40,621 nt of DNA, taken from contig JALWVW010000325.1 in assembly GCA_027079365.1 (NCBI GenBank), positions 1 through 40,621 on the forward strand, in the 5' to 3' direction. Both the position numbers and the translations under genes were made by a program. How positions within the stretch are numbered: the stretch's first letter is position 1; the number at the start of each line of letters is the position of its first letter. Positions 1-40,621 of this stretch are shown here, one piece after another. This DNA comes from Campylobacteraceae bacterium (lineage in GTDB: Bacteria; Campylobacterota; Campylobacteria; Campylobacterales; Sulfurovaceae). A model generated the notes under the pieces. The model saw only the letters and a program-made list of their open reading frames with translations. It did no database searches and was not told where the DNA came from.

Positions 1-859
1 ACACAATCCCATACCCAAGTATCGAAGCGACAAATCGCCTCTCCAGTCCAGCGGAGAGTGCGAGCATAGAAGAGGAGACCATGGGTGCCATTGCTGCCTC
101 AAAAAGTGTGACTTGGGCAGAGAGTCCTCGGAGATCCATCAGCCAAAAGAGTGCAAACAGTACCAGGGGTGTGAGCAGCAGCTTGAGCATCAGTCCGACA
201 CCAAAGGCTGTGAGCTTGTCTCTGTCCAGACGGAGTTTGAGATAGAGTCCGATGGAGAGCAGAGCAGCAGGTGTCAGAGTGGCTGCCAGTATCGAAAGCA
301 GATCCATCAGCCAGCTAGGTACCATGCTACGATCCATGAGCAGTGCTGTAATCAGTGTGACAAAAGCAGGGAAGGTAAAGATGCGATACAGGATGCGGGA
401 GAGTGTTGCCTTTTGACTGCTGTAGAGAGAGAGGGTGAGCAGCCCCATGGTCGAAAGAATTAAAAAGGATCCCAGCTGATCATAAATGACAGCGTAGGGA
501 ATGCCATCCTCACCAAAAAAAGCCTTGGTAAAGGGCACACCCAAAAAAGAGGTGTTTCCATAAGGGGCAACCATCAATAGTGCACCTGTCAATGATCTGC
601 TCCAGCCCAGTATTTTGGAGCACAGTAGTATGATACCCACAGAGAGAGTATAGAGCAACCATGCGCTACCAATAGGCAAAATGAAACGGCTGTCCACCTT
701 CAGATCCACCATATAGACAAAGACCAGTGCAGGCAGAGAGATATAGATGACAAAATGGTTGAATCTTTCTGCCCAACGCTCCTGCGTGCCAGAAGCCAAA
801 AAACGCTGCGCGCCATATCCCCCTAGCAAAAACAGCAGCAGCATCAGTACTGAGCCCAT
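1..859 (-). CDS. AEC (auxin efflux carrier) family membrane transporter; C-terminal part runs off the window
   Basis: My own reverse-strand translation from ATG 859-857 stays open to base 1. It is absent from the ORF track because no stop lies in the window. It reads MGSVLMLLLFLLGGYGAQRF...LLMVAPYGNTSFLGVPFTKAFFGEDGIPYAVIYDQLGSF...GLYLKLRLD..., multi-TM with the AEC-type NTxFxGxP motif. Track ORF 113-463(+) is its antisense shadow. Confidence 0.7.
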   Translation of the reverse strand, partial: MGSVLMLLLFLLGGYGAQRFLASGTQERWAERFNHFVIYISLPALVFVYMVDLKVDSRFILPIGSAWLLYTLSVGIILLCSKILGWSRSLTGALLMVAPYGNTSFLGVPFTKAFFGEDGIPYAVIYDQLGSFLILSTMGLLTLSLYSSQKATLSRILYRIFTFPAFVTLITALLMDRSMVPSWLMDLLSILAATLTPAALLSIGLYLKLRLDRDKLTAFGVGLMLKLLLTPLVLFALFWLMDLRGLSAQVTLFEAAMAPMVSSSMLALSAGLERRFVASILGYGIV

Positions 860-886
860 CTAGACCTCTTTTTTACAAAGTATAGC

Positions 887-892
887 TATAAT
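887..892 (+). promoter_or_regulatory. TATAAT -10 box 6 nt upstream of ATG 899 (possible leaderless transcript)
   Basis: The sequence is tagcTATAATacccttATG with no Shine-Dalgarno between the box and the ATG. A start about 7 nt after the box would fall on the A of the start codon. Confidence 0.3.
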
Positions 893-898
893 ACCCTT

Positions 899-1117
899 AT
901 GGAAAACAGTTTACACTTTACACTAAAGCCAAGTACCATAGAGAACCTTCAGCTCTATGCCAAAATACTGGATAAAGATGTCAGTATTTTGATGGAGGAG
1001 GCATTGGAGGCCTATTTTGCTGAGATACAGAAGCGCTTTATGGAGAAGAGTATTGCAGATGAAAATGCATTGACCAATCTAGACTATGAAGAGTTTTGGG
1101 ACGGGGTGGAGCTCTGA
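899..1117 (+). CDS. small hypothetical protein, possibly ribbon-helix-helix (CopG/Arc-like)
   Basis: 72-aa ORF. The N-terminal LHFTLKPSTIENL (strand) followed by QLYAKILDKDVSILMEEALEAYF (helices) fits an RHH pattern. No family was recognised with certainty. Confidence 0.45.
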   Translation: MENSLHFTLKPSTIENLQLYAKILDKDVSILMEEALEAYFAEIQKRFMEKSIADENALTNLDYEEFWDGVEL

Positions 1118-1184
1118 GCTATTTATGATGATAGGGTATAATTAGTGCAACAATGGTCTCTATTTTGGTTGGGAGTTTTATGTA

Positions 1185-2516
1185 ATGAGAAATATCTGGA
1201 TACCACTCTTTCTTTTGCTGATCTTGACACTGGTGTGTACATGGCAGCATAAAGAGAGTTTCGGTCAGCCACCACACTATGTGATCAGCCAGAAAGCGGG
1301 TAGATGCTATCTGAACGGTGCACTACAGAGTCAGGAAGCAGTAAACAAGCTCAGAAAAGAGTTTGCAGCCCATGGTGTGATCTTGGACACCAAAGGTGTA
1401 GATATCAATGCGCTGCTTGTGCCTAGAGGGAGCTTGGTACTGGTAGGGAAGACTATTCCACTTTTTGTCTCCTCTTGCCACAATGCAAAAATAGAGTATA
1501 GTGAAGAAGTGTTGACATTTTCTGGTAGCGTAGAGAGCGAGGAGCAGAAGAGAGAATTAGAGAGTCTTCTACGGCAGGAGCGCATACCTGTCAAAAACAT
1601 GATAAGTATTGTTGTGCCTCCCGAGATCCATTTTATTATTACCCAGAAAAGAAGACGGCATTATGTGATGGAGGGGTATTTTTCCAGCCCATTACAGCAA
1701 AAAAAACTACAGGCACTGTTCCAGGCAAAAAAGTCTATCTTGCAGGCACGCTTAGAAGAGATAGACCCTCAGCTAAAAGACAGAAAGAATATTCTTGAGA
1801 AGCTGATGCCAATCATTCCATTCTTTATCTTGCGGGTACATGAAGGCACACTGCGCTATCAGGGAGGAGTGCTCTCTATTGAGGGGAAAGTGCTGCATCA
1901 AAAAGAGATAGAACGAGCAGGCAGCTATCTCTCCAAACTTGGTATTGAGACACAAGATAAGCTGACCCTTGACATTAAGGCGATCAAAGGGAGAAAAGCG
2001 AAGAGGAAGGCAAAGAAACTTCTCAAAGCATTGCAAAAACAGCGCGCCAAAAAGGCAGCGGTAAAAAAAGCCCAGCAGGAAGTCTCTGAGGATATTGTAG
2101 CAATGATGGATGCTAAGGAAGGAAAACAGCGGGCTGTCATTAGTGACAACAGTAAAGCTAGAAAAAATCTGAGAACGCTGTTTGAGGGAGAGGTTATCAA
2201 GTTTAATCCTACCCAAACCACGCTTACTCCTCTGGGGTTGGGCACAGTCAGCAAGATCGCAGTGATCCTCAAGACCTATCCCTCTGTTAAGATAGAGATC
2301 GCGGGGCATACAGATTCAGATGGAGATGATGCATTTAATATGCTGCTCTCTCAAGGCAGGGTCAACAATGTCAAGCGAGCATTGATGAGAGAGGGGATTG
2401 CCAAAGAGCGTATCAAGGCTGTAGGCTATGGTGAGACCAGGCCTCTCTTTCCTAACAGCACAAAAGAAAACAAAGAAAAAAACCGCCGTGTCGAAATCAT
2501 TGTGGAAGGAGAATAA
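1185..2516 (+). CDS. OmpA/MotB-family peptidoglycan-associated protein with N-terminal TM anchor and Lys-rich coiled segment
   Basis: The C-terminus IEIAGHTDSDGDDAFNMLLSQGRVNNVKRAL...GYGETRPL...NRRVEIIVEG is a classic OmpA-like domain. The N-terminus IWIPLFLLLILTLVCTW is a TM segment. GGGAG lies 10 nt upstream of the ATG and TATAAT lies at 1137-1142. Confidence 0.85.
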   Translation: MRNIWIPLFLLLILTLVCTWQHKESFGQPPHYVISQKAGRCYLNGALQSQEAVNKLRKEFAAHGVILDTKGVDINALLVPRGSLVLVGKTIPLFVSSCHNAKIEYSEEVLTFSGSVESEEQKRELESLLRQERIPVKNMISIVVPPEIHFIITQKRRRHYVMEGYFSSPLQQKKLQALFQAKKSILQARLEEIDPQLKDRKNILEKLMPIIPFFILRVHEGTLRYQGGVLSIEGKVLHQKEIERAGSYLSKLGIETQDKLTLDIKAIKGRKAKRKAKKLLKALQKQRAKKAAVKKAQQEVSEDIVAMMDAKEGKQRAVISDNSKARKNLRTLFEGEVIKFNPTQTTLTPLGLGTVSKIAVILKTYPSVKIEIAGHTDSDGDDAFNMLLSQGRVNNVKRALMREGIAKERIKAVGYGETRPLFPNSTKENKEKNRRVEIIVEGE

Positions 2517-2517
2517 T

Positions 2518-2664
2518 ATGGGAGCGGTTGTATCGGAGTTGTCTACCTGCCTGATCCTGGCTGCAGTGCTGGGTCTCTGGATAGGATGGATCGTTCGTGA
2601 AAATAGATATGCGAAGAAGCAAAAGAGCAGTCCTACCGAAAGGAATACTGCGGAGTCTACCTGA
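2518..2664 (+). CDS. small single-TM membrane protein (48 aa), hypothetical
   Basis: An internal ATG sits 1 nt after the OmpA-family stop and is preceded by GGAAGGAG. The product is MGAVVSELSTCLILAAVLGLWIGWIVRENRYAKKQK..., one TM helix plus a basic tail. Its 3' end overlaps the convergent RND gene by 8 nt. Confidence 0.4.
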   Translation: MGAVVSELSTCLILAAVLGLWIGWIVRENRYAKKQKSSPTERNTAEST

Positions 2665-5600
2665 CCCGATAGAGTACCGCATACATCAACGGCACATAGA
2701 TGAGGTTAAGCAAGGTTGCCCAGGCCACACCAAAGCCCAGTGCGATCGCCATGGGCTGCACGATGAGTGACTGCCCGCTGGCAAAGAACATGATGGTCAT
2801 CAGGCCCAATACGGTGGTAATGGAGGTCAGAAAGATAGGGCGTAGGCGCATTTGTGCTTTGGCTACTAAGGCTGGATGTTCTTTTTCAGTTTTGATGAAG
2901 TCTAACATAATGAGTCCGTCATTGACCACCACACCTGCCAATCCAATCAGCCCCATGACACCAATAAGCGTGAGATTGAGACCAAAAAGATAGGTGCCAA
3001 TCAGTGCACCAAGGATGGAGAGTGGGATTGTGGAGAGCACGATGAGTGGCAGGACAAAGGAGTTGAACATCCAGACCAGTGAGATGAAGATCAGGAAGAT
3101 AGCGATTGTAGCTGCACGGGTCATCTCTATTTTGACCTGTCTGTTCTCCTTTTCCTCTCCTTTGATGATCACTTTGACGCCCTCTTTTCCTATGCTATCG
3201 AGTGTAGGCCTGATACGCTTCATGACTTCCGTGGCGAGGATGCGTTGCTTGTCAATCGTGGCCACCACTGACCAGACCCGCTCTCCCTCCTCTTTGTAGA
3301 GTTTAAGCATCCGCTTTTTGTAGATGAACTCAGCAATATCACGCAACAATACTGTTTTGCTACCATCAGGTGTTTCGATAGAAAGAGAGCCGATCTGGTA
3401 GTTGTGCTCTTTGCTTGGATCTTCCAGACGGATACGAACCAGTCCTTTGTCATCAAATATCTTTCCGTACTCTGCTTCCAAGAAAAGCCCCCGAAGTGAG
3501 GAGACCAAGCTGGCCTCGGTGAAGCCAAGCGACTGTCCATAGCGGTTAAGTTTGAATTTCAGTTCCAGCGGCCCCTCCTTGGCATTGTCACTGACAAGTG
3601 TCGTGCCGTTGATCTCTTGAAGTACTTTTTTCAGTTTCGCGACAGCGGCAAAAATCTGCACATCATCAGCACCTGTAAATCCAATCTCGATGTCATTCTT
3701 GACAATACCTGTCTGCGGGACATAGGTGTTGATCTCTTGGAAGATTTTTTTGCCTTCCTTGTCGGTCATTTTCTGGAAGCGAGGCAGTACGCGTTGTTCT
3801 AGGGACTTAAGGATATCATGGGAGTCCATGGTGCGGATCATGTCCTCACCGTCATACTCCAGTGAGAGGTAGGGGTTGATATACTTGTCAAAAAAGTTTT
3901 CAGGTTTTCTTTCGTGCAGATTGACAAAGATCTGAAACAGATGCTCTCCGGATTCAAAGGTTTGGTCAGGGTTGAATTTGATCCCAGCGATGGAAGTGAC
4001 CGAGGAGACATCATCATGGTTGATAGATTTGAGAATATCCTGCTCCACAAGAGAGAGGAGTTTTTCGGTCTCTTCGAGTCTATTGTTGACATCGACTTTG
4101 CCACTGATATAGACTTGGCTGGCATCAAAGCGGGGGAAGAGTTCAAATTTGAGTATCTTGAACATACCGACTGTACCCAGTGCAATGCCTACGATGATCA
4201 AAAGCAGTGCAGATTTCTTGAAGTGAAGCAGGCTGCTTAGCACTGTACCATAAAAGGCATTGAATCCATCCCAAAAGGGGCTGGGTTCATGATGGTCAAT
4301 GGTCTTGCCCACGGTGAAGAACTCTTTGGCGTGTAGGGGCAGAAAGTAGAAGGCTTCAAACAATGAGCTGATGAGAAGAATCGAGATCATGACTGGCAAT
4401 ACCTTGACAAACATACCCATTTGCCCGCTCATGATCAGCAGGGGAAGGAAGGCAAAGACAGTAGTTGTCGTGGCAGTCAGGACAGCAGGAAACATCTCGA
4501 CAGCCCCCTCAATGGCAGCCTCTCTGGGTGCTTTACCCATCTCCATATGTCGGTAGATATTTTCTGCTACCACGATAGCTTCGTCCACCAGCATACCCAG
4601 TGCTATCAGAGCGCCTAGCATAGTGAGCATATTCATACTGTATCCCATCACCTCTGCGGAGATTAACGCAATGAAAAAACTGGTGGGGATACCGATCGCT
4701 ACGACAGTGGCAATGCGCCAGTTGACACTCAAAAAAAGTGCCAAAAAGACGAGAAAGAGACCAAACATGATATTGGTAGTGACCAGATTGATACGGTTTT
4801 TGATCCAGACAGAGGTGTCGGTATAGACTTCAAAATGTAGCTTGGGGTAGGCTTTTTTAAATGCAGGGAGCATCTCTCTGATCTGCTTGCTCAGTGCCAG
4901 TGCATTGCCTGCTTTGGTCTTGGTGGTGTTGATGGAGATATTCTGCTGCCCGTTAAAGTGGGAGATCTCCCGCGGTGTACTCAACCCATAGCTGACAGTG
5001 GCGATATCCCCCAGTCGTATTCGCCTGGCTCCAATACTTAGTAGTGTATCTTCTAGTGTCTTGGCATCTTTTGCACCATTGACTGTAGAGAGATAGATGA
5101 GCGCTCCCTGCTGTTTGATGGTGCCTGCAGGGTAGATAGAGCTGAGGGTACTGATGGACTGATAGAAGAGTGCTTTGGGGATATGGTAGGCACGGAGTTT
5201 GGCTTCATTGAGTTTGATGCTGACCTCATCATCGGCATCTCCCCTTATTTCGATGGTGTTGAGGGCTTTGATATTGCCCAGTTTGCTTTTGAGCGTGTCG
5301 GCAGCATCGATGAGTCTGGCTTTGGGCTCATCACCGGAGATAGCGATCAGTAGCAATGGGAAGTTGTAGACGAGAATTTTGGCGATAGGCTCATTCATAT
5401 CTGAAGGTAGATCCCGCTTGATGGCAGCAATGACATCTTTGGTATCTCCTAAAACAAGCTGATTGTCGGCCCCAGACTTGATATCTGCAGTGATCGCAAA
5501 ACTGCCATTTTGGATGACAGTCTCTACATTGCTAAGATTGTTGACACTTTTGAGTCCGTCTTCTATGGATTTGACTGCCATTTTGTCTAGGACATCTGCA

Positions 5601-5770
5601 CTCGCCCCCACATAGCCCCCGCGGATAGAGATTTTGTCTAGTTCGGCAGGAGGGAAGATCTCCTTGGGGATACTTTTGTAGGCAAAAAATGCCATCAGCA
5701 GGAGGAGGACAAAAAAGATGTGGTTCAGTGCCGGTCTGTCAATGGCAAACTTGATAAAGCTTCTAATCAT
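2657..5770 (-). CDS. RND-superfamily efflux permease (AcrB/CzcA-like), about 1037 aa
   Basis: The ORF is 2657-5869. I place the start at ATG 5770 (MIRSFIKFAIDRPALNHIFFVLLLLMAFF...), the typical RND N-terminus. Size and the alternation of TM bundles with large soluble loops fit AcrB-type pumps. No membrane-fusion or outer-membrane partner gene is adjacent. Confidence 0.85.
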   Translation of the reverse strand: MIRSFIKFAIDRPALNHIFFVLLLLMAFFAYKSIPKEIFPPAELDKISIRGGYVGASADVLDKMAVKSIEDGLKSVNNLSNVETVIQNGSFAITADIKSGADNQLVLGDTKDVIAAIKRDLPSDMNEPIAKILVYNFPLLLIAISGDEPKARLIDAADTLKSKLGNIKALNTIEIRGDADDEVSIKLNEAKLRAYHIPKALFYQSISTLSSIYPAGTIKQQGALIYLSTVNGAKDAKTLEDTLLSIGARRIRLGDIATVSYGLSTPREISHFNGQQNISINTTKTKAGNALALSKQIREMLPAFKKAYPKLHFEVYTDTSVWIKNRINLVTTNIMFGLFLVFLALFLSVNWRIATVVAIGIPTSFFIALISAEVMGYSMNMLTMLGALIALGMLVDEAIVVAENIYRHMEMGKAPREAAIEGAVEMFPAVLTATTTTVFAFLPLLIMSGQMGMFVKVLPVMISILLISSLFEAFYFLPLHAKEFFTVGKTIDHHEPSPFWDGFNAFYGTVLSSLLHFKKSALLLIIVGIALGTVGMFKILKFELFPRFDASQVYISGKVDVNNRLEETEKLLSLVEQDILKSINHDDVSSVTSIAGIKFNPDQTFESGEHLFQIFVNLHERKPENFFDKYINPYLSLEYDGEDMIRTMDSHDILKSLEQRVLPRFQKMTDKEGKKIFQEINTYVPQTGIVKNDIEIGFTGADDVQIFAAVAKLKKVLQEINGTTLVSDNAKEGPLELKFKLNRYGQSLGFTEASLVSSLRGLFLEAEYGKIFDDKGLVRIRLEDPSKEHNYQIGSLSIETPDGSKTVLLRDIAEFIYKKRMLKLYKEEGERVWSVVATIDKQRILATEVMKRIRPTLDSIGKEGVKVIIKGEEKENRQVKIEMTRAATIAIFLIFISLVWMFNSFVLPLIVLSTIPLSILGALIGTYLFGLNLTLIGVMGLIGLAGVVVNDGLIMLDFIKTEKEHPALVAKAQMRLRPIFLTSITTVLGLMTIMFFASGQSLIVQPMAIALGFGVAWATLLNLIYVPLMYAVLYRVR

Positions 5771-6059
5771 GAGGTGCCTCCTCTTCGGCGACATCAGTGA
5801 TCTCCTTGTTTTCTTCCATGGAGAAGATGGTGTCCGTGATACGGTTTTTGTATTTAAGCTGCTCAACATTCATCTGCAGGATGCTGTGTTCTTCTTTAAG
5901 GGCAGCCACTTCTGCTTCAACCAGATTGATCTCCTTGCTTTCGTGATAGATCTGATTGCTGAGATAGACCTTCATCAATGCCAAGATCAGAATGATTGCC
6001 ATGGAGAGCATGGCGATCGAGAGGATGCCGAGTGAAATGCCTTTTTCCTTGCGATGCAT
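5763..6059 (-). CDS. FtsL-like cell-division protein (bitopic, coiled coil)
   Basis: 98 aa. A short cytoplasmic N-terminus is followed by a TM (ISLGILSIAMLSMAIILILALM) and a coiled coil (VEAEVAALKEEHSILQMNVEQLKYKN). It lies directly after rsmH, as in dcw clusters. Its ATG overlaps the rsmH stop by 1 nt and its stop overlaps the RND start by 8 nt. Confidence 0.55.
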   Translation of the reverse strand: MHRKEKGISLGILSIAMLSMAIILILALMKVYLSNQIYHESKEINLVEAEVAALKEEHSILQMNVEQLKYKNRITDTIFSMEENKEITDVAEEEAPHD

Positions 6060-6997
6060 CAGCTACTCTCTTTGAAGCGGAATGAGCGAAGTTTTGCACT
6101 GCGGCTTCTGGGATTTTGCAGTAACTCTTCTTTGTTTGCAATGATGGGTTTTTTGGTGAGTATTTTACCTAGTGAATGGTTCTTTCCGCAGGTGCAGCGC
6201 AGTGCATTCGGATCGCAGATACACTGTTGTGCCCAAACTCTGAAGCGGTTTTTGACCAGACGGTCTTCGAGTGAATGAAAGGTGATCAGGGAGACTGTCG
6301 CACCGGAGGGTTTGCGTTCTTCTAGAGCATCCAATAAACCTTCTATCTGCCCTAGCTCGTCATTGACTTCGATGCGAATTGCCTGAAACATCAAGGTGGC
6401 AGGATGAATTTTCCCGCCGGAGTAAAGTACCTTTCTTGCAATGTCACTCAACTTCTTGCCACTCGTGATTGGTGCGTGTGTGCGTGTTTGTATGATTGTC
6501 TCTGCCAGCTTTTCTGCCTGAGAGATCTCTCCATAGTGCCTGAAAATATAGCTCAGTTTCTCTTGGGTATAGCTATTGACGATATCATAGGCGGTTAATG
6601 AGGCTTCCTGATCCATACGCATATCCAGTGTATCGCTTTCGAAGGAGAAGCCTCGCTCCTTTTTGTCCAGTTGCAAAGAAGAGACACCAAAATCAGCCAA
6701 TATGCCAACGATGGGCGTCTCCTTGATTTTCAAAAAAGTCTGGGCAAAACTTCCTTTGTAGAGTGCATATCTGCCAGAGTAGGGCTGTAGCCGTTGCTGT
6801 GAAAAGGAGAGTGCCTCCTTGTCTCTGTCAATACCGACTATACTGAGATGGTCAAAATGTGCCAATAGTGCGCTACTGTGTCCCGCGTATCCCAGCGTAC
6901 AGTCTATGATATGACCAGGGAGAGTGTGTGAAAAACTTTCCAGCACGGCATGCTGCAATACGGGAATATGTGGAGTTTTATCTGTTGTGCCGTTCAA
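6059..6997 (-). CDS. rsmH: 16S rRNA (cytosine1402-N4)-methyltransferase RsmH (MraW)
   Basis: Motifs seen: HIPVLQHAVLE, IIDCTLGYAGHS (SAM pocket), ILADFGVSSLQLD, ITFHSLEDRLVK and NPRSRSAKLR. The listed start codon is TTG. Confidence 0.93.
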   Translation of the reverse strand: MNGTTDKTPHIPVLQHAVLESFSHTLPGHIIDCTLGYAGHSSALLAHFDHLSIVGIDRDKEALSFSQQRLQPYSGRYALYKGSFAQTFLKIKETPIVGILADFGVSSLQLDKKERGFSFESDTLDMRMDQEASLTAYDIVNSYTQEKLSYIFRHYGEISQAEKLAETIIQTRTHAPITSGKKLSDIARKVLYSGGKIHPATLMFQAIRIEVNDELGQIEGLLDALEERKPSGATVSLITFHSLEDRLVKNRFRVWAQQCICDPNALRCTCGKNHSLGKILTKKPIIANKEELLQNPRSRSAKLRSFRFKESS

Positions 6998-7055
6998 TGT
7001 TTACCTTCTACTTGTTTATCTCTTATGGTACTGTCTATAGTGCGTAATATTTATT

Positions 7056-7064
7056 TGGTATAAT
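7056..7064 (+). promoter_or_regulatory. extended -10 promoter element TGgTATAAT for the 7091 gene
   Basis: The sequence atttTGGTATAATaccc lies 27 nt upstream of GTG 7091. AAGGA at 7079-7083 serves as the RBS. Confidence 0.45.
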
Positions 7065-7090
7065 ACCCAAAATAGCCAAAAGGATAATAG

Positions 7091-7666
7091 GTGACCAGTA
7101 AACATCTCGTAGAAGAGATTCAGAGTGTTTCACTTTCAATGTTTCGTAAGAATTTTTTAGGTGTGTATCATGGTTCGATGTCTGCACGCACCTCTTCGAA
7201 TACATTTCTCATCAATAAGAAAGAGGCCATTTTTGATGAGATAGATGAAGATGCATTGATACATCTGGATATTCTCAAGCGGGATTACCGCTGGCATATC
7301 TCGAGTATGGACAGCGCCATACATGAGCAGATATACCAAGAGATGTCCCAAGCCAAGTATATCAGCTATACCATGCCACCCTATGCCACAGCATACTCCC
7401 TGAGTCATGCCAAGCTCTCACCCAAAGACTACTTTGGAGATCTTAACATTGGTGAGATGATCATCTATGATCCTGGTGCATTTCATGACTGGTATGACAG
7501 AGCTCCTTATGAGATAAGCAGCTTTTTTAAAGGGAGCCGATGCCAGATGATGCTAATCAGGGGGTATGGGCTGTTTACCTATGACCGGGACATGATAGAG
7601 ATGGCAAAAAAGATCGCATTATTGGAGAACAGTGCCAGACTTTTGATGCTGAATAGTTCTGCCTAA
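7091..7666 (+). CDS. class II aldolase/adducin-like domain protein (tentative)
   Basis: 191 aa with a GTG start. YHGSMSARTSSNTFLINKK and MMLIRGYGLFTYDRDMIEMAKKIALLE resemble the GNxSxR...HG...G...A..lE pattern of class II aldolase/adducin N-terminal domains. The call rests on motifs only. Confidence 0.5.
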   Translation: MTSKHLVEEIQSVSLSMFRKNFLGVYHGSMSARTSSNTFLINKKEAIFDEIDEDALIHLDILKRDYRWHISSMDSAIHEQIYQEMSQAKYISYTMPPYATAYSLSHAKLSPKDYFGDLNIGEMIIYDPGAFHDWYDRAPYEISSFFKGSRCQMMLIRGYGLFTYDRDMIEMAKKIALLENSARLLMLNSSA

Positions 7667-7729
7667 CTTTCAGACTATAGTGCTATCATTAGAGAGATTT
7701 TTTATTCAGTATGTATATGCGGAGTGTAA

Positions 7730-9316
7730 ATGGAAGAGATAACTACAAGATTTGAGATTGTGCGTCTTGCTGTAAAGATGGCTGACCATGAAACAGTGGC
7801 AATACAGGCCAAAAAGCTTAGAGATATCAGCCTTGATGAGGATCTTAACGAGATCATTGTGCTGCTTGAAAATAAAAATTACAGGCAGGCACTTTTTCTT
7901 ATGAAGGGTTATGTCAACTCTCTGGACGATAGTTTCTTCCATGAGCCCATCTCCAGGCCTACAAGTAAAAAACCCAAAGCACCGGAACCTCCGCAGGCAA
8001 CACAGAACCTGTTTGATATGATGCAGCCTCATAGCAACCAAACGATCAATTTGGATGACATGTTGAGAATGACAGAGGAGAGTGCGGAAGAGACTGTAGA
8101 ATATCGTAAAGCGGAATACACAGCCGATACCTATATTGCGGAAGCAAAAGAGGAAGTGGAAAAAAATGAATCTCACCTCGATATCTATAAAAACAGAGCT
8201 GAAAATAAAAAAGTCAAGCCATTTGAGGATGTAGCCGAAGAGGAACTCATAGATATGCAGGGCAGAACTACGATGTCAGAAGTGCTGTCTGATCCTTTGC
8301 CCAGAACAGTAGAGCAGTATATTCCTAACACGGAACCAGAAATCGAAAATCCTGCAATTCCAAAAGAGGAGCTGGCAGAGGGAGTTGGTTTTGAAGAGGA
8401 TATCTTGGAAGTGACAAAGCCAGATATGGAGATCTCAGCAGAGGCAACAGCTGAGTATGATACGGCAGTATCGACTATGGCAGAAGGTACAGTATCAGAT
8501 CGGGAAAAAAATATTCCAGATCATACTCCGAACAAAGAAATGTTGTTTGATACAGAAGCTGAAATAGAGACTACCCAGGAGCAGGCAGGGAAAGATTTAT
8601 TGCCTGATCTTTCTGACACCACAAGAGAGGTCTCAGTGGAGAGTGTAAAGAGCCAGGCAGTGGTGGAGAAAATAGCAGTACCGCCTGTGTCACCTATTGT
8701 CAAAGAGATTGACATTTCACAAGAGCATGACAGTGAAGAAGAGAGGCTCAAAGCCAAACGAAAAGCAGATTATACCAAGGAGAACAGGCGTTATCCTCCT
8801 ATCTCCTATATTGACCAAAAATTTCGCAATATGCGTCACCAGTTCCCTCAGACTGCAGAGAGCGAAGAGGGTATTGCTGACGAAGTCACGACACTGCTCA
8901 AGCAGGTAGCGACGCAGGGGTATACCGAGAATGACATTTATGAGGCAATCCATTTTTTTCAGGAGAAAAAAGCAGAGGGAAAAATGGCAGAAGCAGCGCA
9001 GATGCTGCTGCTTGCTGCTGCCAGTGAATCCAAGTATGCACAGCTACTGTTGGCTAGAGAGCTTTTCAAGGGTGAGGTATTGAAAGTAGACTACCCTGAA
9101 TCCTTCACGCAGATCAACAGACTTGCAGAGCATGACTACCCAGAAGCGATCTGTGATCTTGCGCAGCTGTATGAGTATGGCTATGGCATTAAAAAAGATA
9201 AAAAAACGGCACAGCTGCTGTACGAAGAAGCCGCAGAAATGGGTGTGGCTAGAGCGCAAAAACATGTGGAACGATTTTCTGGCAAAAAGGGAATACTCGG
9301 CGCTTTTTTTAAATAA
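7730..9316 (+). CDS. Sel1-repeat (TPR-like) protein with long acidic central region
   Basis: 528 aa. The C-terminus carries Sel1-type repeats (AICDLAQLYEYGYGIKKDKKTAQLLYEEAAEMGVARAQ). The central roughly 200 aa are strongly E/D/T-rich. A TATAGT box lies near 7676. Confidence 0.7.
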   Translation: MEEITTRFEIVRLAVKMADHETVAIQAKKLRDISLDEDLNEIIVLLENKNYRQALFLMKGYVNSLDDSFFHEPISRPTSKKPKAPEPPQATQNLFDMMQPHSNQTINLDDMLRMTEESAEETVEYRKAEYTADTYIAEAKEEVEKNESHLDIYKNRAENKKVKPFEDVAEEELIDMQGRTTMSEVLSDPLPRTVEQYIPNTEPEIENPAIPKEELAEGVGFEEDILEVTKPDMEISAEATAEYDTAVSTMAEGTVSDREKNIPDHTPNKEMLFDTEAEIETTQEQAGKDLLPDLSDTTREVSVESVKSQAVVEKIAVPPVSPIVKEIDISQEHDSEEERLKAKRKADYTKENRRYPPISYIDQKFRNMRHQFPQTAESEEGIADEVTTLLKQVATQGYTENDIYEAIHFFQEKKAEGKMAEAAQMLLLAAASESKYAQLLLARELFKGEVLKVDYPESFTQINRLAEHDYPEAICDLAQLYEYGYGIKKDKKTAQLLYEEAAEMGVARAQKHVERFSGKKGILGAFFK

Positions 9317-9546
9317 CAGAGTCCTTTGCTCAGCCTGAACATTTACGCCATCTCTGATTTTGTCCGGATCGGGTACGCTTTGCAGCTCCTGCCTTCATGT
9401 GTTAAAAAAGTTCACTATTTTTCCTTTCTCTGTTCATAGGTCGGATAGCCATCCAGGGCATCTTTTTGATCCTCTCCTGTCATAACCCAGTTTTAACCAC
9501 AACTAGAATAGAATATGCACAAAATTAAACTGAAGGCAGAGAAGAG

Positions 9547-11016
9547 ATGATTTCATGGATGCAGAAGCACAACAAATATCTAATTGTTACCATTTGGGTA
9601 GCCACGATCGCGTTTATTGGCGCAGGGTTTGTGGGCTGGGGAAGCTACCAGTACGGTTCCAAAGCAGGCGCGATCGGTAAAGTAGGAGATATTGAGATTA
9701 CGCAGGAAAAATTTGATATGACCTATCAAAACTTGTATAGTCGATACAACGATATGTTCAAGGGGCAGTTTGATGAGGCCAAGGCAAAAGAGATGGGACT
9801 TGCCAAGCAGGCTTTTAATTCTCTTGCTTCAGAGGCACAGCTACTGAATCTAGCCAAATCCTATGGTATCGTAGTCTCAGATGAAGAGTTGCGTCACTAT
9901 GTGACCTCTATCAAGGGCTTTCAGAATGAGGGGAAGTTCAACAAGACGATCTATGAGACCTATCTCAAAAACAGGCGACTTAAAGCAAAAACTTTTGAAG
10001 CAATCTTGAGTGATGAGTTGATAGTGCAAAAATTGATCTCATTGCTTGAGCGCAAAGCAGTACCATTTGAGACAGATGTCTTGGCATCGGCACTCAGCAT
10101 TGCTGATAAGATAGGGTATACGGTTATTCGCCTAGCTGATATAAAAGTTGCACTAGATGATGCAGCACTTAAAAGCTTCTGGGAGCAGAGCAAAAGTGAC
10201 TACATGACACCGCGTACCTATAAGATGGAGATAGTATGGACTGATAGCAGTGGAGTGGAAGCAGATGAAAAGGCACTGCATGAGTTTTATGACAAAAACA
10301 GTTATAACTATGTAGGTGCAGATGGTAAGCAGTTCGGCTTTGAACAGGCCAAGGCGATAGTGACAAAAGACTACAAGGTCAAAAAGGCCAAAAAAGAGGC
10401 GCTCAAGACCTATATTGCTTATAAAAAAGGTGAGCTAAAGGCAACAGAGACAAAAACATTCTCAGAGAATAGTCCAGAGCTCAGTGCGGTATTGTGGAAA
10501 GAGATCGCAAAGGCAGTGGAGGGCGATATCATCAAACCCAAGGTGGTCGGCACCAAATATGCTACAGTAAAACTGCTCAAGATCATCGCACCCAAAGAGA
10601 AAACCTTTGAGCAGGCCAGAGTAGAGGTGGAAAAACGCTTGACAGCCGAAAAGAAAAATGAGGTACTGGAAAAAAGATCAAAAGAAGTGTTGGAGAATAT
10701 TGACAATGAGACCCTGAAAACAACCAATTGGGTCACAATGAGTAAATTTGACAACATGACACCGCTTAGTCAACAGGAAACTTTACAGTTTTTACAGAAA
10801 CTCTTTACATCTTCAGCTAAAAAAGGTATGATTACAGTGTCGGATAATGTAGTTGTATACAAAGTGTTAGAGCAAAAGATGGATAAAGTTGACAGTAATC
10901 TCTCGAAAGTAGTTGAAGGGAATGTCAATCAGATCAAGAAAAGTGTCTTCGAATCCAATCTTTTCAAAACACTCAACAAGCAGTATCCAGCCCAAAAGTT
11001 TGTAAAAGGAATTTGA
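9547..11016 (+). CDS. PpiD-like periplasmic chaperone (SurA N-terminal domain family), N-terminally anchored
   Basis: The N-terminus MISWMQKHNKYLIVTIWVATIAFIGAGFVGWG is PpiD-like, and the size is 489 aa. The gene lies immediately upstream of ftsA, as in Campylobacter-type genomes. Confidence 0.75.
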   Translation: MISWMQKHNKYLIVTIWVATIAFIGAGFVGWGSYQYGSKAGAIGKVGDIEITQEKFDMTYQNLYSRYNDMFKGQFDEAKAKEMGLAKQAFNSLASEAQLLNLAKSYGIVVSDEELRHYVTSIKGFQNEGKFNKTIYETYLKNRRLKAKTFEAILSDELIVQKLISLLERKAVPFETDVLASALSIADKIGYTVIRLADIKVALDDAALKSFWEQSKSDYMTPRTYKMEIVWTDSSGVEADEKALHEFYDKNSYNYVGADGKQFGFEQAKAIVTKDYKVKKAKKEALKTYIAYKKGELKATETKTFSENSPELSAVLWKEIAKAVEGDIIKPKVVGTKYATVKLLKIIAPKEKTFEQARVEVEKRLTAEKKNEVLEKRSKEVLENIDNETLKTTNWVTMSKFDNMTPLSQQETLQFLQKLFTSSAKKGMITVSDNVVVYKVLEQKMDKVDSNLSKVVEGNVNQIKKSVFESNLFKTLNKQYPAQKFVKGI

Positions 11017-11017
11017 T

Positions 11018-12424
11018 TTGAGTAAACCAGTTTTAGCTATTGATATCGGTTCAACAAAGATCTGTGCAGTCATAGCTGAAGTTTCTGGTGACGACATTCA
11101 AATCATCGGTCACGGTATCGCCAAATCCCAAGGGGTTAAAAAAGGTATCATTACCAATATAGAGCTTGCTTCAAAGTCGATTCGTAAGGCGCTCAATGAC
11201 GCCAGAAGAATTGCAGGCAATAATATCTCTACCGCTACTGTCTCTATCTCCAATGCTTATGCTAAAAGTATGAGCTCAACAGGCGTAGTAAATATCCCCC
11301 AAAAAGACATCTCTACCAAAGAGATCAATCGCCTGATGGAAACAGCACTCTATAATGCCAATATCCCCAATGAGTATGAAGTGATCCATGTGCTTCCTTA
11401 CAACTTCAGGGTAGATGAACAGGACTTTATAGAAGATCCTTATGGCATGAATGCTAGCAGGCTGGAGGTAGATGCCAATATTATATTGACGCAGAAGACC
11501 AGCCTAAGCAATCTGAAGAAGACAGTCAGGTCGGCAGGTCTTGAAATAGATGGTGTCGTACTAAACAGTTATGCCTCCTCTATCGCAGTACTCCAAGAGG
11601 ATGAAAAAGAGTTGGGCGTCGCCCTGATAGATATGGGCGGGCAGACCAGTAATCTGATCATTCATATCGGCAACTCTATTCGATACAACACTTTTCTAGG
11701 TGTAGGATCCAATCATATCACCAATGATCTTTCTATGGCACTGCATACCCCGCTTCAGATCGCAGAAAATGTCAAGATCCGCCACGGGAATCTTATCAAT
11801 GGCTCCCACGAAGTGATCGAGTTGCCGGTTATTGGTGACGAGGAGAGTCGAAACAGTATCTCACTTGAGATGGTACACAATGTGATCATGGCGCGTGTCG
11901 AAGAGTCCCTTTCAATTCTTGCCAACTCTATAGAGAAGAGTGCATTGGAAGAGCAGATTGGTGCAGGCGTCGTACTGACTGGAGGCATGAGCAAACTGAA
12001 GGGGATTAGAGAGTTGGCTCAGGCCATTTTCAGGAATACACCAGTTCGCATTGGGTATCCCAAGGTGGTCGGCGGTTTGATTGATGAGCTGAAAGACCCT
12101 GCCTTCTCTACGGTCATTGGACTCTTGTTGCATCGTACTGGTGGGCATACAGAGTATGAGATAGACAATGAGAAAAATATGCTCCACTCCAAAAGTGATA
12201 TACCTGAAGTCGGGCTTGGGGACATTAGACTGGAAGAGGAATCCATAGAGAATCAAAATGCAAAAAGGGAGAAAAAATCCAAGCAGGTCAATAGTAGGGT
12301 ACTGAAGGATCTTCATCAAGATGAGGACGGTGATACCTTTTCGTTCGATGACCTGCCAAGACCGGAGACAAAAGAGGGAAGCGTTATGCATAAAATCACA
12401 AACTGGGCAAAACAGTTATTTTAA
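11018..12424 (+). CDS. ftsA: cell division protein FtsA
   Basis: Actin-fold motifs seen: LAIDIGSTKICAV, ALIDMGGQTSNL and GVVLTGGMSKLKGI. The start is TTG, 1 nt after the upstream stop, with AAAGGA as RBS. The gene lies directly upstream of ftsZ. Confidence 0.93.
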   Translation: MSKPVLAIDIGSTKICAVIAEVSGDDIQIIGHGIAKSQGVKKGIITNIELASKSIRKALNDARRIAGNNISTATVSISNAYAKSMSSTGVVNIPQKDISTKEINRLMETALYNANIPNEYEVIHVLPYNFRVDEQDFIEDPYGMNASRLEVDANIILTQKTSLSNLKKTVRSAGLEIDGVVLNSYASSIAVLQEDEKELGVALIDMGGQTSNLIIHIGNSIRYNTFLGVGSNHITNDLSMALHTPLQIAENVKIRHGNLINGSHEVIELPVIGDEESRNSISLEMVHNVIMARVEESLSILANSIEKSALEEQIGAGVVLTGGMSKLKGIRELAQAIFRNTPVRIGYPKVVGGLIDELKDPAFSTVIGLLLHRTGGHTEYEIDNEKNMLHSKSDIPEVGLGDIRLEEESIENQNAKREKKSKQVNSRVLKDLHQDEDGDTFSFDDLPRPETKEGSVMHKITNWAKQLF

Positions 12425-12435
12425 AGGGGGATAAG

Positions 12436-13644
12436 ATGAATGAATTAGATAATTTTGGTGTAGAGGTTGAGATGATGGATAGTGAGATCATCATAGAGTC
12501 GGTAGTGACAGCGGAGGGAGCCAAGATCAAAGCAATCGGAATCGGCGGCGGCGGCGGTAATATGATCAACCATATGATCAATGAGGGCGTAAGTGGTATT
12601 GACCTGATTGTTGCCAATACAGATGCGCAAGCACTAGACTCTTCCTTTGCACCTACTAAACTTCAACTTGGCTTGAATGCTACCCGAGGACTGGGAGCCG
12701 GCATGATACCTGAGAAAGGCAGGGAGGCTGCGCTGGAGAGCTTTGATGATATTAAAGAGACTTTGGCAGGTGCTGATATCGTCTTTATTTCTGCTGGTAT
12801 GGGAGGAGGTACCGGTACTGGTGCTGCTCCTATCGTGGCACAGGCTGCCAAAGAGGTAGGTGCACTTACTGTTTCAGTCGTGACCAGTCCTTTTAAATTT
12901 GAAGGACGCAAGAGAACCAAGCTCTCCAAGGAGGGGCTTGAAGAGCTCAAGAGAGAGAGTGATTCTATCGTCATTATTCCCAACGAGAAACTCCTCTCTA
13001 TTGTAGAAAAAAATCTCGGCATCAAAGAAAGCTTTCGTCTGGTAGATGATGTGCTTTCTCAGGCTGTTGCGGGTATCTCCAATGTCATTCTTTCGCATGG
13101 CCCCAATGATATCAACCTGGATTTTGCTGATGTCAAGACAGTCATGAGTCATAGAGGTTTGGCACTGATGGGTTCAGGCAAAAGCGAGGGTGCAAATGCA
13201 GCCTATGATGCTGCCAAAGCAGCGATTGATTCTCCACTACTGGACAATATTTCTATCAATGGTGCGATGGGCGTGTTGGTACACTTCCATATCCATCCTG
13301 ACTATCCTATTCTTCAGATCTCTGAGGCGATGGAGACAATTGAGGATCATGCCCACGAAGATGCCAATGTAATCTTCGGTACCACCACCAACAGCAATAT
13401 GGCTGTGGATGAGGTCAAGATCACGATCGTTGCCACTGGCTTTGATGACAACCAGAATGTTGCTACCGAGCAGGCAGAAAAAGCCAAAGAAGCAAGTACA
13501 CTTCTTTCTGGTATGCGTGCCAATACGGCTACAGCCTCATCAAAGTCTGCTATGATGCAGACACGACGGGTTGTAGGTGGGTATGATACTGATAATGAAG
13601 ACATTCTCGAGGTTCCTACTTTTCTGCGTAAGCAGATGGACTAG
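12436..13644 (+). CDS. ftsZ: cell division GTPase FtsZ
   Basis: Contains IGIGGGGGNMINHM, the tubulin signature AGMGGGTGTGAAPIVA, and the conserved C-terminal peptide DILEVPTFLRKQ. Confidence 0.97.
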   Translation: MNELDNFGVEVEMMDSEIIIESVVTAEGAKIKAIGIGGGGGNMINHMINEGVSGIDLIVANTDAQALDSSFAPTKLQLGLNATRGLGAGMIPEKGREAALESFDDIKETLAGADIVFISAGMGGGTGTGAAPIVAQAAKEVGALTVSVVTSPFKFEGRKRTKLSKEGLEELKRESDSIVIIPNEKLLSIVEKNLGIKESFRLVDDVLSQAVAGISNVILSHGPNDINLDFADVKTVMSHRGLALMGSGKSEGANAAYDAAKAAIDSPLLDNISINGAMGVLVHFHIHPDYPILQISEAMETIEDHAHEDANVIFGTTTNSNMAVDEVKITIVATGFDDNQNVATEQAEKAKEASTLLSGMRANTATASSKSAMMQTRRVVGGYDTDNEDILEVPTFLRKQMD

Positions 13645-13704
13645 CCTCCATTCCCTTTATTGGCTCCTCCCTTCCCTCCCTTGGGAGCACACTACTTCTA
13701 TTTC

Positions 13705-14661
13705 ATGCCTGACCTGCAACCTATCATACAGTTATCTACTGGGGAACACTATACTGTAGGTATAGACCTTGGATCCAACACACTTCGTATCACTGTCCTG
13801 CTTTGTGCGACTGGCCATGCTGTCTATACGGATGAAGTGATCGTGCGTACCGCAGATGACCTGACAATAGAGGGTAGGGTATCCGATGGGGCGATTGAGA
13901 GGATTATCCGTGGATTAAAATCTTTCTTAGCTCCTCTGCGAGGACATATCTTCACGCTACGGGCAGTTACAACGGAAGCACTCCGTCATGCTTCCAATGC
14001 AGAAACAGTCCTCAGGCAGATTTATCGGCAGACGAAAATCTCTTTTGAAGTAATTAGTGGTGCAGAGGAGGCTAAACTGACGCTACTGGCAGTTTCGCAG
14101 AGACTTCTTAGGCTTGGGAAGGAGACTGAAAGCCTGGTGTTGGTCGATATCGGTGGCGGCTCTACAGAACTGACGCTTAAGTGTGGAGATCAGGTACTGA
14201 CAGAGAGCTTCCCCTTGGGAATTGTTACTTTGACACAGGAATCAGCAGACAGAGATGAGATGTGGTGGATTTTGAAGCAGAAGCTGTTGGCGATGCGGCA
14301 GTTCTGGCAAAGAAGTATAAGCAGATGCGGTAAACCGTTACAGTTCGTGGCTACTGCAGGTACACCTACGACTGTGGCGGCGATGAAGCTAGGAATGAAC
14401 TATGCCTCTTATGAGAGCAGCAGGATCAACGGTACTGTGCTTCACCGAAGAGACCTGAAAGTACAGCAGGAACGGTTGCTTACTATGTCTATAGAGGAGC
14501 GCAGAGAGACTGTAGGTGAGGGGCGGGAGGATCTGATTACCAGCGGCATCATGATTTTCGATGCGATCTATGATCTTTTGGGTATGGAGAGTGCTGTGGT
14601 GATCGATGATGGTTTGAGGGAAGGTGTGGCGCTGACTCTCTGTCAGCAGCAGGAGAGGTAG
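13705..14661 (+). CDS. Ppx/GppA-family phosphatase (exopolyphosphatase-like)
   Basis: Contains GIDLGSNTLRI, LVDIGGGSTEL and ATAGTPTT motifs of the ASKHA-fold Ppx/GppA family. I prefer ATG 13705 over the track's non-ATG start at 13660. The 3' end overlaps convergent mutY by 19 nt. Confidence 0.8.
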   Translation: MPDLQPIIQLSTGEHYTVGIDLGSNTLRITVLLCATGHAVYTDEVIVRTADDLTIEGRVSDGAIERIIRGLKSFLAPLRGHIFTLRAVTTEALRHASNAETVLRQIYRQTKISFEVISGAEEAKLTLLAVSQRLLRLGKETESLVLVDIGGGSTELTLKCGDQVLTESFPLGIVTLTQESADRDEMWWILKQKLLAMRQFWQRSISRCGKPLQFVATAGTPTTVAAMKLGMNYASYESSRINGTVLHRRDLKVQQERLLTMSIEERRETVGEGREDLITSGIMIFDAIYDLLGMESAVVIDDGLREGVALTLCQQQER

Positions 14662-15629
14662 AGTCTGAGGATCTTCTCGTCGACTTTGGAGATCGCAAGT
14701 GTCTTGATGATCTCCTGTGGGCTGAAGTAGCTTCCTTCCTCTCTGTCCAGTGCAGGATAGAGATAGACTTTGCAGTGTAGCTTAAAGTGTGTATAGGCAT
14801 GTGATACTTCCCCTAGATACTCTGCAGCGCATAGTGGTGCCTCCACAGCCTCAAAGCCCCAAAGCCCATGCAGAAACTTTCCTTTGCGCTGCGAGAGTGC
14901 CAGCTTGTCATTGTAGAGAGTGAGCATAATATACTGCTCTTTGGTTGGTACGGTGCGTTTCTTTCTGGTGGGGTAGATCAGGGGGGTGTTCTTCCCTGTA
15001 CATATCTCTTGTAGTGGGCAATACTCGCAAGAGGGATTAGTGGCGGTACAGACAGTAGCACCAATATCCATCATCGCCTGGTTGTAGTCAAAGGGATTCT
15101 CTCTGTCTATCATAGTATAGGCGATCTCCCAGAGTGCTTTGTCGGTAGGTGTTTTGAGCTGATGTAGGCGACAGAGGATACGCTTGACATTGGCCTCCAT
15201 GATAGGGACAGGCCGCCTGAAGGCAAAGGCAGCAACTGCGCGGGCAGTATTTTTGCCGATCCCAGGCAGTGCTACAAGTTCTTCTATCGTCGAGGGAAGT
15301 ACAGGAGGCAGACCTTGTACTTGTTGAGACAATATCTGTGCCGTTTTGTGCAGGTTTTTTGCCCGGTTATAGTAGCCTAGTCCTTCCCAGAGCTTCAATA
15401 CATCATCCAATGGTGCCTCTGCGAGATCCTTTAGTGTAGGAAAGCGTTTTAAAAAAGGAAAATAGTAGCGCTCCAGTACCGTGCGCACCTGTGTTTGCTG
15501 CAACATCACTTCAGAGAGGTAGATAGGATAGGGATCTTCTGTGGTGCGCCAGGGCAGGTCGAGCCTGCCATGGGTCTGGTACCATGTCTGTATATTATTA
15601 TGAATCTTTCTGAGCTGTGCTGTTTTCAT
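14643..15629 (-). CDS. mutY: A/G-specific adenine DNA glycosylase MutY
   Basis: Contains a PWR...PYPIYLSEVMLQQTQV N-terminus, the HhH-GPD motif LVALPGIGKNTARAVAAFAF, the Fe-S Cys loop CTATNPSCEYCPLQEIC, and a C-terminal NUDIX-like domain. Confidence 0.92.
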   Translation of the reverse strand: MKTAQLRKIHNNIQTWYQTHGRLDLPWRTTEDPYPIYLSEVMLQQTQVRTVLERYYFPFLKRFPTLKDLAEAPLDDVLKLWEGLGYYNRAKNLHKTAQILSQQVQGLPPVLPSTIEELVALPGIGKNTARAVAAFAFRRPVPIMEANVKRILCRLHQLKTPTDKALWEIAYTMIDRENPFDYNQAMMDIGATVCTATNPSCEYCPLQEICTGKNTPLIYPTRKKRTVPTKEQYIMLTLYNDKLALSQRKGKFLHGLWGFEAVEAPLCAAEYLGEVSHAYTHFKLHCKVYLYPALDREEGSYFSPQEIIKTLAISKVDEKILRLYLSCC

Positions 15630-15637
15630 GGGAGGGA

Positions 15638-16321
15638 TTATAGCATATTGCTGGCAACAGTATACCCCTTATTCTTTTGGTGTTCTATGAGTTCATATCC
15701 AACAGTTTTATTAAGGCGTGAAATGAGTGTTCTTAGTGTTCCTTCTTTGCCGTATCCTCCGTAGATGCAGTGGGATAGTTCGCCTTTGGAAAGCACTTTT
15801 CCGGCATGGGAACACATGTAGTCGAGTAAGAGCATACTCTTGATTCCTATATCTATTCTGCGTTTGTTTAGAAAGAGCTTCTGTTTATGGAGGTCATAGG
15901 TATAGCCATGTTTCAGATGCACTTGTGTTAATTTGTGGCAATCTCTGTTTTCTTTTCTTAAAGCCACTCTTAGGGTAGCAAGGATCTGCTCTTCTTTGTA
16001 AGGCTTAATCAAATAGTTGACAGCATTGGCATCCAGTGCATACTCTATCATCTCGGCTTCAGAATGCGCAGTTAGAAAGATAATTTTTGATACTGTAAGT
16101 GATGCTATTTTAAGTGCTGCTTCGCAACCACTTATGTTGTCTTTTAGCATAATATCCATAAAAATAATTTCTGGTTTCAATTGTACTGCTTTTTTTACCG
16201 CATCAGCACCGCTGTCGCATATACCCACAACAATAAATCCATTTTCTTCCAGAATTTCTTCCAAAAAAGCAGCAGGTATTTTTTCGTCCTCCACAATAAG
16301 TATCGTATTTTTATGTTTCAT
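15638..16321 (-). CDS. response regulator, receiver plus OmpR/PhoB-type winged-helix output
   Basis: Receiver motifs are ILIVEDEK...IIFMDIML...FLTAH. The C-terminus GKVLSKGELSHCIYGG...LRTLISRLNK...KGYTV looks like Trans_reg_C. The start overlaps the upstream kinase by 11 nt, and the stop lies 8 nt before the mutY start. Confidence 0.85.
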   Translation of the reverse strand: MKHKNTILIVEDEKIPAAFLEEILEENGFIVVGICDSGADAVKKAVQLKPEIIFMDIMLKDNISGCEAALKIASLTVSKIIFLTAHSEAEMIEYALDANAVNYLIKPYKEEQILATLRVALRKENRDCHKLTQVHLKHGYTYDLHKQKLFLNKRRIDIGIKSMLLLDYMCSHAGKVLSKGELSHCIYGGYGKEGTLRTLISRLNKTVGYELIEHQKNKGYTVASNML

Positions 16322-17456
16322 TTTTTGGTATCCTTATTGTATAGGAGAAACCATTTTTTGTACACCTATGCATCTGTGCCTGCAGATCTTCGACCATGAG
16401 GCTGATCAATCGAAAACCAAGCTTTCTTTCTCTTTTTGATTCTGTATTTTCTGTATAGCTATTGCCACTGTCACTATAGGTGTATCGGTAGCCTGCCTGT
16501 TCTTCATGGAGCCCTATTGTGATGTTTTTTGCATTGTCAACAAAAGCATATTTGATAGAGTTGAGTATAAGCTCGTTGCTGATGATACCAATGGATAGCG
16601 CCATATCAAAAGGCATCAATACAATATTGGAATGGATAACTACTTCGATATCATCAGATAGTTCGGTAGCTACAGCAGAAAGTTTTTTCAAGTATTTCTG
16701 CATATGTATAGTCTCAAGGTCATCGTATTTATAGAGGATCTCATGTACCATCGCAATGGTATCTATACGCAGTCTGTTCTTTCGAAAAACCTGCTTGACA
16801 CGACTATCTTTTTCTCTAAGCATCTGCATTCCCAGCATGGAGGAAATGATATTGAGATTGTTTTTCACTCTGTGATGTACCTCTTTTAGGAGTATCCCCT
16901 TTTGTCTATTGGCTGTCTGTAGCTTCCTGTATGATTCGTCTACGGCAAGATGGTAGATGATGCCGAACATAACGATAAGAAATGATGCAATGCCTATCGA
17001 AACAAGTTGTGCACTGTTGGGAAAGTTTTCAATATCGGAAAAGGTAAAATAGGCATGAAGGTACATGGTCACAACAATTATTTGATGGGTGAGGGTATAG
17101 AGCAGTGCCTTCTTGAAGCTTACCAGTAGAAAGTACCCCAGTGGTATAATAATATGATAAACAGAAACGCCAAAATGGTTTGTGTAAAGAAAGATATAAC
17201 TGCCGATGGTACTTGATAGCAGCACAAAGGCGCGACCGGCCTCCATGGTGCCTGTCTGTCTATAGTAGACAATACTTATAAGTATCATGACTGTAAATCC
17301 AGCCTCAATATAGGCATCGATATAGTTTCCTATGAAGGCATCCAATACCATAGCGACAACCATGACACAAAGAAGAATATAATGAAACCCGATTACCAGT
17401 AAATCTTCTTTGTCAAGTCCACTGCTGCATTGTTTGAGATATGTTATCAAATTCAT
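16311..17456 (-). CDS. membrane sensor histidine kinase, HisKA_2 type
   Basis: About 5-6 N-terminal TM helices with no large periplasmic loop. The H-box EVHHRVKNNLNIISSMLGMQ is diagnostic of HisKA_2. The N-box is NELILNSIKYAF. Confidence 0.85.
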   Translation of the reverse strand: MNLITYLKQCSSGLDKEDLLVIGFHYILLCVMVVAMVLDAFIGNYIDAYIEAGFTVMILISIVYYRQTGTMEAGRAFVLLSSTIGSYIFLYTNHFGVSVYHIIIPLGYFLLVSFKKALLYTLTHQIIVVTMYLHAYFTFSDIENFPNSAQLVSIGIASFLIVMFGIIYHLAVDESYRKLQTANRQKGILLKEVHHRVKNNLNIISSMLGMQMLREKDSRVKQVFRKNRLRIDTIAMVHEILYKYDDLETIHMQKYLKKLSAVATELSDDIEVVIHSNIVLMPFDMALSIGIISNELILNSIKYAFVDNAKNITIGLHEEQAGYRYTYSDSGNSYTENTESKRERKLGFRLISLMVEDLQAQMHRCTKNGFSYTIRIPKNET

Positions 17457-17494
17457 ATACCATTATACATAAATATAAGAAATACTATAACTGT

Positions 17495-18235
17495 CTAGTT
17501 TTTGATGCACCTGATTGGGATGCCATAGGAGGTATTTCCGATAAAGCCCGTTCTGCCCACATCACTAAATGTAAAACCTTTTGCCTGCACACCACTGTCG
17601 TTGACAATAAAATCACTAGACCATATTTTGGCTTGCGCTTCATCTCCCAGTAGAGAACCACCAAACGGCCATCTTACTCCTGATGAGGGGAGTTTTATAA
17701 AACTTTCAAATACAGCAAGATTGCTTGTGCTCCGGCTGGGAACCTCCTCGAAGATCTCATTGAATGTCGGGACTCTGAACCCATCAGGGCAGACAGAAGA
17801 GCCGTCTTTGCGATCCCAATACGCCTTGCGTTTAGTGCCATTTTCATCGTCTGTCGTCCATCCTGTACCACCTATAACAAACTTGCTTCCGGTTGATTCT
17901 ATATCGCCAATCTCAGTATCCTGGGTGGATGAACCTATCTTCTCATGCCCGTCTGATCCTCTTCCCCACTGGTAATAGTCTCCGTAGCAGGAGACGTCAT
18001 CAAAGCTTTCACAGGCTTGCTCAGCTCCTAGGTTTCTGTCCAGCCATGTTCTGTTTGTCTCCGGGGATTTCACAGTCTTGTATGTAAAATCCTTGTGGGT
18101 TATAGTGATGATATCACTTGCACCACCTGTGCCACCGGAAGACTCTTCATTGGAGCTGCCTCCACCCCCACAACCCATGACTAGCAGTGTGGTTGCTGCA
18201 CCTATGATAAATCTATTCTTGTGTAACTGTAACAT
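17495..18235 (-). CDS. lipoprotein with one FISUMP (Fibrobacter succinogenes major paralogous) domain
   Basis: Lipobox LLVMGC followed by a Gly/Ser linker. Domain pattern: YKTVKSP..RTWLDRNLGA...CYGDYYQWGR..DGH...CPDGFRVPT..E...LPSSG...IWSS...GIPIRCIKN. Confidence 0.8.
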   Translation of the reverse strand: MLQLHKNRFIIGAATTLLVMGCGGGGSSNEESSGGTGGASDIITITHKDFTYKTVKSPETNRTWLDRNLGAEQACESFDDVSCYGDYYQWGRGSDGHEKIGSSTQDTEIGDIESTGSKFVIGGTGWTTDDENGTKRKAYWDRKDGSSVCPDGFRVPTFNEIFEEVPSRSTSNLAVFESFIKLPSSGVRWPFGGSLLGDEAQAKIWSSDFIVNDSGVQAKGFTFSDVGRTGFIGNTSYGIPIRCIKN

Positions 18236-18258
18236 ATAAAACTCCTTTTATTTTTTGT

Positions 18259-20718
18259 TTAGTCTTTGATGCACCTGACATTGATGCCATACATGGCATA
18301 CACCGCCTGCGCAGTAATATAGCTTACCGGGTACCCGGTATTTTTGGAGAACTGTAGACTCATAGGTTTGGATGTGCCGTTGTTGTCCAAGGTATTGGCA
18401 TAGACAGAGCCCCTTCTTGCTCTGGTGTCATTGGGGTTAAACAGTCCACGTGTCCTCTCTTCGCCAGAAGGAAGCTTCAAGAAACTTTCAAAGACAGCAG
18501 AAGCATCTATGAGCCCTACTGATATCGTTTCGAGACGCAGTTCATTTATACTTGGTACTCTGTATCCTGTCGGACATATAGAACTACCGTCTGTTTTGGC
18601 CCATCTCTCCATCCGTCTTGTCCCGTTAGCATCATCTGTTGTCCAATCGGAAGCACCAATATCCTTGATGAAAAATTTCAATCCTGGATGATCAATATCG
18701 GCGATAGGTGTTTTCGTATATCTGGATGTCGGTATCTGATGTCCGTCTGTTCCTCTGCCCCATTGATAGTAGTCCCCAAAGCAGCTTGCGTCATCATAAC
18801 TTGTGCATAGACGAGAGGCTCCGAGATTTCTGTCAAGCCATACTCTGCCTGTATGCGGCGAGATGACAGTACCATATCCTATACCATTGTGTGTCATCTC
18901 TATGGTTTCATCTGCATCAAGTATGTTGATTGTGATAGTCTGTCTCGTTTCCTGCATGGTAGCATCTGTGACTATGGCGACAAAGCTGTAGGTTGTTTTC
19001 CCGCTTTCAAAGTCTGGAAGATCGATAAAGGTCACCACTCCTGTCTGGCTGTGCACCTGAAATAGGGAGGCATCATCTCCCTCCAGTGTATAGTGAACAT
19101 AGGTTTCTGAAGCAGCATGCAGTGTCATGGCTATACTGCTGTTTTCGAGTACATTTACTGAGCTTGGCGATGTGAATGCCAGTGGTATTTCAGCATTGTT
19201 GTCTAATATTTTGACTGTAACATTTTGTTCCCCTCTGTTTCCGCTGCTGTCTGTAGCGACTGCGGTAAAATGATAGCTAGGCTTCTGTTCATAATCAGGT
19301 GTATTCTCAAACTCTACTACACCAGTCAATGCATCTATACTGAAGCTGCCAGCATCGGTACCTTCTATGGTAAAGTGTAATGCACTCTGGTCAGTAGCGA
19401 CAACAGTAAATGAAGCTGAAGTATTATTCTCCTTGACTTGGAAAGTTGAAGGAGAGGTGAAGACCGGTATTTGTGTATCAGGAATATGCTGTATGCACCG
19501 TATGGGAAGCCCTCTGCTTCTTACTGCATTGTCCTTATAGGCTCTGCTACTGAGAAAACTCAGGTGCATAGCATGTGATCCCTCTACTGAGTTGACCCAC
19601 AGTGAAGCGACAGCCCCCGGATACACTGTACCGTCTCTATAGGCTCTATATCCGGAGGAGGGTAGCTTCAAGAAGCTTGCAAATGCGGCCAGATTAGAGT
19701 TTGTGGGGCTTTGCAGTGCGGTGGTTTCTGCCTCCAGTTCTTTCAGGATAGGTACCCTGAAGCCAGCAGGACATACCGTACTGCCATCTGTCATTGCCCA
19801 GACTGACTGGCGCAATACCCCCTCGGTGTCTGTACTGAGCCAGTCAGCGCTACCAGTGACAAAATTATCACTGCTCGCAGTAAGTTCGTCTTCCTGAGTC
19901 TGTGTTGTTGCAGAGGATGCCGTCTCGTGTCCGTCTGCCATTCTTCCCCATTGAAAATAATCTCCATAGCAGCTGATATCATCATGGGCAATACAGTCAA
20001 AGGAGGCACCAATATTTCTGTCCAGCCATACTCTGCCTGTGTGGGGTGAAACAACAGTATTGTACTCTGTATCACGATATATGATCTCTGCACTCTCTTC
20101 TCTGTCCAGGATAGTGATGGTGATAAGTACCTGTACACTTATAACGCCGGATGCATATTCTGCTGTAGCATAAAACTGATAAGATCTTTTCCGCTCATAG
20201 TCTGGTGCTTTGCGAAATACTACCAGACCTGTAGTTGTATTGAGGTCAAAGTATTTTGTATCTAGATCATAGATGTGGTAGTAGACCGTATCTTTACCTA
20301 TGGCAAACAGTTTAATAGCCGTTATGTTGTTCTCGTAGACACTTACGTTATTTTCGGAGATCATAATGGGAATATCGATGACAAGCTTAAATTTATCGAT
20401 GAGAGATTGTATTTTGTCACTGTTGTTGACATCCTCTGCTGTCAGTCCGCTTATGATGCGGTTGATATCCTCCAGATTCTCCTCATCGACACCTGAGACA
20501 CCCGCATCTCGATAATCCTGTACTTGAGGGATATCAGAATTGCTGCCGTTGCTTATGGCATATACTTTGATCTTCCCTATGGCTGTCTCCCGGACTTCTC
20601 CCTGTGAGGGCTGGTGTGTGCTGCTGTTCTCGTCCAGATCTATGCCGCCACCACAGGCGGTCAGTGCGATAGCAACTGCTGCTGCGGCAAGTAAGTCTCT
20701 TATTTTGGCTGAGATCAT
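18259..20718 (-). CDS. large lipoprotein: cadherin-like repeat, FISUMP, two cadherin-like repeats, FISUMP
   Basis: Lipobox IALTAC. Three cadherin-like repeats, for example FQVKENNTSASFTVVATDQSALHFTIEGTDAGSFSIDALTGVVEFENTPDYEQKPSYHFTAVATDSSGNRGEQNVTVKILD. Two FISUMP domains (VWLDRNIGAS...CYGDYFQWGR...CPAGFRVP...LPIRCIQH and VWLDRNLGAS...CFGDYYQWGR...CPTGYRVPS...INVRCIKD). AAAGGAG RBS. Confidence 0.85.
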   Translation of the reverse strand: MISAKIRDLLAAAAVAIALTACGGGIDLDENSSTHQPSQGEVRETAIGKIKVYAISNGSNSDIPQVQDYRDAGVSGVDEENLEDINRIISGLTAEDVNNSDKIQSLIDKFKLVIDIPIMISENNVSVYENNITAIKLFAIGKDTVYYHIYDLDTKYFDLNTTTGLVVFRKAPDYERKRSYQFYATAEYASGVISVQVLITITILDREESAEIIYRDTEYNTVVSPHTGRVWLDRNIGASFDCIAHDDISCYGDYFQWGRMADGHETASSATTQTQEDELTASSDNFVTGSADWLSTDTEGVLRQSVWAMTDGSTVCPAGFRVPILKELEAETTALQSPTNSNLAAFASFLKLPSSGYRAYRDGTVYPGAVASLWVNSVEGSHAMHLSFLSSRAYKDNAVRSRGLPIRCIQHIPDTQIPVFTSPSTFQVKENNTSASFTVVATDQSALHFTIEGTDAGSFSIDALTGVVEFENTPDYEQKPSYHFTAVATDSSGNRGEQNVTVKILDNNAEIPLAFTSPSSVNVLENSSIAMTLHAASETYVHYTLEGDDASLFQVHSQTGVVTFIDLPDFESGKTTYSFVAIVTDATMQETRQTITINILDADETIEMTHNGIGYGTVISPHTGRVWLDRNLGASRLCTSYDDASCFGDYYQWGRGTDGHQIPTSRYTKTPIADIDHPGLKFFIKDIGASDWTTDDANGTRRMERWAKTDGSSICPTGYRVPSINELRLETISVGLIDASAVFESFLKLPSGEERTRGLFNPNDTRARRGSVYANTLDNNGTSKPMSLQFSKNTGYPVSYITAQAVYAMYGINVRCIKD

Positions 20719-20865
20719 CTTTTCTCCTTTATAAAAAGTTATATATAGAAATTATATATGTTAATTTGTGACATGGATGTAACAGATGTATTTCTCAGCA
20801 TTGCATTGACTGAAGGGTAGACAAGACACCTTTTTATCCTTTAACACAGTTTTCATAGATACAGC

Positions 20866-20893
20866 ATGGCACAAGAGTGTCACGAAGTGTCAT
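20866..20893 (-). promoter_or_regulatory. 28-bp conserved operator-like element (copy A) upstream of the 819-aa lipoprotein gene
   Basis: ATGGCACAAGAGTGTCACGAAGTGTCAT matches 26 of 28 positions at 22796-22823. It contains GTGTCA direct repeats 10 bp apart (20877, 20887) plus an inverted arm ATG(G/A)CAC. It lies in the 271-bp gap between the TSP3 gene stop and the next gene start. Confidence 0.55.
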
Positions 20894-20938
20894 TGTGGGG
20901 AAATGTGTTGAGGGGGTTAAGGTGTACTTTGGGATGGT

Positions 20939-20972
20939 CAATACACTAGCCACTATACTGGCTAGTGTATTG
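20939..20972 (-). terminator. perfect 13-bp stem, 8-nt loop hairpin just downstream of the TSP3-repeat gene
   Basis: CAATACACTAGCC-actatact-GGCTAGTGTATTG begins 18 nt after the stop at 20990. No U-tract follows on the transcribed strand, so this may be a terminator, an attenuator or an mRNA-end stabiliser. Confidence 0.35.
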
Positions 20973-20989
20973 GGGAAGCGTACTTTGGT

Positions 20990-22726
20990 TTATTGTACGG
21001 TTGGATCGGTTGGGGCAGTATCTGTGTTATCAGGCACGCCATCACCGTCTGTATCTGCTTTGAGAGGGTCAGTTTCTCCGGCATCGACTACACCGTTGGC
21101 ATTGATATCCTCTGCACCATCAGGCAGACTATCACCATCCGTATCTGCCACTCTCGGATCGGTTTCTCCTGCATCAACGGTTGCGTTATTGTTTCTGTTT
21201 TCCTGTCCGTCACTCATACCATCACTATCCGTATCGAAATTCGTCGGGTCAGTACCCATCTGGAACTCTATGAGGTTGGCGACACCATCACCATCTGCGT
21301 CTTTCATGTCATCTGTAGTGCCGGTTGCACCAGTATCTGAAAGTGTGTCATTGGTTCCCAGCAGTGTCTCTTGAGCCAGTGTGAGCCCATCACTATCACT
21401 GTCATCAGCGCCATTGGTTACAGGATCATTAGGATTATTCGGATTGGTGCTAAATGTGGTCACTTCTGCACCATCACTAAGACCATCTCCATCGCTGTCT
21501 GCATTGGTCGGACTTGTACCGCCCAGTACCTCTTGCGCATTGGTGAGTCCATCATGGTCATCGTCATTGGCACCATTTGCTGTAGGAGAGTTGGCATCCA
21601 GCGGATTGGTAGGTGGTGTGGCTGCGATCTCTGCAGCATCAGTGATACCGTCATTGTCGTCATCTGGATCAATATTGTTACCCAGACCATCACCGTCGGT
21701 GTCTCTCCAGTCAGCTGCATTGAGTGGGAAGGCATCATTGGTGTCTGCAATACCGTCACCGTCATCATCCAAGTCAAAGTAGTTGGTGATACCATCAAGA
21801 TCTGTGTCTGCACATTCACCGCTTACTGTTGGACTGTTGGCATCGCTGGGATTGCTGCTGATAGAGGCTTCAAAGGGGTCGCTTAGGCAGTCTCCGTCTG
21901 TATCAGCATATACCATATTGAGAGGATCAGTGTCGCTGCTGTCTGGGATGCCGTCATTATCGTCATCCATGTCAGCACCATCCATAGTGCCATCACCATC
22001 TGTGTCAGCATTTCCATTGGTCTGTGGAGAGTTGAAGTCTGTTGGATCACTGCCTGCTGCTGCTTCCTGCGCATTGGTAAGTCCGTCAGCATCTGCATCA
22101 GCGCCTCCATTGACCGTAGGTACATTCACATCTGTAGGATCACTGTCCATACTATCGTTGAGTCCATCTCCATCTGTGTCGGGCACTGCAGCACTGGTGC
22201 CAGCCATGGCTTCCTGTGCATTGGTAAGTCCATCACCATCTGGATCTGCATCCCCAGCAGCTGTCGGATCATTTGCGTCATAAGGATTGGTTCCGTTTGT
22301 TGTCTCATCGGCATCACTGATTCCATCAAAGTCGCTGTCTGGTGATACCTGCACAGTGATCGTAACTGTAGCTGTATTGGAGCTGTCACCATCATCATCA
22401 TCAACGGTGTAGGTAAAGGTATCTGTACCTACAAAGCCGGAATTTGGGGTATAGGTGACCATACCAGCAGCTGTAGGTGCAGAGAGGCCACCACTGGCAG
22501 GTGTGCTTACGATCACCACAGTAGCCGCATCGACAGTGCCATCACTGTCTGTGTCATTGGCTACTACATTGATCGCAACAGCAGTACCAGCAGAGGTGGT
22601 TGCTGTATCGTTGGCAGCTACAGGTGCAATGTTGCCACCACCGCCACCGCCGCCACCGCCACCGCCACAGCCGGTTAGTATCAGCATGCTTGATGCAATG
22701 GTCGAGAGAAGTATATGATTTTTCAT
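20990..22726 (-). CDS. lipoprotein with cadherin/Ig-like N-domain and many thrombospondin type-3-like Ca-binding repeats
   Basis: Lipobox ILTGC followed by 11 Gly. VAANDTATTSAGTAVAINVVANDTDSDGTVD...FTYTVDDDDGDSSNTATVTITV is an adhesin-type beta domain. More than 15 DxDxDGxxDxxD units follow (DTDGDGLNDSMD, DDDNDGIPDSSD, DSDGDGLSDGAE, DTDGDGVPDNTD...). Confidence 0.85.
   Translation of the reverse strand: MKNHILLSTIASSMLILTGCGGGGGGGGGGGNIAPVAANDTATTSAGTAVAINVVANDTDSDGTVDAATVVIVSTPASGGLSAPTAAGMVTYTPNSGFVGTDTFTYTVDDDDGDSSNTATVTITVQVSPDSDFDGISDADETTNGTNPYDANDPTAAGDADPDGDGLTNAQEAMAGTSAAVPDTDGDGLNDSMDSDPTDVNVPTVNGGADADADGLTNAQEAAAGSDPTDFNSPQTNGNADTDGDGTMDGADMDDDNDGIPDSSDTDPLNMVYADTDGDCLSDPFEASISSNPSDANSPTVSGECADTDLDGITNYFDLDDDGDGIADTNDAFPLNAADWRDTDGDGLGNNIDPDDDNDGITDAAEIAATPPTNPLDANSPTANGANDDDHDGLTNAQEVLGGTSPTNADSDGDGLSDGAEVTTFSTNPNNPNDPVTNGADDSDSDGLTLAQETLLGTNDTLSDTGATGTTDDMKDADGDGVANLIEFQMGTDPTNFDTDSDGMSDGQENRNNNATVDAGETDPRVADTDGDSLPDGAEDINANGVVDAGETDPLKADTDGDGVPDNTDTAPTDPTVQ
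22634..22666 (-). repeat. (GGY)11 trinucleotide tract encoding the poly-Gly linker after the lipobox Cys
   Basis: The plus strand reads gcc acc acc gcc acc gcc gcc acc gcc acc gcc, and codon positions were checked against the start at 22726. It gives an in-frame run of 11 Gly directly after Cys20. Confidence 0.9.
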
Positions 22727-22795
22727 AAGATATCCTTTATGTTAAAATAGAATTTTAAAGCCACCGAAGGGGCACATCGCTTTTGATGCTGAAGT

Positions 22796-22823
22796 ATGAC
22801 ACAGGAGTGTCACGAAGTGTCAT
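22796..22823 (-). promoter_or_regulatory. 28-bp conserved operator-like element (copy B) upstream of the TSP3-repeat lipoprotein gene
   Basis: ATGACACAGGAGTGTCACGAAGTGTCAT has outer arms ATGACAC/GTGTCAT that are exact inverted repeats, plus an inner GTGTCA direct repeat with 10-bp spacing. It lies about 38 nt upstream of a TAAAAT -10 candidate, in the 123-bp gap between the regulator stop and the lipoprotein start. Confidence 0.55.
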
Positions 22824-22849
22824 GTGGATAAAAAGAGGGTATTGTGGGG

Positions 22850-23533
22850 CTACTTGAGCCGGTATCCTTTGCCATAGATACTGTCGATGCAGCCAGAGGG
22901 GAGTTTTTTGCGTAGGAGGCTAACCTGGTTTTTGACTGAGCCCAGTGAGATATCTCTCTCCCAGGCATCTTCCCAGAGTATGACCATAATATCTTCGTAG
23001 CAGACGAGCTCCGTTCTTTTATCTATAAGGAGTGCGAGAAGCTTGTACTCTTTTGCGGTAAGTGTCACCACTTTGCCGTGGAGATAGAGGATCTCTTCTT
23101 GCTTGTCCCATTGGCATTTGTGAGAGAGGGAAATAAAGCGCTTGGAGTCTTGGCTAAGCTCATTGGCTAGAAGCTGCATGGTCTCCTTGAAGGCCTTTGG
23201 CGTGATGGGCTTGATGAGGTATTTGGTCAGTTTGAGCTCTGTTGCGGTCAGAAGTTTCTCCTGTTCGGTATGTGCTGTGAGCATGATGATCTTGACACTT
23301 TTGTTGTCTTGACGGATCTCTTTAGCGACACTGAGCCCATCGATATAGGGAAGGTTGATATCCAGCAGTACCACATCGGGATGATATTTTTCATAGGAGG
23401 CTATCGCCTGGGCACCATCATCTGCTGTATAGACGGTACCAAAGAACTCCTGCAGGTACTCCACGAGATTGGCCTGGATATCCGGCTCATCCTCTACATA
23501 GAGGATAGTGTTATCTTTGAGTATCTCTAGCAT
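22850..23533 (-). CDS. OmpR/PhoB-family response regulator
   Basis: I prefer ATG 23533 (MLEILKDNTILYVEDEPD...), which is preceded by AAGGAG. Receiver motifs are VVLLDINLP and IIMLTAH. The winged helix reads LTAKEYKLLALLI...VKNQVSLLRKKL...IYGKGYRLK. Confidence 0.9.
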   Translation of the reverse strand: MLEILKDNTILYVEDEPDIQANLVEYLQEFFGTVYTADDGAQAIASYEKYHPDVVLLDINLPYIDGLSVAKEIRQDNKSVKIIMLTAHTEQEKLLTATELKLTKYLIKPITPKAFKETMQLLANELSQDSKRFISLSHKCQWDKQEEILYLHGKVVTLTAKEYKLLALLIDKRTELVCYEDIMVILWEDAWERDISLGSVKNQVSLLRKKLPSGCIDSIYGKGYRLK

Positions 23534-23564
23534 GAGGTCTCCTTTTTTCAAGTATATCCAGAAA

Positions 23565-23580
23565 GTGTCATGAACCGTCA
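23565..23580 (-). promoter_or_regulatory. weaker third copy of the (G/C)(T/C)GTCA 10-bp-spaced direct repeat, between kinase and regulator genes
   Basis: GTGTCATGAACCGTCA has the same orientation as copies A and B and lies 32-47 nt upstream of the regulator ATG. It could mark an internal or autoregulated promoter. Confidence 0.3.
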
Positions 23581-23614
23581 CTATTCTGCTGCGAATGATA
23601 TATCTAGAACATCT

Positions 23615-24997
23615 CTAAATGGTTGGTGGTATCATAGTGGAGAGGTTGGTAGGTATCTTGAGTGTAAAGCATGCACCTTCTGCTGTATTGGCAGCATACA
23701 GTCCTCCTCCCATATTGTGCTCTATAATGATCTTGGCGATATAGAGCCCCAGTCCGGTGCCCCCTGACTTGTTTTTGGTCGTATAGTAAGGGTTAAATAT
23801 CTTCTCCAGGTGCTCCAAGGCAATACCCCTGGCATTGTCATTGATCTCCAGCCATAGGGTATCTGATTTTTCATGGATCGTGATGTAGATTTTCTTTTTA
23901 TTGATCTCTCTGGTCTCTAGCGCCTCTTTGGCATTGTCCAGGAGGATGATCAGCACCTGTATCAGTTCATTCTTATAACCATAGATAGAGACTCGATACG
24001 GGTTTTGTACCTGTATATCGACCTCTTTTAGGGTGCCGGACATGAGCTTGAGTACCATGCGGAGCGCTGTGTGTATATCAAACTGTTGTTTCTGTTTTTT
24101 GGGCGTAAAAAGACCTCGAAAATCTTCGATGGTTTGTGACATATGGGTAGTAAGGTCGGAGAGCTCGTCTATCTTTTGTGTCAGGTATTTTTGATGTTTA
24201 CCCTCTGAGACACGGTCTATGTTGAGCAAGATGGCATTAATATTCATTAGTGGTTGTCGCCATTGGTGCGCAATGGAGTCGATCATTTCTCCCATGCTTG
24301 CCATGCGGCACTGGCGCAAGAGCATCTGCTCCTGTGCCAGCCTCTGGTTGACCTCCATCTCTACGCGTTGCTGTAGTGCTGCATTGAAGTGCGTGAGCTT
24401 CTCGGTCTTTTGTGTTACTTTTTGTTTCAGCTCTTGATTGTAGCGTACAAGGCGACGTTTCTCTGCCTCTTTAACCTGTTCGTAGGTGTACATCACAAAG
24501 GTAGTGATGAGAAATGCAGCGATCAATGTGACATATTCTGCCAGTGTATAGGGGTAGCCTGTGATAAGAAGATAGAAAATAAAGAGGCACACCATGACAA
24601 ACATGATCGTACCCCCAGTTCTGTTCAGGAAGAAAAAGATCAGGATAGGTGCAGAAATCACCCAGAGGATATTGAGATGATTCTGAGGAACATAAAAGAA
24701 AATCACCGCAGTGTAGCTAAAGAAAAGGATCATAAACCAGATAGAGTAGGCCTGATAGAGCCCTTTGTCATGTCTTAGTCTGAAAAATCCACCCAGTAGG
24801 AAGATACCCAGAAGGAGCTGACTAATGCCGACAATTAGGTTCCCCTCTCTTAGTCTAAACAGAGAAAAGGCAAGTACCCCCAACCCAAAGAAGAAGGAAA
24901 TGATCAGAATGGCAAAAATCTGGTGTTTGAGTATCCATTCTGTCTCATCAAACTGTTCTGATGATGAAAAAAACTGTATGAACTTCCGGAAGAGCAT
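23615..24997 (-). CDS. membrane sensor histidine kinase (multi-TM sensor, HisKA plus HATPase)
   Basis: About 6 TM helices in the first roughly 190 aa, then a coiled coil. H-box MGEMIDSIAHQWRQPL, N-box LIILLDNAKEAL, G-box TGLGLYIAKIIIE. It lies upstream of the regulator and is co-directional with it. Confidence 0.88.
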   Translation of the reverse strand: MLFRKFIQFFSSSEQFDETEWILKHQIFAILIISFFFGLGVLAFSLFRLREGNLIVGISQLLLGIFLLGGFFRLRHDKGLYQAYSIWFMILFFSYTAVIFFYVPQNHLNILWVISAPILIFFFLNRTGGTIMFVMVCLFIFYLLITGYPYTLAEYVTLIAAFLITTFVMYTYEQVKEAEKRRLVRYNQELKQKVTQKTEKLTHFNAALQQRVEMEVNQRLAQEQMLLRQCRMASMGEMIDSIAHQWRQPLMNINAILLNIDRVSEGKHQKYLTQKIDELSDLTTHMSQTIEDFRGLFTPKKQKQQFDIHTALRMVLKLMSGTLKEVDIQVQNPYRVSIYGYKNELIQVLIILLDNAKEALETREINKKKIYITIHEKSDTLWLEINDNARGIALEHLEKIFNPYYTTKNKSGGTGLGLYIAKIIIEHNMGGGLYAANTAEGACFTLKIPTNLSTMIPPTI

Positions 24998-25102
24998 CTG
25001 TTTGCCTTATTATAAATAATTATGTTTTAAAAGTATATTTCACAATATATCAAAATAGTTTTAAATAAAGACTAAAAAATGAAATTTGTCTGTACTGTTT
25101 AG

Positions 25103-27556
25103 GTGCACAGAAACTCTTTTGCAGTATACTTTTGTACCAAATTCCCTAAAAGACTAGCCGTGAACAGTATCAATGATTTTTTTTATACAGCCTGGAGTAG
25201 TGAGCCGGTATGTGCCATCTCCTCTGATCTCGAAGATAATCTTCTCAGTAGACTTCATGCGCAGGAGTATGATAGCTTTTGTGACAGGGCAGCCATGATA
25301 CTTTCGCTCTCCGCCTCCAATAGAGAGAAGTTTTTGCAGATTGCACCATTGGTGGAGAGTCTAAAGATTTTCTCTGAATATCCTAGTCAGAAGTTCGAGA
25401 GCACCGCAGAGATCTCTGCGGTGCAGTGTCGTTTGCTCTCCTATCTGATCAGTCAAGGCAACCCCATACTGAACAAGGCAATAGGGCAGAGGCTGGATGC
25501 ACTCCGAAAAGGCGGTGTCATAGGATATGATACTGCCAGAAAGCTTATCTCTATCCTGACACTTATTCCGGAGAAGCAAAAACAGAAGTCTCAGATACCC
25601 CAAATCCCTCTCGAGGATAGGGAAGTACATAGTGAAAAAGACAAAGATACGGTGCTGACATCCCAGGCGATAGCAGATGTGATGCTGTGGCTACAGGATG
25701 CCATAGAGATACCACAACTGAGGGAGAGACTAGCGAAGGTACCGGAGAAGATCAGGGCACAACGATTCTCTATCGGAGTGACAGGGGTAATGAATGCGGG
25801 AAAATCTACCATGCTTAATGCCTTGCTGGGTGAAGAGATCCTGGGGACAGCAGTGGTACCGGAAACTGCCAATCTAACACTTATCAAGTATGCATCAAAG
25901 CCCAAGGCAAAGGTGTATTTCTGGAGTGAGAAGGAGTGGCAGCAGATAGAGCGTAGCGCTGAGGTGCTGGCACCGATGCAGCACTTTGTAGAGCAGACAA
26001 GGGCACAGTTTGGCTCAGCATTGTCAGACTATATCACCCCAGAAGGCAGGGGAGAGGAGATAGCCGTAGAGGCACTTCCTTCCTATACCTCTGCCGCACA
26101 CTCTGAGGGGCGGTGTAATCTGGTCAAAAGTGTGGAGCTCTTCAGTGATCTGGCATGGGTGCAGGGGGGTGTGGAGATCGTAGATACACCGGGACTGGAT
26201 GATCCTGTCGTGCAGCGCGAAGAGATTACCAAGTCTTATCTGGCAGAGTGTGATCTGCTCTGTCATCTGATGAATGTGGGGCAGTCTGCGACGCAGAAGG
26301 ATGTGGAATTTATCATTGAGTCTCTGCTATACCGCAATGTAGCTCAGCTGCTGGTGGTAATCACCCGGATAGATATGGTGAGCGAAGAGGAGCTCTCTGA
26401 GGTGATCGCCTATACCAAGTCCAGTATCAAAGCCAGGCTGGAAGCACTGGAGCAGGGGGCGAGGTTTGATGCATTGGTGGCGCGCATTGTGTTTATTCCT
26501 ATTGCCGGAAAGATGGCACTGTGGCACCGTATAGGGCGGGCAGAGGAGGCACTGGCGCAGGGGTATGACCTGAATAAAAGTGGTATCGTGAAGATCGAAG
26601 CCTATCTCGATGAGGTGCTTTTCGGAGAGAACGCCCCCAAGGTAAGACTGATGATGGAGGCATCCCGCAAGGAGCTTCTGCAACTCATCCAGAGTCAGGA
26701 GAGGGCATACCGACAGGAGCAGAGACTCCTGAGCCAAAGTGCAGAAGAGATCGAAGCAGCCTATGTGCGCTATCAGGAGGAGCAGAAGCAGTCCCAAAAA
26801 GCAGACAAGAAGCTGCATCAGGAAATCGCACTCGCCAGGCATGAGCTGGAGAGCCACTTCGGACTGTTGCAAAAAGCCGCAAGCGAGAAGTTTCGCTCGC
26901 TTCAGAATCTGCTGACGAGACGGATCATGGATGATGTGCGTTATAGCCTAAGAAAAGAGAAGAAAAAGCCACTGCCCCAAAGGGTTGAAACGATGATTCA
27001 GACAGGGCTACAGGATGGATTGATCGACCTTTTGAGGGAATATCGCTATGGCTTCCAGAAGCGCATGAATCTGCTGCTGGAGAGAATGGCGAGAGAGTTT
27101 GAGGCTTTTTCGCAGACAGCAGAGGCGGAGACGCAGGAGAGCGCTAAGGCACTTTTTGAGAAGTACTTTGATCTGCTTTCGCTGACAGACTCTCATGCAG
27201 TACTGACTGCACAGACTAATCAAATAATCGCCAAGTCTTCTCCAAAGAGGTTGGAGGAATTGGAGGGACAGATACAGCAGGCATTTGCAGAGGCACTGGA
27301 GATTCTGGAAGAGAAGTTTCAGGCGCGCGTCACAGTACTCAATGGTGATCTGATTGAGGCATTTGAAATACGCTATAAGCAGCCACTGCTTAGGGCGGCC
27401 GAGGAGCGCGAAGCGCAGGAGAGCTTGTTGAAAAAATCTCTACAGAGAGTGCGAGAGAGCAGGTATGATGCCAGGGAGAGGATGCAACAGATAGAGAGAC
27501 AATTGATACTGCTTGCCCAGTCAGTAAGGCATCTGGATGCAGGAGGAGAGAGATGA
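25103..27556 (+). CDS. bacterial dynamin-like protein, DLP1-type (start codon uncertain)
   Basis: G1 GVTGVMNAGKST (25775-25810), G2 region PETANLT, G3 VDTPGLDD, G4 TRID, followed by a long E/Q/R/L-rich helical stalk. The listed start is GTG with no clear RBS; alternatives are GTG 25160 or a later ATG. Confidence 0.85.
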   Translation: MHRNSFAVYFCTKFPKRLAVNSINDFFYTAWSSEPVCAISSDLEDNLLSRLHAQEYDSFCDRAAMILSLSASNREKFLQIAPLVESLKIFSEYPSQKFESTAEISAVQCRLLSYLISQGNPILNKAIGQRLDALRKGGVIGYDTARKLISILTLIPEKQKQKSQIPQIPLEDREVHSEKDKDTVLTSQAIADVMLWLQDAIEIPQLRERLAKVPEKIRAQRFSIGVTGVMNAGKSTMLNALLGEEILGTAVVPETANLTLIKYASKPKAKVYFWSEKEWQQIERSAEVLAPMQHFVEQTRAQFGSALSDYITPEGRGEEIAVEALPSYTSAAHSEGRCNLVKSVELFSDLAWVQGGVEIVDTPGLDDPVVQREEITKSYLAECDLLCHLMNVGQSATQKDVEFIIESLLYRNVAQLLVVITRIDMVSEEELSEVIAYTKSSIKARLEALEQGARFDALVARIVFIPIAGKMALWHRIGRAEEALAQGYDLNKSGIVKIEAYLDEVLFGENAPKVRLMMEASRKELLQLIQSQERAYRQEQRLLSQSAEEIEAAYVRYQEEQKQSQKADKKLHQEIALARHELESHFGLLQKAASEKFRSLQNLLTRRIMDDVRYSLRKEKKKPLPQRVETMIQTGLQDGLIDLLREYRYGFQKRMNLLLERMAREFEAFSQTAEAETQESAKALFEKYFDLLSLTDSHAVLTAQTNQIIAKSSPKRLEELEGQIQQAFAEALEILEEKFQARVTVLNGDLIEAFEIRYKQPLLRAAEEREAQESLLKKSLQRVRESRYDARERMQQIERQLILLAQSVRHLDAGGER

Positions 27557-29565
27557 CACTGCTCGATCAGTTTATCGCTGCCTACCATGCAAAGTTTGCT
27601 GCGCCTGTTTCCCAGTTCGATACCACACTTTCAGGATGGGTAGAGAAGAGTAGTCATTTGCTGCTGGATGAGAAATTCTCTCCGCCCCCTGAGCTCAAAG
27701 GGAGACTTACGCAACTGTTAGCGCGTACCAAGGAACCCATGAAGGTAGCAGTCACAGGGCAGTTTTCCAGTGGTAAATCCACCTTTCTCAACGCACTGCT
27801 CTCCAAAAATGTACTGCCCACAGGGATCACACCGGTGACCTCCAAGGTCAACTACATCCGCTACGGTGATGCGTATAAGATGCGTATCCACTACAAGGAT
27901 GGAAGGGACGAATACCAGGATATCGCGCATATCGCCCGCTTCACAGATCAGCGTACTGAGGTAGAAGAAATCGCCTATCTGACACTCTATGCACCCCTTG
28001 AGTTACTCAAGGAGATCACCTTTGTTGATACGCCGGGGCTCAATTCCCAGGAAGAACGAGATACGACAGAGACACAAAAAGTCCTCCGAGAGGTGGACGG
28101 GATCATCTGGCTCTCACTGATAGACAATGCAGGCAAACTCAGTGAAGCACAAACGCTGGAGAAATATCTGGATCAGTATCAGGAGAAGTCTCTCTGCGTA
28201 TTGAACCAAAAAGACAAATTTACAGAGGCACAGGTTGCGCAGAGTGTCGCCTATGTGCAAGAGCATTTTGCTACATTCTTCTCTGAGGTCGTGCCTATCT
28301 CCGCCAAGCAGGCGCTGCTTGCACGAAGTCATGACAAGGTTCAGATGCTTGAGGAGAGCAAAGAAGCGTTTTTGTCCTCGCTGGATGAAAAGATCGACAG
28401 AGTAGAGCCTATGGAGATCCAGTCGGAGTATGAAAAATACCGCAAAAAAGTGCAAGAGATCCGCTCCGGTGACCTCTCTCAAAATAGTGTATTGCTTGAA
28501 GCCTCTAATATACAACGCGTCCTCTCCTTTATAGAGACACAGATCAGGCCAGTCGCTGACTCTGCCAAGGTATTTTCTATCAAGCGTGAAGTGGTGCAGA
28601 TTTGTACAGAGATCATCAGTCAACACCAGCTTTTTTTGCGTATCTATGACGAGCTCTCTATGCAGCTTCAGGCATTTGAAGAGGAAGCAGAGGAGGCGTT
28701 TGCACAGCTCAAGCAGCAGTTTGGTAAAAAACTTCAGGATGCTTATGCGCAGATAGAGGCGATGATCGCTGTGATTGCTGAGGATATCTATACCCATATC
28801 CATACAGTGGATCGTACACGCTATGTACCCAAAAAGAGTGGCATACTTAAAAAAGAGATACTGTATGAGGCCATATCTTACCAGCGTGCCAAAATTGACG
28901 CAGACCGGGTTTACAAGCATCTCTTTTATGAAGATGATGTGGTGGGTAAGCGCTTCAAGCACTATGTCAGAGGCCTCAAAGAGATCCAGCACGAGGTCAA
29001 TCAGCACAATGCCGAGGTCTACGAGATGCTCAAAAGACGAATACGCCAGTGGCAAACCCCTTATGAGCTTCTGCGCAAGCAGAATCCTGTGCACTCCTAT
29101 ATCGAGTTTGCTAATATCCGGAAGTTTGCCTCCAAGGCCTATGAGCATATACTCAAACCTTTTTCTGATGAGATTCATAGCTCTTATGCCCAGATCAGCT
29201 CGGAATTCAACCATCTTAGCTCTGCGGTACACTTCAACTATCAGAATGCCACGCAGGTGACTGTCGCCTTTTTGGAGCAGAAGATCGAGCAGTCAGCGAG
29301 CCTGTATGAGCAGGATCCGGCACGCTTCACCTGCTATACGCCCAAGCTTGAGGAGATCAAAGAGCGATTGGGGAGCAACTTTCATCTTTACGAGTTGCAG
29401 AATATGATGCAGGGGAACACAACCTTTTTGAGTAAAAATTATGATACACTCATGCGAGAATTTAAAGCGATCAAGCAGGAGAGGGAGTCCTTCATACAGC
29501 AGAGAAAAGTGCGACATGAAAAGACAATCGCCCTGCTTGAAGCGCATATCAAGGAACTAGGCTAG
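27553..29565 (+). CDS. bacterial dynamin-like protein, DLP2-type
   Basis: G1 GQFSSGKST (27757-27783), TPVTSKV, G3 VDTPGLNS, G4 NQKD, and a helical stalk. The start overlaps the DLP1 stop (ATGA). Confidence 0.9.
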   Translation: MTLLDQFIAAYHAKFAAPVSQFDTTLSGWVEKSSHLLLDEKFSPPPELKGRLTQLLARTKEPMKVAVTGQFSSGKSTFLNALLSKNVLPTGITPVTSKVNYIRYGDAYKMRIHYKDGRDEYQDIAHIARFTDQRTEVEEIAYLTLYAPLELLKEITFVDTPGLNSQEERDTTETQKVLREVDGIIWLSLIDNAGKLSEAQTLEKYLDQYQEKSLCVLNQKDKFTEAQVAQSVAYVQEHFATFFSEVVPISAKQALLARSHDKVQMLEESKEAFLSSLDEKIDRVEPMEIQSEYEKYRKKVQEIRSGDLSQNSVLLEASNIQRVLSFIETQIRPVADSAKVFSIKREVVQICTEIISQHQLFLRIYDELSMQLQAFEEEAEEAFAQLKQQFGKKLQDAYAQIEAMIAVIAEDIYTHIHTVDRTRYVPKKSGILKKEILYEAISYQRAKIDADRVYKHLFYEDDVVGKRFKHYVRGLKEIQHEVNQHNAEVYEMLKRRIRQWQTPYELLRKQNPVHSYIEFANIRKFASKAYEHILKPFSDEIHSSYAQISSEFNHLSSAVHFNYQNATQVTVAFLEQKIEQSASLYEQDPARFTCYTPKLEEIKERLGSNFHLYELQNMMQGNTTFLSKNYDTLMREFKAIKQERESFIQQRKVRHEKTIALLEAHIKELG

Positions 29566-30528
29566 ATGTTAAAAAGTTTTTTTTGGGTAAAAGAGTGGGC
29601 TCTGTGGGCTTGGGGTGGCGCACTGCTGCTGACAGCAATGATCTGGACACAGGTAGAACTGACAGTCAAGCTCAATGAATGGTACGGCAGGTTTTACAAT
29701 ATTCTCCAAAAAGCGGAGGATATCGATGCTTTTTGGAGAAGTATGCAGGAGTTTGCCTATATTGCCCTTTCGCTGATCGCACTGGCAGTAGCGATCTACT
29801 ATTTTACGCAGCACTATGCTTTTCGCTGGCGTGAGGCAATCACCTATTACTATCTGCCGCTTTGGGAGGCTCAGGAGGGCAATATCGAAGGCTCCTCCCA
29901 GCGTATCCAGGAGGATACCTACAGCTTTTCTCGCAGTCTGGAGAGTCTGGGGTTGGGGATGTTCCGTGCGATTCTGACCCTGATCGCCTTTATCCCTATC
30001 CTCTGGGAACTTTCCAAGAAGATCACGATCCCCTGGCTGCAGGTCTATGAGGGCTCACTGGTCTGGATCGCACTGTTGACCTCGCTTGGTGGGATGCTGG
30101 CCTCTTATCTGGTAGGCATCAAGCTACCAGGGTTGGAGTACGAGAATCAAAAGGTAGAAGCCGCCTATCGAAAGAAGCTGGTCTATGGAGAGGATGAGGG
30201 CGTGCACCGGGATTTGCCAACACTCTTCGAGCTCTTTACCGGACTCAAGCGAAACTATTTTCGCATGTTCAACCACTATTCCTACTTTACCCTCTGGAGT
30301 GCGATGTATGGACAGGTGATGATCATCGTACCATACTTACTGATGGGGCCTTCGCTTTTTGCTGGTGTGGTAGCATTGGGAGTCGTCACACAGACTGGTA
30401 ATGCCTTTGGCAAGGTCAATGACAGCTTCTCTTATCTTATTGATCATTGGACAGAGATTACCAAGTTTATTTCTGTTATCAAGAGACTGAAGGAGTTTGA
30501 AGGACATCTTCTTGTGGAAGAAGCCTAG
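29566..30528 (+). CDS. SbmA/BacA-like inner-membrane protein (short, 320 aa)
   Basis: Compared with E. coli SbmA as I recall it, there are long matches: [12 protein letters not shown] vs [23 protein letters not shown] vs [23 protein letters not shown] vs IEGAAQRVQEDT, and [28 protein letters not shown] vs [28 protein letters not shown]. The ATG immediately follows the DLP2 TAG. Confidence 0.85.
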   Translation: [320 protein letters not shown]

Positions 30529-30552
30529 ATCGGTCTTTAAGGATACCCTTTA

Positions 30553-30574
30553 TTTCATTTTCATTTCATTTTCA
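30553..30574 (+). promoter_or_regulatory. two perfect tandem 11-bp repeats TTTCATTTTCA upstream of the cytochrome c operon
   Basis: Units lie at 30553-30563 and 30564-30574, ending 40 nt before ATG 30614. The same core TCATTTTCA recurs three times at 33371-33403. The 11-bp period is typical of OmpR/PhoB-family binding sites. Confidence 0.55.
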
Positions 30575-30613
30575 TCTTCTATACTTCGGACACCACAACA
30601 TAAAGGAAAGAAA

Positions 30614-30916
30614 ATGAAAAAGATTATTTTTGGTCTAGGAATGAGTCTCGTAGGTGTGTCATTGATGGCATCAAGTGGTGAGCAGTTGGCACAAAAGTGT
30701 GTGGCTTGTCATGGCAGTGATTTTGCCAAAGCACCACTGGGTGAGACAAGACATGTCGTGAGTAAGGACAGCAAAGCAAAAATCATCAAAATGCTCAAGT
30801 ACTATAAGCACCCGGAAGAAGCAGATGAAAAGGTCATGCAGACACAAATCATGAATTACAGTGATGAAGATATCACAAAGGTGGCAGAATATATCGTCAA
30901 ACTTCGTAAAAAATAG
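30614..30916 (+). CDS. small periplasmic class I cytochrome c (c553-like)
   Basis: I prefer ATG 30614 (AAAGGAAAG RBS). It has a signal peptide MKKIIFGLGMSLVGVSLMA, a single CVACH haem site, a distal Met region VMQTQIM, and totals 100 aa. Confidence 0.88.
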   Translation: MKKIIFGLGMSLVGVSLMASSGEQLAQKCVACHGSDFAKAPLGETRHVVSKDSKAKIIKMLKYYKHPEEADEKVMQTQIMNYSDEDITKVAEYIVKLRKK

Positions 30917-30930
30917 CCAAAAGGAAAAGA

Positions 30931-31356
30931 ATGAAGGTGAAAATTGTTGTAGCAGGCATCATTATATTTGGATTGATGCAGTTGGTGCCTTATGGACGTG
31001 ACCACAATAACCCACCAGTGGTCAGTGAAGTGCACTGGGATACACCTCAAACCAAAGTACTGTTTACTAAGGCCTGTGCAGATTGTCATAGCAATCTGAC
31101 CAAATGGCCCAGCTATAGCAGTGTGGCACCAGTTTCATGGCTTGTTACGCATGATGTGGATGAGGGTAGAGAGCATTTAAATGTCTCTGCGTGGGGCAAA
31201 CAGAAGAAAAACAAAGGAAAAGATGCCGCTGAAGAGGTGAAAGAGGGCGAAATGCCACCGGCGATCTATACAGTGATGCATCCAGAAGCGAAGCTCAGTG
31301 ACCAAGAAAAGGCTGCATTGGTAAGAGGGCTCAAAGCAACTTTTGGAGAAGATTGA
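30931..31356 (+). CDS. haem-binding-domain (Haem_bd family) membrane-anchored protein
   Basis: N-terminal TM, then CADCHSNLTKWPSYSSVAPVSWLVTHDVDEGREHLNVSAW ... EGEMPPAIYTVMHPEAKLSDQEKAAL. This is the characteristic pattern of that family. Confidence 0.8.
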   Translation: MKVKIVVAGIIIFGLMQLVPYGRDHNNPPVVSEVHWDTPQTKVLFTKACADCHSNLTKWPSYSSVAPVSWLVTHDVDEGREHLNVSAWGKQKKNKGKDAAEEVKEGEMPPAIYTVMHPEAKLSDQEKAALVRGLKATFGED

Positions 31357-31385
31357 CTAGTTATAGATTCAGAAGAGGAACAGCA

Positions 31386-32042
31386 ATGAAGCTACTTATC
31401 GTAGAGGATGATCAGGCTATTCTCACCTTTCTCAAAAGAGGATTCAGCGAGGATGGCCATGTCGTAGATACAGCAGAAAATGGCGCAGATGGTGAGTATC
31501 TGGCAATGATGTACTCTTATGATGTGATTGTTTTGGACTGGATGCTTCCGGAGAAAACAGGTATCCAGATGATAGAAGCGCTCAGGAGCGAACAGATACA
31601 GACTCCAGTGATCCTCTTGACAGCCAAAGGTGAAATAGAGGATAAGATAGAAGGCTTGCGTGGAGGTGCGGATGACTATCTCGTCAAGCCTTTTTCCTAT
31701 GCAGAGCTTTTGGCTCGTGTGGAAGCCTTGCATCGTAGAGTGACCTCTGATGGTAGTAATGTAATGACTCTGGGTGATGTGACCGTTGACACCTATGCCA
31801 AAACAGTTTCACTACAGGGGCAAGTGCTTTCCATGACAAAAAAAGAGTATGAGCTGCTGCTGTTCTTGATGCAGCACAAGGATCGTATCGTATCCAGTCG
31901 TATGATCGAAGAGCAGTTGTGGAGTCAGGAGTCTTATATCAACAGTAATGTCATACAGGTCACCATCTACACTCTTAGAAAAAAAGTTGGCAAAGAGAAG
32001 ATCAAAAGCTACCGTGGTATGGGATATAAATTTGAAGTATAG
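31386..32042 (+). CDS. OmpR-family response regulator, CusR/CopR-like
   Basis: MKLLIVEDDQ..., VIVLDWMLPEKTG, VILLTAKG, GADDYLVKPFSYAELLARVEAL, and winged helix LTKKEYELLLFLMQH...YTLRKKV...GMGYKF. I prefer ATG 31386 over the track's TTG 31353. Confidence 0.9.
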   Translation: MKLLIVEDDQAILTFLKRGFSEDGHVVDTAENGADGEYLAMMYSYDVIVLDWMLPEKTGIQMIEALRSEQIQTPVILLTAKGEIEDKIEGLRGGADDYLVKPFSYAELLARVEALHRRVTSDGSNVMTLGDVTVDTYAKTVSLQGQVLSMTKKEYELLLFLMQHKDRIVSSRMIEEQLWSQESYINSNVIQVTIYTLRKKVGKEKIKSYRGMGYKFEV

Positions 32043-33360
32043 AAGTATCAAAAGAGAAGTTTTAGTATGGTTTGGTATGATACTGTTTGCCGTGCTTCTG
32101 TTTTTCGGTCTGCTTTTTTACTATTTTTTCAACCAAGGCGTCTCTCGCTCACTGCTCAATGATATGCATGCCAAGGCGGAGTATATCAAAGTAGCAGTGC
32201 TTCCCTATCTCAACACGCCTGAAAAAATAGATGCACATGCTGTTCACTATGCCTATGCTATTCTCAAAAAAGGGCAGATTCTTTATCAAACCGATGATTT
32301 TCATGTCGACGAGATAGATACGCTCCAAGAAGATGATAAACTTGTCTTCAGGACAGATGAGGGATATCAAAATGCTATCTATGTCATGGAAGTTGACAAG
32401 CCGATCCAAGCCTATATCGTGGTAGTTGCGTACCACATCGATGATGAGATGGAAGATATCGTAGACCTGCTTCTATGGATTATCCCGATACTTTTTTTGC
32501 TGCTCCTCTGGGTGGCTTCACGCTTGATCGACAAAGTACTTACGCCAGTCAAAGCACTCTCTTCTCAGGCAAGCCATATTCATGTCGATCGCCTGGTAGC
32601 TTCGCTGGATGAGGGATCAGAGTATAAGGAGACGGCAGAACTCAACAGGACTTTTAATGCCATGATAGTACGGCTAGAGCAGGGAGTATCACAGCTCAAC
32701 CGTTTTAACAGTGATGTCTCGCACGAGCTGAGAACCCCTCTGACTGCCATCAGAGGGGAGATAGAGACTGTCTTGAGGCATCCTCGGGACGAAGCCTATT
32801 ATCGTAAGAGCATGGAGAGCATCCTCTACGAGACAGGGCAGATAGAGGCGATTGTAGAGAATTTACTGGCTTTAAGTAGGTATGACAAAGAGAGTTTCTC
32901 TCAAAGCTACGAGGCAGTAGAGCTCTCATCGTTGCTTCTGGGTGTACTGGAGCAATATGCACAGAAAATAGGAGAGAAAGAGATCAAGGTGGACATCAGA
33001 TGTTTGGAGCCGATAGTATATACCTGCAACAAGCATCTTGTCGCTACTGTATTTTCCAATTTGTTGGATAATGCATTGAAATACTCCCCTGATAAGTGCA
33101 CGGTAAGACTCTCTCTTTGCATGGAAGCGGAGAAGCCTGTCTTTAGTATTGAAGATGAGGGGAGCGGCATCCCTGAGGAGGATCTAGAGAGGATCACGGA
33201 GCGCTTTTACAGAGTTGATCAGTCGCGTACACGCCAGATCAAAGGATTTGGACTAGGGCTCTCTATCGTCAAAAATATTCTTGATCTGCATGGTGCTCTT
33301 CTGGATATCAGATCAGAGGTAGATAGAGGCACGATGGTGCGTGTGGTATTTCCAAAATAG
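32032..33360 (+). CDS. sensor histidine kinase (two TM, periplasmic loop, HAMP, HisKA, HATPase), CusS-like
   Basis: H-box FNSDVSHELRTPLTAIRGEIE, N-box VFSNLLDNALKYSP, G-boxes DEGSGIPEEDL and GFGLGLSIVKNI. The start is uncertain: I chose in-frame TTG 32032, which overlaps the regulator stop by 11 nt. The ORF is open from 31948. Confidence 0.85.
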   Translation: MKYRSIKREVLVWFGMILFAVLLFFGLLFYYFFNQGVSRSLLNDMHAKAEYIKVAVLPYLNTPEKIDAHAVHYAYAILKKGQILYQTDDFHVDEIDTLQEDDKLVFRTDEGYQNAIYVMEVDKPIQAYIVVVAYHIDDEMEDIVDLLLWIIPILFLLLLWVASRLIDKVLTPVKALSSQASHIHVDRLVASLDEGSEYKETAELNRTFNAMIVRLEQGVSQLNRFNSDVSHELRTPLTAIRGEIETVLRHPRDEAYYRKSMESILYETGQIEAIVENLLALSRYDKESFSQSYEAVELSSLLLGVLEQYAQKIGEKEIKVDIRCLEPIVYTCNKHLVATVFSNLLDNALKYSPDKCTVRLSLCMEAEKPVFSIEDEGSGIPEEDLERITERFYRVDQSRTRQIKGFGLGLSIVKNILDLHGALLDIRSEVDRGTMVRVVFPK

Positions 33361-33370
33361 TCATCTTGGA

Positions 33371-33403
33371 TTTCATTTTCAAATCATTTTCAATTCATTT
33401 TCA
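33371..33403 (+). promoter_or_regulatory. three tandem 11-bp repeats (TTTCATTTTCA / AATCATTTTCA / ATTCATTTTCA) upstream of the multihaem cytochrome gene
   Basis: The array starts 11 nt after the kinase stop and ends 37 nt before ATG 33441. It shares its core with 30553-30574. Confidence 0.55.
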
Positions 33404-33440
33404 GAAGTTAGAATATCCTATCTGATAGAAGGAGATGAAA

Positions 33441-35321
33441 ATGAAAGTAAAATATACGGTATGGATACTACTAAGCAGCGTGGCACTAATGAGTGGATGC
33501 GGCGGGGCTGCTGCAGGAGGAGATAGGGGGAATACTGTAATTTCTGGCGGTACAGATGGGGGAAATGCAGATAACAATAATGGTTCAAATGGCAGCAAGG
33601 ATGAAGGAAGCTCTGGAAATGATGAGAACTCTGGAAATGAAGGAAACTCTGGAAAAGATGGGAGCTCTGAAGGTGATGGAGGCCCTGGAAGCGATGGGAA
33701 CTCAGAAAATGATGGAGGCTCGGGAGATACTGGGGGTAGTGGTGGAGGTGCTACGGTCTCCAATGGGTATATGCTTACTGCCTGGAATGATCTTGGTATG
33801 CACTGCATGGACGGCAATGACTTTTCTGTATTCTCGGTGCTCCCTCCCTTTAACAATCTGCATGCACAACTCAAGGATAAAAATGGAGACTTGGTTACCT
33901 CCGGTGTAACTTTGACCTATGAGTCGACAGTAGGCACAGATGGTAAAATCAATACGACCAGTGCGGATAAAACAAACTTTTGGGACTTTAGCCGTAAACT
34001 TTTCCCCCATTCTAATCTCACAGCTGATGTGGGACTGCTCGGCAACAAAACACCAGGTACAACACCGCAGGCACTTACATTCGATACCAAAGAGAAGTGG
34101 TGGAAAGCAGAAGGACTACCGCTAACACCTTACAATGATGATCTGACAAAGAACTACTATCCGCTTGTAAAAGTTACCGCAAAAGATAGCAGTGGCGCTG
34201 TACTTGCGACAGCAAAAGTCGTTCTTCCTGTGAGTGATGAACTTGATTGTAAGCGTTGCCATGCCAGTGGTGCCCCTGCGGTAAAAGCAAAGCCAAATGC
34301 TGGATGGGTGAATCGTGCAGATCCTGAAAAGGATTTCAAATTTAATGTGCTCCGCTTGCATGATGAGCGTATGCCAAATGTAGTGAAAGACCACAGTGCT
34401 GAACTCGCAGCAAAAGGATATACCTATGATCCCGCAGGGCTCGAAGCTACAGCTCAGGCAGGTACGCCTATCTTGTGTGCTGCCTGTCACAGTTCCAATG
34501 CACTGCCAGGCACAGGTGTAAGCGGTGTCAAGTCCTTCACTCAGGCGATACACAGCTATCATGCCAAAGTAGTCGATCCCTTTACAAATCTAGCGATGAA
34601 CGATAGCACCAACAGAGATTCTTGCTATGCCTGCCATCCAGGCTCTAGTACTCAGTGTCTCAGGGGTGCTATGGGTGATGCCAAGGATAGCAGTGGACAA
34701 AACAGCATGCAGTGCCAAAGCTGCCATGGTACGATCTCTCATGTGGGAGATGGACAAAGAAAAGGGTGGCTGGATGAGCCAAATTGTCAGGCTTGCCATC
34801 ATGATGGCAAGCGAGAAGTCACAGCCATTGATCCTGTCAGCAACACACTTAGAAGTGTAGTTGATACCAAGTTTGCAACCAATCTCAATACCCCGGCAAC
34901 AGGCATCAGTCTCTATAGATTCAGTACGGGGCATGGCAAACTACAGTGTGAGGCCTGTCATGGCGCCACCCATGCGATCTATCCTGCCCACAATGCTGAT
35001 AACATCCTAAGCCAAGGTGTTCAGGGGCACACAGGCACGATAGCAGAATGCACTGCTTGTCACAGTACTGTTCCCAATACTGTTACAGGAGGGCCTCATG
35101 GTATGCATCCGGTCGAACAATCGTGGGTCGGCGGTCACAAACATGTGGCAGAAAGAAATGCTGCACAGTGTAAAGTTTGTCATGGACAAAATTACAGAGG
35201 ATCCTCTTTATCCAAGATGTTTACAACACGCGCACTCTCGGTGGAGCATGGCACAAAAACCTTCTCAAAAGGACATCAGGTCTCCTGCTATGACTGCCAT
35301 AACGGTCCTAGCGGAGACTAG
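33441..35321 (+). CDS. lipoprotein multihaem cytochrome c (9 CxxCH motifs) with a haem-free N-terminal domain
   Basis: Lipobox ALMSGC, then a G/S/N/D/E-rich linker and a roughly 150-aa haem-free region (YMLTAWNDLGMHCMDGNDF...). Nine haem motifs follow: CKRCH, CAACH, CYACH, CQSCH, CQACH, CEACH, CTACH, CKVCH and CYDCH. I prefer ATG 33441, 6 nt after AGGAG, over 33435. Confidence 0.88.
   Translation: MKVKYTVWILLSSVALMSGCGGAAAGGDRGNTVISGGTDGGNADNNNGSNGSKDEGSSGNDENSGNEGNSGKDGSSEGDGGPGSDGNSENDGGSGDTGGSGGGATVSNGYMLTAWNDLGMHCMDGNDFSVFSVLPPFNNLHAQLKDKNGDLVTSGVTLTYESTVGTDGKINTTSADKTNFWDFSRKLFPHSNLTADVGLLGNKTPGTTPQALTFDTKEKWWKAEGLPLTPYNDDLTKNYYPLVKVTAKDSSGAVLATAKVVLPVSDELDCKRCHASGAPAVKAKPNAGWVNRADPEKDFKFNVLRLHDERMPNVVKDHSAELAAKGYTYDPAGLEATAQAGTPILCAACHSSNALPGTGVSGVKSFTQAIHSYHAKVVDPFTNLAMNDSTNRDSCYACHPGSSTQCLRGAMGDAKDSSGQNSMQCQSCHGTISHVGDGQRKGWLDEPNCQACHHDGKREVTAIDPVSNTLRSVVDTKFATNLNTPATGISLYRFSTGHGKLQCEACHGATHAIYPAHNADNILSQGVQGHTGTIAECTACHSTVPNTVTGGPHGMHPVEQSWVGGHKHVAERNAAQCKVCHGQNYRGSSLSKMFTTRALSVEHGTKTFSKGHQVSCYDCHNGPSGD
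33609..33734 (+). repeat. seven imperfect tandem 18-bp (hexapeptide) repeats inside the cytochrome linker
   Basis: In-frame units encode SSGNDE, NSGNEG, NSGKDG, SSEGDG, GPGSDG, NSENDG and GSGDTG. DNA units follow the pattern AACTCTGGAAATGAAGGA. Confidence 0.85.
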
Positions 35322-35398
35322 GGGGGCTGTCAGGTTGATATAGGCTGGCTTCTACTCTATGCGACCTTATGTGGCGGTTTTTTTGGGAAATATCTGTT

Positions 35399-36430
35399 TT
35401 ACAGGCTTTTCTCTGTTGCAATGAGTTCCGCTACACCATCAACCATATCCTGTACGCACTGCACCTCGGTCACACCAAGTCTTCGTTTGTTGCTGATATC
35501 GTAGATACCGCCTTCACTCTCAGAGTGCTCTCCGTGGATACCTCTGATCTGTAGGTGGTGTCTGTCGGTGATGGCTTTGAAGGCCTCCATGTCGGCTGCC
35601 AACTTGGGGAGCTTGATGTGGACGCTGGCTCTCATAGCAGTACCCAGGTTAGTGGGGCAGCTGGTGATGTAGCCCAGATGCTCAGAGTAGGAGAAGGGTA
35701 CCCGCTTCTCTATCTCGGAGATCGCGGTGGTGAGTCTAGTAAAGACCTCCAGGATATCACCGCCCTGCTGCATGGAGATGATGCGTAGCTGATCCTCCTC
35801 GTTGATCCAGACGAGAAAGGTCTTCTCGTCGTTGTGATAGATACCTCTGCCCTCTGGCCAGTCACGGTTGAGTCCGGCGGATTCCAGGAAGCGGTCTCCG
35901 GCTTTAAACAGAAAATGATCCTCAATGAGCTGTTTTCTGATCTCTTCACTCATGTCACCCAGTGAGTAGTAGCTTCCGGAGAGTGAGCCTGTGAGGCTGT
36001 TTAGCGCTGCAGAGACCTCTGACTCTACCTTGTTGCGCTGTGCTTTGGTGATCGCTGGCCCTAGAGGGAGATCAGCGACATTTCTACCCACTCTGATACG
36101 GGTAGAGAGGATATACTCTCCCTCAGGGTCAGGGTTGGGGGCTTGGAGGTCATCGGGATTGAGGTTGGACTGGTGGGTATCGCTCTGCCTAAAGCCGTGA
36201 TACGATTCTATGATCGGATCAAACAGTGTGGCAAAAAGTGTATAAGACTCCAAATCCCCTGCATAGACACCGATACCACTGTCGATGTTTTCTACGCCCG
36301 AACGGATCGCATCATCGATCGTGAAGCCGTTGACGGTGCTGCGACCTTGCAGGGCTTGGTAGATCTCTGGTGTGAGGTGTGCGCAAAGCTGAGATTTGCA
36401 TGATTTTGGAAAGTCCGGAAAGGTTCCCAT
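35399..36430 (-). CDS. arginine kinase-type phosphagen (ATP:guanidino) kinase, two-domain eukaryote-like form
   Basis: N-domain SGVENIDSGIGVYAGDLESY..LFDPIIESYHG. Catalytic domain DHFLFKAGDRFL, GRGIYHNDEKTFLVWINEEDQLRIISMQQGGD, active-site CPTNLGTAMRASVHIKLPKL, and GEHSESEGGIYDISNKRRLG. AAGGAG RBS 6 nt from the ATG. It appears monocistronic. Confidence 0.92.
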   Translation of the reverse strand: MGTFPDFPKSCKSQLCAHLTPEIYQALQGRSTVNGFTIDDAIRSGVENIDSGIGVYAGDLESYTLFATLFDPIIESYHGFRQSDTHQSNLNPDDLQAPNPDPEGEYILSTRIRVGRNVADLPLGPAITKAQRNKVESEVSAALNSLTGSLSGSYYSLGDMSEEIRKQLIEDHFLFKAGDRFLESAGLNRDWPEGRGIYHNDEKTFLVWINEEDQLRIISMQQGGDILEVFTRLTTAISEIEKRVPFSYSEHLGYITSCPTNLGTAMRASVHIKLPKLAADMEAFKAITDRHHLQIRGIHGEHSESEGGIYDISNKRRLGVTEVQCVQDMVDGVAELIATEKSL

Positions 36431-36578
36431 GGTCGACTCCTTATAATTAGTGTTGCAATAGTATAGTGCTTTTGTGAAAAGAATTGGATTAAAAAACGGT
36501 TAAACTTTTGTCTTTATACTTCGCATATAGAGTGTGTTGGAGCATACCCTAGAAAATTATTTATTAAGGAGTATACCT

Positions 36579-37139
36579 ATGTTTAGAAAAAATATCTCAT
36601 TACTATTGCTTTCATTGGCAACAGCTGCTTCTCTCCACGCGAGTGATCCTTTTATGAACGACCCATTTGGGGATGATATCTTCGGTGAAATGATGCAGAT
36701 GCAAAAAGGGATGGACAGAATGTTTGAGCGTATGCATCAGCGCATGCAGCAGAGATCCCAGGCACTGATCAGTCCTATCGGTACCTATAAAGTAGCGACC
36801 CAAAGTCAGTTTGTGGACAAAGGGGATCACTATGAGTTTCGGACAGATATTCCCGAATCCAAGGAGAATACGATCCATGTCTCAGTGAACAATCATATCC
36901 TGACGGTAGATGCAAAAGTAGTCAAAAAAGAGGAGACCAAACGTGCAGGTGTGGTCAGTTATCAGAGCTATATGAGTATGTATCAGAGAAGTCTGTCACT
37001 GCCTGCAGATGCTGATGAGTCCAGTATGAAAAATGAGTACAAGGGAGGCTATCTGACTATCAGCTTCAAGAAAAAAGCAGCATCAAAACCTGCGCAGGTC
37101 ACCAAAGTATCCAAGAAGGATACCAACCAGAGCAAATAG
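36579..37139 (+). CDS. Hsp20/alpha-crystallin family protein with predicted signal peptide
   Basis: I prefer ATG 36579 (TAAGGAG RBS). MFRKNISLLLLSLATAASLHA-SDPF looks like a Sec signal. The alpha-crystallin core reads YEFRTDIPESKENTIHVSVNNHILTVDAKV...SYQRSLSLPADADESSMKNEYKGGYLTISFKK. Confidence 0.8.
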   Translation: MFRKNISLLLLSLATAASLHASDPFMNDPFGDDIFGEMMQMQKGMDRMFERMHQRMQQRSQALISPIGTYKVATQSQFVDKGDHYEFRTDIPESKENTIHVSVNNHILTVDAKVVKKEETKRAGVVSYQSYMSMYQRSLSLPADADESSMKNEYKGGYLTISFKKKAASKPAQVTKVSKKDTNQSK

Positions 37140-37481
37140 CTACTGGTGTCGCTTTTTATATTTCAGAACCTGTGCATCATGCAGAGTGATCAGTCCCTCT
37201 TCGATCGCTGCATCATGCGCTTCAAGAAATGCCATGATCTTCTCTTCTGTCTCGATGATCTCAATGATTACTGGAAGCGTTTGAGAAAGTGCCCAGACTT
37301 CAAAGGTATGTAGCTCTGAATGCGCCCCGATACCGGCAACGCCTTTGAATACTGTAGCCCCACTAAGCCCTTCAGCTTTGGACTGATGTACCAAATACTG
37401 CCAGAGTGGTTTCCCCTCATGGGTGTCTGAATTGTCAATATAGATCCGTAATACCTTTTTCCTGCCGAGATACTGTTTCAT
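37140..37481 (-). CDS. DUF190 (PII-like fold) family protein
   Basis: LRIYIDNSDTHEGKPLWQYLVHQSKAEGLSGATVFKGVAGIG...LPVIIEIIETEEKI is the typical DUF190 pattern. It starts 10 nt downstream of the hybrid kinase stop, and its stop abuts the convergent Hsp20 stop (TAGCTA). Confidence 0.75.
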   Translation of the reverse strand: MKQYLGRKKVLRIYIDNSDTHEGKPLWQYLVHQSKAEGLSGATVFKGVAGIGAHSELHTFEVWALSQTLPVIIEIIETEEKIMAFLEAHDAAIEEGLITLHDAQVLKYKKRHQ

Positions 37482-37491
37482 GGTGACTCCT

Positions 37492-39546
37492 TTATATCGT
37501 ATGACCTGATATGCTTTCAGGCTCTGGCACGGTTTTGTGCTGTGCTATCACTTTTTCTATGGCAGCTCTTATGTTGGCTGCCTTAAAAGGTTTTTTGATC
37601 ATAAGGTCATAAAGCCTTCTCTCCTGTTCATCTATATGTGGATCACCTGTAATGGATATGGCAAAGAGGGGCACTGTGATACCCCTACTCTTTTCAAAGC
37701 TTCGATAATTTTGCATCACATCAGAGCCAGAGATAGAAGGCATATGCTTGTCAATAAAGATAGCGTCATAAGGCCGATTGTCCTTATGTGCCTCCTTGAG
37801 TAGATTGAGTGCTTCGAGGCCATCTGCTGCAGTGGTTATCTCTACAAACTCTGTTTCAAGGATAGACTTGAGTAGGGTAATATTGATCTTATTGTCATCA
37901 GCAATAAGAATCTTTTTCTTATTTTCCCAGAAGGCGGTACTGTGTACAAGATCCCCGTAATAGGTATTCTCTGAAATAATATTGTACTGAGAGAGACTTT
38001 TATTCTTGCTGAGAGAAAAGAGTGACTCTTCGATGATTAATACTTCCATACTCTTCTCTTTGGCTATTCTGAGGATCTCCGGGGAGAGTTTGTGCTGGAA
38101 GCAGTAGAGGTGCGTAGTATCCAAAGGCAGTGTGTCTGTGATCTCAATGTTTTTTTCACTCATGCCCAGTTGCAGAAGATAAGAGATGATGTTTTTGGGG
38201 TTAGTATGCTTTTTATAGTTTGTTAATAGAGTTATTTTTTTCTTGAGATTGATAAACTTTTCGTAACTTGGATTAGCATTAATGACTTCTATGGGAATAG
38301 AGAAGTGAAACCTACTTCCCTCTTCAAGCGCACTTTTTAGTTGGAGTTTTCCACCCAACTCATTGACATATTTGGCTGAGATTGAGAGACCAAGTCCTGT
38401 GCCTCCATAGTGCTCACTGGTATCTTCTTCTGCCTGCTCAAAAGCTTTAAAGATATCTTTCTGACGAGAAGGGTCTATGCCGATACCATGGTCAGAAACA
38501 GAGAGTTTTATCTTTTGCTCATTTAAATCATATTTCACTTTGAAGTTGATACGACTTCCTTTGGGAGTAAATTTATACGCATTACCTAGTAGGTTGATGA
38601 GTACTCTCTTCAGTTTGATGGTATCTATTTTGATCTCTTTGGGAAGCAACGGATCTATATAGACTAGATAGTCAATATTTTTGGCTGACATGTCAGCAGA
38701 GAAGATATTGGCTATCTGGGCAAAAAACTTAACACTATTGACTGCCAAAAGGGCGGTAGGGTGTCTTTGGTATTTCTCTTTTGCCTGCTCCAGGATAGAG
38801 TCTGTAAGGGTATTGATAAATTTTGCACTCTCTTTGGCATGCTCGATAAATTCTTTGAGGCGTTTATCTTCTGTGTGCTCTTCCATGAGTTCAAGGAAGC
38901 CATACAGACTGTTTGCCGGTGTTCTGATATCGTGGACAGTATTTGAGAGTTGAAGCATAAGTGCATCGGGAGTAGGGGTCTTTTCTGTATGAGTTTCTGC
39001 TGCTACTGTGATCGTTGTATTGAGTTTAGAGATATTAACAGGTTCAATATTCTGTTTGTCTGCTCGTAAAATGTGTATGATCTTTGCCAGAAAAATGTGC
39101 AAAGAGTTGAGGAGTTCAAGATCCATTTTCTGATAAGGTTGCTTGTACTGTATAGAGCGGGATGTGCGAACGATCCCCAGCAATTCCTCATTCTCTACAA
39201 TGGGGAGTACGATCTGAGATCTGAGCTTGAGACCCTTGGGGTTGTCTACATGTTGTGCATAGTTTTTCTCACTGGCAAGATGGTTATATATAGCAGCAGA
39301 CTTTGTCAAAAATGCCTCTCCCAGAATGCCTCTTGGATTGATCATGGTATATACGCTACCGCTACTCTTATCAAAGAGTGTCTGTTGATCTGGATCAAAT
39401 ATTAAAAGTGCTGCATGGTCAGAGTGGCTGAAATCCTGTAACAGTTTTTCAATGATTTGAGCAATCTCTTTTGGATCATCTGTCTGAGAAATGAGATTCA
39501 TGGAAGCGGTGAGACTCTGAATAAGTATTGATGATGTATTTTTCAA
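37492..39546 (-). CDS. cytoplasmic hybrid sensor histidine kinase: GAF, HisKA, HATPase, degenerate middle domain, receiver
   Basis: GAF-like N-terminus (HAALLIFDPDQQTL...IVLPIVENEELLGIVR), H-box VHDIRTPANSLYGFLELM, N-box LINLLGNAYKFTP, GGTGLGLSISAKYV, and C-terminal receiver ILIADDNKINI...AIFIDKHMPSISG. No TM segments were seen. The listed start is TTG; an alternative ATG lies at 39501. Confidence 0.88.
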   Translation of the reverse strand: MKNTSSILIQSLTASMNLISQTDDPKEIAQIIEKLLQDFSHSDHAALLIFDPDQQTLFDKSSGSVYTMINPRGILGEAFLTKSAAIYNHLASEKNYAQHVDNPKGLKLRSQIVLPIVENEELLGIVRTSRSIQYKQPYQKMDLELLNSLHIFLAKIIHILRADKQNIEPVNISKLNTTITVAAETHTEKTPTPDALMLQLSNTVHDIRTPANSLYGFLELMEEHTEDKRLKEFIEHAKESAKFINTLTDSILEQAKEKYQRHPTALLAVNSVKFFAQIANIFSADMSAKNIDYLVYIDPLLPKEIKIDTIKLKRVLINLLGNAYKFTPKGSRINFKVKYDLNEQKIKLSVSDHGIGIDPSRQKDIFKAFEQAEEDTSEHYGGTGLGLSISAKYVNELGGKLQLKSALEEGSRFHFSIPIEVINANPSYEKFINLKKKITLLTNYKKHTNPKNIISYLLQLGMSEKNIEITDTLPLDTTHLYCFQHKLSPEILRIAKEKSMEVLIIEESLFSLSKNKSLSQYNIISENTYYGDLVHSTAFWENKKKILIADDNKINITLLKSILETEFVEITTAADGLEALNLLKEAHKDNRPYDAIFIDKHMPSISGSDVMQNYRSFEKSRGITVPLFAISITGDPHIDEQERRLYDLMIKKPFKAANIRAAIEKVIAQHKTVPEPESISGHTI

Positions 39547-39609
39547 AAAAGAAAACCCCCAGTTAATGTAAATAATGTATCAGTGCTGAAATTATACTGT
39601 AACATCTCT

Positions 39610-39640
39610 TTGACAATTTTGACAAAAATACCGATATAAT
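39610..39640 (+). promoter_or_regulatory. sigma70-like promoter candidate: TTGACA, 19-nt spacer, TATAAT
   Basis: ctcTTGACAattttgacaaaaataccgaTATAATgc lies 52 nt upstream of ATG 39693. The spacer is 2 nt longer than optimal. It also contains the direct repeat TTTGACAA/TTTTGACAA. Confidence 0.4.
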
Positions 39641-39692
39641 GCTGTTTTTATTAAAAGAATATAGATGAAAATCAATAAAGAAGGGTTCTAGA

Positions 39693-40193
39693 ATGAATAA
39701 AGAACATGTACTGAAAAATGTAGATATCGTCGTCTCAAAAGGTAATGCTGAAGGGGATATTACCTATGCAAATCCTATTTTTGTGAAGCTGTCAGGATAT
39801 TCAATGGGTGAACTGCTGGATAAGCCACATTCTATTTTGCGACATCCGGATATGCCGAAACTTATATTTAAATTCTTGTGGGATAACCTCAAGGCAGGCA
39901 ATGATGTGATAGCTTTCGTGAAGAATCTCTCCAAAGATAATAGTTTTTACTGGGTGCTGGCACATGTACGCGTGGCTAAGAACCCTGATGGATCATTCCG
40001 AAACTATGTTTCCACCAGAAGAATGGTTACCGGTGGTGCAAGAGCAGTGATTGAGCCACTGTATGCCAAGATGCTGGAGGCAGAGAAAGAAGAAGGCATG
40101 AGTGGATCACTGAAAGTGCTAGAAGCGTTTTTGTCAGGCAACGGTGCTTCCCTGGCAACTTTTAATGAAACAATGAAAAAACTTAACAGCTAA
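39693..40193 (+). CDS. stand-alone Aer/CetB-like PAS domain protein (probable FAD-binding redox/energy sensor)
   Basis: GDITYANPIFVKLSGYSMGELLDKPHSILRHPDMPKLIFKFLWDNLKAGNDVIAFVKNLSKDNSFYWVLAHV parallels the E. coli Aer PAS region as I recall it (YITHANDTFVQVSGYTLQELQGQPHNMVRHPDMPKAAFADMWFTLKKGEPWSGIVKNRRKNGDHYWVRANA). There is no TM or output domain. Confidence 0.8.
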   Translation: MNKEHVLKNVDIVVSKGNAEGDITYANPIFVKLSGYSMGELLDKPHSILRHPDMPKLIFKFLWDNLKAGNDVIAFVKNLSKDNSFYWVLAHVRVAKNPDGSFRNYVSTRRMVTGGARAVIEPLYAKMLEAEKEEGMSGSLKVLEAFLSGNGASLATFNETMKKLNS

Positions 40194-40206
40194 GAAGGAG
40201 TATGTA

Positions 40207-40596
40207 ATGATTAATTTTGAAGAGTCAATGAAAAAACTACGATCAGTGAGTGGCTACCTGGGGTCTGCCGTATTGAATTTTGCAGGAGAAACCCTCTATA
40301 TGGATGAGGAGAATACCGGAGTTGATATCGCTTATTCGGCCAGTATCTTCAATGATGCATTCAGGGCCATTTCGGAGGCTTCACTTGATGTGGGGTTTGC
40401 CGATGCAGCCTTTGTGGAGACCAAGACACACGATGGGCATGTATTTCTTATCAACTCTGCAGGAGATCAAGAGGGCGATAATTTTTCCAAACTCAATGTA
40501 TTTGCTATTTTTAGAGATGATGGCAATATCGCTTTGGCAAAAATGATTATAGAGCGTACTTCCCATCGTATGTCAGAGGAGATAGGCAGTCTCTAG
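40207..40596 (+). CDS. Roadblock/LC7 (MglB-like) domain protein
   Basis: 129 aa. SVSGYLGSAVLNFAGETLYMDE...ASIFNDAFRAISEASLDVGFADAAFVETKTHDGHVFLINS...LNVFAIFRDDGNIALAKMIIE fits the Robl/LC7 alpha-beta-alpha pattern. AGGAG RBS; it starts 14 nt after the PAS gene. Confidence 0.65.
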   Translation: MINFEESMKKLRSVSGYLGSAVLNFAGETLYMDEENTGVDIAYSASIFNDAFRAISEASLDVGFADAAFVETKTHDGHVFLINSAGDQEGDNFSKLNVFAIFRDDGNIALAKMIIERTSHRMSEEIGSL

Positions 40597-40621
40597 GGGG
40601 AAGCGGATCCCGGGGACACCT

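Follow-up and report, generated by a model that had tools for sequence, protein, structure and literature searches.

We consider it probable that this locus is a two-layer composite, in which a lipoprotein regulon governed by the sensor kinase HK1 and the response regulator RR1 is combined with a four-gene FISUMP cassette that carries its own two-component system, HK2-RR2, and whose products would serve regulated attachment or matrix binding. The sequence-only reading of the window, the whole 40,621-nt stretch of DNA analyzed here, from a vent-type sulfur bacterium (Sulfurovaceae), had placed five minus-strand ORFs (HK1, RR1, a TSP3-repeat lipoprotein, an 819-aa cadherin-FISUMP lipoprotein, and a 246-aa FISUMP lipoprotein) at the positions where we find them (Table 1), and its picture of a kinase-regulator pair heading Gly-tethered lipoproteins with calcium-binding or extracellular modules was borne out. 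Its description of a self-contained unit was not, because a second HK/RR pair lies directly downstream on the same strand and travels with both FISUMP genes.

Table 1. Genes, predicted promoter elements, and other features of the locus
Feature	Positions	Strand	Description	Basis or location
HK1	23615..24997	-	sensor histidine kinase, 460 aa	ORF list; Pfam HATPase_c
RR1	22850..23533	-	predicted OmpR/PhoB-family response regulator, 227 aa	probable start, ATG at 23533
TSP3 lipoprotein	20990..22726	-	578 aa
Cadherin-FISUMP lipoprotein	18259..20718	-	819 aa
FISUMP lipoprotein	17495..18235	-	246 aa
HK2	16311..17456	-	HisKA_2-type kinase, 381 aa
RR2	15638..16321	-	OmpR-type response regulator, 227 aa
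Accessory cassette segment	15654..20927	.	5,274 bp	blastn breakpoints vs L002
Module copy 1	23551..23580	-	TGACGGTTCATGACACTTTCTGGATATACT	between HK1 stop and RR1 ATG
Module copy 2	22793..22822	-	TGACACTTCGTGACACTCCTGTGTCATACT	end about 66 nt upstream of TSP3 start codon
Module copy 3	20863..20892	-	TGACACTTCGTGACACTCTTGTGCCATGCT	distal promoter of 819-aa gene; end 144 nt upstream of ATG
Proximal, cassette-native promoter candidate	20751..20784	-	TGTTACATCCATGTCACA...TATATAAT	aligns with TGTCACATTGATGTGACG...TATACAAT upstream of the 810-aa gene in L095
Hairpin	20943..20968	-	stem of 14 bp when extended; -23.4 kcal/mol, z = -7.6	just past TSP3 stop

HK1 and RR1 constitute a predicted two-component system of the OmpR/PhoB family, with a receiver domain and a winged helix in the regulator and a HATPase_c kinase adjoining it. 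By hydropathy analysis, HK1 has approximately six closely packed transmembrane helices, spanning residues 27-169, with no large loop in the periplasm; its H-box reads SIAHQWRQPL, and a HATPase_c domain (74.1 bits, Pfam) forms the C-terminus. Against the MASE6 model (PF20966) HK1 scores 21.2 bits, under the cut-off of 27.4, and most of its full-length orthologs, which are 92-50% identical, carry a precomputed PF20966 match. A literature search on MASE6 returned nothing relevant. RR1 matches Response_reg (92.3 bits) and Trans_reg_C (45 bits) in Pfam. As listed, the ORF (22850-23581) runs up to a GTG at 23581; translation probably begins at the ATG at 23533, because all of the orthologs begin at the equivalent Met and have the same length of 227 aa. 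The recognition helix of RR1, SVKNQVSLLRKKLP, is nearly invariant among the orthologs. RR1 scores far under every NCBIfam equivalog cut-off and is therefore not an ortholog of any named regulator. In relatives, chromosomal synteny is conserved around HK1-RR1, which is flanked by a dynamin-like pair and by mutY. When genomes were scanned with the HK alignment, most of what came back were paralogs that share the kinase core alone, with full-length orthologs only in L006-L008, and the approximately 77 loci of kinase-core paralogs were used as a negative control for the promoter module described below.

What would tie the regulator to the lipoproteins is a 30-nt promoter module, consensus TTACACTTCnTTACACTCTTnTGTCATACT, found in copies ahead of RR1 and of the genes for the TSP3 and 819-aa proteins. 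The module is composed of direct repeats, T[G/T]ACAC-N4-T[G/T]ACAC, at the -35 region and a -10-like hexamer, CATACT, exactly 8 nt beyond the second repeat. A shared operator had been proposed from the window's own sequence, and it stands: a 28-nt sequence is present twice in the window where none is expected, and a third, diverged copy before the RR gene brings the number to three. In that third copy (copy 1) the repeat spacing and the 8-nt gap to the -10-like hexamer match the other copies, and its position is kept before the RR gene in L002, L004, and L007 and before a second kinase gene in L003 and L006; we infer that it is the autoregulatory promoter of RR1. Copy 2 is present at the equivalent place in L002.

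Searching related loci for the exact motif TGACAC-N4-TGACAC at first produced no match, because the relatives use TTACAC or carry single changes, as was seen by reading the intergenic DNA. A degenerate regular expression then found 10 sites, and a looser one 23, in the window together with approximately 1.3 Mb of fetched DNA. All of these sites fall within orthologous or regulon loci, where they are upstream of a gene on its coding strand, and neither expression matched in the approximately 77 loci sharing only the kinase core. The module occurs in six orthologous Sulfurovaceae-type loci at equivalent positions, and an ungapped alignment of 15 sites has 12 invariant columns. The orthologous loci L002, L003, L004, L006, and L007 all have the order HK-(HK')-RR followed by module-headed lipoprotein genes; L006 has three consecutive lipoprotein genes, each with its own module, one of which encodes a protein ending in an Lcl_C domain (74 bits, above cut-off) and another the TSP3 ortholog. 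When metagenomes were scanned with the module, eight contigs were found, and in all eight the module precedes an ORF with an N-terminal signal peptide, which in seven has a lipobox and a Gly tether. Conservation of the module in both position and sequence across orthologous loci supports the earlier proposal that the adjacent regulator controls the lipoprotein genes through a shared operator, and amounts to strong comparative evidence that the module-headed genes are under its control, with RR1 itself as the predicted binding protein. Further cargo families include a 926-aa protein in L006 with an HSTGG hydrolase-like motif and a 1096-aa family.

The first layer would therefore be a regulon conserved in Sulfurovaceae-type Campylobacterota. 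HK1, membrane embedded, MASE6-like, and without a periplasmic domain, would phosphorylate RR1, which would bind the direct repeats at the -35 region. Given the weak -10 hexamer, placed exactly 8 nt past the second repeat, transcription from the module is expected to be activator dependent, as at the pho boxes of PhoB. RR1 would be autoregulated from its own module, and each cargo gene would have one module; the cargo would vary in makeup, consisting of large lipoproteins whose Cys is followed by a Gly-rich tether, and is represented here by the TSP3 calcium-binding lipoprotein.

All three effectors are predicted signal peptidase II lipoproteins, in which a lipobox of the form [LVI][ASTVI][GAS]C closes the signal peptide: VMGC, LTAC, and LTGC end at Cys22, Cys22, and Cys20 of the 246-aa, 819-aa, and TSP3 proteins, respectively, behind hydrophobic N-termini. 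The Gly run after the lipobox Cys that had been noted for each of them is found in all three (LVMGC-GGGG, ALTAC-GGG, and ILTGC-G11). In the TSP3 protein the tether is followed by a Big_9/Cadherin_5 Ig-like domain (32-125) and then by approximately 18-20 predicted calcium-binding motifs of the form DxDxDGxxDxxE (counted as DxDxD, 15 by a strict and about 24 by a loose pattern), and the composition is 19.4% Asp and 1% Lys plus Arg, with a pI of about 4. Its assignment to TSP3 was upheld by Pfam, where TSP3_bac (PF18884) reaches 56.9 bits over 10 stretches, the cut-off being 25. Orthologs are 71% identical in L006 and about 69% in L002, where the gene is degraded. MtsD and MtsC were rejected as identities for the protein, its scores of 43.9 against 800 and 17.9 against 350, respectively, not reaching equivalog level. 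The hairpin just past the TSP3 stop lacks a T-run and has an equivalent inverted repeat in L002; it probably serves as a transcript end or stabilizer, keeping the promoter of the 819-aa gene separate from the TSP3 transcript. Rfam and tRNA scans across the window gave no matches.

The 819-aa protein follows its ALTAC-GGG with a stretch without domain assignment (40-115), cadherin repeat A (115-205), FISUMP-like domain 1 (212-411), cadherin repeats B (415-505) and C (510-600), and FISUMP-like domain 2 (602-819), and internal BLAST confirms the alternating architecture that had been read from the sequence. The cadherin assignment is upheld for repeat B (425-504), which scores 56.6 bits against 28.8 for Pfam Cadherin (PF00028); taken singly, repeat A reaches 17.2 bits and repeat C 21.6, and the two match repeat B with E-values of 2e-15 and 4e-23. 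The inter-repeat calcium motifs (xEx, DxE/DRE, DxNDN) are only partly canonical, with V.EN, PDYE/PDFE, and ILD(R/N/A)(E/N/D) at the expected places and an incomplete DxNDN, a point against the two-layer reading. The 246-aa protein is a single FISUMP-like domain, 42-43% identical by BLAST to residues 212-411 and 602-819 of the larger protein. All three FISUMP-like domains have four Cys at equivalent positions, and none of C75, C83, C149, and C243 varies among 60 homologs. The 246-aa gene is probably cotranscribed with the 819-aa gene, because it starts 23 nt past the 819-aa stop and has no module of its own.

Membership of the FISUMP family holds in part. Scores fall below the curated cut-offs: the 819-aa protein reaches 25.7 against 33.9 for PF09603 and 34.7 against 41.65 for TIGR02145, and the 246-aa protein 28.4 against 41.65 for TIGR02145, with no Pfam match at E<=0.01. 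The E-values for the FISUMP models are significant, 2.8e-8 to 1.6e-5. We place the domains in a divergent FISUMP subfamily because PF09603 is matched by 53 of the 60 aligned homologs (best 4.4e-9) and because an AlphaFold model of the 246-aa protein (pLDDT 86) matches the phage protein A0A6J5LVS1 in BFVD (E 7.5e-6, probability 1.0), which is annotated as "Fibrobacter succinogenes major paralogous domain". The homologs themselves are annotated "TIGR02145 family" or "FISUMP domain-containing", and both window proteins have the lipoprotein signal and the conserved Cys, suggestive of extracytoplasmic disulfides, that PMC5758913 summarizes for such domains. The subfamily numbers 13,816 representatives at 50% clustering. 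Its homologs include proteins named Sulfurimonas, Sulfurovum, Poseidonibacter, and Campylobacterota, contrary to the initial view that FISUMP is best known from Fibrobacter and Bacteroidota and not from Campylobacterota; the joining of FISUMP with cadherin is likewise common in that phylum and not novel. One such cadherin-FISUMP homolog, Poseidonibacter P0014, has no two-component system adjoining and is for that reason uninformative about the unit.

To our knowledge there are almost no functional data for FISUMP/DUF1566-type families. FISUMP-type domains are described as ligand-binding, C-type-lectin-type modules of surface lipoproteins (PMC5758913; for the Lcl C-terminal domain, PMC11162425). 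Foldseek of the FISUMP model against the PDB gave no match at E<1e-3 (best E 0.39, TM at most 0.4); C-type-lectin-like proteins, Lcl-CTD 8q4e among them, fill ranks 1-4 and make up about a third of the top 50, each match being individually nonsignificant. Aligning the FISUMP profile to the Lcl_C domain of L006 with hhalign covered only 15 columns, a 15-residue motif, at 30% probability; Lcl_C (PF07603) is matched by 1 of the 60 FISUMP homologs, and a sequence-profile search of the PDB with the FISUMP alignment gave no matches. Because the profile and fold searches were empty or marginal, the C-type-lectin assignment draws chiefly on published work and on the enrichment seen among weak matches. 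Fib_succ_major/DUF1566-type domains are also a recognized class of variable proteins of diversity-generating retroelements (DGRs) (PMC5758913), which would make the locus a hypervariable receptor system. We give this reading almost no credence and reject it, because Pfam detects no reverse-transcriptase domain in window ORFs of at least 150 aa outside longer ORFs; moreover, the 42-43% identity among the three FISUMP-like domains extends over their whole length and is not limited to the C-terminus.

Downstream of the FISUMP genes, HK2 has a HisKA_2 domain (79.8 bits, Pfam) and a multi-TM N-terminus, and RR2 overlaps it by 11 nt, with 8 nt between the end of RR2 and mutY. HK2 has orthologs at the same position in L094 (94%) and L095 (58%), and RR2 is 100% and 57% identical in the same two loci. 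The segment comprising the distal module, the 819-aa and 246-aa genes, HK2, and RR2 is present in the window and in L094, where gene order is the same and nucleotide identity is 90.5%. In the close relative L002 (HK 92% and RR 98.7% identical) it is replaced by 215 bp and the order is HK-RR-TSP3-MutY, with the cadherin-FISUMP gene, the FISUMP gene, and the second two-component system all absent from the locus. All four genes recur in L095 at a uniform 57-58% identity, between NadE (NAD synthase) and LpxB, the 819-aa protein having there a full-length ortholog of 810 aa (57%); neither HK1/RR1 nor a module of the HK1/RR1 type was found in that 9.5-kb contig. In L098 a related HisKA_2 HK/RR pair, with an HK2 homolog 37% identical, adjoins two FISUMP genes. 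As judged by these neighborhoods, the four genes make up a separate cassette that also exists in another genomic context. The FISUMP-cadherin cassette is a presence/absence polymorphism between close relatives of one sampling project (the JOHN19-1 assemblies).

The neighborhoods of L002 and L095 contradict the claim that HK1, RR1, and the three lipoprotein genes are one syntenic unit. In the reading at issue it would be a single, self-contained, horizontally mobile island, and the genes are indeed co-directional and tightly packed with an operator in common. However, outside this lineage the five were never seen together: in L002 only the first three occur, with TSP3 degraded, in L095 and L098 the last two occur beside a different two-component system, HK1-RR1 keeps its synteny from the dynamin-like pair to mutY, and no integrase or transposase was found near the locus within the window. 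The island is accordingly very improbable, and what is conserved is HK1-RR1 together with a lipoprotein cargo that varies.

The cassette of the second layer lies here between the TSP3 gene and mutY, with a module of the first layer upstream of its native promoter. Given that module, HK1/RR1 would be expected to switch on the cassette and with it HK2-RR2, from tandem promoters and possibly as a cascade. The proximal promoter is a weak candidate, because just two sequences, those of the window and L095, are aligned. The palindrome TGTYACA in these two proximal promoters is not found in the intergenic regions of L098, and we therefore claim no HK2/RR2 operator. It is conceivable, though unlikely, that the cadherin-FISUMP and FISUMP genes answer to HK2-RR2 only, through the proximal promoter, and that the distal module is a nonfunctional relic of a former cargo gene's promoter. 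The distal copy, which lies 35 nt inside the segment missing from L002, pairs a weaker -10 (CATGCT) with a long, 144-nt leader to the ATG, which counts against the two-layer reading, and this leader holds an SD-like TAAAGGATAAAAAGGTG resembling cargo-gene starts; the cassette is kept without HK1/RR1 or module in L095, with a related arrangement in L098, and the proximal region aligns between the window and L095. Yet both repeats of the distal copy are perfect, and its 28-nt core is identical to the TSP3 copy at 26 of 28 positions while the flanks are only about 65% identical, a pattern expected under selection on the site. None of the eight metagenome contigs has a further FISUMP or cadherin gene behind the module, so the link between the HK1/RR1 module and the FISUMP cassette is seen in this lineage only.

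Under the two-layer reading, the products would be outer-membrane anchored and disulfide bonded, with calcium-dependent rigid spacers (cadherin, TSP3) and C-type-lectin-like, ligand-binding FISUMP heads. The most likely function is sensor-controlled remodeling of envelope or surface adhesion/matrix proteins, where we infer regulation, surface exposure, calcium binding, and ligands alike. Lipoproteins with Gly at +2 could by default face the periplasm, which counts against a surface location. The proteins might then be envelope parts of a stress regulon, buffering Ca2+ or forming a scaffold from outer membrane to cell wall, rather than adhesins. HK1, having no periplasmic domain, may sense the state of the membrane or envelope, the extremely acidic TSP3 protein could buffer ions, the 926-aa and 1096-aa cargo families are not obviously adhesins, and surface export is not demonstrable from sequence. 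We nevertheless regard a periplasmic role as rather improbable: cadherin, Ig-like, and C-type-lectin-type FISUMP/Lcl_C modules typify binding proteins that are secreted or at the cell surface, thiotrophic symbionts have homologous FISUMP domains joined to inverse-autotransporter passengers, and two lipoproteins with related modules, LdtA and CglD, are exposed at the surface (PMC5758913; bioRxiv 10.1101/2023.10.19.562135). A bolder version of the model, offered as a tentative possibility, is a "plug-in" surface-coat regulon of Sulfurovaceae-type vent bacteria, in which HK1/RR1, as a conserved intramembrane-sensing pair, drives interchangeable large Gly-tethered lipoproteins, each recruited simply by gaining the portable 30-nt module, and capture in this lineage of an entire adhesin cassette with its two-component system would have produced a two-tier sensory cascade for lectin-type (FISUMP) attachment to a host, mineral, or sulfur surface.

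Sulfurovaceae are dominant, mostly uncultured colonizers of vent surfaces and animals, and the locus provides a concrete handle both on them and on the FISUMP family. The promoter signature is short and highly specific; it predicts co-regulated lipoproteins and can be searched for in any metagenome or metatranscriptome. The signal of HK1, if found, would tell when these bacteria alter their surface. Because the individual parts are ordinary, the value lies in a tractable regulon definition, with an apparently clear wiring from sensor to lipoprotein, and not in a new mechanism.

Among characterized systems of the Campylobacterota, the OmpR-like DccRS of C. jejuni activates a handful of genes for periplasmic and membrane proteins (PMC9449129). 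HK1/RR1 resembles it, and class II activation by PhoB/OmpR, in having an OmpR-family regulator beside its kinase, a small envelope-protein regulon, and probable autoregulation, and the module resembles pho-box-like promoters in that two direct hexamer repeats 10 bp apart replace the -35. It differs in the MASE6-like sensor with about 6 TM helices, in the repeat sequence TKACAC, in targets that are nearly all Gly-tethered lipoproteins placed beside the two-component system, and in the nearly verbatim copying of the whole 30-nt module, including the -10, for each gene.

The TSP3 protein recalls CglD of Myxococcus xanthus, a TSP3/COMP-like calcium-binding surface lipoprotein that is a calcium-dependent adhesin (bioRxiv 10.1101/2023.10.19.562135). 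Both are lipoproteins with a long run of DxDxDG repeats, and the NCBIfam CglD model (NF033765) aligns to residues 320-569 with an E-value of 3e-30; the protein scores 104.8, the cut-off being 400, and matches in the repeat region alone. In contrast to CglD, it carries at its N-terminus a Big_9/cadherin-like Ig domain and has no VWA/MIDAS (Pfam) or EGF-like domain, and gliding machinery is absent nearby.

LdtA of Legionella is a DGR-diversified surface lipoprotein (PMC5758913), and Lcl's C-terminal domain binds GAG and lacks disulfides (PMC11162425). With LdtA/Lcl_C-type domains the FISUMP proteins share a lipoprotein signal, conserved Cys pairs, the motif [FW]R[LV]PT..EL...RC[IV], and a position at the tip of Ig/cadherin-type stalks, and one L006 regulon member has a true Lcl_C. 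In contrast to LdtA/Lcl, this locus has no DGR (no RT by Pfam) and no collagen-like stalk, and its FISUMP domains are about 200 aa long with a long insert (residues about 95-130), score under the FISUMP cut-offs, and have conserved Cys where Lcl-CTD is without disulfides. The Rap proteins of Rhizobium leguminosarum, in the account cited within PMC10045233, are cadherin-like (CHDL) lectins secreted by a type I system, and so offer another case of cadherin-like, calcium-associated modules implicated in matrix or surface attachment; as described there they differ from the window proteins in not being lipoproteins and in having neither a FISUMP domain nor a known dedicated two-component system. 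Closer to home, a cadherin-repeat protein of Sulfurovum indicum is mildly induced on elemental sulfur (PMC10045233), a precedent for a protein of this kind responding to a solid substrate.

An operator had been proposed to be common to the genes for the TSP3 lipoprotein (578 aa) and the cadherin-FISUMP lipoprotein (819 aa), and it is real: the 28-mer ATGACACTTCGTGACACTCYTGTGYCAT lies upstream of both and occurs exactly twice in the window, with zero occurrences expected. It contains two TGACAC repeats spaced 10 bp apart, followed 8 nt after the second repeat by a -10-like CATACT or CATGCT. A third, diverged copy of this operator-promoter module, TGACGGTTCATGACACTTTCTGGATATACT, lies at 23551-23580 between the stop codon of the kinase HK1 and the start codon of the regulator RR1, making three copies in the window; the copy before the TSP3 gene spans 22793-22822 and the one before the 819-aa gene 20863-20892. 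Comparison with orthologs puts the probable start of RR1 at the ATG at 23533, with a predicted product of 227 aa. The five co-directional minus-strand ORFs of the sequence-only reading all lie where that reading placed them, and the principal features are collected in the table.

Features of the HK1/RR1 locus and of neighboring genes in the window
Feature	Coordinates	Strand	Evidence
Histidine kinase HK1	23615-24997	-	HATPase_c 74 bits; MASE6 21 bits, under cut-off (Pfam, NCBIfam)
OmpR-type regulator RR1 (ORF)	22850-23581	-	Response_reg 92 bits, Trans_reg_C 45 bits (Pfam, NCBIfam)
HisKA_2 kinase HK2	16311-17456		Pfam
OmpR-type regulator RR2	15638-16321		Pfam
Stable hairpin	after TSP3 stop codon		-23.4 kcal/mol, z = -7.6
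Two consecutive dynamin-like GTPase genes	25103-29565	+	817 and 670 aa, Dynamin_N
Third two-component system and multihaem cytochrome gene	31353-35321	+	OmpR-type regulator 31353-32042, HisKA kinase 31948-33360
ATP:guanido phosphotransferase	35399-36430	-	N- and C-terminal domains 268 and 93 bits
Hybrid kinase	37492-39546	-	GAF-HisKA-HATPase-receiver
Small PAS protein	39693-40193	+	

HK1 is a loop-less kinase with many full-length orthologs. Five orthologous loci were compared, with kinases 92% (L002), 67% (L003), 64% (L006, a Sulfurovaceae MAG), 58% (L004) and 54% (L007) identical to that of the window. In all five, one to three large lipoprotein genes follow the regulator, each headed by the module, and a further copy precedes the gene after the first kinase, whether this encodes the regulator or a second kinase. 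Fifteen module sites align without gaps to the consensus TTACACTTCnTTACACTCTTnTGTCATACT, with 12 invariant columns. In approximately 1.3 Mb of compared DNA there were 10 matches to a degenerate pattern and 23 to a looser one, all in orthologous or regulon loci; neither pattern found a site in approximately 77 loci possessing only the kinase core. A search of metagenome contigs found the module in eight, always ahead of an ORF whose product has a signal peptide; in seven of the eight this product also has a lipobox and Gly tether. The recognition helix of RR1 is almost invariant among orthologs. Taken together, the conservation and specificity of the module, the metagenome contigs and the recognition helix are strong indirect evidence, drawn from sequence comparison, that RR1 acts through the repeats to control the module-headed genes. 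By established knowledge of this regulator family, the repeats would span approximately positions -36 to -21, the arrangement of PhoB-type class II promoters.

The module-headed cargo varies by locus. L006 encodes a 1096-aa lipoprotein with a true C-terminal Lcl_C domain (74 bits), a 926-aa lipoprotein and a TSP3 ortholog of 71% identity; members of the 1096-aa and 926-aa families also occur in L003 and L004. The approximately 920-aa proteins (L006 16966-19746, L003 6986-9751) have no Pfam match and contain an HSTGG motif reminiscent of the nucleophile elbow of alpha/beta-hydrolases.

The five genes had been read as a self-contained unit. Instead the locus is composite. The close relative L002 (regulator 98.7% and MutY 82% identical to those of the window) has the gene order dynamin-like, HK, RR, TSP3, MutY, and 215 bp replace window positions 15654-20927. 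This 5.3-kb segment contains the third module copy in gene order, the 819-aa gene, the gene for the 246-aa FISUMP lipoprotein and a second two-component system, HK2/RR2, which the sequence-only reading had left out and with which the FISUMP genes travel. L094 has the same four genes in the same order at 90.5% nucleotide identity, again followed by mutY. In L095 the four genes, at a uniform 57-58% protein identity, lie between NAD synthase and LpxB, and neither HK1/RR1 nor a module of their type is found within its 9.5-kb contig. L098 has two FISUMP lipoprotein genes adjoined by a related pair of HisKA_2 kinase and regulator; at three other FISUMP loci no two-component system adjoins the FISUMP genes. 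Because the four-gene order is kept in L094 and L095 and a related pair is present at L098, the FISUMP genes are part of a cassette equipped with a predicted regulator pair of its own. At L098 an identical stretch of approximately 100 nt (…GAAACAGAACACTTACGTCATTATTTTTTCTTATAATATAAAC…; 6990-7075 and 7900-8000) precedes each of the two adjacent FISUMP genes, and this duplicated promoter region differs in sequence from the 30-nt module.

The 5.3-kb difference represents either insertion of the cassette in the window or its deletion in L002. In the L002 TSP3 gene (4400-5700) a 346-bp deletion (window equivalent 22405-22750) removes the start codon, the signal peptide and the Ig-like domain, and the frame shifts near 5275, with the promoter module intact; either the gene is decaying or the assembly is in error here. 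The damage points to decay in the L002 lineage. GC content is 0.38-0.40 over HK2/RR2 (15500-17500) versus 0.44-0.51 over the neighboring lipoprotein genes and mutY, a drop that may stem from acquisition of the cassette from a foreign source or simply from membrane-protein composition.

In the window, the 819-aa gene appears to have tandem promoters, the distal HK1/RR1 module and, less certainly, a proximal region that aligns, in a comparison of two sequences, with the native upstream region in L095. The leader between them contains TTAAAGGATAAAAAGGTG (20828-20850, minus strand), which is similar to the segment with the Shine-Dalgarno sequence and start in other cargo genes, such as GATAAAAGGATCAAAGATG in L006; the ORF that follows has only 23 codons, and TTAAAGGATAAAAAGGTG may be what is left of the start of a cargo gene since lost.

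All three lipoproteins begin with a lipobox Cys and a Gly run, as had been noted. The 578-aa protein consists of a Big_9/Cadherin_5 Ig-like domain and then TSP3_bac repeats (10 stretches; 56.9 bits, Pfam cut-off 25), with 15 strict DxDxDGxxDxxE motifs, 19.4% Asp and a pI of approximately 4. The proposed Cad-FISUMP-Cad-Cad-FISUMP order of the 819-aa protein is correct: one cadherin repeat exceeds the Pfam threshold (56.6 versus 28.8), and internal BLAST identifies two further homologous repeats (E 2e-15 and 4e-23) and two domains of approximately 200 aa with 42-43% identity to the 246-aa protein. The FISUMP assignment itself gave significant E-values but scores under the curated cut-offs. Fifty-three of 60 aligned homologs match PF09603, and the one significant structural match of the AlphaFold model (pLDDT 86) is a FISUMP-annotated phage protein (E 7.5e-6), so assignment to a divergent FISUMP subfamily is sound.

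Fib_succ_major, DUF1566 and DUF823 form one C-type-lectin-type class of ligand-binding domains, often found on lipoproteins with conserved cysteines such as the Legionella surface lipoprotein LdtA (PMC5758913), and the DUF1566-containing C-terminal domain of Lcl is C-type-lectin-like and binds glycosaminoglycans (PMC11162425). Structural comparison of the modeled FISUMP-like domain is only suggestive of such a relation: there was no significant match in the PDB, and C-type-lectin-like proteins are enriched among the weak matches, with the Lcl C-terminal domain ranked second. The profile link to Lcl_C is confined to the motif [FW]R[LV]PT..EL. TSP3-repeat lipoproteins can act as Ca-dependent surface adhesins, for example CglD; membership of the window protein in the CglD family was rejected (score 104.8, cut-off 400; no VWA domain). 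Most likely the system serves attachment or binding to a matrix, through the regulated display of Ca-stiffened stalks tipped with lectin-like heads; localization, Ca binding, ligand and the HK1 signal are all inferred.

The window is chromosomal, and a Sulfurovaceae MAG is the genome that matches it best. One flank of the locus carries mraW, a surA-like gene, ftsA, ftsZ, ppx and mutY, and the other two dynamin-like genes and sbmA. The dynamin-like pair is divergent from HK1 and is also next to it in L002, L003 and L006; since this pairing is conserved, the pair and the two-component system are long-standing neighbors. Signaling genes are unusually abundant in the window, whose 40 kb encode at least four kinases. 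Directly after the third two-component system comes the gene for a 628-aa multihaem cytochrome that has MtrC/MtrF-like domains II/IV and may function in regulated extracellular electron transfer. The ATP:guanido phosphotransferase, an enzyme uncommon in bacteria, is complete and arginine-kinase-like.

FISUMP had been considered foreign to the Campylobacterota, which is wrong: Sulfurimonas, Sulfurovum, Poseidonibacter and Campylobacterota are among the names that its homologs bear, and FISUMP-cadherin combinations are frequent in Campylobacterota and thiotrophic symbionts. At 50% clustering the subfamily comprises 13,816 representatives. No description of the regulon or its module was found in the limited literature searched. 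The system is an OmpR-type regulon of envelope lipoproteins, familiar in kind; what sets it apart is how unusually stereotyped its promoter module is, together with the nesting of an adhesin cassette that has a two-component system of its own.

Follow-up and report, generated by a model that had tools for sequence, protein, structure and literature searches.

The stretch of DNA analysed here (40,621 nucleotides, hereafter the window) carries the DLP1-DLP2 operon, encoding two dynamin-like proteins, of a hydrothermal-vent Sulfurovum, with a short gene of the SbmA family immediately 3' of DLP2. We consider it fairly probable that the locus combines a conserved DLP pair with a lineage-specific downstream transporter gene, and that the adjacency of the two reflects local ancestry and compact packing.

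Layout of the locus

Three plus-strand reading frames lie at 25103-27556, 27553-29565 and 29566-30528, with no spacers between them. At their longest they encode 817 (from the first GTG), 670 and 320 amino acids. The earlier note had described an ATGA overlap between DLP1 and DLP2, and a DLP2 TAG followed directly by the ATG of a 320-aa gene. Both junctions were confirmed (Table 1), and an AAGGAA motif is located upstream of the ATG at 29566. The zero-base spacer suggests that the SbmA-like gene is probably co-transcribed with the DLP genes. Among the RNA-seq runs searched, none with the locus was found; the DNA runs containing it are hydrothermal-vent metagenomes. Scans for sigma-70 promoters, extended -10 elements and terminators gave matches at chance level and were uninformative on an internal promoter. 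The relevant question is conservation of the gene order, rather than a chance test of tight packing, and this order is conserved in close relatives only. An antisense reading frame within DLP2 (28114-29232, 372 aa) was interpreted as non-coding, a mere shadow of the DLP2 frame.

Table 1. Features of the DLP1-DLP2-SbmA-like locus and its flanks (window coordinates).
Feature	Position	Strand	Basis or remark
Histidine kinase, divergent from DLP1	23615-24997	-	Upstream neighbour
AT-rich intergenic region, presumed operon promoter region	24998-25159	.	Between divergent histidine kinase gene and DLP1
DLP1, dynamin-like GTPase, Cj-DLP1 (Cj0411) orthologue	25160-27556	+	Dynamin_N, 5owv_A match, orthologue alignment
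ATGA stop/start overlap, DLP1/DLP2	27553-27556	+	Window sequence; GGAGGAGAGAG just 5' of overlap
DLP2, dynamin-like GTPase, Cj-DLP2 (Cj0412) orthologue, LeoA-like subtype	27553-29565	+	Dynamin_N, 5owv_C match
TAG/ATG abutting junction, DLP2/SbmA-like	29563-29568	+	TAG 29563-29565, ATG from 29566
Short TM0-less SbmA/BacA-family transporter, NCBIfam NF009036/PRK12369	29566-30528	+	Pfam, NCBIfam, SbmA structure match
85-nt spacer 3' of SbmA-like gene	30529-30613	+	No terminator-like hairpin found
Cytochrome c	30614-30916	+	Pfam; downstream context
Haem_bd protein	30931-31356	+	Pfam; downstream context
OmpR-type response regulator	31353-32042	+	Pfam; downstream context
Histidine kinase	31948-33360	+	Pfam; downstream context
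MtrC/MtrF-like multihaem cytochrome	33435-35321	+	Pfam; downstream context

A conserved pair of dynamin-like GTPases

The earlier note had named the Campylobacter jejuni DLP1/DLP2 type among known tandem DLP pairs, and the first two genes match this type in a one-to-one manner. Pfam Dynamin_N was found in both products (E 4.7e-26 in DLP1, 9.5e-34 in DLP2). DLP1 matched chain 5owv_A best (240.5 bits, versus 26.2 bits to 5owv_C); E was 3.9e-70 for the single sequence and 4.4e-95 for the profile, and the alignment spanned residues 78-716 of Cj-DLP1. DLP2 matched 5owv_C (E 1.8e-86, 294.2 bits, versus 36.2 bits to 5owv_A). The G motifs are invariant in the orthologue alignments of DLP1 (G1 GVMNAGKST, G3 DTPG, G4 TRID) and of DLP2 (G1 GQFSSGKST, G3 DTPG, G4 NQKD). 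Orthologues of DLP2 from Sulfurovum, Sulfurimonas and Sulfurospirillum are 55-88% identical.

The longest frame of DLP1 does start at 25103, as had been stated. However, the start codon is most likely the GTG at 25160 (798 aa), because orthologues begin with MNIINDFFY, matching VNSINDFFY in the window. About 200 residues, conserved among orthologues, precede the DLP1 GTPase domain, and the profile alignment to Cj-DLP1 begins only at residue 78 of the latter. Cj-DLP1 likewise has an N-terminal extension, with a globular assembly domain of 119 aa, but the first ~120 positions of the DLP1 profile do not align with this domain by sequence.

DLP1 and DLP2 were adjacent in all 158 related loci (78/78 from genomes and 80/80 from metagenomes); genome loci were collected with an alignment-based scan, as a scan of the genome contigs with the single DLP2 protein returned zero matches. 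Exactly this ATGA overlap recurs in 87 of 142 related loci. Where a nearby in-frame ATG was found in loci without it, nearly all junctions fell between -13 and +7 nt. A convergent permease is the gene after DLP2 in 50 of 136 loci, so that the pair ordinarily stands as a unit of two genes. The C. jejuni genes Cj0411/Cj0412 (PDB 5OWV, 5OXF) also form an overlapping two-gene pair, and both proteins have Dynamin_N and intact G motifs, although the window proteins are only moderately identical to them. In C. jejuni the two proteins assemble as a membrane-binding and membrane-tethering 2:2 heterotetramer, whose presumed task is to maintain or repair membranes (PMC6104087). The third gene of the operon differs: it is the HcpA-like cj0413 in C. 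jejuni (PMC6104087) and the SbmA-like gene in the window.

The earlier note also mentioned Eleos (LeoA/LeoBC). That the pair is an anti-phage system of this type, to which the transporter would be an accessory, is extremely improbable. Eleos and Bacillus subtilis DynA are, like DLP1/DLP2, paired or fused bacterial dynamin-like GTPases at the membrane, and Liu et al. found Cj-DLP2 to be structurally similar to LeoA. PADLOC profiles gave weak matches for LeoBC (31.7 bits in DLP1, 49.5 bits in DLP2) and LeoA (23.4 bits). These matches are partial, though, that of LeoA being confined to the P-loop region (residues 59-104), and the matches to Cj-DLP1 and Cj-DLP2 are far stronger and specific; what is left of the Leo link is weak, generic dynamin similarity. 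The pair is moreover conserved at the scale of the phylum in its chromosomal position, and stands beside ftsA-ftsZ-mutY in two loci (L159, L246), unlike the patchy distribution of defence genes. No defence genes were found near the locus, where the window has two-component systems, cytochromes and surface proteins.

The third gene encodes a short SbmA/BacA-family protein

Membership of the third gene in the SbmA/BacA family, as first proposed, was confirmed. SbmA_BacA (PF05992) covers the protein at full length (E 1.3e-113). NF009036 scored 432.7 bits, above the curated equivalog cutoff of 385, with residues 1-315 matching model positions 1-322 of 326. The SbmA structure 7p34 was matched over SbmA residues 81-393 (E 2.7e-74), and an AF2 model (pLDDT 79) superposed on SbmA 9g3g_B with a TM-score of 0.85 at 41% identity. 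As in E. coli SbmA and Sinorhizobium BacA (SLiPT; PDB 7P34, 9G3D-G), the core is a type IV ABC-like arrangement of six helices (TM1-6) without a nucleotide-binding domain, and the 320-aa protein ends after this core.

Residues of the glutamate ladder and the gates were compared with a list taken from PMC8442886 and PMC13316013. Five of the six ladder glutamates (SbmA E193, E203, E269, E276, E287 and E378) are kept, including E203 and E287, which are present in SbmA and both absent from YddA. The exception is E378, replaced by K300; lysine is found here in 13 of 20 family members. The SbmA gates Y116, R190, R280, K281, Y285, D288 and Y368 are all retained. Because the core fold, the gates and most ladder glutamates of SbmA are kept, the product is most probably a proton-coupled homodimeric importer.

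About 80 N-terminal residues had been reported missing relative to E. coli SbmA. The alignment indeed begins at SbmA residue 81 to 85, and the TM0 domain (TM0a/TM0b), a hallmark of SLiPTs according to the structural papers, is absent, unlike in SbmA and BacA. This is no peculiarity of the window, as TM0 is absent across NF009036, a 'putative transporter' family from which the protein does not differ and whose members have the same length. The best 120 homologues listed have 244-345 aa, the full-length ones 317-345 aa; judged by these lengths, 320 aa is the usual size in a large family, with no truncation. Short TM0-less relatives occur in vent Campylobacterota, sulfur-oxidising Gammaproteobacteria, Limnohabitans, Desulfocapsaceae and Pelagibacterales. 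NF009036 members of other taxa have no adjoining dynamins, unlike the window.

The gene order is confined to one Sulfurovum sublineage

When co-occurrence was profiled across Campylobacterota, the SbmA-like gene followed DLP2 in eight lineages, all of one Sulfurovum sublineage (the window; L005/L082/L166; L245; L246; L159; L160/L161; L162/L163; L249; L numbers denote loci). L005 was placed by the identity matrix and not by the DLP2 tree. None of the examined Sulfurospirillum, Sulfurimonas and Arcobacter loci has the gene behind DLP2. It is also missing from four other lineages of the Sulfurovum clade, two or more of which branch within the carriers. L083, L247 and L248 have no SbmA-like gene after DLP2 and are placed inside carrier clades in the DLP2 tree. 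L087 represents an empty site, in which DLP2 is followed directly by a homologue of the arginine-kinase-like gene at 35399-36430 of the window. These placements indicate that the SbmA-like link was lost at least twice within the carrier sublineage. Dynamins were present within 10 kb in only 1 of 80 genome loci with a short SbmA-like gene, and a universal neighbour of this gene, sought in the same 80 loci, was not found, contexts being lineage-specific. The position behind DLP2 is thus variable: it is held by an HcpA-like gene in C. jejuni, by nothing in Sulfurospirillum and by the SbmA-like gene in some Sulfurovum.

The two genes also differ in descent. Between the window and L160 the SbmA-like proteins are 94% identical and the DLP2 proteins 70%; between L160 and L005 the values are 69% and 81%. 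The SbmA-like proteins of L002 and L163 share 95% identity, and in L002 the gene is preceded by a repeat protein gene, not DLP2. By these identities the histories of the SbmA-like gene and DLP2 are incongruent. L002 and L083 belong to the same MAG; the relatives are mostly metagenome contigs and MAGs, so that absences on short contigs and this linkage carry some risk.

The junction between DLP2 and the SbmA-like gene varies among carriers, from abutting genes over overlaps of 8 nt and 4 nt to a 47-nt spacer and ~660 nt. The last, in L162/L163, contains a RelB/YafQ toxin-antitoxin module. Upstream, the trio is flanked by a histidine kinase, MutY, a cadherin-like protein or Peptidase_M48; downstream by a cytochrome and two-component block, a Y1 transposase, or Lipoprotein_15 with a two-component block.

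These observations bear on a three-part envelope-stress module, as proposed in the earlier note. In it the importer would clear membrane-active peptides from the periplasm, in the way BacA handles NCR peptides, while the DLP pair repairs the damaged inner membrane; the genes would be co-expressed because both respond to one and the same insult. Such a module is unlikely. Six of the eight carrier lineages keep a 0-nt or overlapping junction though their flanks differ, in C. jejuni, too, the third gene of the DLP operon is envelope-related, BacA protects against antimicrobial peptides (PMC12912959), and the SbmA-like transporter looks functional from its retained residues and modelled fold. Nevertheless, synteny ends at one Sulfurovum sublineage and was lost at least twice within it, junctions are variable and in L162/L163 interrupted by the toxin-antitoxin insertion, the DLP2 and SbmA-like trees disagree, and the SbmA-like family occurs overwhelmingly without dynamins. 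The hard-wired third gene suggested in the earlier note was hence not borne out.

Downstream genes

The SbmA-like gene might instead be functionally tied to the genes behind it, its contact with DLP2 being incidental. A small exported protein, a response regulator and a kinase follow on the same strand in the window, L005, L245, L162-L164 and L249, and no terminator after the SbmA-like gene was found in the scan. In the window, L005 and L245 the genes at this place encode a cytochrome c or a hypothetical protein and then Haem_bd; in L162-L164 and L249 it is Lipoprotein_15. The two regulator/kinase sets are, however, similar at the level of paralogues only (107 and 43 bits), a transposase lies directly behind the SbmA-like gene in L160, and short SbmA-like genes of other phyla do not share such neighbours. 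A functional tie in this direction is therefore very unlikely.

L005 and L245 have the cytochrome/two-component block of the window behind their SbmA-like gene as well; L160 and L249 do not. The idea, prompted by L087, that the gene arrived together with this block was rejected, because L160 has only a transposase behind the SbmA-like gene and L249 has another block.

Discussion

We favour a conserved DLP pair with a lineage-specific transporter gene behind it. The DLP1-DLP2 operon is conserved across Campylobacterota, and by orthology with Cj0411/Cj0412 (PMC6104087) its products would form a 2:2 membrane-tethering heterotetramer for membrane maintenance or repair; the ATGA overlap would fit joint production of both partners. 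A short, TM0-less SbmA-family gene may have been inserted immediately after DLP2 in an ancestor of one Sulfurovum sublineage, at a variable site that extends from DLP2 to the conserved arginine-kinase-like gene. Having no spacer of its own, it would most probably be transcribed with the DLP genes. The locus would then not encode an obligate three-protein machine, and any link would be a loose co-expression of two functions related to the inner membrane.

The trio has been kept in eight lineages despite differing flanks on both sides, which could reflect selection for co-expression.

It is also conceivable, but quite unlikely, that the TM0-less transporter was recruited as a working partner of DLP1/DLP2, for example by being co-induced when peptides or phages damage the membrane, or even by docking the DLP complex at the inner membrane. 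If so, bacterial dynamin systems would have their first case with an integral-membrane transporter as a dedicated component.

The short TM0-less relatives of SbmA constitute a large uncharacterised family, in which the fold persists without the TM0 domain. Should the adjacency to the DLP genes be functional, it would offer a way to find out what bacterial dynamin pairs do in the cell, since membrane repair would be tied to the uptake of peptides.

Three head-to-tail genes in the window

Two dynamin-like GTPase genes (DLP1 and DLP2) and an SbmA-like gene follow one another on the same strand (see table). The DLP1 stop and the DLP2 start share an ATGA (27553-27556) with a GGAGG-rich stretch ahead of it, and the DLP2 stop TAG (29563-29565) abuts the ATG of the SbmA-like gene, with AAGGAA a few bases upstream. 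This arrangement, described in an earlier note made from the sequence alone, was confirmed; the sole correction is the DLP1 start, which orthologue alignment places at a GTG (25160), yielding 798 aa. Behind the SbmA-like gene, an 85-nt spacer, in which no terminator-like hairpin was found, leads to a same-strand cytochrome c gene. An antisense ORF wholly within DLP2 was judged non-coding, a mere shadow of that gene's reading frame.

Features of the window and of related loci (L handles, from genomes or metagenomes)
Locus	Feature	Position	Strand	Remark
Window	Two surface-type proteins	18259-22726	-	large
Window	DLP1	25103-27556	+	longest ORF, 817 aa
Window	DLP2	27553-29565	+	ORF
Window	Antisense ORF	28114-29232	-	372 aa, rejected
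Window	SbmA-like gene	29566-30528	+	ORF
Window	Cytochrome c and Haem_bd protein	30614-31356		Haem_bd is PF14376
Window	MtrC/MtrF-like multihaem cytochrome	33435-35321
Window	ATP:guanido phosphotransferase	35399-36430	-	arginine-kinase-like
L087	Phosphagen kinase	5039-6139
L160	Phosphagen kinase	11851-12879
L160	Y1 transposase	11095-11613		IS200/IS605-type
L162	RelB/YafQ module	1284-1798		toxin intact, 88 aa
L163	RelB/YafQ module	4534-4907		toxin: only a 41-aa remnant called

The dynamin pair is orthologous to Cj0411/Cj0412

Dynamin_N was detected in DLP1 (E 4.7e-26) and DLP2 (E 9.5e-34). Among solved structures, DLP1 matched Campylobacter jejuni Cj-DLP1 (5owv_A) with E 3.9e-70, or 4.4e-95 with an orthologue profile, and DLP2 matched Cj-DLP2 (5owv_C) with E 1.8e-86. 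The cross-matches were much weaker, so this Campylobacterota pair is orthologous to Cj0411/Cj0412, as the comparison with C. jejuni in the earlier note had anticipated. The C. jejuni pair forms a 2:2 tetramer that binds and tethers liposomes, and its role is thought to be membrane repair (PMC6104087). By orthology, the window proteins may form such a tetramer and tether membranes. The anti-phage dynamin system Eleos/Leo had also been named, and Leo profiles do match the DLPs partially, at 23-50 bits. However, the pair is kept phylum-wide, adjoins ftsA-ftsZ-mutY in two related loci (L159 and L246) and has no defence genes as neighbours in the window; we consider an Eleos-type defence system highly improbable.

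The third gene encodes a short, SbmA-like putative transporter

The third protein is covered over its whole length by SbmA_BacA (E 1.3e-113) and scores 432.7 bits against the 326-position NCBIfam model NF009036/PRK12369 "putative transporter" (curated cutoff 385), which bears out the proposed family membership. It aligns with residues 81-393 of E. coli SbmA (E 2.7e-74), and superposing its AlphaFold model (pLDDT 79) on that structure gave a TM-score of 0.85. The roughly 80 N-terminal residues already seen to be missing correspond to the TM0 domain (TM0a/TM0b) of SbmA (PMC8442886). Core fold and gates are common to both proteins, whereas TM0 is found in SbmA only. Using the residues listed in structural work on SbmA (PMC8442886, PMC13316013), we found every gate residue and five of six ladder glutamates (E193, E203, E269, E276, E287) kept; E378 is a lysine in the window protein and in 13 of 20 sampled family members. 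By likeness to SbmA, proton-coupled import would be expected.

The best 120 homologues listed are all short (244-345 aa; full-length ones 317-345 aa) and include matches from Sulfurovum, Thiotrichales, Hydrogenovibrio, Limnohabitans, Desulfobulbaceae and others; lack of TM0 thus characterises the family and does not reflect truncation. The structural and evolutionary papers on SbmA that were consulted make no mention of a TM0-less clade. These NF009036 relatives (the window gene and loci L001-L080) form a large family, ranging over Sulfurovum, Thiomicrorhabdus/Hydrogenovibrio, Limnohabitans, Desulfocapsaceae, Campylobacter concisus and Pelagibacterales.

The trio is confined to one Sulfurovum sublineage

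Around short SbmA-like genes (80 genome loci), no neighbour was common across lineages, and a dynamin pair was nearby only once, in a Sulfurovaceae MAG (L005). In a DLP2-based survey, DLP1 lay immediately 5' of DLP2, or was lost at a contig end, in 78/78 genome and 80/80 metagenome loci. The ATGA overlap occurs in 87 of the 142 loci with both genes; where a nearby in-frame ATG was found in the others, the junction is nearly always -13 to +7 nt. A convergent 346-aa permease is the next gene in 50/136 loci, so the DLP pair normally ends the operon there.

The SbmA-like gene stands behind DLP2 in eight lineages of one Sulfurovum sublineage only (window; L005/L082/L166; L245; L246; L159, which runs into a contig end; L160/L161; L162/L163; L249), and the locus occurs in hydrothermal-vent metagenomes. 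Four further lineages of the clade (L087, L083, L247, L248) lack the gene in this position. In L087, a homologue of the window's arginine-kinase-like gene comes directly after DLP2, which looks like the empty site. L083 and the L247/L248 pair fall within carrier clades in a neighbour-joining tree of DLP2, implying at least two losses. The MAG containing L083 also contains L002, whose SbmA-like gene is 95% identical to that of L163 and is preceded by a repeat protein, not by DLP2.

The earlier note had proposed a hard-wired envelope-stress, peptide-resistance or phage-related membrane module and named missing synteny with DLP pairs elsewhere as grounds for refuting it. Such a module is conceivable, since eight lineages retain the order while the flanks change, but the synteny is indeed missing beyond this sublineage, and we regard the module as unlikely.

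The phosphagen kinase is a conserved Sulfurovum landmark 3' of the DLP pair; the window protein has both domains (ATP-gua_PtransN and ATP-gua_Ptrans, E 6e-80). Phosphagen kinases are uncommon in bacteria.

The slot behind DLP2 is variable

DLP2 and the SbmA-like gene abut in the window, L160 and L159, overlap by 8 nt in L005 and L245 and by 4 nt in L246, and are separated by a 47-nt spacer in L249 and by ~660 nt with a RelB/YafQ toxin-antitoxin module in L162/L163. Upstream, the carriers have a histidine kinase, MutY, a cadherin-like protein or Peptidase_M48; downstream, a cytochrome/Haem_bd/two-component/multihaem block, a Y1 transposase or a Lipoprotein_15/two-component block. Thus, the slot is a variable region. 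In C. jejuni it holds an unrelated HcpA-like gene, cj0413, in place of the SbmA-like gene (PMC6104087).

Between the window and L160, the SbmA-like proteins are 94% identical and DLP2 70%; between L160 and L005, DLP2 is 81% identical and the SbmA-like protein 69%. These discordant histories, compared also by nucleotide profile, point to recombination at the junction or close to it and suggest gene-scale exchange among Sulfurovum lineages. The transposase gene directly 3' of the SbmA-like gene in L160 fits a recombination-prone slot.

The window's multihaem cytochrome, with a lipoprotein-like signal and then a long Gly/Ser/Asn/Asp-rich low-complexity segment, is grouped with cytochrome c, the Haem_bd protein and a two-component system, a block kept in L005 and L245. 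A small exported protein, a regulator and a kinase recur behind the SbmA-like gene, and the transporter might belong with these sensor genes; yet the sets are alike at the paralogue level only and are missing in L160, which leaves this improbable. Upstream, one surface-type protein has a cadherin domain; the second has an 11-glycine run behind a lipoprotein-like signal, together with numerous bacterial TSP3 calcium-binding repeats and a Big_9 domain. L159 and L246 lack this region between mutY and DLP1; it therefore resembles an insertion ahead of the DLP operon.

Full-text searches combining dynamin-like proteins with SbmA yielded nothing relevant, and the trio is undescribed. Because the SbmA-like gene has no spacer of its own, its position makes co-transcription with the DLP pair probable. 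We think it rather probable that the locus is the known, phylum-wide DLP1/DLP2 operon joined by a lineage-specific downstream gene of a known putative-transporter family. Together, these results argue that the trio is a local gene order and not a new system.
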